This document shows, piece after piece, positions 1 through 64,000 of a stretch of DNA of 64,000 bases. Made by a program: the position numbers and the translations under genes. The notes under the pieces are model-generated. The model saw only the letters and a program-made list of their open reading frames with translations, searched no databases and was not told where the DNA came from. Source of the stretch: Escherichia coli (GTDB lineage: Bacteria; Pseudomonadota; Gammaproteobacteria; Enterobacterales; Enterobacteriaceae); assembly GCF_050320075.1 (NCBI RefSeq), contig NZ_CP190018.1. The stretch is one strand, 5' to 3'. The number at the start of each line of letters is the position of its first letter. The first letter of the stretch is position 1.

Positions 1-445
1 GCATCTTCTTTCAGAGTGTAACCCTGTTTTGTCAGTTGCTCTGCTTCTTGCTCGGTAAAGAACGAACCGATCGGCTTGGTCGGGTTGAGGAATGCCGGAT
101 CGTTAGCGTCGACTTCGACCTGGGTAACCAGCGTTGCTACAGGTTTATTAATGCCACGAGAAAGCAGTTCTTCTCTTAAGGCATTTTGTAGATCGTAACC
201 AATATAACCCTGGCTTAAGGCAACACAGACAGACATCGGCAGCATTGGCGAGTGCGCTTCAGTTTTTGCGGCAGCTTCAAAGGCCTGGTTAATCATGCCC
301 ACCTGCGGCCCGTTACCATGAGTGACGATGACCTCATGTCCCTGGGCAATTAAATCAACAATTGCCTGAGAAGTAATTTTTACCGCTTTCATTTGTCCGG
401 CCAGGTCATCGCCCAGCGCATTCCCGCCCAGGGCGAGAACAATTT
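1..445 (-). CDS. yqeA: carbamate kinase-like protein, partial (N-terminal part; gene continues beyond window start)
   Basis: Reverse-strand translation from ATG at 445 begins MSKKIVLALGGNALG..., a carbamate kinase (amino-acid kinase family) N-terminus; position downstream of hyuA matches the K-12 gene order as I recall it. Confidence 0.8.
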
Positions 446-502
446 TCTTACTCATTTTTCCTCACTCATCATTCTTGATTGTGTATAGATCCCTGGCAGT
501 GG

Positions 503-1888
503 TTAGAGCACGGGAGGGACAAACGGTTTGCGTCGCAGGAATCGACCTCGCCCGGCTTTGCCTGTAAAGGTGCCGTCACAGAAAATCGTTTCACCACGGG
601 ATAAGGTTCTGACAATCGCGCCCTGACAGGTAAAACCCTCCCATGGCGAGTAGTCGGCGTTGTCGTGGAGATGGCGATGCTGAATTTGTTGGCTCTGACG
701 TGGGTCGATAATCACCACGTCGCCATCGGAACCGGGCGCTAATAATCCTTTTTGCGGCCACAGGCCAAACAGCCTGGCGGGCATTGCGCTGGTTAATTCA
801 ACAAAGCGTTCCGGTGTTATACGTCCCGTCATCACGCCACTGGAAAACAGTAACTGCATGCGGTTTTCCACACCGGGTAAGCCATTTGGGCAGCGACTGA
901 AATCGCCTTTAGAAATTTGCAGGCGTTGAGCCATCGAGAAGGTGCAGTGATCGGTTGCCACCACGTCAATCGCACCATCGCTGATGCCACACCACAGTTT
1001 GTCCTGCTCGCGTATGTTACGCAGCGGTGGGCTAAGAATGAACTTCATGCCATCTTCTGTATCGTAACTGCGTTCGTCCAACAGGAGATATTGTGGGCAG
1101 GTTTCAACCCAGACTGGCTGGTGATTCGCACGGGCAAGACGCAGATAATCCAGACCTAAGCCGTTAGACAGGTGGACGATATAGAGCGGGGCGTTACCGG
1201 CAATTTGTGCCAGATTAATCATGCGGGCGATGGCTTCCGCTTCGCATTCCAGAGGGCGACTCAAGGCGTGATAGCGCGGCGCGGTTAACCCTGCGGCGAT
1301 AAATTCCGCCCGCTTGCTGGCGATAGCCGCATCATTTTCCGGGTGCACGGTGGTCAGCGCGCCGGACTCATGCAAGCGGCGTAACGCCTGCAAAACCTCG
1401 TCATCGTTGAGTTTGTATTGATAGGTTAAATAGAGTTTAAAACTGCTCAGTCCTTCTTCGACCATCATCGGAATTTCGTCGAGGATGGCGTGATTAATGT
1501 GCTGGATCACACCGTGAAAGCTGTAGTCGATGACCGCCTTATGGGCGGCATAGCCACGATAAACTTCCAGTTGATGGCGTAATCGGCAGCCATTCGGGCC
1601 AAATCCCATATGGTCAATAATGGTTGTTGTACCGCCACACGCAGCTGCGCGGGTACCGGTAAAAAAATCATCACAACTGCGCGCGATGCCGACATCAATA
1701 TTGAAATGCGTATGGACATCCACGCCGCCAGGGAAAACGTAACAGCCAGTGGCATCAATTTCTTCATACGGGAGCTGCGGCGAAATATTGCTGCCCAATT
1801 GGCGAACAATCCCGCTCTCAATCAGCAAATCTTGTTTGGCTTGTCCATCTGCGTTAACGACAGTGCCGTTTTTGATCAATACGCGCAT
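503..1888 (-). CDS. hyuA: D-phenylhydantoinase / dihydropyrimidinase-family amidohydrolase
   Basis: ORF 503..1900; metal-binding HxH near N-terminus (GGVDVHTHF), cyclic amidohydrolase-like; start trimmed to MRVLIKNGTVV. Confidence 0.85.
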   Translation of the reverse strand: MRVLIKNGTVVNADGQAKQDLLIESGIVRQLGSNISPQLPYEEIDATGCYVFPGGVDVHTHFNIDVGIARSCDDFFTGTRAAACGGTTTIIDHMGFGPNGCRLRHQLEVYRGYAAHKAVIDYSFHGVIQHINHAILDEIPMMVEEGLSSFKLYLTYQYKLNDDEVLQALRRLHESGALTTVHPENDAAIASKRAEFIAAGLTAPRYHALSRPLECEAEAIARMINLAQIAGNAPLYIVHLSNGLGLDYLRLARANHQPVWVETCPQYLLLDERSYDTEDGMKFILSPPLRNIREQDKLWCGISDGAIDVVATDHCTFSMAQRLQISKGDFSRCPNGLPGVENRMQLLFSSGVMTGRITPERFVELTSAMPARLFGLWPQKGLLAPGSDGDVVIIDPRQSQQIQHRHLHDNADYSPWEGFTCQGAIVRTLSRGETIFCDGTFTGKAGRGRFLRRKPFVPPVL

Positions 1889-1892
1889 AGCA

Positions 1893-1923
1893 AACTCCAA
1901 AAACCCTCCGGCGAACCGGAGGG
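1893..1923 (-). terminator. putative intrinsic terminator or attenuator between ygeY and hyuA
   Basis: Hairpin CCCTCCGG-cgaa-CCGGAGGG followed on the minus strand by TTTTTGGAGTTTG. Confidence 0.45.
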
Positions 1924-1940
1924 GAATAAGTGAAGAGTAA

Positions 1941-3152
1941 TTATTCGGTTGCCAGCCAGCTTAACGGGATTGCAGCGTACATCGCGGCACAGGTCACCAG
2001 GTGAGATTTCCAGGTTTTTTCGTTAGGTGCATGCGCTTCAGGTTCTTTACCCGGGCCAAAGCCGATCACCGGAATGCCGTGACGGCCCATGATAGATACG
2101 CCGTTAGTTGAGAAGGTCCACTTATCAACAACCGGCGCTTTGCCAAACAGACCTTCGTAGGCATTCACCAGTGCTTTGACAGTGAAGTGGTCTTCTTCCA
2201 CTTTCCAGGTCGGGAAGTAGCATTCGGTTGGGTAAACCAGGCCAGTCCAGGACGGACGGTCGTAGTTGTACATAGAAACAACCGCGTTAGCTTTCTGTAC
2301 CGCAGGCAGGGCGCGGATTTCGTCCAGCGCGCCTTCCCAGGTTTCGCCCCAGGTCAGACGACGGTCGATTGAAACTGCGCAGCTATCTGCTACAGCGCAA
2401 CGGCTTGGGGATGTGAAGAAGATTTCAGAAACGGTGAGGGTGCCTTTGCCGAGGAATTCATCATAGCCCAGGCGCTGGGAGAGTTCTTGTAATTCGCCAA
2501 GAATCGGACCCATTTTGAAAATGGCGTTGTCACCGCGTTCTGGTGCAGAACCGTGGCAGCTAACACCTTGAACATCAATGCGAATTTCCATACGACCGCG
2601 TTGACCACGGTATACCTGGCAATCAGTCGGTTCAGTACTGACCACAAATTCCGGGCGAATGCCGGATTGTTCAATAATGTACTGCCAGCACAGACCGTCG
2701 CAGTCTTCTTCCTGCACAGTACCGGTAACCAGCAGGGTATATTCATCTTCCAGACCGAGGTCTTTAATGATTTTACCGGCATAAACCATAGATGCCATGC
2801 CGCCTTCCTGGTCGGAAGTACCGCGACCACCGATCAGCTCATCAGTTTCCATGCCTTCGTACGGATCGAAGTCCCAGTTTTTGATGTTGCCAATGCCGAC
2901 GGTATCGATATGAGCGTCCATTGCCACCAGACGCGGGCCGTGGCCGATATAACCGAGAACGTTGCCCATCGGGTCGATTTCAACTTTATCGAAGCCGACT
3001 TTTTCCATCTCTTCTTTAATACGATGTACTACGCGTTTTTCGTCGCAGCTTTCACTGGGAATAGCAACCATGTCGCGCAGGAAGCGAGTCATGTCCGCCT
3101 GGTAATCTTTTGCTTTTTCAAGAATCAGTTTGAATGGAATATTCTTAGCCAT
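1941..3152 (-). CDS. ygeY: M20-family peptidase / deacylase-like protein
   Basis: 403-aa ORF; ArgE/DapE/M20-like metal-binding motifs ([16 protein letters not shown]). Confidence 0.85.
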
Positions 3153-3209
3153 TATTTTTCTCCAGATTTTTTACTCCCCGTTTTGCAGGGAGCAGTTCCA
3201 ATAGGGTGA

Positions 3210-4406
3210 TTAAGGTGCTACAGCGTGTTTGCCTTCCCAGACAACTTCGCGGTAGTGCTTCACGTCTGTGTCGCCTTCAGTGCTGATAACCAGCACTACG
3301 GCATCTTTGTTCAGCGCCAGTTTTTCCATCAGGCTTTGACGTTGCGGGTGATAATGAACCGCTGCGAGAACGCCCAAACCGACAGCGCCGGATTCACCGG
3401 AGATGATGCGTGGGTCATTGCCGTACGGGTTACCCAGCACACGCATACCTAATGCGGCAACGCTGTCCTGGCAGGAGATGAATTGGGTGGCGCAGTTACG
3501 TAGGATTTCCCAGCCCAGCGGGTTAGGTTCGCCGCAGGCCAGGCCCGCCATGATGGTGGCCATATCACCGCCAACGTTGACGATGTCGCCTTTGACGCCG
3601 GAGCGATAAATACAGTCAGCTTTGTCAGGTTCAACAATAATGCTGTGCAGATTTTGCGGGCTGTAGACGTCGACCAGATAACCCAGCACACCACCGGCCA
3701 TTGCACCGACACCGGCTTGCAGCAGAACGTGCGTCGGGGTTACGCCCATTTCACGCATTTGCTCGACGGCTTCATCTGCCAGTGTTGCGTAGCCTTGCAT
3801 GATCCAGGTTGGGATTTTGGTGTAACCTTCCCAGGCGGTATCTTGCACCACTTCCCAGCCGTGCTGCTGCGCGTGTTGCATGGTCAGGCGAACGGTATCG
3901 TCATAGTTCATATCCGTGACGATGCACTCGGCACCGAGGTTCAGAATGGCGTCAACGCGTTCCTGAGCAGAACCTTTCGGCATGTAAATCACCGCATTCT
4001 GTCCGAGTTGCTGTGCTGCCCACGCCACACCGCGCCCGTGGTTGCCGTCGGTGGTGGTCGCGAAAGTCATTTTTTCGCCGATGGCATTTTTCAGGTGCTC
4101 AAATGACAGCGTTTCGATATCAAGATGATATTTTTCGCACAATAATTGAGCGATGGCGTATGCACCGCCGAGCATTTTGAAGGCGTTCAGACCGAATCGT
4201 TTTGATTCGTCTTTGACGAGAATTTTCTTCACACCAAAAAGGTTTGCGAGATCGTTCAGCGCACAAAGCGGTGTTGGGCGATAACCAGCAATTTTCTGGT
4301 GGAACTGGCGCGCCAGTTTGGCCTGGCTTTGCGAAAAGAGCGGTGATGTTTCGCCGTTGAAAAATTTGTTATCGGCGATATCAATCTTCAATGAGAAAAC
4401 GGACAT
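3210..4406 (-). CDS. ygeX: diaminopropionate ammonia-lyase (PLP-dependent)
   Basis: 398-aa ORF; PLP beta-family fold signatures (lysine-containing motif, glycine-rich loops); size and position match K-12 ygeX/dpaL as recalled. Confidence 0.85.
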   Translation of the reverse strand: MSVFSLKIDIADNKFFNGETSPLFSQSQAKLARQFHQKIAGYRPTPLCALNDLANLFGVKKILVKDESKRFGLNAFKMLGGAYAIAQLLCEKYHLDIETLSFEHLKNAIGEKMTFATTTDGNHGRGVAWAAQQLGQNAVIYMPKGSAQERVDAILNLGAECIVTDMNYDDTVRLTMQHAQQHGWEVVQDTAWEGYTKIPTWIMQGYATLADEAVEQMREMGVTPTHVLLQAGVGAMAGGVLGYLVDVYSPQNLHSIIVEPDKADCIYRSGVKGDIVNVGGDMATIMAGLACGEPNPLGWEILRNCATQFISCQDSVAALGMRVLGNPYGNDPRIISGESGAVGLGVLAAVHYHPQRQSLMEKLALNKDAVVLVISTEGDTDVKHYREVVWEGKHAVAP

Positions 4407-4463
4407 ATCCTATCCTTTTGGCCTCTGGAAATAGAGGGCCGACCAGCTGATCGGCCCGAGGGG

Positions 4464-5654
4464 TTATTTCACGCGTTCTTGCGCTTCTTTCAGCAGTTGC
4501 TCGAGCAGTGCACCTGGTTTGGCGTATTTACGGGACAGGATCATCGCGGCGATGATATAAGGCTTCCAGCTGGCTTCTTTGTAGGTCGCGATACGGTATT
4601 TTTCGAATACGCCTTCAGTCACTTCACCTTCTTTGCAGGATACGCCGCTGATATCAGCTGGCAGGCAGTGCATGTACAGGGCTTCGCCATCACGGGTCAG
4701 TTCCATCATCTCTTCAGTACAATGCCAGTCTTTGTGTTGCGCGTTCTGTGCCAGACACTGTTTTTCCAGTGCTTTTAAGCCTTCGTGATCGTTCGCACGC
4801 AGCAATTCAGTACGCTCTTCCATCACTTTGTAAGGTGCCCATGACTTCGGATAAACGATGTCTGCGTCTTTGAAGGCTTCTTCCATGCTGGTGACCTGAC
4901 GGAAGCTACCGCCGGAGGCTTTAGCATTGTTTTTCGCCACTTCAACGACATCCGGGATCAGGTCGTAGCCTTCCGGATGGGCCAGGGTGACATCCATACC
5001 GAAGCGAGTCATCAGACCGATGATGCCTTGTGGTACAGAGAGCGGTTTGCCATAGCTTGGGGAGTAGGCCCAGGTCATGGCGATTTTTTTACCTTTCAGG
5101 TTTTCCAGTGAACCAAAGTGTTCACGTAACCATGCCAGGTCAGCCATTGACTGAGTCGGGTGGTCAATATCGCATTGCAGGTTCACTAAAGCCGGACGCT
5201 GCGGCAGTACGCCCTGCTTGTAGCCGTCATCAAGTGCAGCGCCAACTTCACGCATATAAGCGTTGCCTGCGCCCAGATACATATCGTCGCGAATACCAAT
5301 AGCGTCGGCGCAGAAGGAGATCATATTGGCGGTTTCACGCACGGTTTCGCCGTGAGCGATTTGTGATTTGCCTTCATCGAGATCTTGCTGTGCAAGGCCG
5401 AGCAGGTTAAGCGCGGAAGCATAAGAGAAGCGGGTACGAGTGGAGTTGTCGCGGAATACGGAAATACCTAATCCACTATTAAAGACTTTGGTTGAGATGT
5501 TTTCAGCACGCAGTGCTTTTAATGCTGCGGCAACGTCCAGTACTTGTTTCAGTTCATCTGGCGTCTGTTCCCACGTTAACAAAAAATCTTTCTCGTGAAG
5601 GTGAGAGGTCAGCGAATTGATATCCTTAATCAGCTCATTAACAGTTTTCATCAT
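4464..5654 (-). CDS. ygeW: transcarbamylase-like protein (aspartate/ornithine carbamoyltransferase superfamily)
   Basis: 396-aa ORF with STRTR carbamoyl-phosphate-binding motif and HCLP motif. Confidence 0.85.
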   Translation of the reverse strand: MMKTVNELIKDINSLTSHLHEKDFLLTWEQTPDELKQVLDVAAALKALRAENISTKVFNSGLGISVFRDNSTRTRFSYASALNLLGLAQQDLDEGKSQIAHGETVRETANMISFCADAIGIRDDMYLGAGNAYMREVGAALDDGYKQGVLPQRPALVNLQCDIDHPTQSMADLAWLREHFGSLENLKGKKIAMTWAYSPSYGKPLSVPQGIIGLMTRFGMDVTLAHPEGYDLIPDVVEVAKNNAKASGGSFRQVTSMEEAFKDADIVYPKSWAPYKVMEERTELLRANDHEGLKALEKQCLAQNAQHKDWHCTEEMMELTRDGEALYMHCLPADISGVSCKEGEVTEGVFEKYRIATYKEASWKPYIIAAMILSRKYAKPGALLEQLLKEAQERVK

Positions 5655-5742
5655 AAAGTCCCGGTAGTGGAATGACAGGCAAAGTGGTTTATTTCACTGT
5701 GACTTGCCAAAGTGATTGGTGTTTTCACAGCTATACCTGGGA

Positions 5743-5760
5743 CTAACAATAAGTGTGCCA
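5743..5760 (-). promoter_or_regulatory. candidate sigma54 (-24/-12) promoter for the ygeW operon
   Basis: Minus-strand reading TGGCAC-ACTTA-TTGTT about 90 bp upstream of the ygeW start; GG/-24 good, -12 element imperfect (GT not GC); adjacent divergent ygeV encodes a sigma54-type activator. Confidence 0.3.
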
Positions 5761-6129
5761 GAATTATCCACGGGGCTGCAAAAGACTAATTTGACGGATA
5801 ATGTGTGGGGTTGATCACAAATTGATACCAGCTTCTGGTTGTTTGTAAAATACGAAAACGTTTGGCTTTTTTTATCGCGTTATTTATTTGCTGCTAAGTA
5901 TCAGAAATAAGATAAAGGGGCAGGTTATCCCTCGTCAGTTTGATAAACTCACCGCCGTAATTCTCATATTGATATAGAAATGTGATATCTCTTCCATAAT
6001 TTCATTAGAAAGTGATAAAAATCTTATGTTTTTATCAAAGCCAATTTCGTCTGAGTTAATATCATCATGATCTGTGAACCATCAACGTCTTCAATGATCG
6101 ACTTTTAAGTAAGTCTGGAAGGTAAAGCT

Positions 6130-7908
6130 ATGGAGCTTGCTACTACGCAGTCAGTACTGATGCAAATTCAACCGACAATTCAGCGTTTTGCCAGAATGCT
6201 TGCCAGCGTTTTGCAGCTTGAGGTTGAGATCGTTGATGAAAACTTGTGTCGCGTCGCCGGAACGGGCGCGTATGGGAAGTTTCTTGGCCGCCAGTTGAGC
6301 GGCAACTCACGCCTGCTCCGCCACGTCCTGGAAACGAAAACTGAAAAAGTTGTGACACAATCTCGCTTCGATCCCCTTTGCGAAGGTTGCGATAGTAAAG
6401 AAAATTGCCGTGAAAAAGCATTTCTGGGTACGCCTGTCATTTTACAGGATCGTTGTGTTGGGGTGATAAGTTTGATTGCCGTTACCCACGAGCAACAAGA
6501 ACATATCAGTGATAATTTACGCGAATTTTCTGATTACGTTCGCCATATATCCACCATTTTTGTTTCGAAACTTCTGGAGGATCAGGGGCCAGGAGATAAC
6601 ATCAGTAAAATATTCGCGACCATGATCGATAATATGGATCAGGGCGTATTAGTTGTTGATGATGAAAGTCGGGTTCAGTTTGTTAATCAGACTGCCTTAA
6701 AAACACTTGGTGTTGTACAAAATAATATTATTGGGAAACCTATCCGTTTCAGACCATTAACATTTGAGAGTAATTTTACCCATGGACATATGCAGCATAT
6801 TGTTTCGTGGGACGATAAAAGTGAATTAATCATTGGTCAATTGCATAACATTCAGGGCCGACAATTATTTTTAATGGCGTTTCACCAATCGCATACCAGT
6901 TTTTCTGTAGCAAATGCACCTGATGAACCACATATTGAACAATTGGTTGGCGAGTGCCGTGTTATGCGGCAATTAAAACGACTCATTAGCCGTATTGCAC
7001 CCAGCCCATCCAGCGTTATGGTGGTTGGTGAAAGCGGCACGGGTAAAGAAGTTGTCGCCCGTGCAATCCATAAGTTGAGCGGAAGACGGAATAAACCCTT
7101 TATTGCTATCAACTGTGCCGCGATTCCGGAGCAGCTTCTGGAGAGCGAACTGTTCGGTTATGTTAAAGGCGCATTTACTGGCGCTTCTGCCAACGGTAAA
7201 ACAGGGTTGATTCAGGCGGCGAATACGGGCACGCTGTTTCTCGATGAAATAGGTGATATGCCATTAATGTTGCAGGCTAAATTACTGCGCGCTATTGAGG
7301 CGCGTGAAATTCTGCCGATTGGTGCCAGTAGCCCAATACAAGTCGACATCCGCATCATTTCTGCAACTAATCAGAATTTGGCCCAGTTCATTGCCGAAGG
7401 TAAATTCCGCGAAGATCTCTTCTACCGACTTAATGTTATCCCGATAACTCTTCCACCGCTGCGTGAACGCCAGGAAGATATTGAACTACTGGTGCATTAC
7501 TTTTTACATCTGCATACCCGTCGTCTGGGATCGGTTTATCCTGGCATTGCTCCTGATGTCGTCGAAATATTGCGTAAGCATCGTTGGCCCGGAAACCTGC
7601 GCGAGTTAAGCAATTTGATGGAATATCTGGTTAACGTTGTTCCTTCAGGTGAAGTTATCGATAGCACGCTATTGCCGCCAAATCTGCTGAATAATGGCAC
7701 AACGGAACAAAGTGATGTAACAGAGGTCAGCGAGGCGCACCTGGCACTCGATGATGCGGGCGGCACGGCGCTGGAGGAGATGGAAAAGCAAATGATCCGC
7801 GAGGCGCTTTCACGCCATAACAGCAAGAAGCAAGTTGCTGATGAACTGGGCATCGGTATTGCTACGCTCTATCGCAAGATTAAGAAATATGAGTTGTTAA
7901 ACACATAA
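6130..7908 (+). CDS. ygeV: sigma54-dependent transcriptional activator (AAA+ enhancer-binding protein)
   Basis: 592-aa ORF; Walker A GESGTGKE, GAFTGA sigma54-interaction motif, C-terminal HTH. Confidence 0.9.
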   Translation: MELATTQSVLMQIQPTIQRFARMLASVLQLEVEIVDENLCRVAGTGAYGKFLGRQLSGNSRLLRHVLETKTEKVVTQSRFDPLCEGCDSKENCREKAFLGTPVILQDRCVGVISLIAVTHEQQEHISDNLREFSDYVRHISTIFVSKLLEDQGPGDNISKIFATMIDNMDQGVLVVDDESRVQFVNQTALKTLGVVQNNIIGKPIRFRPLTFESNFTHGHMQHIVSWDDKSELIIGQLHNIQGRQLFLMAFHQSHTSFSVANAPDEPHIEQLVGECRVMRQLKRLISRIAPSPSSVMVVGESGTGKEVVARAIHKLSGRRNKPFIAINCAAIPEQLLESELFGYVKGAFTGASANGKTGLIQAANTGTLFLDEIGDMPLMLQAKLLRAIEAREILPIGASSPIQVDIRIISATNQNLAQFIAEGKFREDLFYRLNVIPITLPPLRERQEDIELLVHYFLHLHTRRLGSVYPGIAPDVVEILRKHRWPGNLRELSNLMEYLVNVVPSGEVIDSTLLPPNLLNNGTTEQSDVTEVSEAHLALDDAGGTALEEMEKQMIREALSRHNSKKQVADELGIGIATLYRKIKKYELLNT

Positions 7909-7917
7909 CCTCAGTGA

Positions 7918-7941
7918 ATCCGGCCTGAATTCAGGCCGGAT
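7918..7941 (+). terminator. hairpin between convergent ygeV and xdhC
   Basis: Perfect inverted repeat ATCCGGCCTGAATTCAGGCCGGAT followed by a short T-rich run. Confidence 0.45.
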
Positions 7942-7947
7942 ATCCTT

Positions 7948-8427
7948 TTACTTCGTTTTCTCGCAATCCAGAACTGTATTTACAATCATCTGATACCCCG
8001 TGCAGCGACAAAGATTTCCCGCCAGACCGCGACGAATTTCCGTAATGGTTAATGGCTTCTCGCGCGGCTTTGCCAGCATTGCCGTGGTAGCCATAATCAG
8101 GCCAGGCGTACAAAACCCGCACTGCACCGCGCCGGATTTCGCATAAGCCTGCTGAACATGAGAAAGTTTTCCGCCTTTCGCTTCACCTTCCAGCGTGCGG
8201 ATCTCTTTTCCTTCAGCCCAGGCGGCAAGGTATAAGCAACTGTCTATTGCTGTGCCGTCGACCAGCACCGTACAGGCACCACATTCACCCACGCAGCACC
8301 CTTGTTTGACACTTAGCAGTCCTTGATCGCGGAGTAATTCCGAGAGCGGCATGCCTGGTGCGGCGTGAAGCTGAAAAGGCATCCCGTTAATGGTGCATTC
8401 GATGGTAATTGTTTCACTGTGATTCAT
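7948..8427 (-). CDS. xdhC: xanthine dehydrogenase Fe-S subunit (2Fe-2S ferredoxin-like)
   Basis: 159-aa ORF; cysteine clusters [11 protein letters not shown] and CGFCTPG. Confidence 0.9.
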
Positions 8428-9302
8428 TGCAATTTTCCCCCCGCCGCGGCGACGGCTTCGCTAATCACTTTTTTGGTCATTGTCTGGATGAGATGCAGAC
8501 GAAACTCTTTACTGGCCCGCCATGAAGAACGCGGGGCGACATCTTGCAGGACAGATTCGCTGATAGCTTCCAGCGTTTGCAGGTTTAATGGCGCATTTTG
8601 TGCAGTCTGTTCGGCATGTTGGCAGCGAATCGGCGTTGGCGCGGCAACACCAAATGCCAGGCGTAATTCGCTGAAATTGCCGCTATCCAGTCGGCAATGT
8701 GCGGCACAGCCAATCGTTGAAATATCCATTGCGTCGCGCATGGCATATTTAAAATGCGCGCTGCCCACGTGTTCTTTCGGCTGGGGCGGAAAATGAAAGG
8801 CGACAAGGATTTCGTCATGCTCAAGAGACACTTTGCCCGGCCCGGTGTGAAAGCCATTAATCGGGACGAAACGAACACTGCGTGGGGAGTGGATCTCCAG
8901 TTTCGCGTCATAAATGAGCGTTGGCGTGGCAGAATCTGCGCTGGTGGCACCGTTGCAAATATTTCCACCGTAGGTAGCGACGTTACGGATCTGCGGTCCA
9001 GCAATGGACGAGGCCGCAGCACATAACGCCGGGAGAAGACGTTGAGTTATAGGATCTTCTATTAGCTGGGTAAATGTCGTTGCAGAGCCGATACGTAGTG
9101 AGCCATCTTCCGCCAGCGTAATTCCCCGCAGCTCCGCCAGATTATGAATATCAACAATATGGCGATAACGGTCATTGTGATGGTGGAGCTGAATCAGTAC
9201 GTCAGTGCCACCGGCGAGCAGTTTGGCCTGCGGGTTGTCAGCCAGCAGGTTGATGGCATCGGCAAGGGTTGCTGCGCGATGGTAAGAAGCAAAATCAAAC
9301 AT
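8424..9302 (-). CDS. xdhB: xanthine dehydrogenase FAD-binding subunit
   Basis: 292-aa ORF overlapping xdhC start by 4 nt; FAD-binding CO dehydrogenase-like (AGGTDV motif). Confidence 0.9.
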
Positions 9303-9312
9303 GATGTTATCC

Positions 9313-11571
9313 TCAAATCAATCCTGCCAGATGGAACTCTTCATATAACCGTTTTGGCGTCAGCGGCAGTGTATTGATTGCAACACCGGTAGCCATCTTC
9401 ACCGCGTTACGAATAGCAGCGGCAACAGGAATTATTGGTGGCTCACCTAGTGACTTATGTCCGTATGCGGATTGCGGCTCATTGATTTCGATGAACGCGC
9501 TTTCCAGTTGTGGCAGATCCGGCATGGTGGGCATTTTGTAATCCAGCAGATTGGGGTTACGGACCACGCCGCTTTTCGCATCGATGATCATCTCTTCAAA
9601 TAGCGCCCAGCCAATGCCCATTCCCATTCCGCCGTGTACCTGACCTTCTGCCAGCAACGGATTAAGAATATGGCCCGAATCATGAACGTTGAGGATGCGG
9701 TTGATGGTGACTTTGCACAGCGCAATATCGATCGTCAGATCAACAAAGGTACAGCCAAACGCTGGTGGGTTAGTGGTGGTTTTGATGGAGCTTTCGGCAG
9801 AGAGCTGCCCACCGCGTTCAGGGTGGTAGAAAGCGTCCATCGCCAAATCTTTTAACGACATTAACGGCTCTTCCGGTCGTTCAACCAGCACGATATGGCC
9901 TTTTATCAGGGTCAGATTCATCGCTGACTGATGTAGCATGACTGCGGCGTGAGCGATGATTTTCTCTTTTAATAACAGTGCCGCACTGCGCAGCGCAGGC
10001 GCGGCAACATAGCTCTGGCGTGAGGCAAATGCGCCGGGATCGAACGGCGTAACATCGGTATCTTGTGTTGAAATAACGCGAACGTCGCTGACCGGAACCC
10101 CCACGGTTTCTGCCACCATTTGCGAGAAGACGGTGTCGGCACCCTGACCGATTTCCGTCGCGCCGCTTTGCACGTTGATGGTTCCATCCTGATTCATCAG
10201 AAGGCGCGCGCCTGCTATTTCTACGCCGACAGGCCAGGTGTTCGAGGTGTAGCTAAAACAGGCGACGCCAACGCCGCGGCGTAAATTGCCTTGCTGGTTC
10301 TGGCACTCTGCACGGCGTTTTTCCCATTCAAAGATTTTCCGGCCTTTTTCAAGACACTCCGGCAACCCTGCGCTGTAAATACGTTTGCCCGTGAGCGGAT
10401 TAGCATCTCCTTCGCGGGCGGCGTTGCGTAAACGAATTTCAACAGGATCAATACCTAACGCTGTCGCGGCGTCATCAAGCATAGACTCAACGGCAAATAC
10501 GACTTGTGGCGCGCCATAACCACGCATCGCACCAGCCGAGGGGAGGTTGGTATAGCAGGTCTTTGAACTGTAAGCGTAGGCACAACGAGGATAAAGGTAA
10601 GCGACTTTATTCCCCCCTGCAGAAGCGATGGAGTGCCCGTGAGATGCATAAGCGCCGGTGTTAGACAGAACATCCAGACTATAACCTTTCAATGTTCCGT
10701 CGCGGTTCACGCCCATTTGCCCGTCAATAGTAAAAGCGTGGCGGGTACGGGTTGCGAGGAAACACTCTTCACGGCTAAGGGAAACTTTCACCGGAATGCC
10801 GCCAAGCTTGCTGGTCAGGAATGCTGCCATTGGCTCTTCCAGTACATCCTGTTTATTACCAAAACCGCCACCGACAAACGGTTTGATGACTCGTACGCAT
10901 GACCAGGGGATATCCAGCGCCTGACCAACCACGCGGCGAACAATGTGCGGGATCTGGGTGCTGGAAACGATGGTAATTCGCGAGTCATCCTCCATCCATG
11001 CCAGCGATGTCACGCTTTCCATGTGACAATGTTGAATGACCGGCGTCTGATAGTGCCCCTGTACCTGGTAGTCGGCGGCATCGATTGTTTGTTGGACATT
11101 GCCCGTCGTCATCGTGCTTTGTTTTAGTAAATTGCCGCCGTTATGGATTGGTTCAGCGTCATCAGCCAGCGCCGCTTCTGGGGTGGTGATAACGGGTAAT
11201 TCTTGCCACTCAATGCTGACCAATTGCGCCGCTTTTTCTGCCGTGAGTTCATCACGGGCCACGACGATGGCAACGGCGTCACCATGGTGACGAACATGGC
11301 GAGTTAGCAGTGCGCGATCGGCGGTATCGCGCTTGTTTTCGTCAAGTGTCCAGGCATGCCCAGCTGTAGCGAATGGGATATCAGGCACATCTTCCCAGGT
11401 AAAAATCGCCAGTACGCCCGGTAAACTTCTGGCTTGTTCATCATTAATACTTACGGCATAACCATGTGCGATAGGGCTACGTACATATTTCGCGTAACAC
11501 ATGCCCGCCATAACATAATCGTCAGTATATCGTGCCCGCCCGGTGACCTTAGCAATGGCATCTACGCGCAT
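9313..11571 (-). CDS. xdhA: xanthine dehydrogenase molybdopterin-binding subunit
   Basis: ORF 9313..11610 trimmed to MRVDAIAKVTGRARY; aldehyde oxidase / xanthine dehydrogenase family large subunit. Confidence 0.9.
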   Translation of the reverse strand: MRVDAIAKVTGRARYTDDYVMAGMCYAKYVRSPIAHGYAVSINDEQARSLPGVLAIFTWEDVPDIPFATAGHAWTLDENKRDTADRALLTRHVRHHGDAVAIVVARDELTAEKAAQLVSIEWQELPVITTPEAALADDAEPIHNGGNLLKQSTMTTGNVQQTIDAADYQVQGHYQTPVIQHCHMESVTSLAWMEDDSRITIVSSTQIPHIVRRVVGQALDIPWSCVRVIKPFVGGGFGNKQDVLEEPMAAFLTSKLGGIPVKVSLSREECFLATRTRHAFTIDGQMGVNRDGTLKGYSLDVLSNTGAYASHGHSIASAGGNKVAYLYPRCAYAYSSKTCYTNLPSAGAMRGYGAPQVVFAVESMLDDAATALGIDPVEIRLRNAAREGDANPLTGKRIYSAGLPECLEKGRKIFEWEKRRAECQNQQGNLRRGVGVACFSYTSNTWPVGVEIAGARLLMNQDGTINVQSGATEIGQGADTVFSQMVAETVGVPVSDVRVISTQDTDVTPFDPGAFASRQSYVAAPALRSAALLLKEKIIAHAAVMLHQSAMNLTLIKGHIVLVERPEEPLMSLKDLAMDAFYHPERGGQLSAESSIKTTTNPPAFGCTFVDLTIDIALCKVTINRILNVHDSGHILNPLLAEGQVHGGMGMGIGWALFEEMIIDAKSGVVRNPNLLDYKMPTMPDLPQLESAFIEINEPQSAYGHKSLGEPPIIPVAAAIRNAVKMATGVAINTLPLTPKRLYEEFHLAGLI

Positions 11572-12025
11572 GCATGATTCACCTGTAGCGGTTGCTTCCC
11601 GCGCTTCCATAGAAATCCCCTCGATTTGAACATTTGGTTCTTATGGCAAAGATTTAGTCTAAGCAGGCAAGATTTACGCCAGAAACGACGATAAGCGTTA
11701 AGGGAGGAAGGAAGTGTGATGATGTTAAAAAAACACAGATATGATACGAAACAGGACCCTGAATAGGGGCAGTGATACGTATCAATATGAGTGGCGATAA
11801 AATCAATGTGATAAATTGGGATTATTACGCATCAGGATGGGAAATAGGGTAAATGAGTCAGGAAATTAGATACATCTACAGTGAATATTTTGCTGATGAT
11901 ACTTCCCTTTGCCAAATGAAATTAACCTCTTTCTCTATTACCGCGTTTTTCCAGAAGCAAGAGATTGGGTATCAAGAGGCTGGCTGCTATGATATGGCGT
12001 CTTGTTTTTTAAGCGAGGAAAGATT

Positions 12026-12778
12026 TTGAGTGCGGGACGCCTGAATAAAAAATCTCTGGGTATCGTGATGTTGTTATCGGTTGGACTGCTTTTGGCGGGC
12101 TGCTCGGGTAGCAAATCATCCGATACAGGAACGTATTCCGGCTCCGTTTACACCGTGAAACGGGGGGATACGCTATATCGTATTTCGCGCACCACGGGAA
12201 CCAGCGTAAAAGAGCTGGCGCGACTGAACGGCATTTCCCCCCCTTACACCATTGAAGTTGGTCAGAAACTAAAACTGGGTGGGGCGAAAAGTAGCAGTAC
12301 ACGTAAATCAACCGCCAAATCAACGACCAAAACCGCATCGGTTACACCGTCATCAGCAGTACCGAAATCTTCCTGGCCGCCAGTAGGGCAACGTTGTTGG
12401 TTATGGCCAACGACAGGGAAAGTTATCATGCCGTATTCGACAGCTGATGGCGGCAATAAAGGGATTGATATCTCAGCTCCACGGGGTACACCTATTTACG
12501 CCGCGGGTGCAGGAAAGGTGGTGTATGTGGGCAACCAGCTGCGTGGCTACGGTAATCTCATCATGATTAAACACAGTGAAGATTACATTACGGCTTACGC
12601 CCATAATGACACGATGCTGGTAAATAATGGGCAAAGCGTAAAGGCTGGGCAAAAAATCGCCACTATGGGGAGCACTGATGCGGCATCGGTTCGCCTGCAT
12701 TTCCAGATTCGTTACCGTGCAACGGCAATTGATCCGCTACGTTACTTGCCGCCTCAGGGCAGCAAGCCAAAATGCTGA
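12026..12778 (+). CDS. ygeR: LysM-domain / M23-peptidase-family lipoprotein
   Basis: Lipobox LLAGCSG, LysM (YTVKRGDTLYRIS), C-terminal M23 motifs; likely TTG start at 12026. Confidence 0.8.
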   Translation: MSAGRLNKKSLGIVMLLSVGLLLAGCSGSKSSDTGTYSGSVYTVKRGDTLYRISRTTGTSVKELARLNGISPPYTIEVGQKLKLGGAKSSSTRKSTAKSTTKTASVTPSSAVPKSSWPPVGQRCWLWPTTGKVIMPYSTADGGNKGIDISAPRGTPIYAAGAGKVVYVGNQLRGYGNLIMIKHSEDYITAYAHNDTMLVNNGQSVKAGQKIATMGSTDAASVRLHFQIRYRATAIDPLRYLPPQGSKPKC

Positions 12779-12856
12779 TGGCGAATTAATCAGCAGTCAG
12801 CAGCGCGGCACTTGCTAAGGAGAGCGTAAGGTTTATAATGCCTTACGCATCTCGAA

Positions 12857-12930
12857 GCGGGCGTAGTTCAATGGTAGAACGAGAGCTTCCCAAGCTCTAT
12901 ACGAGGGTTCGATTCCCTTCGCCCGCTCAA
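12857..12930 (+). tRNA. glyU: tRNA-Gly (anticodon CCC)
   Basis: GCGGGCGTAGTTCAATGGTAGAACGAGAGCTTCCCAAGCTCTATACGAGGGTTCGATTCCCTTCGCCCGCTC; acceptor stem pairs, anticodon loop CTTCCCAAG, T-loop GGTTCGATTCC; 3' end reads CAA rather than CCA. Confidence 0.9.
12913..12928. repeat. attL core: 16-bp direct repeat (tRNA-Gly 3' end)
   Basis: TTCCCTTCGCCCGCTC identical to 32061..32076. Confidence 0.7.
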
Positions 12931-13094
12931 AACAAACATTTCTCAACGTCTACTGAAGTCCATCAAATCCACGAATATCAAGCCTTTCAGCCATTTTCAT
13001 AGCTTATTAACGTCTACTCACAACTACCAGAATCTACACACAGAAGTGTATAGTAATGCGTATAGGACAAAATTTATTTTTTGGAGCTATACAC

Positions 13095-14309
13095 ATGCTG
13101 CTTTCAGACCTTGCTATCAGGCGCGCGAAGCCGAAAGAAAAGGCTTATACACTCAATGACGGTAACGGGCTTTCGTTACTCATTGAGCCGAACGGCTCGA
13201 AAGGGTGGCGACTACGTTACAGATTTGCAGGAAAGCCCAAAATGTTGTCGTTGGGCGTGTACCCTGATGTGTCTCTGTCTGATGCCAGAGCGGCAAGGGA
13301 TGAGGCTAAAAGGCTTCTTGCTGGTGGTATAAATCCAAGTGAGGCCAGAAAAGCTCAAAAGCGAGAACAGGCGAGCAAATTTGGCAATACTTTTGAGGGT
13401 ATCGCTCGCGAATGGTATGAAAAGCGGATCGACAGGTGGTCATCGTCATACGCCGAGGAAATGATCGAGACGTTTGAAAAAGACGTTTTTCCGTACATTG
13501 GCGGCAGGCCGATCGCAGAAATTAAGCCAATGGAGTTGCTTGCGGTTCTCTCCCGTCTTAATGACCGTGGGGCGACCGAAAAATTGCGTAAGGTTCGCCA
13601 GCGATGCGGCGAGGTGTTCCGGTACGCAATCATCACCGGACGCGCTGAATATAACCCCGCACCAGATCTGGCAAGCGCATTTGCTCCACACAAAAAAGAG
13701 CATTATGCCTATTTGAAGGCCGACGAACTGCCGGAATTTTTCCGCGTTCTTAATACGTACACCGGAAGCCAGATCGTCAAGCTGGGTATGCGATTATTGA
13801 TTCTGACAGGGCTCCGGCCAGGGGAATTACGACAGGCAGAATGGCAGGAGATCGATTTTGATAATCGTTTGTGGGAAGTGCCTAAAGAACGAATGAAGAT
13901 GCGCCGTCCTCATTGTGTGCCGCTTTCAGAACAGGCGATCGCTATTCTGGAACAGTTAAAACACATGACGGGGCAGTATCAGTTTATTTTCCCTGGTCGA
14001 ATCCAGCACAGTAAGCCGATGAGTGAAATGGCGATGAACGTGCTTATTCGTCGTATTGGCTATTCTGGGCGCGTTACTGGTCATGGGTTCCGGCACACGA
14101 TGAGCACGATTTTACATGAGCAGGGCTATAACACCGCGTGGATAGAAACGCAGCTTGCACACGTTGATAAGAACTCAATTCGTGGCACGTACAATCATGC
14201 GCAATATCTGGACGGGCGGCGCGAGATGCTCCAGTGGTACGCCGACTATATGGACTCACTGGAACAGGGCGGCAACGTGGTGCATGGCAAGTTCGGAAAA
14301 TGTGGATGA
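13095..14309 (+). CDS. tyrosine integrase, P4-type
   Basis: ORF 13056..14309; N-terminal LSDLAIRRAKPKEKAYTLNDGNGLSL and catalytic-domain HGFRHT ... Y residues typical of P4/CP4-57-like integrases. Confidence 0.85.
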   Translation: MLLSDLAIRRAKPKEKAYTLNDGNGLSLLIEPNGSKGWRLRYRFAGKPKMLSLGVYPDVSLSDARAARDEAKRLLAGGINPSEARKAQKREQASKFGNTFEGIAREWYEKRIDRWSSSYAEEMIETFEKDVFPYIGGRPIAEIKPMELLAVLSRLNDRGATEKLRKVRQRCGEVFRYAIITGRAEYNPAPDLASAFAPHKKEHYAYLKADELPEFFRVLNTYTGSQIVKLGMRLLILTGLRPGELRQAEWQEIDFDNRLWEVPKERMKMRRPHCVPLSEQAIAILEQLKHMTGQYQFIFPGRIQHSKPMSEMAMNVLIRRIGYSGRVTGHGFRHTMSTILHEQGYNTAWIETQLAHVDKNSIRGTYNHAQYLDGRREMLQWYADYMDSLEQGGNVVHGKFGKCG

Positions 14310-14431
14310 CTGGTTGAGTATACAGTAGTAGACTTTGAGCGACGAAAGAAAAAGCTGTGTCTAGGGTCGCTCCCGAAAAACCGTATACCTCGACGGGCTG
14401 GCACAGCCACTACAGTAGAGGACGCTGAGGT

Positions 14432-15235
14432 GTGCGTATGATTGATATTCATGCCGAATTAAACGAATACAAAAAAGATTTTATTTCTTTACGTGAATTT
14501 CTTGAGGTCGTGCTTAAGGTCGCTGGTGATGATTATGATGTTTCAGATCTCATAACTTGGATACTCAGGAGAATAAGCGGAGAACATATCCGCCTGTACA
14601 CAGTAAATGAATTTAAGCTGTTGGAATCTTTTTGTAACCCGTATCGGGATGAATTTGATTATGATGTTCTTTATAGAAATCTGGATGCGGTTCGGAAACA
14701 TGGTTGTTTACCTGGTGAGAGGGATGAAAATGGTTTTCTGGTGTCCGGTTATTGGGAAGATCCCGAATTTGAGAACATTGGATTTATAAGGGGTGAAATT
14801 TTCGCAATTTTTCCCGATGTCCTTGACGCGTTAACGAAGCTGGAAGGCGCTAACTCTTCTGAAAATGACGAGGTACAAGGACGCGATATTGAAAAGAAAG
14901 AGTTGCGTACAGAGGATGATTTATTATCCCAAATCGCAATGCTGGAAAGAGAAAACGCAGAGTTAAGGGCAAGGATAGAGCAGTTAGAGCAAGAGCGCCC
15001 GATACACTTATATAAATACTGGGATAAAGACCCATTAGCTAAGGCTATTGAGATTAGAAACAGAGAGTGGGCCAATTACGATCCAGAAAATGATTTTGCC
15101 ACCAGGGGAAATCAAGAAGCGATAACCAGGGAGCTTAAGCAGTGGGGGGCAAGTAATGCTCTTGCAACGCTCATAGAGAGGACTGCCTGCCCTATTAACC
15201 GAGACAACAGCCAAAAGAACGCAAAGCCGGATTAA
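14432..15235 (+). CDS. hypothetical protein (267 aa), acidic with coiled-coil segment
   Basis: Long ORF in AT-rich DNA between int and alpA; heptad-like LSQIAMLERENAELRARIEQLEQE; no family recognised. Confidence 0.5.
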   Translation: MRMIDIHAELNEYKKDFISLREFLEVVLKVAGDDYDVSDLITWILRRISGEHIRLYTVNEFKLLESFCNPYRDEFDYDVLYRNLDAVRKHGCLPGERDENGFLVSGYWEDPEFENIGFIRGEIFAIFPDVLDALTKLEGANSSENDEVQGRDIEKKELRTEDDLLSQIAMLERENAELRARIEQLEQERPIHLYKYWDKDPLAKAIEIRNREWANYDPENDFATRGNQEAITRELKQWGASNALATLIERTACPINRDNSQKNAKPD

Positions 15236-15248
15236 CGCACCATACCGC

Positions 15249-15399
15249 ATACCCTGAGGGTGATTTACTGTTACCCTGAGGGTATTTTTTTATCTTCCCC
15301 GTCAATTTTACCATCACCCTTAGGGTAGATTTCCTCCCGATTACCATCACCCTTAGGGTTAATTTCCTTCCGGTAACCATTAGGCCTGAGGGTATGAAA
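15249..15399. repeat. array of five palindromic ACCCT(G/T)AGGGT motifs (putative regulator binding sites)
   Basis: taccctgagggt x2, catcacccttagggt(a/t) x2 within a 33-bp direct repeat, ggcctgagggta; located just upstream of alpA. Confidence 0.6.
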
Positions 15400-15462
15400 A
15401 TATTCGTTATTTCTGTGCCATGATTACCTCGTCAAATTGAGTAGACGTTATGAGGTAAATAG

Positions 15463-15660
15463 ATGTCAAATACGCTTATTCGTTTAACAGAAGTTCAGCG
15501 TAGAACTGGATATAGCAAGGCATGGATTTATCGCCTTATGGGGCAAGGTAAATTTCCTGCATCAGTTAAAATTGGCTCGCGAGCGATTGCTTTCGTTGAA
15601 AGTGAAATTGACGAATGGATCAATCAGCGTATTGCCGAATCACGCGGAACGGCTGCCTGA
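15463..15660 (+). CDS. alpA: AlpA-family transcriptional regulator / excisionase-like (MerR-type HTH)
   Basis: 65 aa, LTEVQRRTGYSKAWIYRLMGQGKFP motif characteristic of AlpA/phage regulatory protein. Confidence 0.8.
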   Translation: MSNTLIRLTEVQRRTGYSKAWIYRLMGQGKFPASVKIGSRAIAFVESEIDEWINQRIAESRGTAA

Positions 15661-15735
15661 TTAAATAGCTACGGGTTATTGCCCAAGCTATCCACTAGCA
15701 AATAAAAAGTAACTTAATTCGATAGCGGAGTTTTT

Positions 15736-16560
15736 ATGAAACTGCGAAAAACGCCCGTACAGGGGCAGGGCTTTGTTCGGCCTGAAAACCAGAATCTGCA
15801 AAATTTCGGCGAAATTATCCCGGTTATTTCCGGCGTTATTGGCGGGCGTGAAGCCGCTGTTGTTAGCGCAAAAGCGTTACACAAAGCGTTGGGCGTGGGA
15901 AAAGACTTCTCTACATGGATCACTGATCGTATCTCTGAATATGACTTCACCATTGGGTACGATTACTCAGTCCATAAAACAATTTCCCCAAATTTGGGGA
16001 AAAGCCCGAATGGCGAGGCTTACAGCAAGATTAAGCACTCTGGCAGACCCGGTAAAGACTATCTGTTAAGTGTCGGAATGGCGAAAGAACTGGCAATGAT
16101 CGAACGCACCGAACAGGGCCGCGCCGTTCGTCAGTACTTCATCAAATGCGAGGAGGAGCTACACAAAGTAGCGCCAGTGCGTTCCGCAGCGTTACGCCGT
16201 GAACTGAAAGCCCGTATCACCGTTGCCAGCTACTTTAAGCCGATGTGTGCCGCGCTGGAGGCGTACCGCGCTGAACTGGGTAAAAACACGCTCCAGCACC
16301 ACTACACCACGGAAGCCAATATGCTGGCGCGTATCGTGCTGGGTGGCATGACTGCAAAACAGTGGGCGCAGGCGAACGGCATCACAGGCGAACCACGCGA
16401 CCACATGAGCACGCTGCAGCTTGAGCACCTTTCTTACCTTGAGCAGAGCAATATCACGCTGATTGAGTTAGGCCAGGACTACCACCAGCGGAAAGCTGAA
16501 TTAATTCGTCTTTCGCAACGCTGGTTAGCCCGCCGCATGGAGGTGAGCAGCCATGCGTAA
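15736..16560 (+). CDS. phage antirepressor-like protein (KilA-C-like domain), tentative
   Basis: 274 aa; position after alpA and adjacency to a Bro-N gene; domain call is from memory of motif content only. Confidence 0.45.
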   Translation: MKLRKTPVQGQGFVRPENQNLQNFGEIIPVISGVIGGREAAVVSAKALHKALGVGKDFSTWITDRISEYDFTIGYDYSVHKTISPNLGKSPNGEAYSKIKHSGRPGKDYLLSVGMAKELAMIERTEQGRAVRQYFIKCEEELHKVAPVRSAALRRELKARITVASYFKPMCAALEAYRAELGKNTLQHHYTTEANMLARIVLGGMTAKQWAQANGITGEPRDHMSTLQLEHLSYLEQSNITLIELGQDYHQRKAELIRLSQRWLARRMEVSSHA

Positions 16561-17110
16561 ACCTGTCTTTTATGCCGGGCGCACTGAAATCTCTGTCATT
16601 AAATTCGATGACATTCAGGTGCGCATAGTGAGTATCAACGGCGAGCCGTGGTTTGTTGGCGCTGATGTGTGTGCTGCGCTGGAAATCAGCAATGTTACTG
16701 ATGCTGTTTCAGTTCTGGATAACGACGAGGTAATGACCCTAGCTTTAACCGAGGGGCATTCCGGTAAGCGTGGTGGTGCCAGAAGCTGGAATGTTGTCTC
16801 TGAATCAGGTTTCTACAAACTGATCGCCCGCAGCCGTAAAGCTTCCACACCTGGCACATTTGCGCACCGTTTCAGTAACTGGGTATTCCGCGAGGTTATT
16901 CCTTCAATCCGCAAAACGGGGAGTTATGGTGTTCCGTTTGCCATGCTGAATGATTTCAGTAAACGCCAGGCTGCATATCAACAGGAAGCCAGCAAACGCG
17001 GTTACAGGTTACAGCAATGCAAAGAGGCAAAAGATGCACTGGAACGAGAAGAGCGGGCGCTATGGCGTAAATATCAGCCTGATTTTCTGGAGGGTGAAAG
17101 CAATGTGTAA
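16553..17110 (+). CDS. Bro-N domain protein (prophage antirepressor family), tentative
   Basis: 185 aa; N-terminal FxFxxxxVRxxxxxGEPWFV pattern typical of Bro-N; start overlaps previous stop. Confidence 0.5.
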   Translation: MRKPVFYAGRTEISVIKFDDIQVRIVSINGEPWFVGADVCAALEISNVTDAVSVLDNDEVMTLALTEGHSGKRGGARSWNVVSESGFYKLIARSRKASTPGTFAHRFSNWVFREVIPSIRKTGSYGVPFAMLNDFSKRQAAYQQEASKRGYRLQQCKEAKDALEREERALWRKYQPDFLEGESNV

Positions 17111-17278
17111 CGATCCGAACGTTACAGAAAGAAAAAGCGCCCCGTTGCTGGATAACAGGCAAAACAAAGGCGACCGGGATAGGTCGCCAGTGGGAACAAA
17201 GGAAATCAAACGCATCGCCAACAATGCCAGATTTGCGGCTGGTGGGCAATGTGATCAGTGTGCTGGCTTGCTGGTGGG

Positions 17279-17476
17279 CTATTCCTGCTCTTTAGCATCG
17301 CCATACTGCGATGTTTTCCAGGTATGCGATCCCATTTTTGTGCGCCTGTACTCTTTTAAGAACTTCTCAAGGACAAACGCACATGGTGCAAATCTTTCCT
17401 GTTCTTGTTCGCTTACCGCATTTTTGCGTTGTTTTTTCCTGGATGAGGATAATTTCTTTAATGATTTGTCAGTCAT
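17279..17476 (-). CDS. small basic protein, diverged paralogue of the adjacent 65-aa gene
   Basis: 65 aa; shares C-terminal ...AKEQE and upstream nucleotide similarity with 17534..17731. Confidence 0.3.
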   Translation of the reverse strand: MTDKSLKKLSSSRKKQRKNAVSEQEQERFAPCAFVLEKFLKEYRRTKMGSHTWKTSQYGDAKEQE

Positions 17477-17533
17477 CGTAGATACCTGTAACCCTGTGCG
17501 CCACAGTTCACCGCACCACGGCGCTGGTGATGG

Positions 17534-17731
17534 TTACTCCTGCTCTTTGGCCTTCCGGCGCTGTTCATATTTTAATTTGCGTCCACAGGCATCTAAGACC
17601 CATGCGGAAAAATTAGCACTAGGATTAGTTAATTTTTCTTGTTCAACACTGGCATCAATCCCATCTATAAGCTCGTGCGGGAATCGAATATTTTTCTTTG
17701 CTGATTTGTTGTTTGTGTTTCCGCTAGACAT
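17534..17731 (-). CDS. small DNA-binding-like protein (YlcI/YnfO-like, tentative)
   Basis: 65 aa; IRFPHELIDGIDA ... NFSAWVLDAC resembles small prophage regulators as I recall them; divergent from the rightward operon. Confidence 0.45.
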   Translation of the reverse strand: MSSGNTNNKSAKKNIRFPHELIDGIDASVEQEKLTNPSANFSAWVLDACGRKLKYEQRRKAKEQE

Positions 17732-17757
17732 TGGTACACCTCACTTAAATGGATTTG

Positions 17758-17841
17758 ATGGGCGCACACAATACAGCAAAAAAAGTGAGAAGTTAAGTAT
17801 TGACATGTGCGCACACATGATTTTAATCTGTGCGCACAGTT
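17758..17841. promoter_or_regulatory. three (T)GTGCGCACA palindromes overlapping a TTGACA -35 box (operator/promoter region)
   Basis: ggcgcacaca (17761), TTGACAtgtgcgcacacatg (17801), ctgtgcgcacag (17828). Confidence 0.5.
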
Positions 17842-18132
17842 TGGGTTGCATTGCTCAAATTAAGCAACGCCCCGCAGTGCTCGCAACACATGCAGGGCGT
17901 CTAACCACCAACGATAGAAAGCGTATCGAGGTAGCTATGTTAAATCATACCACACACCCGCAAGGGCGGGACTCGCACAACCTGAATAAATACATCTGGC
18001 GTTTTATCGCCCTGAGCACCGCACAACCACGCGTAATACACATCGAGGCCGCCAGCGAACAGGAAGCCCGTCAGCAATCCCCGGCTGGCTGCGTGATGGT
18101 ATTTACTGCCCGCATCCGTCAGGGGGAATACT

Positions 18133-18390
18133 ATGCGTGATGAACGATTTATTCTTCTGGAGCAAAAATTCAGTGAAGCGCCAAAAAATGAAATTGATGC
18201 TCTTTTGCATATCGCGAATATGCTAAAAGTAGCAACGTTCCTTATAGTTTCGAATCTGGAGCATGAAACGGCGTTAGATATACTGAACAGTGCTGTCGAT
18301 TATTCTGAATATATTGCCGAGGATAAATACAGGCAATTACCAGATTTGTTAGCCCATAAATATAAAGAAGAACCTCACACCGGGAAATAA
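18133..18390 (+). CDS. hypothetical protein (85 aa)
   Basis: ORF in operon context upstream of the replication protein. Confidence 0.4.
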   Translation: MRDERFILLEQKFSEAPKNEIDALLHIANMLKVATFLIVSNLEHETALDILNSAVDYSEYIAEDKYRQLPDLLAHKYKEEPHTGK

Positions 18391-18392
18391 AC

Positions 18393-18695
18393 ATGAAGAA
18401 GATTAAATTTACTGGCTTAAATGCCAGCGGACAGACTCACCCGAAAATCAGGATCGGGGATATTTTCCGGGATAAATATGGTGACAGCGTGGTTATTAAT
18501 TCCGTGTATGAACGGCACATTACATACCGCCGCGCAGGGTACGACTATGACTGTGTGATGCCCGTTCATCAGTTCCGGCGTGATTTTTCACTGGTATGTG
18601 CAGTACCACGCAGTAAGCCCACCAGTAAAGAGAAAGCACGGGCAAATATTCAGGTAATAAAGAACATGATTAACGCATTCAGGGGCAAGAAATGA
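18393..18695 (+). CDS. hypothetical protein (100 aa)
   Basis: ORF tightly spaced, its stop overlaps the next start. Confidence 0.4.
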   Translation: MKKIKFTGLNASGQTHPKIRIGDIFRDKYGDSVVINSVYERHITYRRAGYDYDCVMPVHQFRRDFSLVCAVPRSKPTSKEKARANIQVIKNMINAFRGKK

Positions 18696-27645: not shown

Positions 27646-30401
27646 TGAAACAGGCATGTGTTGAAGCTATTGCGCAGACACTTGGTCGCCAGCCAAAGGC
27701 TGATGAGCTGAAAAATATCGAAGATCGTATCAAAGAAGCAGTGCAACATGTGCACAGAAAGAATGCAAAAGAAGGCAAAAGTGGTATTCCTGATGCTCAA
27801 ACATACATGGATGCTGCAGAACTGGTACGCCAGCGTGTGGTTCATGATGTGTACAAGAAAAGACAGCGTGTTGCCCAGAATGCGATCGCCATCAGTAAAA
27901 TTACTGACACTCTCGATGCTAACATCCCGCCTGATCAGCAGACACCTGTTAATTTGCAGCAGTTTATTTTTGCTGGCCGACGATCGAGAGACAAAGCTGA
28001 TATCTCCGTTGCTTCTGCTGAAGAGCTTGCAATTGGGGCATATCAGGACTGGTCCCGTCAGCTCAGTGCTGAACTTCTAAAAGCAGGTGATGACGTCCGC
28101 AAATTCTTCGAGCAGAGCAGGGCGCTTGGAGAGCAGCGGTTTCGGAGTGTATTCGACAGGCAGGCGGCAAAGTCTGCACAACTCCAGATCCTGAAAGAAA
28201 TTTATGGCGAAGATACCGGGAATCCCCTGGCGAAGAAAATTGCACAGATTTGGAAGGATGTAACAGGCCGTGTTCGTCATGAGATGAACGACAACGGCTT
28301 TGACATAGGCCTGCGAGAAGACTGGCATACGCCATATGTGGATGATGCTGACCTTATTCGCAATGCCGGGCGCGAAGAATGGCTGGCATCGTTACCAGTG
28401 GCAGAGCAAGCTACAGCACGTCTTTCAGGTCGCCAGCCACCGATTGAGTTTGCCCGCCAGAAATGGGTTGATGACGCTTACAACACGCAGGATCGCAGCA
28501 ATTACGTTAATCCTGACGGCAGCATTATGAATGACGTCGAGTACCGTCAGGCACTGGAAGCGATCTTTGAAACGAAGGCCACTGATGGGGCAAACAAAAT
28601 TGAGCCCGGTACATTTATGGGAGCCGGAGGAATAAAGAGCCGTGGTTCTCAGCACAGGGGGATGGCGTTCAAGGATGCGCAGTCACACTTCGCCTATATG
28701 GAGCGATACACTCAGCAGCCGCTGGTGGGGGTGATGATGTCGCACCTGCAATCATCATCCAGGGATTTGGGCGTCGTTAAAGCCTTTGGTCCGGACGCCG
28801 AAAGAAACTTTTCCCTGGTACTGGATCGCATCTATAAGCGCGCAGTAACAGGCGGGAAACGCAAAAAAGAAATGGAGGATGAGGCCAAATTAGTAGCCCG
28901 TATGTTCAACTCAATGGCTGGCCTAAATGGTGTCGCTTCATCGAGTGTGTTCTCTTCAGCTGTTGGTGGTCTGCGTAACCTGATGACCAGCGCCATGCTT
29001 GGCACCAGCGTACTGACAGCAACCAGCGACCAGGCAATTATGCGGGCAAATGCGCAGGCGCTGGGCTTTACCCGTGGTGGAATGCGGCTTTCCGTTAACA
29101 CTATCAAAAACCTGTTTAGTGGAGATGCCAAAAAGGCGAATGCTGAACTCGGTCTGCTGGTGGATTCACATGCTGCTGTGGTTTCGAAAATGGGCGGGTT
29201 TGACTTGTCTCGCGGCATAACTGGCTGGTTCGCAGAGAAGACACTGAAGTGGTCCGGGCTGATCGCTATGGACCGCGCAAACAAAGCGTCGTTTGGTCTC
29301 CTGATGTACAAAAACATTGGCGAGCTGACCAGAAAATTTAAGACGCTGGACGATATGAAAGGAACCGATAAAACCATTCTGGCTAACAAGGGATGGAGCA
29401 ATGAGGACTGGGCCATCATGGCAGCGGCAGAACTCAGGCCGATGACTACTGCCGGGCATATGGGGATGACGCCAGACGCGATTTACGCTGTGCCCGATAA
29501 CGTAATCGCCGACATTATGGCAGACCGTATTACCCGGATTCGTGCCGGGAGTGAAAAGGCACTGGCAGCACTTGGAGATCTCCCTCCAGAACGCCTGAAA
29601 CGGATGAAAGAAGCATTCGACGCTGAGGCTGAGCAGACCATCACGCGCATGATTCGTAATGCACGCGCTGAAGCAGCCCATAAATTGCTGGGAATTACGC
29701 ACGGTGAGATGACCAATGCTGTGACCACCGCTACGGGTATTGATACATATGCCCGTGATGATGCTGGCGAGTTAATGAAGAGCTTCATGCTCTTCAAAAC
29801 AACCCCATTTGCTGGATTTCGGCAACTTGTTAACAGAACACGGGATTTGGACACCGTTCCGGCCATTAAATTTCTGGCCTCATATATCGGGGGAACAACT
29901 CTTGCTGGTATGTTTGCGATCCAGATGAACAGTTTGTTAAATGGTAATGATCCGCTGGATATGACAAAACCAACCACATGGGTTCAGGCTTTACTGAAAG
30001 GTGGTTCGTTCGGTATCTACGGTGATTTTATTTTCCAGGACCATACGCAATATGGCTCCAGCATCGGTGCCACTATGGGTGGCCCTGTGTTGAGCTTTGC
30101 AGAGCAGTTAACAAAATTACTGATTACTAACCCACAGAAGGCTCTACAGGGTGAAGAAACATCATTCGGTGCCGATGCACTGAAAACAGCCCGCATGATC
30201 ACCCCATTCGCAAACCTGTGGTATGCGAAAGCGATAACCAATCACCTGATATTGCAACAACTTCAGGAGATGGCAAACCCTGGTTACAATGATCGAGTAA
30301 GGGACCGCGCGCAACGGGAGTTCGACATAACGAGTTGGTGGGAACCGGGTGCTATTGCGCCACGTAGAGCACCGGATTTTGGAAAGGCGGTGGGGAACTG
30401 A
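27645..30401 (+). CDS. large hypothetical protein (about 918 aa)
   Basis: ATG at 27645 overlaps previous stop (TAATG); ORF track 27624..30401. Confidence 0.65.
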   Translation: MKQACVEAIAQTLGRQPKADELKNIEDRIKEAVQHVHRKNAKEGKSGIPDAQTYMDAAELVRQRVVHDVYKKRQRVAQNAIAISKITDTLDANIPPDQQTPVNLQQFIFAGRRSRDKADISVASAEELAIGAYQDWSRQLSAELLKAGDDVRKFFEQSRALGEQRFRSVFDRQAAKSAQLQILKEIYGEDTGNPLAKKIAQIWKDVTGRVRHEMNDNGFDIGLREDWHTPYVDDADLIRNAGREEWLASLPVAEQATARLSGRQPPIEFARQKWVDDAYNTQDRSNYVNPDGSIMNDVEYRQALEAIFETKATDGANKIEPGTFMGAGGIKSRGSQHRGMAFKDAQSHFAYMERYTQQPLVGVMMSHLQSSSRDLGVVKAFGPDAERNFSLVLDRIYKRAVTGGKRKKEMEDEAKLVARMFNSMAGLNGVASSSVFSSAVGGLRNLMTSAMLGTSVLTATSDQAIMRANAQALGFTRGGMRLSVNTIKNLFSGDAKKANAELGLLVDSHAAVVSKMGGFDLSRGITGWFAEKTLKWSGLIAMDRANKASFGLLMYKNIGELTRKFKTLDDMKGTDKTILANKGWSNEDWAIMAAAELRPMTTAGHMGMTPDAIYAVPDNVIADIMADRITRIRAGSEKALAALGDLPPERLKRMKEAFDAEAEQTITRMIRNARAEAAHKLLGITHGEMTNAVTTATGIDTYARDDAGELMKSFMLFKTTPFAGFRQLVNRTRDLDTVPAIKFLASYIGGTTLAGMFAIQMNSLLNGNDPLDMTKPTTWVQALLKGGSFGIYGDFIFQDHTQYGSSIGATMGGPVLSFAEQLTKLLITNPQKALQGEETSFGADALKTARMITPFANLWYAKAITNHLILQQLQEMANPGYNDRVRDRAQREFDITSWWEPGAIAPRRAPDFGKAVGN

Positions 30402-30715
30402 TGACGAGAGATAAAATTGAATATATTGCTTCTCTTAAATATGAAGCTGAGAAATGGAGAAGGATTGGCTGGTGGGGAACATTAATATCACTCTCTGCTT
30501 TACTTATAGACTCCTGGTTCAGACATATTGATGCAGCATCATTACTTTTTGAATCAGCAGTACTTGGTGGATTCATTTGCTGTTGGGGTGGTAATTATGA
30601 TCGGGCGTCCAAACATAAGAGAGAACTTGACGCGATATGTTTTGCTTTATTCGGTAAGGATTACGAAAGTTCTGACCTTGATATAATTGAATTCAACAAA
30701 ACGGAACTATCGTGA
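30401..30715 (+). CDS. small membrane protein (104 aa)
   Basis: Start overlaps previous stop (TGATG); two hydrophobic helices (WWGTLISLSALLI, AVLGGFICCWGG). Confidence 0.5.
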   Translation: MTRDKIEYIASLKYEAEKWRRIGWWGTLISLSALLIDSWFRHIDAASLLFESAVLGGFICCWGGNYDRASKHKRELDAICFALFGKDYESSDLDIIEFNKTELS

Positions 30716-30723
30716 CATGTCAC

Positions 30724-30749
30724 AGGCCGCTTTCGCGGCCTTGTTTTTA
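30724..30749 (+). terminator. intrinsic terminator ending the cargo operon
   Basis: AGGCCGCTTTCGCGGCCT followed by TGTTTTTA. Confidence 0.6.
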
Positions 30750-31417
30750 ACGAATGCCACCGCCGCCCGGGCGGGAATTCGCAGATAAAAAAGCACGCTG
30801 CACGGTTTTATTAATACTTATACCATTAGGATTGATCCTTCAATGGACAATCCTTCCATCGTGTGGCCAGCCATTCATATTCTTTGTCTTTTCTTCAGTA
30901 TCGGCTTTGCATCTTCTACACCCTGAAAGATGTCGTTTTATGGTGTATCTGATGATTTATTCCCTAACAATAGATATTCGAAAAATTAATCAGTTAAAAC
31001 AATTATTTGGATAATTTCAGGTAAAACTATCTTAATCTTCTGGTGGATCTCAATGCGTAGTGACGGTATCGGGATTAAGGGCGTGGATATTCGCGATATA
31101 TGCCGCTACACCCCTCAACAGTAATAGATATGAGCTTTTCACGCTCTCCTTTCACTGCTGAGAACGGCAACAACGTGCCACAGGAACGCGCTGTAATCGA
31201 TTCTGACGCACTTAATTGCGTTGGGTAATGGTTTTTGCCAGCCTGTGGGGGTAACTCTGTTTTATGAGGCTTTGGCTATAGTGCAAAAATACACTTTGTC
31301 TTGCCTCTCAATTTGATGAGACTGGAACGACAACAGGACAGACCACCAGCAACAGTTACCGTATTCAGCCGTTCTGTGGCACCAGTGGAACTATCAACCC
31401 CTGCTTTCAGAAATGTG

Positions 31418-31573
31418 TTTGCGGGTTATTTTGGGGCGTTTGCGGGTTATTTGGGATGTTTTGCGGGTTATGTGATGCTTGAATAATGAACAGTGTATTT
31501 TGCAACATATTGATACTAAAGAACAAAAAATAGTTAGAATACTAAGATAACCCGGTAACCCGCATAACCCGCA
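31418..31573. repeat. iteron cluster 2: three GTTTGCGGGTTAT and three TAACCCG(C/G)A copies flanking an AT-rich spacer
   Basis: gtttgcgggttatt x2, ttttgcgggttatg, then ataacccggtaacccgcataacccgca; same motif as cluster 1. Confidence 0.6.
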
Positions 31574-31978
31574 CTGTTTTGTATATATATACGAAAAATT
31601 GCATTCAGGAGGGGGGGAGCGAAATCCCTACAATCCATTGCTTATGGGACCGCCCGCCTCGTCAAATTTTTACACCCGCGAAATAAAAAAATACTTCACG
31701 CTGGTGGGCATGATGCTGATATGGGAGGCTTCCATAACGCCACCATTCGGAACTATGCAAATCTGCATAGAAAAGGGGATGCCTGATACAATACCCTCGC
31801 CCGATAAAATCACACCGATAAACTCATCTGCCACGAGTAGAAAGAGCGAACGAACCCGATACGCAGTAATGCTTGTCGGGTACAGCTTTTTAAGGCGGCT
31901 GTAGATATCAGGCCATCCGTGATCATCCACCAGCGAGATAGCCGATAACGATGACGCATAACCCTCAAGCGAGGGATA

Positions 31979-32003
31979 AATGTGTATAGAAATGTGTATA
32001 GAA
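31979..32003. repeat. tandem ATGTGTATAGAA repeats (candidate integrase arm-type sites)
   Basis: aatgtgtatagaa-atgtgtatagaa about 58 bp from attR; related gtgtatag / ctatacaca motifs near int at 13040-13092. Confidence 0.35.
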
Positions 32004-32060
32004 TTGATTTTAGAACTCGCAGGATTCGCGCTATTACTGGCCTTGTGTGATGTTGTATTG

Positions 32061-32076
32061 TTCCCTTCGCCCGCTC
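32061..32076. repeat. attR core: 16-bp direct repeat of the tRNA-Gly 3' end, followed by CA (intact CCA context)
   Basis: TTCCCTTCGCCCGCTC identical to 12913..12928. Confidence 0.7.
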
Positions 32077-32575
32077 CAGAATCTCCCCAGGTGGAGAAGA
32101 CTAAAAAAGTCTTCTCTGTCAGCAACTTAAACAGTTACCTATTTAATTTGCTTAGGAGTTCTACCATTGTGATCCGCCCTTAGTAACTGTCACGTTAAGT
32201 TACACGGTGAGATGACAGTATAACCTAACGTTGGCGGCAGTTGCACCTCTCACACCGCGATAGCACAACGTGAAGATAAAGCCCATCCTGGCATTGTAAT
32301 GTCATCGACAGACTGAACACACGCATTTAAGCCCGATGTGCGGCCTTGTGGCTGCGTAAACAGGTTTATGGTGATATTGGTCCTTGCAAACCATATGCAA
32401 GCTCTATCAGCGTTTCAGCCACGCTCCCAACGGGTACACGGTTATCCTGATAAGGTGTGATCTTTCTGACAATCTGATGAAGTCGCTACGCTCCCGCTTG
32501 TTGCTGTATCACCAACGGGGCTTTATGGTTTCTATTGTCTATAATAATCTCACAATTCCCCTGCATGAGGTTGAT

Positions 32576-32782
32576 ATGACTGTTAGCTACAAGATTACTT
32601 ATGAGCATAGAGACGGTGATCAAATTAGAATGGAAGAGGTTTTATTCCATTCAGAGCATGAACCAACAAAAGATGAAATTCATGATGCAGTAAGAAAAGA
32701 TACTGTGAGATTTAATTCTCCATCTAATGGAGTAACGGCTGTTTCAGGGTTTAAAGTGATTTCGGTTGTCCCTGTTCCATGA
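32576..32782 (+). CDS. small hypothetical protein (about 68 aa)
   Basis: ATG at 32576 preceded by GAGG; part of ORF 32384..32782. Confidence 0.35.
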   Translation: MTVSYKITYEHRDGDQIRMEEVLFHSEHEPTKDEIHDAVRKDTVRFNSPSNGVTAVSGFKVISVVPVP

Positions 32783-32815
32783 ATGGTTATAGAAGGGGCT
32801 GGAAGCCCCTAATTA

Positions 32816-33136
32816 TTACTTCTTAATATCGCCAGTGCATTGATATTCGATAGTCACAAGTGTTTGCATACAACCAGATGAAGAAGGTTGTGAACATTGA
32901 GAAGTGAATCCACCAAAAGGCTCGGCTCCTGAATATCCCCAAGCGGCACAACGCGCTTTGGCTGCATTCATGCCTTGTTGTGGATCTACAACAGGGCTTT
33001 CAAACATACCGTAAGAATAACTCATCCTAACTGTGCCGTCTGATTTGCTTCCACCAGTTGGAACGAGTTGTTTTTTTGTTGCACATCCAGAAATAATCAA
33101 TGTTGAAGCAAGTAACAGCATTAAACTTTTGCGCAT
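32816..33136 (-). CDS. putative lipoprotein
   Basis: Signal peptide and lipobox (LIISGCATK); 106 aa with several Cys. Confidence 0.5.
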   Translation of the reverse strand: MRKSLMLLLASTLIISGCATKKQLVPTGGSKSDGTVRMSYSYGMFESPVVDPQQGMNAAKARCAAWGYSGAEPFGGFTSQCSQPSSSGCMQTLVTIEYQCTGDIKK

Positions 33137-33280
33137 GTAAATAATCCCAAGAGATAATGGTTATGTATTGATTTAAAGCGTTTTTAGATTAATGCATTAA
33201 CTTAGCAAAATTAAGTCTTTTCTGATTGTTTGCAGAGTAAAAATGAGTTGCTTTCGAAATTATTTCGGATGTTTATTGTA

Positions 33281-33448
33281 TTACGGTTTTTCAAACCGTC
33301 TAACTATTGTCGCTATTGAATGGGCAATAATAGCAAGAGGATTCATTTCGTCATTGGAGGCAACAAAAAGTCGGTAACTAATAGCCACAACGAATGCAGC
33401 AATAACGAGAAAGCGGATAGTGCTAAGATGTTTTGAAGATAAATGCAT
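33281..33448 (-). CDS. small hydrophobic peptide (55 aa), speculative
   Basis: MHLSSKHLSTIRFLVIAAFVVAISYRLFVASNDEMNPLAIIAHSIATIVRRFEKP; below the ORF-track size cutoff, found by manual translation. Confidence 0.25.
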   Translation of the reverse strand: MHLSSKHLSTIRFLVIAAFVVAISYRLFVASNDEMNPLAIIAHSIATIVRRFEKP

Positions 33449-33788
33449 AACGCCCCCTAAATGAATGTGAGGGGGATTAAATCATGCAAATTTGTTATGT
33501 GCAATACTGGTAATTTATCCTAATAGTCTACTATTCACCTCAATCTACGTCAACCAATATTTGATGTAGATTTAATTTTCTTTTAAAAACAATATGTTGC
33601 AATTTGTTGGATTTTTGGGTTAGGTTGTTTTTTGAACGTTTCCATCAAGTGTAAAGATACGTTTAGCCTTCATAGTGAGTTCAGTTACTGTCTTTTTATC
33701 TGAAATCGGCGCAAACGTGATCATCGCTTAACGAGAAGATCAGCGCCGTCAGGTCCACGCGGCGACAACTCTGAAATATCAGGAGGCA

Positions 33789-34340
33789 TTACGCTTCCTG
33801 CTCTTTCTTGATACGTTGCACCGTCTGTGTGCTGACACTGAAATCTTTTGCTACGCTCCGAATTGATCCACCATTCGCGAGAGCGGCAGCAATTCCTGCT
33901 CGATCAATTGCTTTTCCATTACCACGTTTTGCTATACGTCCAGCGGCCTTAGCTGCGGCGATCCCTTCACGTTGACGCTCAAGCATCATTTCACGTTCCA
34001 TTTGTGCCACTGCTGCAAGCACTGTGAGCATCATATTCCCTGCGGGAGAGTTCTTCCCTGTCTTAAAGTCTTCTTTATGGAAATGCACAGACACGCCGCG
34101 CTCTGTTAATTGCTCAACCGTTGCCAGTAGGTCGGCTGTATTACGGCAAAGTCGATCAATGCTGTGAACATGCAAAACATCACCTTCCCGCACATAGTTC
34201 ATCATTGCCTCAAACTGTGGGCGCTGGGTATTTTTGCCTGACGCTTTATCTTCAAAGACTTTATCAAGAGTTACTCCAGCTAATTGACGGTCTGTGTTTT
34301 GTTGGACAGTCGATACCCTAATGTATCCAATATTAGCCAT
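33789..34340 (-). CDS. serine recombinase (resolvase / DNA-invertase family)
   Basis: N-terminal IGYIRVSTVQQNTDRQ with catalytic Ser; C-terminal HTH; ORF 33789..34346. Confidence 0.8.
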   Translation of the reverse strand: MANIGYIRVSTVQQNTDRQLAGVTLDKVFEDKASGKNTQRPQFEAMMNYVREGDVLHVHSIDRLCRNTADLLATVEQLTERGVSVHFHKEDFKTGKNSPAGNMMLTVLAAVAQMEREMMLERQREGIAAAKAAGRIAKRGNGKAIDRAGIAAALANGGSIRSVAKDFSVSTQTVQRIKKEQEA

Positions 34341-35267
34341 TTTCATTTTCCTTCTGTGTTGATTTGTGTGTAGTGATTATTGATCGTGTTGATTAGGTGT
34401 GTAAAGGACTTTTTTCACTACGAAATTCGAAGGTTTTTAGTGTGGTGATTTAGCCTGCTTTATCACTACACGTCTTGCATGAGAATCATGTAGTTACATT
34501 TTGGTAAAATTAGCAAGCTATTAAATAGTGTGTTTATTTTGAAAAAATAATTTTTTGTTGCATTAAAGGAAACTTGTTCAATAAATGATAGAACGTTTAT
34601 TGAGCAACAATTTTGCAGTGATGCGCTATATGCCGCATTACATAAGGCTTTGCTGATGATAATGTAAAAGTGAAGAAAGCTAACATTGCTCTTTTAAGCT
34701 ACTTTTCATTGAATTTTTAGTATGGAATTACATAGGGATAAACTATGAATATTCTATGATTTACACGAGATATTCTTGCTGTTTAATTCCGGCTTTGGAG
34801 ATCAGGCATTCGCAAGAATACGCTAACGCGTTGCCTGAAAAGCCATTGCACATAATAGAGGTGAGCGTATAGCGAACTATCAATGTGATCATTGCACGAA
34901 TGATAATGAGTGGATATAGATTCTATATATCGTTAGATTGTAGTTTGATAGTTAATGTGTAATGTAGATTGTATGAGCGTATAGCGAATGTTAGTTAGAT
35001 CAACAACAAACTAACCTTTAAATCTCTTTTATCTTCTCATAGATATGGCTATGCGTAGCAACCGAAGGTTAGCCAATCATCTCTATGCAGCCGTAAGGCT
35101 GTTTTGCATGTAATAGTTGTTTGTTGTTGTTAGACAGTTACCAATTTATAGATCAGAGATAGATGTGAGCGTTGAGCGATACACTAATCATAACAACATC
35201 TTCTTACTTTTTAGTTAGTTGTTAGTAGGTTATTGTTATGCGCGCTATTAGCGCATGTATAAAGGTA

Positions 35268-35370
35268 TCATTTTTATCTAAAGGGCTTTAGACATTTTTG
35301 ATACCTTTTTCATCTCTAAAAAAGTGTAATTTTTATCTAAAGGGGCTTTAGACATTTTTTACACCTTTTT
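35268..35370. repeat. two copies of an approximately 42-bp direct repeat
   Basis: atttttatctaaagggctttagacatttttgataccttttt and atttttatctaaaggggctttagacattttttacaccttttt. Confidence 0.6.
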
Positions 35371-35553
35371 CTGTGCAAGACACTTACCAGTGTGCACAAT
35401 ACTTATGCTTTTCTAAAGCCGGGAATTTTTAAGTTTGATTGATCAATTGTTAACTTTAAAAGTTACTTTTAACAATCACTTAGACGATCTAAAGCCGCAA
35501 TTAACATAATATAAGTTGACATGCAAGCACTTTTTACCGTATAGTGCGGGTTT

Positions 35554-35604
35554 CCTACCTACCCAGGAAATGAGTTCCTACCTACCCAGGAAATGAGTTC
35601 CTAC
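35554..35604. repeat. 23-bp tandem repeat, about 2.2 copies
   Basis: cctacctacccaggaaatgagtt x2 followed by partial cctaca. Confidence 0.65.
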
Positions 35605-36701
35605 AATACTATAATTAAACTACAATTAAACTATCTTTTATAAATTCTTTTATCTTTTAAAGAATAATTATAGGGATACCCGTTAGGGAGTCTTCGACTA
35701 TCCCTTAATCTATTGGCATTCGCCAGAACCTTGCACAAGTTAGACTGATGCTTGTCATAACAGATAGTTTTTGTTTTTTGTTAGTAGTTAGCTGATCTAT
35801 GTTCGCTTTCCGCTCACAACGAATATGTAATCTACTATGTGCAAATAGCCTACGGCTTGCGTATGGCTAATAGTCTTGCGCTGTGCGCAGAACGATAATT
35901 AACTAACTACCATCTAACGATTGAAATTTACTTGTGCAATAACCTGAGCATAAGCGAATGGTTGTTAGTGTCTATGCGCTGTGCGCTTCAATAGTTCCAT
36001 TGATGAGGCTTACGCCAATCTAACGATCATCAATCTATTTAAGAGAAAATCTATTGTGCAATACTCTGACGAGTGCAATAACCTTGTGTGCTACGCGTTA
36101 GCGATGTTAGCACATAGACACAGACAACAACCAACAACAAACAAAAAAGAAAGAATGGTTTTAGTAGTTGAAGGTTAAATAAGTTTCTACCGCTTAAATC
36201 AAGCCGTAGGCGAGCTAAACGTATATAAGGTAGGGAAACACTTAGCGGTAATAGATTAGCTCGTTATAGAGCTTCTGAGGAGCTTTACAGGTATTTTATA
36301 AGATGTCTGAAATCAGAGTTTATCTATCCACCATCTTTCCATCATCTGATAAATCAAAAATAAGCCCCTTAAATAAGCCTCTGACGAGATAAACAACCTC
36401 TACATAAGGGAATGTATTGTTTTTATCAAAACCCCCGTCAGAGTGCGATTGAGAGCGTTTTAGACAACAGGGAAGAATTGTACCAGAGTAGGCAGCACAA
36501 AAAGCTAAGAAAAATTATAAGAAATTGAAAATGATCAAGTTTTTTATAAAAGAGGGTTGACAAAGCCGCCGTTATGTAGTATTGTAAGTAGGGAGGGGAG
36601 AAACATCTCTCTCCATCTAAATAATCAAATCACAGAACACTGCACTTTGAGCCGTCAGGCTGCAAGGTGTGTTTTTCTTTTATCTAAATAAGGAGTTTTT
36701 T

Positions 36702-36884
36702 ATGAAATGGTATACACCGGAACACGTCGTAGAGGCATTTAAAAAAGGTGAGCTAACACGACATCAAGTAAGGATGAACAGGAACACAGCGCGGCGCTGT
36801 GGTTATCCAGAGCGTGAAAAATGCTTTGACGATGCACTAAAAATTATTGATGAACTGCGTAAGGCAGAAGCAGAGAAAGAATAA
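36702..36884 (+). CDS. small hypothetical protein (60 aa)
   Basis: ATG with AAGGAG 8 nt upstream; MKWYTPEHVVEAFKKGELTRHQ. Confidence 0.35.
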   Translation: MKWYTPEHVVEAFKKGELTRHQVRMNRNTARRCGYPEREKCFDDALKIIDELRKAEAEKE

Positions 36885-36907
36885 TAACAGGAGAAGGAGA
36901 AAACCAA

Positions 36908-37087
36908 ATGAATATTAATTTTGATTCTGCAACTTATAACGCGTTGTTAAATCGTGCAAAGGCAGAAGGGAAATCAATTCCAAAACTTGTTAATGAATTA
37001 CTAATTACAGTCCTTACAAAGGAGGAACTAAATGAACCAAAACACCAAAACAATTGCCGAAGCAAAAGCGCAATGCCTCAATAAGAA
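36908..37087 (+). CDS. small ribbon-helix-helix-like protein (about 59 aa), tentative
   Basis: Manual translation MNINFDSATYNALLNRAKAEGKSIPKLVNELL; GGAGAAAA upstream. Confidence 0.3.
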
Positions 37088-37697
37088 AGATAGTAAACAA
37101 ACATATGTAGTAGTTGAACAATGGCTGAAGATGTTTAAAAAGTGGTTCTCACCGTCAGGTAAGGAATACACCGCGACACTTCCAGCCGTTGAAATCTACA
37201 GTTACGTAGCTGGGTTCAATGAACAAGGGCAAGAATGTTACGCCAATCAAAAAACATTAGCTAATATTGGAATGGTTAGTGATCGTCAGGTGCGTAATAT
37301 TATAAATATGTTTATTGATATGGGTGTTCTTTCTGTAGAGGCACGGGACGGGCAAACATCACTCTATAAAGCATTACCCTTTACAGATGCACACATCACA
37401 CCACCGGAAGACGTAAAAACCTCTGTAAACGTAGAACAGCCTGCACCTGAAACACAGGAACCGTTAGAAGCGACACACTCTATTGAGCAGGAAACACAGG
37501 CAGAAATCACGGAACAATCTGATCTTTTTACATGGCTTATTTCCATAGACAGCCAAAAGCCTATGCAAGAAGAAACAGAAAATTTTATAAAACGTGCACT
37601 GACCTCGAAGAGGATAATTCTTGAAGATGATGCTTTTAATGCACTGATGATAGCCCTGAGAAAAGAAAGTGAAATCTATGACTCAATACCATTTTAA
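37032..37697 (+). CDS. hypothetical protein (221 aa), possible winged-helix DNA-binding / replication-initiator-like protein with acidic C-terminal half
   Basis: TLANIGMVSDRQVRNIINMFIDMGVL helix-turn-helix-like segment; functional call is weak. Confidence 0.35.
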   Translation: MNQNTKTIAEAKAQCLNKKDSKQTYVVVEQWLKMFKKWFSPSGKEYTATLPAVEIYSYVAGFNEQGQECYANQKTLANIGMVSDRQVRNIINMFIDMGVLSVEARDGQTSLYKALPFTDAHITPPEDVKTSVNVEQPAPETQEPLEATHSIEQETQAEITEQSDLFTWLISIDSQKPMQEETENFIKRALTSKRIILEDDAFNALMIALRKESEIYDSIPF

Positions 37698-37709
37698 GGA
37701 GAATAAAAA

Positions 37710-47716: not shown

Positions 47717-47935
47717 CTACCATTCCAGTTCATAGTAAGGAGAGATAGGATTATCTTTCGAATACATATCATTTTGAAAAGATGCCATCCATGTTGAAAC
47801 TATAAATGCTTGTATTTGATCTGTATCAGTAGTACTGGTGGTGATGTGTTTATCTAATGAAACGACTTCATCACCCGTTGCGGTTGCTATATTTAAACTT
47901 TGAGAAAAATTATTCATATTGATTGGATTAGTCAT
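47717..47935 (-). CDS. ygeI: small ETT2 protein
   Basis: 72-aa product MTNPINMNNFSQ...; position matches K-12 order as recalled. Confidence 0.6.
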   Translation of the reverse strand: MTNPINMNNFSQSLNIATATGDEVVSLDKHITTSTTDTDQIQAFIVSTWMASFQNDMYSKDNPISPYYELEW

Positions 47936-48102
47936 AAAATTCCCTTTTTTATTTGTCCAGGCCAATAGCCTATACACAATACTTTTTAATCTAGAGTATT
48001 TGATATATATTGCAATAAGGTAATTATCTTAGATGTTTTCATCTCTGTTGTTGACATAACCAGTTGCATACATCTAAACAATAAAATTGCGACAATAAAG
48101 AT

Positions 48103-49479
48103 TTATCGCATACAAATTCTCGTCAGTTGCTTTAGTTTCAAAATGTTGTCAATTATAACTCGATGGCTTTCACTCGAAGTTTCTTTATAGTAGAGTTTCA
48201 TGTTGCTTTTGAGCGGGTTAGGCACATACATATCTACACACTCTTTTATCACAACTGCTTTTCGTCTTCTGGGTTCGAGTTGTAGTGATTTGTCTATACA
48301 AATCCTTGCCTCTTCAATTCTTTCATTATGAAAATTGACAAGTGCTCTATAGTAGTAGAGAGAGGCTATATCAGTTGTGTGTATCTTAGCCTGTTCAAAT
48401 AAGATATGAGATACTTTTGCTTGTCCAGACAGACCAGTTATCAGTCCCATAATAGCTAAAATTTTTCCATCGACATTGGTTATGTCTGATACATAATGTA
48501 AAAGCTCTAATGCTTTTTGAGCAGCAAGTTCAAGTTCATACTTTCCATGAAGTGCCAAAGACATATGGCATTCCGCTAGCAGACAATAACATTCTATTTT
48601 TAGCGTCTGTATATCACTTTTATTTTGTAATCCATCAAATATAGCCATAGCCCTGTAAATGCTTTCAGGAGTAAACTCGTAAAGTTCTTTCTTACCAGCC
48701 AACAGTTCATCTGATAAATAATGATTCTTATAACCTTGGTCCGGTTTAGCTAATCTTACAGAACGCTCTGGATTATGTACCGTTTGAAGGATATTATCTA
48801 TAATAAATTGTGATGTGTTATGTAGTTCATCAACAGGAAGATGATTACTGGCGATGAGGAAAAGATTTTTAGCGTCGATCAGTTCAATGTATAAAGTTTT
48901 CACCGCGTTATTCTGGTTTATTCTTCCTGTAACGAAATAATCTGGCTTGAATCTTCTCAAAAATGAATTTTGCGATATGTGATCATTACAAAAATTTGTC
49001 GCAGCCATCGGATAGGTATAAAGGCCATCGATTTTTTTATTCGAAATGTTTTGCACTAATTCCTGATTAAGTATTAATGGATCCAGAGTATTCAATGAAG
49101 TGGTGAAAGGAAATATAGCTATGGAATAGTCTGAAGTGTTATCTTCATTTATTTTAGTTTTGAAAACCTGTCCACTGAAACGATAACCTTTCCGGTAGAT
49201 TGTTTCTATGCAACGATCATAGCCAATTTTTTCAAAAATGCAGCGCAAAGAATAGATACATCTTGTCAGGGACTCGTCACTTACAATAATATTTTTCCAT
49301 ACTGATTCGATGATCATATCTTTCAGGACAACATGACCAGCGGATTCAAGTAATACGATCAATACTCCTAACTCTTTCGGTGGAATATAAATCTGCTCAT
49401 TTCCTTGAGTAAGAATTCCATCTTCCGTGAGCGTTAATCCCTCGAGAAAATGATATGAGAATTTATTTTCTAAGTCCAT
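48103..49479 (-). CDS. ygeH: HilA-like transcriptional regulator (OmpR-type winged helix plus TPR)
   Basis: 458 aa; N-terminal winged-helix ([12 protein letters not shown]) and repeat-rich C-terminus. Confidence 0.75.
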
Positions 49480-49813
49480 TAGTTATCCTCTATGAAAAAA
49501 TTGGTTTCTTGCATCCTGCATAAGCAATAGAAATTGTGGCTATTCATATTTATGTGTCATTAATGCTACAGGAGTTTACATTCGACATATCTATGATTGT
49601 GTTCACTAATTTATCTTAGGAATTCAGTGATGTAATCTGAAATAGCCTTATTCAATTTTGATAAAATAGATTGTTCTCTAACGCGTTGAAAAATAGTAAT
49701 TTATAGTGTGTTCTTAACTGTTTTAAGATGTTGATTTAAGAAAACATAAGAGAAGCTGGTCATAGTGGTTAACTGCACTATAACCAGCAATTTTTACCAA
49801 ATGCTTGTAATGC

Positions 49814-50305
49814 TTAGCCATTATCTTCTGAATTATCGGTTAAGAGTTCAATATATGCCTGCGCTTTGCTCTTAACACTTTCATCCTCACAATTGTTAAT
49901 AATATGATAGAAACATTGCATTGCGTTATCGATATTTTTAGCCCCAATTTGACATTGACCCATACGATAAATAACTGAATAGTCATCATACGGGGAGTAA
50001 TTGTAACTTAGTTTGTAAAGGTCATATGCTTGTTGATATTTCTTTTTTGACTGGCATACTGATGCAAAACCTTTTAGATATTCATGATTTTCGAACGCAT
50101 AAATGCACAGAAATTTATAATAAATTTCTGCGTCCGTTATATTACCTTTTTCATGGTAGTCGAATGCATATGCATATATTCTATCAAGGATATCAGGAGT
50201 CAATCCATGTAGTAATGCCAGATTTTCTCCTTGTGATAATGCGTGTTTTAGTTGACTTGCCCATTCATCACTGTTATTGAATATTTCAAGTGTATCTGTG
50301 CTCAT
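49814..50305 (-). CDS. ygeG: TPR-type class II T3SS chaperone (SicA/SycD-like)
   Basis: 163-aa product after trimming ORF 49814..50428; TPR repeats. Confidence 0.7.
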   Translation of the reverse strand: MSTDTLEIFNNSDEWASQLKHALSQGENLALLHGLTPDILDRIYAYAFDYHEKGNITDAEIYYKFLCIYAFENHEYLKGFASVCQSKKKYQQAYDLYKLSYNYSPYDDYSVIYRMGQCQIGAKNIDNAMQCFYHIINNCEDESVKSKAQAYIELLTDNSEDNG

Positions 50306-50528
50306 AATATTCCTCTGTGATGTGTTTCGTGATGCTAAATTATTATTAATTGACTCATTATTTTTTGCATTTATCTTTTTTGAATTATGAGTTTTAAGCT
50401 TGCATTGCTTAAGGGTATATTGGTTCATTATTAGTAAAAATACTGACCACTATAAACCAATAATGTCATTAGTTTTTTTCTAATATTCACCTTATTAGTT
50501 ATCTTATTTACGACATTTCATAAATGCC

Positions 50529-51020
50529 TTAATATGCATGACCTTGATTCATATTATCAATTTCCCTTTTTTCGATGAAAATTAAAAAGGGGATTTTTGC
50601 GAAGGGTAGTAAGTCGTCTAGTTTTTTTTCTTTATTATGTCTGGTGACGAGGGGGGATAGAACGTCGGTGCATATAGTAGAGAATTTATTCAGGTCTAAA
50701 TTATTCTCTATTTTGGCCAGTTTTATGAGTTCATTTGTAGCCATACTCATTAAATCATCTGTTATCGGAAATTTATATATGCTCATAGCCGATAATATTG
50801 CTTGCTGAATTATTTCTTCAGAAATATCCGCTATCTTTATTGACAAATCATGTGTTAGATATTTTCCTCCAAGAGATTCTTGTTCAATATAATTTAAACC
50901 AGACCTCATCGTAATTTTAACTGGATTCACGTATTTCTCTTCATTTTTCTTATTTTTGTTCTCCTGATCAGGAACTAATGGTTGCAGTGGTAGGCTATTA
51001 TTAATATTTCGTGGCTTCAT
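50529..51020 (-). CDS. ygeF: ETT2 hypothetical protein
   Basis: 163-aa ORF, AT-rich island DNA; position matches the K-12 order. Confidence 0.55.
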   Translation of the reverse strand: MKPRNINNSLPLQPLVPDQENKNKKNEEKYVNPVKITMRSGLNYIEQESLGGKYLTHDLSIKIADISEEIIQQAILSAMSIYKFPITDDLMSMATNELIKLAKIENNLDLNKFSTICTDVLSPLVTRHNKEKKLDDLLPFAKIPFLIFIEKREIDNMNQGHAY

Positions 51021-51449
51021 TTTACATTTCTCTCATTTGATTAGAGCAAAATCCGAATTCGCAGCTTCTGATAATGTCAAATATCACCTTTTCTCATGCT
51101 TTATTCTATCAAAAATCGCTCATTTTTACTTTTTTTACCATAATGTTACTTAGTGGCATCGGCAATTTACATAACTTACATGTTGTTTTTTATATCCTGA
51201 AAAAACAGATAGATAGTGTGCACACTCGAAATGATATTGGTAACATAAATAGCTTTATTCGTGACAAACATCTCAAAAGATTTCCTTTATTATTTTCGAA
51301 ATTCATTTGATCAAGGTTATCACCTTATGGAGACGTTACGTAGAATGACTATATTTGTTATCGGCACATTAGGGGTATTAAATTTAGTATTGATGGAAGG
51401 TGATTATTGAACAGTAACATCGAGTCACGGTCAAAATGTGAGGTATATA

Positions 51450-51875
51450 ATGGACATTGAGTTTTCGCAGATTCATGAAATGGTCTATATGCATGATATT
51501 GTAAATTCGGACTCGAAAAAGAAACCAAGGATTCCGTTAAAAAAATTCCTTAATGCTGAGAAAGTTCTCACGCAAACAACATCATGGGTACTAAATTCAA
51601 GATATGTGAATGTTAATTCTGTCAGTAAAGTCAACGTAAAGAGTAAAGTTAAAAACAGTTATATCTCACGATCTGTCAATGATGAGTTTAGTTTAACAGA
51701 TGATGAAATCAATTCTTTTAAAGAAACGTTAGTCCTTTCCTCTATTGATTCTCTAAGTAAACTGGTTCTTAATAATCCTCTTTCTGTATTGTTTACATCG
51801 ACTGTACGAAGGAATAATAATAGAGCTAAGATGAATGTTGAGTTCGACTCATGGATTTGCACCAGATGTTGTTGA
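51450..51875 (+). CDS. yqeK: ETT2 hypothetical protein
   Basis: 141-aa product [12 protein letters not shown]... Confidence 0.55.
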
Positions 51876-52023
51876 TACATGATATTTTGCATTGCAAGGT
51901 GATATCTAAAATGAAAGATGTTGATCAAAACTTTGATGCTTTATACTGGCATATACTACAAGCATATTTAATTTTATTGTTTTATGATTAACGAGGTTCC
52001 ATCTTTTTATTATCTATTTAAGT

Positions 52024-52518
52024 TTACCTTGCACAATGCATTATTGCTCTGTTACCAATACTCAAAATAAAAGCATGCTTACCTTGCTTTAGTATATTAT
52101 AGCTTACACTTTTTTCTGGAAAGACATAAAAATCAGGAATAAGTTCTGCAAGTCTATCATCATCGACTTGATCCATGATCTCAAATTTATTAACTTTCTT
52201 TGATGTTAAATGGGCTGTGTCATAGTTTTCAATCCATGTGTATTCAATATTTCGCCGTATTGACTTACTTTCTCTGTTACCTTGTTGCCAGGTTCCGCTC
52301 AACGCAACAGTTCCTGTTTTATTTTTTTGGTTATACATAAAGTCGATGGTAAGATTTGCTCGCCCCTTGTCATTAAAAATTACCCAATTTGCAGTGCATG
52401 TTTCATTATATATCATTTTTTCTGCAGTATAAGAGTAAACAATGAAGAGAATAAACCCACTGATAAAAACTAAAATAAATAATAAGTTTTTTTTATAATC
52501 AATCACGATTAACCTCAC
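52024..52518 (-). CDS. yqeJ: ETT2 hypothetical membrane-anchored protein
   Basis: 164-aa ORF with N-terminal TM helix. Confidence 0.55.
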   Translation of the reverse strand: MRLIVIDYKKNLLFILVFISGFILFIVYSYTAEKMIYNETCTANWVIFNDKGRANLTIDFMYNQKNKTGTVALSGTWQQGNRESKSIRRNIEYTWIENYDTAHLTSKKVNKFEIMDQVDDDRLAELIPDFYVFPEKSVSYNILKQGKHAFILSIGNRAIMHCAR

Positions 52519-53308
52519 GGTAAGACAGGGTTAAACAGCCTGCCACTTCATGTTGGTTATAGTTTTTATTGCATGCCATAACAATCATCCCTGGTGAGGA
52601 TTTTGCAAGAGGGAAGTATAACCACGGATATTTTTTACAGTTAATCCCCGAATCCAGTATCCGTGTCTTATATTTATCGAACTCTTTCAACCCATCAATT
52701 GTATCTTCTGTCACATTAAAATGGCAGCCATTAATTTCCGCAACAGTCTTGTAATCCTTGAAGAATGGCTTCGGTTGATTATTATTCCATAGCCAATGTG
52801 CAGAATATACGCCTATAGCAAATATGCTCAACATAATTAGATAACTTTTTATATGTTTGAGGATTTTGTTATTGAAATTGTTTGCGCCACCAATGCTCTC
52901 TTTGTACCCCGCATTACCTTTTATGGCAGGTGGGGCATTGTGTGTATGTGCGTCTGTTGAAGAGTTTATTACATGATTTTGTATGTTAATGTCATTATGA
53001 ATCTTGAATCCTCTTCTCGGCACGGTTGCAATAAGCGAGTGGGTGGTATCACCAACAGCGCGAAATCCGCGTCTGATAATGGATATGTTCTGATATAACG
53101 TGTTAGTTGGCACACGCATACCTTCTTCTTCCCAGACTCTGGTGAAAAAATCTTGTTGTGCAACCACATCAGGAAAAGCTTCAAGTAGAAGTGATAAACA
53201 ACGACTGGCTGGCGTTGTCAGAACGACGTTAAGATCGGCGTTATGTACCGATATTAATTTTCGGTGCTCAGGCCAGAACTCGATATTATCGTTAATAATC
53301 CAGTACAT
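52499..53308 (-). CDS. yqeI: ToxR/CadC-like winged-helix transcriptional regulator with TM segment
   Basis: 269-aa ORF; N-terminal winged helix, central TM helix. Confidence 0.7.
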   Translation of the reverse strand: MYWIINDNIEFWPEHRKLISVHNADLNVVLTTPASRCLSLLLEAFPDVVAQQDFFTRVWEEEGMRVPTNTLYQNISIIRRGFRAVGDTTHSLIATVPRRGFKIHNDINIQNHVINSSTDAHTHNAPPAIKGNAGYKESIGGANNFNNKILKHIKSYLIMLSIFAIGVYSAHWLWNNNQPKPFFKDYKTVAEINGCHFNVTEDTIDGLKEFDKYKTRILDSGINCKKYPWLYFPLAKSSPGMIVMACNKNYNQHEVAGCLTLSYREVNRD

Positions 53309-53641
53309 ACGTCAATAGACACTAAATCAATCAAAATGGAAATCACATAGTTTGCTAAGTATATTGGTATTTACGGCATAAATATATATTAATTTTATAT
53401 TTATCATAATGATTGAAATGAGGCTTTAATGTCGCAACGTAAAACTTTACGTAAATTAACATGATTAACATTTATGCCACTATTGTTTGTAAATTCATAT
53501 TTCGTAATGCTTCTGAATTTTTCGTGTGATGGTTTTAAATACCATGTTGTTTACTCTTGGGGTTACTGCTTATTTGTAAAATACGGGCATTTCAATAGAT
53601 GCCCGTATAAGCAGAGTATGATTCTGGCAGATTATTTAGTA

Positions 53642-54334
53642 TCAATGTTGGACCGAATGTGAACGAATAAATAACTCGTTTATTTTACCACCCATTCTCT
53701 TTTCGATTCGTTGCTTGTACGCGTAGATGCTACGGATATCCATATCCAGAACTTCAGCAATCTGATATGGATTATAACCAGAAACCATATATCCCATTAT
53801 GGTGAATTCCATCTGAGTTAATGTATTCCCTCTGGTAAATGATAAATAACGACCAATAAATAGTTGTCTGATCTTTTCATTGGCAACATCAAGACCATCA
53901 TCATTATATATGACAGCAGATATTGCAGAGTTGTGTTTTCGCCAGTAGTTAGCTAACGATTGCATATTGCGGTCGCTGACTAAAACAATCCCCATGTCAG
54001 TACTTGCAAGATAGTCAATCCAGTCTTTTTCAAGGAATAGACGTAAAAAACTTACTGAAAAATCGACAAAAATATATCCGCTTAATCTCGCATTGTGGTT
54101 TTTTGTTAAAATACCTTCCACCACACCACGATTAAAATATGAACTTTCTTCGGGCCACATACAAAAACACGAGTTTGCGCAATACTGCAAACGCGGTGAC
54201 TCTTCTGGCATTATTTGGCAATGCATTGAGCAACTATTGCATGTAAGACTTTTATAACGACTACAAAGCCCCATGTTAAGAACCTCCCTATCCGTATATA
54301 ATTGCATAATTTCATTGGTTATTGATGATGTCAA
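53642..54334 (-). CDS. yqeH: LuxR-family transcriptional regulator
   Basis: C-terminal LuxR HTH (TQMEFTIMGYMVSGYNPYQIAEVLDMDIRSIYAYKQRI). Confidence 0.7.
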   Translation of the reverse strand: MTSSITNEIMQLYTDREVLNMGLCSRYKSLTCNSCSMHCQIMPEESPRLQYCANSCFCMWPEESSYFNRGVVEGILTKNHNARLSGYIFVDFSVSFLRLFLEKDWIDYLASTDMGIVLVSDRNMQSLANYWRKHNSAISAVIYNDDGLDVANEKIRQLFIGRYLSFTRGNTLTQMEFTIMGYMVSGYNPYQIAEVLDMDIRSIYAYKQRIEKRMGGKINELFIRSHSVQH

Positions 54335-54733
54335 TACACCATGATTTTGTAAATTTGCTGGGAAAAATTGCGATTAATCTGAATTTGCTATAATTCTGAG
54401 TAAAGCATTTAAAAATGCATTTCTCGTTATTAAATATGATTATGTTTCACTGATTTAATCTTACCTGGTTGATGGTGGTTCAGATAACTATCTCATGGTA
54501 TGAGAATATCTATATCGCAAATTGTTTTTGAATGACCAGAAGATATCTTGCGAATCTAAGTTATGCATCTTAAATAGTCTTATTTAAGATGTTCAGATCT
54601 CTTTGTGTGTTTAACTAACTGATAATACTAGGATATGACGAGAGAAGTGATAGAGCGGAGTTATAACAAATGAACATTATGAAAACTGGAATGGTTCAAA
54701 ATTGTAGCAATTTTGAACCATTCACAATGGATA

Positions 54734-55963
54734 TTAGCTAAAGAACATTACCGATACGCACAGGATACCCACGATCAGCGTAATCAGATTTCCGATGGAA
54801 CGCCAGGGTTTAAGCGCCGGGATGAGATACGTTGACAGCGTAGGCATGATGAAAAGTATCATGGCAATGAGCGGGCCGCTGATCGCGTAAATCATCGAAA
54901 TCGCGTTCGGGTTAATGCAACAAACAATGAAGGTAATCAGCGATACCAACATAATTGATAGTGCGCGGTTAAATGCACGACTTTTCTTTACACCAACCTG
55001 CTGTAGTGTTGTTTTGACGACCTCTGTGGCACCTTCAATAACGCCAAAGTACGTACCCAGGAATGATTTCGACATCGCAACTACTGCGACAATAATCCCG
55101 GAAATTGACAACCATGCTGGGGCGTTCGGCAGCATAGAAAGCGCCGATAAAATGGTAACCCCTTCTTCTTTAGCCGCTTCAATATACGAAGGTGGAATAG
55201 AAAGCAGGCAGCTAAAGACAAAGAACAGTACACTTATGCAGATGATGAGATAAGCGACTTTCATAATTTTTTTGCATTTATCCATAGCATGTTCGCCATA
55301 TTTTTCACGTCTGTCTATGGCAAACGTAGAAATAATGGGCGTATGGCTAAAGGCGAAAACCATCACGGGAATCGATATCCATATCTGGTGAAGGGTATTC
55401 TGATTGAACTCTACCTGGGTAGTTAATAGATCAGGTTGCCAACTACCGACCAGGTAAATAGAAAGAAATAAGAAATAGGCAATCAATGGGAATACCAAAA
55501 ATCCCATTACCCGAATAGTGGCATGGCGTCCCATCAGAAAAATGAGATTCAGGATTAATACAACACCCAGACTCACCAACATACGGATGCGAAGATCAAT
55601 AACCATATGCTTTGCCAGCTGTTCCGTAAGTGAGTTGGTAATTGCCACGGCATATATCAACACGACGACAAAAAAGGCGATGAAGTACAGCGTGGTAATC
55701 AGATTACCAATCTTCTTGCCATAGTAGTGTGTTACCGCGCCCGTTATCCCTTCACCTGCTGATGTTTTTGATGAGAGGATGAACTGGCATAAGGCTTTAT
55801 GTGGCCAATATGTTAAAGGCCAGGCGACCAGAGCAGTAATAAACAGGACCACAGCCCCTGCCGAACCTAACTGAATAGGAAGGAAGAGCGTGCCTGCACC
55901 AACGGCTGTGCCGTAGAGCGCGAAACTCCACAGAGTTTCTTCTTTTGACCAAATATTAGACAT
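54734..55963 (-). CDS. yqeG: amino-acid transporter (HAAAP/serine-threonine permease-like)
   Basis: 409-aa polytopic membrane protein. Confidence 0.8.
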   Translation of the reverse strand: MSNIWSKEETLWSFALYGTAVGAGTLFLPIQLGSAGAVVLFITALVAWPLTYWPHKALCQFILSSKTSAGEGITGAVTHYYGKKIGNLITTLYFIAFFVVVLIYAVAITNSLTEQLAKHMVIDLRIRMLVSLGVVLILNLIFLMGRHATIRVMGFLVFPLIAYFLFLSIYLVGSWQPDLLTTQVEFNQNTLHQIWISIPVMVFAFSHTPIISTFAIDRREKYGEHAMDKCKKIMKVAYLIICISVLFFVFSCLLSIPPSYIEAAKEEGVTILSALSMLPNAPAWLSISGIIVAVVAMSKSFLGTYFGVIEGATEVVKTTLQQVGVKKSRAFNRALSIMLVSLITFIVCCINPNAISMIYAISGPLIAMILFIMPTLSTYLIPALKPWRSIGNLITLIVGILCVSVMFFS

Positions 55964-56217
55964 TATCTGAACGTATCATCTACAAATTAAACAAAATGGA
56001 GGGCAATTTACCATAAACCAGGTTAAGTATGGGAGATTAACGCCCTTTCTACCTCTCTATTGGTGGGTTAGTGGTTGCAAACCTTACGTGCCAGTTATGT
56101 CTCTGACTGCTGGTCAGGCGTATTTCCTTTGTGATAAAAATCACTTTTTTTAAACAATTAAGATAACTGTAATTAACAATCATTTACTATTGCACTGTTA
56201 ATTGGTGCGAGGTTGTG

Positions 56218-57399
56218 ATGAAAGACGTTGTGATTGTCGGGGCGTTACGGACACCTATCGGCTGCTTTCGTGGTGCGTTAGCGGGTCATTCCGCCGTGGA
56301 ACTTGGCAGCCTGGTCGTGAAAGCATTAATAGAACGTACCGGTGTTTCTGCATATGCGGTGGATGAAGTGATTCTTGGTCAGGTGTTGACTGCAGGGGCA
56401 GGGCAGAATCCGGCAAGGCAATCGGCTATTAAAGGTGGTCTTCCTAATAGCGTTTCTGCAATCACGATTAATGACGTTTGCGGTTCCGGGCTTAAAGCAC
56501 TGCATCTGGCTACTCAGGCGATACAGTGTGGCGAGGCTGATATTGTCATCGCCGGTGGTCAGGAAAACATGAGTCGCGCACCACATGTTCTGACTGATAG
56601 CCGCACCGGTGCACAGCTTGGCAATAGCCAGTTGGTTGACAGTCTTGTGCACGATGGGTTGTGGGATGCCTTCAATGATTATCATATTGGTGTCACCGCC
56701 GAAAATCTGGCTCGCGAATATGGCATCAGCCGTCAGTTGCAGGATGCTTACGCACTTAGCTCGCAACAAAAAGCGCGAGCGGCGATTGACGCCGGACGAT
56801 TTAAAGATGAGATCGTCCCGGTAATGACCCAAAGTAACGGTCAGACGTTGGTTGTTGATACCGATGAACAGCCACGCACTGACGCCAGTGCAGAAGGCTT
56901 AGCCCGTTTAAATCCTTCATTTGATAGTCTCGGCTCTGTGACAGCGGGTAATGCATCATCCATAAACGATGGCGCAGCTGCAGTAATGATGATGAGCGAA
57001 GCCAAAGCACGAGCGTTGAATTTACCCGTGCTGGCCCGCATCCGCGCATTTGCCAGTGTTGGTGTAGATCCGGCATTGATGGGAATTGCGCCGGTGTATG
57101 CGACCCGCCGTTGCCTGGAGCGTGTTGGCTGGCAGTTGGCTGATGTCGATCTTATCGAGGCTAATGAAGCGTTTGCTGCACAGGCGCTTTCGGTTGGCAA
57201 GATGCTTGAATGGGATGAGCGTCGGGTCAATGTCAATGGTGGCGCGATCGCACTCGGTCACCCAATAGGCGCTTCCGGTTGCCGAATCCTCGTTTCTCTG
57301 GTTCATGAAATGGTGAAACGTAATGCCCGCAAAGGACTGGCTACGCTTTGTATCGGCGGGGGCCAGGGCGTGGCATTGACCATTGAACGTGACGAATAG
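56218..57399 (+). CDS. yqeF: acetyl-CoA acetyltransferase (thiolase II)
   Basis: Thiolase motifs (VCGSGLKA, NVNGGAIALGHPIGASG, GGGQG). Confidence 0.9.
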   Translation: MKDVVIVGALRTPIGCFRGALAGHSAVELGSLVVKALIERTGVSAYAVDEVILGQVLTAGAGQNPARQSAIKGGLPNSVSAITINDVCGSGLKALHLATQAIQCGEADIVIAGGQENMSRAPHVLTDSRTGAQLGNSQLVDSLVHDGLWDAFNDYHIGVTAENLAREYGISRQLQDAYALSSQQKARAAIDAGRFKDEIVPVMTQSNGQTLVVDTDEQPRTDASAEGLARLNPSFDSLGSVTAGNASSINDGAAAVMMMSEAKARALNLPVLARIRAFASVGVDPALMGIAPVYATRRCLERVGWQLADVDLIEANEAFAAQALSVGKMLEWDERRVNVNGGAIALGHPIGASGCRILVSLVHEMVKRNARKGLATLCIGGGQGVALTIERDE

Positions 57400-57685
57400 C
57401 TCTGCATTTCCTCCTTACCGATAAATATCAGCCGTCATTAATCTGTTGAATAATGGTGGCTGGCGAGTCGACATACATTTTCAGGGCTCCCTGATTTTTC
57501 CATTCTCATGACATATTCGTGATCGACACTGCACTTTTTTCAGTCCTTAACTTAAAAATGAAACATTGTTTTATTTTTAATTGAAAACCCTATCCCGTGG
57601 GCATATCATCCCCTTATAGAGAAAACGAAACAGCGTTTCACTATCGTTTTCTATTTTCACGCTTCACTGATTATCGGAGGTTGAT

Positions 57686-58522
57686 GTGGACGTAAGACAG
57701 AGCATCCACAGTGCGCATGCAAAAACGCTGGATACCCAGGGGCTGCGCAATGAATTTTTGGTTGAAAAGGTATTTGTCGCCGATGAGTACACCATGGTTT
57801 ACAGCCACATTGACCGTATAATTGTTGGCGGCATTATGCCGGTAACTAAAACGGTTTCCGTTGGCGGGGAAGTTGGTAAACAACTCGGCGTAAGCTATTT
57901 CCTGGAACGTCGCGAGTTAGGTGTTATCAATATTGGCGGTGCCGGTACGATTACTGTCGATGGTCAATGCTATGAAATCGGTCACCGCGACGCCCTGTAT
58001 GTTGGTAAAGGTGCAAAAGAAGTTGTCTTTGCCAGTATTGATACCGCCACTCCGGCGAAGTTTTATTACAATTGCGCACCCGCGCATACGACGTATCCCA
58101 CCAAAAAAGTCACACCGGACGAAGTATCTCCAGTCACGTTAGGCGATAACCTCACCAGTAACCGTCGCACGATTAACAAATATTTTGTCCCGGATGTACT
58201 GGAAACCTGCCAATTGAGTATGGGGCTGACGGAGCTGGCTCCGGGTAACTTGTGGAACACCATGCCGTGTCACACCCACGAGCGCCGGATGGAAGTTTAT
58301 TTCTATTTCAATATGGATGATGACGCCTGCGTTTTCCACATGATGGGGCAGCCGCAAGAAACGCGTCATATTGTGATGCATAACGAGCAGGCGGTGATCT
58401 CCCCGAGCTGGTCGATCCATTCCGGTGTCGGAACCAAAGCTTATACCTTTATCTGGGGCATGGTCGGTGAAAACCAGGTCTTTGATGATATGGACCATGT
58501 GGCCGTTAAAGATTTGCGCTAG
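57686..58522 (+). CDS. kduI: 5-dehydro-4-deoxy-D-glucuronate isomerase
   Basis: 278-aa ORF; cupin-type sequence, adjacent to kduD. Confidence 0.85.
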
Positions 58523-58551
58523 TTGTGGGCATAAACGAATAAGGTATTGTT

Positions 58552-59313
58552 ATGATTTTAAGTGCATTTTCTCTCGAAGGTAAAGTTGCGGTCGTCACTG
58601 GTTGTGATACTGGACTGGGTCAGGGGATGGCGTTGGGGCTGGCGCAAGCGGGCTGTGACATTGTTGGCATTAACATCGTTGAACCGACTGAAACCATCAA
58701 GCAGGTCACGGCGCTGGGGCGTCGTTTTTTAAGCCTGACCGCCGATCTGCGAAAGATTGATGGCATTCCAGCACTGCTGGATCGCGCGGTAGCTGAGTTT
58801 GGTCATATTGATATCCTGGTGAATAACGCCGGATTGATTCGGCGCGAAGATGCTCTCGAGTTCAGCGAAAAAGACTGGGACGATGTCATGAACCTGAATA
58901 TCAAGAGCGTATTCTTCATGTCTCAGGCAGCGGCGAAACACTTTATCGCGCAAGGCAATGGCGGCAAGATTATCAATATCGCGTCAATGCTCTCCTTCCA
59001 GGGCGGGATCCGTGTGCCTTCTTATACCGCATCAAAAAGCGGCGTGATGGGCGTGACGCGATTGATGGCGAATGAATGGGCTAAACACAACATTAATGTT
59101 AATGCGATAGCTCCGGGTTACATGGCAACCAACAATACTCAACAACTACGGGCAGATGAACAACGTAGCGCGGAAATTCTCGACCGCATTCCAGCTGGCC
59201 GTTGGGGACTGCCGAGTGACCTGATGGGGCCGGTAGTGTTCCTTGCCTCCAGCGCTTCAGATTATGTGAATGGTTATACCATTGCCGTGGATGGCGGTTG
59301 GCTGGCTCGTTAA
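58552..59313 (+). CDS. kduD: 2-dehydro-3-deoxy-D-gluconate 5-dehydrogenase (SDR family)
   Basis: Rossmann GxxxGxG (TGCDTGLGQG) and YxxxK motifs. Confidence 0.9.
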   Translation: MILSAFSLEGKVAVVTGCDTGLGQGMALGLAQAGCDIVGINIVEPTETIKQVTALGRRFLSLTADLRKIDGIPALLDRAVAEFGHIDILVNNAGLIRREDALEFSEKDWDDVMNLNIKSVFFMSQAAAKHFIAQGNGGKIINIASMLSFQGGIRVPSYTASKSGVMGVTRLMANEWAKHNINVNAIAPGYMATNNTQQLRADEQRSAEILDRIPAGRWGLPSDLMGPVVFLASSASDYVNGYTIAVDGGWLAR

Positions 59314-59335
59314 TTCATTTCTCTTACTTTTATGA

Positions 59336-59360
59336 CCCTGCCGCATGGCAGGGTTTTTTA
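59336..59360 (+). terminator. intrinsic terminator after kduD
   Basis: CCCTGCCGCATGGCAGGG followed by TTTTTTAT. Confidence 0.65.
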
Positions 59361-59627
59361 TACCTGTAGATCATCATAATCCATATCATGGTTATGAAAT
59401 AATCCATATCAATTATCAATTAATGAACTTTATGAATTTTATCTGCTTTAAAATTAGGTGGTTAATAATAATCTCAATTATTCAACTTAATTTGAAAATT
59501 GGAATATCCATCACATAACGACATGTCGTAGCAATTTAATCCATATTTATGCTATTTCCGACCTGACACCTGTGTGAATTGTTCACGTATTTTTTCACTA
59601 TGTCTTACTCTCTGCTGGCAGGAAAAA

Positions 59628-64000: not shown

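Follow-up and report, generated by a model that had tools for sequence, protein, structure and literature searches.

A non-coding, repeat-rich region of an Escherichia coli integrative element as the putative iteron origin and operon gate of a phage-satellite-like element

The replication origins of SaPI/PICI satellites are formed by iterons that flank an AT-rich region and are bound by the Rep protein of the island; these origins are reportedly the subject of work by Fillol-Salom et al. from 2018. The Rep of PICIs is a helicase, their origin is placed beside the pri-rep genes or inside them, and the att-proximal start of the element is occupied by the integrase gene, beside divergent regulators (stl/str or alpA). 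Satellite families are recognised by their sets of marker genes: psu, delta, sid and alpha in P4; int-alpA-pri/rep in PICI; a full head module in cfPICI; and the PLE markers. Promoter-terminator gates are known from lambda, in which PR'-tR' (6S RNA) forms the gate of the late operon, and from the PLE/timm immunity region of P4. The closest parallel to the locus described here is found in the PLE-ICP1 system, in which the RepA_N/ori modules of PLE have been experimentally proven and Odn of ICP1 cuts PLE origins (PMC8263062).

The region compared with these systems (34347-36701) spans 2.3 kb, and is located inside an integrative element of about 13 kb at glyU of E. coli, which occupies about 32077-45500 of the window, i.e. 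of the whole 64-kb stretch of DNA that was analysed. The analysis was computational throughout and based on sequence comparison. Its main reading, to which a probability of roughly 0.7 is given, is that the region represents the cis-acting core of a phage-satellite-like element of about 13 kb, formed by an iteron origin, an operon gate, an imported block (block B) and a recombinase cassette, with the origin being under attack by phage nucleases. The parts read as origin and control region cover well under half of the 2.3 kb.

Matches to the element region are present in 713 of 5426 complete E. coli genomes (~13%). The same layout is observed in E. coli at glyU, thrW, a tRNA-Leu gene and thiM, and also in a relative whose Rep is assigned by NCBI to Klebsiella michiganensis. 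The gene content includes a small helix-turn-helix (HTH) Rep, a single capsid homologue, a 613-aa structural homologue and a distal integrase; no primase/helicase, terminase, portal, protease or psu/sid gene was found among the genes of the element examined. As in SaPI/PICI, the element is integrative, with att sites and an integrase, and combines a satellite-encoded initiator with cognate iterons and a putative AT-rich origin. It differs from PICI in that the small Rep is without a helicase and its gene would be separated from the upstream origin by more than 1 kb, and in that the integrase is located at the far end and oriented inward. The marker sets place the element in none of the known satellite families (P4-like, PICI, cfPICI and PLE, as in SatelliteFinder), and identity with Sp1/Sp2 of Sakai at thrW was rejected, since these are different elements. 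Neither a satellite of Stephanstirmvirinae nor an E. coli Odn is described in the literature searched (open-access papers and bioRxiv), and the element appears to be a small phage-satellite-like element that is undescribed in these sources. The adjacent island (13000-32060) is a separate element with a P4-like replication module (int-alpA RNA and a DUF927 protein).

The region is non-coding, AT-rich and repeat-rich, and the claims of the first-pass annotation that it is AT-rich and without a plausible ORF both held. Its GC content is 0.31-0.39 over 34400-36800, against 0.44-0.49 over the neighbouring recombinase gene, and no feature is annotated within it in the RefSeq matches listed, a 100% identical record included. 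Eight ORFs of at least 30 aa lie within the gap; five of them have diverged full-length counterparts, in which all five are broken by stops or frameshifts, and the remaining three sit in variant-specific DNA with no counterpart. A coding region was therefore rejected, ORFs of this size being disrupted in variants wherever a diverged counterpart exists. No phage nucleotide similarity to the region was found, a nucleotide search of a plasmid set returned two E. coli matches only (one of them a mislabelled chromosome), and Rfam 15 yielded nothing at the gathering score and, up to E 10, only chance-level matches (E 1.6-2.4). The promoter scan of the region overall showed no enrichment (9 predicted, 12 expected from shuffles), and among the predicted promoters P1 and P2 alone (Table 1) were trusted, on the criteria of score and conservation. 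The possibility that the left half corresponds to the right half as a diverged copy in inverted orientation was also rejected, as the matches are short and motif-level only.

The repeat families that had been noticed earlier are present, and in one of them the size of the unit had to be revised. The 23-bp unit recurs without mismatch at 35552-35604 (2.3 tandem copies, 100% matches; TRF score 106). What had been reported as a 42-bp direct repeat in two copies is a real duplication, but its unit is in fact of 54/55 bp (35258-35311 and 35317-35371); the copies are 87% identical (self-BLAST E 2e-13), and each forms an imperfect palindrome with 23-nt arms. The dispersed motifs comprise TGAGCGTATAGCGAA (two exact copies and one degenerate), TGCGCTGTGCGC (two copies spaced about 98 bp, flanking a stretch missing from some variants) and GTGCAATAACC (two copies). 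These are weak one by one (self-BLAST E 0.02-0.7); with this sequence alone, robust statistical support is limited to the 55-bp and 23-bp families.

Table 1. Features of the region and of the adjoining genes (positions in the window).
Feature	Position	Strand	Remarks
Serine recombinase gene	33789-34346	-	phrog_125 DNA invertase, 6e-62; accessory, swappable slot
Recombinase-proximal block	34347-34589		Travels with the serine recombinase gene
Module A'	34590-34766	+	Universally conserved, non-coding; TTACAYARGG motifs at 34638 and 34728
Block B	34767-35548		Putative second control region, recombination-acquired
Promoter-like P1	35516-35545	+	TTGACA-18-TATAGT, 11/12 matches, directed into the iterons
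Iteron array, type M1	35552-35604		23-bp x2.3: two full AGGAAATGAGTTCCT dyads and a half site
AT-rich stretch	35605-35672		11-bp x2.4 repeat, 82% AT; proposed DNA-unwinding element
Hairpin-rich right domain	35673-36339		About 0.65 kb; nested dyads, repeated TGTGCAATA-type motifs
Module E', upstream part	36340-36556	+	Conserved; contains TACATAAGGGAATGTA and, in tandem, CGTTTTAGA motifs
Putative promoter P2 of rightward operon	36557-36585	+	TTGACA-17-TATTGT
Leader (~90 nt) and predicted intrinsic terminator	36592-36683	+	First hairpin, then stem 36642-36670 and T-tract 36672-36683
Rep-like initiator gene, allele R1	37032-37697	+	Outside the region; 1.4 kb downstream of the iterons, of which it is the cognate partner

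The evidence for an origin comes primarily from the correspondence between the iterons and Rep. Four Rep N-terminal alleles and four types of tandem dyad repeat are paired one-to-one, the repeat type matching the allele in 25/25 loci and in 13/13 further loci from IMG/VR (38/38). The ~1 kb in between exists in two unrelated versions, and each of the four alleles is seen with either of them, so that linkage alone does not account for this agreement. In L058, R5 is paired with ACCCCTATCAAAACTGAT as a fifth combination. Consequently upon this pairing, the M1 array of the window is proposed to contain candidate binding sites of the R1-allele Rep; the cognate unit is found in 2-11 copies in relatives. 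The 80 bp that follow the cognate iterons are 76-90% AT in 25/25 loci (mean 84%, against 63% region-wide), in most loci no more than a few tens of bp separate the last iteron from the start of the most AT-rich 60-mer, and an AT-rich stretch follows the cognate array in L058 too. Rep is formed by a variable N-terminal domain and a common C-terminal domain ending in IYDSIPF; the latter is nearly identical among the R1b, R2, R3 and R4b proteins, whose N-terminal domains differ. The only Pfam match of Rep is a weak one to HTH_36 (PF13730, 2e-4), and its modest PHROG matches (7e-6) are to replication initiation, O-like and DnaD-like proteins and helicase loaders. No helicase or primase domain was found in Rep, and sequence searches with Rep and with the phage nuclease domain described below against PDB and NCBIfam gave no matches.

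With 23-bp tandem repeats, adjoining AT-rich DNA and an initiator that is cognate by covariation only, the stretch 35552-35672 is read as a putative iteron-type replication origin. This was one of the options raised in the first-pass annotation, and for the 23-bp repeat it is supported by the allele concordance and by the AT-rich adjacency; a partition site, another of the options, is unsupported, as par genes are absent. In the mechanism proposed, the winged HTH (HTH_36) N-terminal domain of Rep would bind the 23-bp repeats, the duplex would open at the AT-rich stretch beside the iterons, and the conserved C-terminal domain, with its SSB-tail-like IPF end, would recruit host or helper replication proteins. 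The left end of the M1 array of the window is cut by the junction of block B, and because only two full dyads remain, the origin of this copy might be impaired.

The DNA to the left of the array is a mosaic. Module A' is 77-92% identical in 25/25 loci, regardless of the upstream gene, and is matched in several hundred E. coli genomes; the core TACATAAGGG of its motif is found again at 36401, and the module is probably a binding site for a conserved factor of the element or of the helper. Block B is composed of a hairpin-rich part (34800-35250), the two palindromic units of 54/55 bp, AT-rich palindromes (35424-35480) and the near-consensus promoter P1. Of the 25 loci, only this one has the block; ~200 bp take its place in the other 24, and a search of both strands detected no homologue in them. 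The block was found in 75 genomes and is nearly identical in L027, where it constitutes the whole interval between the recombinase and a DEAD-box-helicase replication module; both L027 and O26 strains have only one copy of the 55-bp palindromic unit. P1, the best promoter match of the region, is kept with block B in L027, upstream of the first gene of that element, and is not conserved in variants without block B. These comparisons identify block B as a putative second control region imported by recombination from a related element type, an event that would account for the unusual length of this copy.

At the right end, the option of a control region for the rightward small-gene cluster, also raised earlier, is supported by a conserved promoter, leader and terminator (36557-36683). 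Module E' is kept in all 24 distinct sequences from the 25 loci, a 38-aa ORF within its upstream part is frameshifted in variants, and the TACATAAGGGAATGTA and CGTTTTAGA motifs are presumed to be operator or regulatory sites. The -35 hexamer of P2 is invariant in 24/24 sequences, and a TAnnnT or AATAAT hexamer follows at constant spacing in 24/24, with a spacer that is allele-variable. The hairpin and T-tract are likewise present in 24/24 sequences, with compensating stem/loop changes and with G-U pairs on the + strand only; the terminator stands directly before the RBS and the ATG at 36702. It was found from the alignment, a simple terminator scan being silent there, probably owing to a bulged stem. 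Hence 36340-36701 is predicted to comprise the promoter, leader and terminator of the rightward operon, and would gate the replication and structural genes. As with lambda PR'-tR' and P4, a strong conserved promoter is followed by an intrinsic terminator within ~90 nt, before an operon, and by analogy this would imply control of the operon by antitermination or read-through; the differences are that Q, nut/put and P4 CI-RNA elements were not found here, and that a Rfam match is absent.

Loci differ in the right domain in that whole blocks, tens to ~180 bp in length, are gained or lost; for example, the ~98-bp stretch 35922-36017, flanked by the TGCGCTGTGCGC copies, is missing from L002/L003, and the distance from A' to E' ranges from 0.76 to 1.57 kb. 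Long-range complementary arms are present (35716-35738/36054-36076 and 35768-35802/36112-36147), and alleles show compensatory changes, e.g. GTGCTA..TAGCAC vs GCGTTA..TAACGC at 36087-36113. In the 'Family 2' loci, the same slot is occupied by a different block of ~0.8 kb, likewise hairpin-rich and nearly invariant, with flanks diverged to ~75%. Beside the origin, this hairpin-rich 0.65-0.8 kb may act as a further cis element of a new kind or be transcribed into a long structured RNA. A role of 35673-36339 (and perhaps of 34800-35250) as the template for one or several long, structured non-coding RNAs, which would exist alongside the origin and possibly act as replication primer or regulator, processive antiterminator or decoy, is considered unlikely, though worth keeping in mind. 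The folding energy of the right domain under shuffles (z-scores of -2.8 on the + strand and -3.6 on the - strand), the nested hairpins preserved via double substitutions between alleles, the discrete blocks gained or lost and the non-coding Family-2 counterpart argue for such RNAs, as do P1, which would transcribe across the domain, and the conserved terminator in the downstream leader. On the other hand, Rfam gives no match at thresholds up to E 10, the left part does not fold better than shuffles (z -1.3 and -1.6), compensatory pairs number only 5-6 and are equal on both strands (alifold), stem mismatches have no G-U vs A-C strand bias, and P1 is missing from most variants that retain the right domain. 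A real covariation test would need more sequence diversity than is present, and hairpins of single-stranded DNA or protein-binding dyads fit equally. Assignment of the hairpins to a strand was tried by alifold on both strands and by G-T vs A-C mismatch counts, which were uninformative.

It could also be argued that the tandem dyads are operators for an HTH regulator, i.e. the Rep-like protein, and that the region is purely regulatory, a silenced spacer. Every repeat unit is indeed an operator-like dyad, the sole Pfam match of Rep is an HTH domain, and several Rep-like proteins are named 'transcriptional regulator' or 'helix-turn-helix domain-containing' by NCBI. However, between the repeats and the promoter of the protein itself there are 1.0-1.5 kb of DNA that recombines freely, and the repeats always adjoin a stretch of 80-90% AT, which an operator does not need; the PHROG matches are replication initiators and helicase loaders, and the conserved C-terminal domain ends in an IPF resembling the SSB tip. 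The combination of matching repeats with an N-terminal domain that varies and a C-terminal domain that is conserved also mirrors the proven PLE RepA/ori module (PMC8263062). The operator interpretation is thus regarded as improbable, and an iteron origin is preferred.

The adjoining serine recombinase gene, reported earlier, does abut the region, and had suggested an invertible switch. The content of this slot varies: L026/L028/L058 have a small tyrosine recombinase there, and in L003/L020 the slot encodes a 183-aa protein that is unrelated. BLAST alignments run unbroken from the gene into 34347-34589 only in serine-recombinase loci, and this block presumably holds the promoter/5' UTR of the recombinase gene. 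The TGTAGTGAT-type motif is found at 34369(+), 34441(+) and 34462(-), so that 3 of its 21 matches in the window fall within 180 bp, and a res-like binding site is possible in the first ~250 bp; compared with Tn3/gamma-delta-type res, there are three TGTAGTGAT-like half-sites in 34369-34470, without a clear three-subsite layout. An invertible promoter switch or res site, in which the recombinase flips a segment of the gap or resolves multimers, toggling the rightward genes, is a quite improbable explanation for the region. As with Hin/Gin/Cin/Pin and fimS, a small gene of the serine invertase family (in relatives, a FimB-sized tyrosine recombinase in the same slot) lies beside non-coding DNA with inverted repeats, e.g. 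the first pair of long-range arms given above, which measures 34 nt at 88% in L020/L021/L023, and the TGTAGTGAT cluster is situated next to the recombinase gene. Unlike those systems, however, a single orientation is observed: the all-against-all comparison of the 25 loci revealed no inverted segment or minus-strand block (0/25), and a flipped query of 35739-36053 (the segment between the best conserved inverted repeat, reversed) was matched in 0/351 genomes at >=80% coverage. In the searches with the unflipped sequence, the partial-coverage matches listed span less than the query range, which fits indels and not inversions. Moreover, some loci retain the region with no recombinase in the slot, the recombinase being dispensable for its presence; no pair of hix-like 26-bp sites was found in the sequence, and among the inverted repeats no convincing hix/gix-like pair was recognised on reading it. 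A small resolution site within 34347-34589 would account for only ~10% of the region. Finally, decayed genes or neutral junk persisting as H-NS-silenced AT-rich DNA would fit an AT-rich, ORF-free region of variable length among loci, but this is very hard to reconcile with modules A' and E' conserved in every locus, a Family-2 right domain that is nearly invariant between diverged flanks, a repeat/allele coupling that shows selection, indels that are not codon-like and the absence of ORF remnants common to variants.

The origin reading gains a further dimension from phages. Four Stephanstirmvirinae phages have proteins formed by two satellite Rep DNA-binding domains (83-100% identical) and a GIY-YIG-fold nuclease. 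By blastp, muut_154 combines R5 (100% over 123 aa) with R1 (86-89%), inny_184 combines R2 (92%) with R1, and the proteins of Mt1B1_P17 and BI-EHEC combine R3 (100% over 95 aa and 93%, respectively) with R1; residues 30-143 of Rep are 75% identical to the phage proteins. R4, the commonest allele, is without a phage-borne copy yet, and a search for the M1 array in E. coli phage genomes gave no match. The capsid protein of the element is remotely similar (24-26% identity, full length) to those of large (~140-155 kb) myoviruses only, these being Stephanstirmvirinae for Enterobacteriaceae, plus many Pseudomonas phages, and the 613-aa protein matches (~30% identity, E 1e-42) almost only Escherichia and Klebsiella members of this phage group. 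Stephanstirmvirinae (phi92/rV5-like) are virulent and widely used in therapy cocktails. From these similarities they are the probable helper phages of the element, which is predicted to excise, to replicate and to depend on a helper. The chimeric nucleases would cut the satellite iterons, as ICP1 Odn cuts PLE origins, and such pressure would drive the diversification of Rep N-terminal domains and iterons, which would explain the at least five matched pairs. The chimeras could also be homing endonucleases with other targets.

The likeness to PLE-ICP1 therefore extends over several components: a non-coding (here putative) origin with semi-palindromic iterons; an initiator whose N-terminal DNA-binding domain covaries with the iterons, and whose common C-terminal domain is shuffled among variants; a virulent myovirus as the (here presumptive) helper; and a phage chimera of a satellite-Rep-like DNA-binding domain and a nuclease of the T5orf172/GIY-YIG superfamily. 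The differences are as follows. The host is a member of the Enterobacteriaceae and the phages are Stephanstirmvirinae; the N-terminal domain of Rep matches HTH_36 and not RepA_N, being analogous to PLE RepA but outside its sequence family; at least five specificity pairs exist, against two in PLE; and the element codes for its own capsid homologue, known here from sequence alone. With respect to Odn, the coliphage proteins have a tandem pair of domains derived from Rep, of which one is constant (R1-like) and the other is swapped; the identity of these domains to satellite alleles is 92-100%, against 42% for Odn.

If the conservative part of this reading alone holds, what is described here is a defective mobile element with an ordinary origin and control region. 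For annotation, the full reading would give a meaning to the long 'empty' interval found between genes in hundreds of E. coli genomes, and would draw attention to proteins that at present bear names such as 'HTH domain-containing' or 'hypothetical'. The wider proposal, for and against which we see the case as evenly balanced, is that these elements of ~12-13 kb form an undescribed and widespread Enterobacteriaceae satellite family that parasitises virulent Stephanstirmvirinae, and that the iterons are the site of an ongoing arms race, in which phages repeatedly capture Rep domains and join them in pairs to a GIY-YIG nuclease directed at several origin types, and satellites escape by swapping Rep-domain/iteron pairs. 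If true, E. coli would have a counterpart of Vibrio PLE-ICP1, with a satellite in about one in eight genomes set against phages of the phi92/rV5 group, and the phage-borne 'origin-directed' nucleases would reveal which origins are under attack. This would have a bearing on host range and on phage-therapy failure, in that strains bearing the element may abort phages that lack a matching nuclease. The Rep domain, the iteron and the phage nuclease domain would then constitute a specificity code that can be read from sequence and tested directly, and would illustrate the way in which parasites and hyperparasites trade DNA-binding specificities.

The gene-free, AT-rich character that the first-pass annotation gave to the gap was confirmed, and the interpretations offered with it were partly supported. 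Among the RefSeq copies listed, no annotated feature lies in the gap, any of its ORFs of at least 30 aa that has diverged homologues is broken in them, and its GC content is 0.31-0.39. The 23-bp tandem repeat is exact. The direct repeat described as 42 bp long is real, with a unit of 55 bp instead, and each copy of the unit is an imperfect palindrome; the short dispersed motifs do exist, although each alone occurs at chance level. The gap is matched in 713 of 5426 complete E. coli genomes, and at full length in only 38. Overall it is best explained as a replication origin combined with a control region, a reading to which we assign a probability of about 0.72.

The window is a piece of E. coli chromosome with 100% identity to strain YZLc1-3 (NZ_CP123240.1), in which a tandem pair of islands occupies a tRNA-Gly(CCC) gene and the gap lies within the second island. 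The first carries int-alpA RNA and genes for a primase-like DUF927 protein, for SSB and for ProQ/FinO; its three large hypothetical proteins, which are adjacent (843, 686 and 918 aa) and followed by one of 104 aa, resemble an uncharacterised module of cargo or defence genes. The far (integrase/IS1) end of the second element showed no counterpart of the 16-nt tRNA-Gly repeat found at the junction of the islands. This element consists, in order, of small genes, a serine recombinase gene, the 2.3-kb gap, an operon running rightward (proteins of 60 and 58 aa, the 221-aa Rep-like protein and small genes), a second gap, genes for a 342-aa HK97-type capsid homologue and a 613-aa protein, and the integrase gene. 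The same layout recurs at glyU, thrW, a tRNA-Leu gene and the thiM riboswitch, and in every such element gene-free DNA of 1.3-3 kb fills the corresponding slot. The promoter-like site and two terminators of the second gap suggest a pair of RNAs of small or medium size; Rfam gave no match there. Rfam does place the Hfq-binding sRNA STnc490 at 61096-61219 (143.9 bits), in the chromosomal flank and unrelated to the gap. A 4.9-Mb plasmid-database record matching the gap region, NZ_CP134663.1, is evidently a misfiled chromosome.

Features of the window and of related phage loci
Feature	Position	Strand	Remark
tRNA-Gly(CCC)	12857-12928
First island	~13000-32060		locus L001 1-17700; P4-like replication module
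int-alpA RNA	14354
Exact 16-nt copy of tRNA-Gly 3' part	32061-32076		junction of tandem islands; start of second element
Serine recombinase	33789-34346	-	second element, left of gap
Part (i) of gap	34347-34589		co-inherited with serine recombinase gene
Part (ii), module A'	34590-34766		found in 25/25 loci
Part (iii), variable middle			0.76-1.57 kb across loci
Block B	34767-35548
55-bp repeat copies	35258-35311, 35317-35371
GATC palindrome	35437-35480		upstream of promoter P1
Promoter P1 (TTGACA-18-TATAGT)	35516-35545		near-consensus
23-bp tandem repeat	35552-35604
AT-rich stretch after iterons	35605-35672
Candidate iteron origin	35552-35672
Right domain	35673-36339
Part (iv), module E'	36340-36701		found in 25/25 loci
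GATC site	36521-36560		directly upstream of -35 of promoter P2
Leader terminator	36642-36670 (stem), 36672-36683 (T-tract)		ATG at 36702
Rep-like protein	37032-37697	+	ends IYDSIPF
Second gap	39452-40331		~0.9 kb; directly upstream of capsid module; position kept in relatives (~0.75-1 kb)
Promoter-like TTGACT-17-TAGAAT	~39473		in second gap
Terminators (hairpin + T-tract)	~39720-39752, ~40256-40292		in second gap
Tyrosine integrase	~44280-45455		inward-pointing, at second-element end
muut_154	L054:2135-3130		R5 (100% over 123 aa); R1 (86-89%); common C-terminal domain
inny_184	L057:324-1427		R2 (92%); R1 (86-89%); common C-terminal domain
Mt1B1_P17 protein	L055:447-1433		R3 (100% over 95 aa); R1 (83-85%); common C-terminal domain
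BI-EHEC protein	L056		R3 (93%); R1 (85-90%); common C-terminal domain

Comparison of 25 loci divided the gap into the parts tabulated, the variable middle holding, as part (v), one of two unrelated right domains (Family 1, the type of the window, or Family 2). The unusual length of the gap is due to block B, which is missing from the other 24 loci and is nearly identical to the entire recombinase-to-first-gene region of L027 (NZ_CP038138.1 939677-945410). This locus is a sister element type sharing the recombinase, module A' and block B, with a different replication module (proteins of 76 and 53 aa followed by a DEAD/DEAH-box helicase of 494 aa) and a second promoter of its own, TTGACT-17-TATATT. 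The similarity takes in the near-consensus promoter and stops directly after it, the junction coinciding with the left end of the iteron array; the gap is therefore a fusion of two control regions.

The proposal of an iteron-type origin is supported. Where this copy has the 23-bp repeat, other variants have different tandem dyad repeats, and the Rep-like protein encoded downstream exists with four sharply distinct N-terminal domains (R1-R4) and a C-terminal domain common to all. Four repeat motifs were counted per locus and set against the Rep allele: TTCCnA..nAGGAA is cognate to R1 (2-3 copies in cognate loci), GTAACG..TTACA to R2 (4-5), ACAGAA..TGTTA to R3 (4-11) and GGTCAnnGTGA to R4 (2-6). 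Allele and repeat type were concordant in 25/25 loci and in 13/13 additional loci retrieved along with the Rep alignment, non-cognate motifs being missing, found singly as 'fossil' copies or, in the extreme case (L005, L011), forming a minority cluster. Each of the four alleles is found together with Family-1 as well as Family-2 middles, so rep and repeats have repeatedly been parted by recombination; that their match has nonetheless been kept marks them as a functional pair of protein and site. The 80 bp directly after the cognate array are 76-90% AT in 25/25 loci (mean 84% versus 63% for the region), and the most AT-rich 60-mer begins a few tens of bp past the last iteron in most loci. A relative whose Rep was named by NCBI from Klebsiella michiganensis (L058) has the synteny of the element studied here, and its sole tandem array, ACCCCTATCAAAACTGAT x2.3, is followed by an AT-rich stretch and partnered by a fifth allele, R5. 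Taken alone, the origin assignment is highly probable; Rep would bind the iterons and replication would proceed from them.

The Rep-like protein matches Pfam HTH_36 and PHROG replication-initiator, O-like and DnaD-like families. All alleles, including those of proteins P0004, P0010 and P0075, end in ..IYDS(I/L)PF or ..DFDIPF, which we take to resemble the C-terminal tip of SSB (DDDIPF). The SSB tip recruits many replication and repair proteins, and the Rep tip is possibly a replisome-recruitment motif. The architecture of the origin is plastic across loci: L023 has 11 iterons (mid region 123-435), L026 a tandem duplication of about 160 bp comprising iteron and AT-rich region (2233-3289), and L005 and L011 three or four iteron types in adjoining arrays, as if these were kept as 'fossil' or spare origins.

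The suggestion of a control region for the rightward small-gene cluster also holds. In 24/24 distinct E' sequences the -35 TTGACA of the operon promoter (P2) is invariant and a -10-like hexamer follows at a constant 17-bp spacing, the spacer itself occurring in several alleles; across the same sequences a leader hairpin is retained through compensating changes, and a long bulged hairpin with a T-tract stands directly upstream of the RBS. G-U pairs in these stems are found on the + strand only, the pattern expected for an RNA element. The operon for Rep and the structural homologues thus lies behind a promoter-proximal terminator, implying that antitermination or read-through controls it. Two copies of a TTACAYARGG-type motif lie in A', and its core appears once more in E', which suggests one common binding factor. 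The AT-rich palindromes containing GATC (TTGATTGATCAATTGTTAAC.. at the first site; at the second, a GATC retained in most variants) could be Dam/SeqA-sensitive. As for non-coding RNAs, the right domain folds better than shuffled sequences on both strands (z -2.8 and -3.6), has nested hairpins preserved by double substitutions between alleles, and has a hairpin-rich, nearly invariant, non-coding Family-2 counterpart of about 0.8 kb; no Rfam family matches it, and it may act as RNA, as single-stranded DNA or as protein sites, on either strand. The recombinase slot varies: some loci have a serine recombinase there, others a tyrosine recombinase of 186-192 aa or an unrelated protein of 183 aa. A small res-like site may adjoin the recombinase gene. 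Structural heterogeneity does exist, as changes in copy number: the 55-bp unit is present once or twice depending on the genome, iterons range from 2 to 11, and blocks of tens to ~180 bp are gained or lost. An invertible switch is not supported: the 25 loci contain no inverted block, and a query with 35739-36053 (the stretch enclosed by the best conserved inverted repeat) flipped matched 0/351 genomes over at least 80%, the best matches covering the two flanks alone (59%).

In a tblastn search of 50,697 phage records, Rep matched only muut, inny, BI-EHEC and Mt1B1_P17, virulent coliphages of ~146-151 kb, all Stephanstirmvirinae (genera Justusliebigvirus and Phapecoctavirus), with 75% identity over residues 30-143. 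The phage proteins are three-part, of 321-367 aa, and are filed as 'hypothetical proteins' or, in BI-EHEC, left as an unannotated ORF; their first domain is swapped among phages (R5, R2, R3) at 92-100% identity to the satellite alleles. Their C-terminal domain matches phrog_681 'endonuclease' (2e-18) and is modelled with a pLDDT of 94. Across its 93 diverse homologues the residues Tyr, Lys-x-Gly, Arg, Glu and Glu do not vary; Pfam MUG113 is matched by 30/41 homologues and T5orf172 by 26/41 (E<=0.1). These chimeras are two tandem satellite Rep DNA-binding domains joined to a GIY-YIG-fold nuclease domain. No phage-borne copy of R4, the commonest allele in the sample, was found, and the M1 array (the 23-bp repeat) has no match in E. 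coli phage genomes. Independent evidence comes from the capsid homologue, which has matches only among the major head proteins of myoviruses with large genomes (~140-155 kb), those listed first being Escherichia and Klebsiella phages of the Stephanstirmvirinae group (24-26% identity, full length), with many Pseudomonas phages also matched. The C-terminal 380 aa of the 613-aa protein match a structural-module protein of those Escherichia/Klebsiella phages (~30% identity, E 1e-42, 134 records).

The chimeras are analogous to Odn, a nuclease of phage ICP1 in which the RepA_N DNA-binding domain of the Vibrio satellite PLE is borrowed and fused to a T5orf172 domain; Odn cuts the PLE origin at its iterons, and RepA_N/ori pairs are swapped under this pressure (PMC8263062). 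By analogy, the origin described here would work like the PLE RepA/ori module, although it does not belong to that RepA sequence family, because its Rep matches HTH_36 and not RepA_N. Marker genes of P4-like, PICI, cfPICI and PLE satellites are absent from the element. An iteron origin inside the non-coding control region of a satellite is, as a sequence feature, of a known kind. In the open-access literature and bioRxiv, neither a paper linking satellites to Stephanstirmvirinae phages nor a description of an Odn-like nuclease in coliphages was found; the two-domain nucleases, the number of specificity pairs and the near-100% identity of phage and satellite domains appear to be new, subject to experiment. 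With odds that we consider roughly even, the element would be a Stephanstirmvirinae satellite, the iterons of its origin, the 23-bp repeat included, would be targets of origin-directed phage nucleases, and the five Rep-domain/iteron pairs would be the product of satellite-phage conflict.
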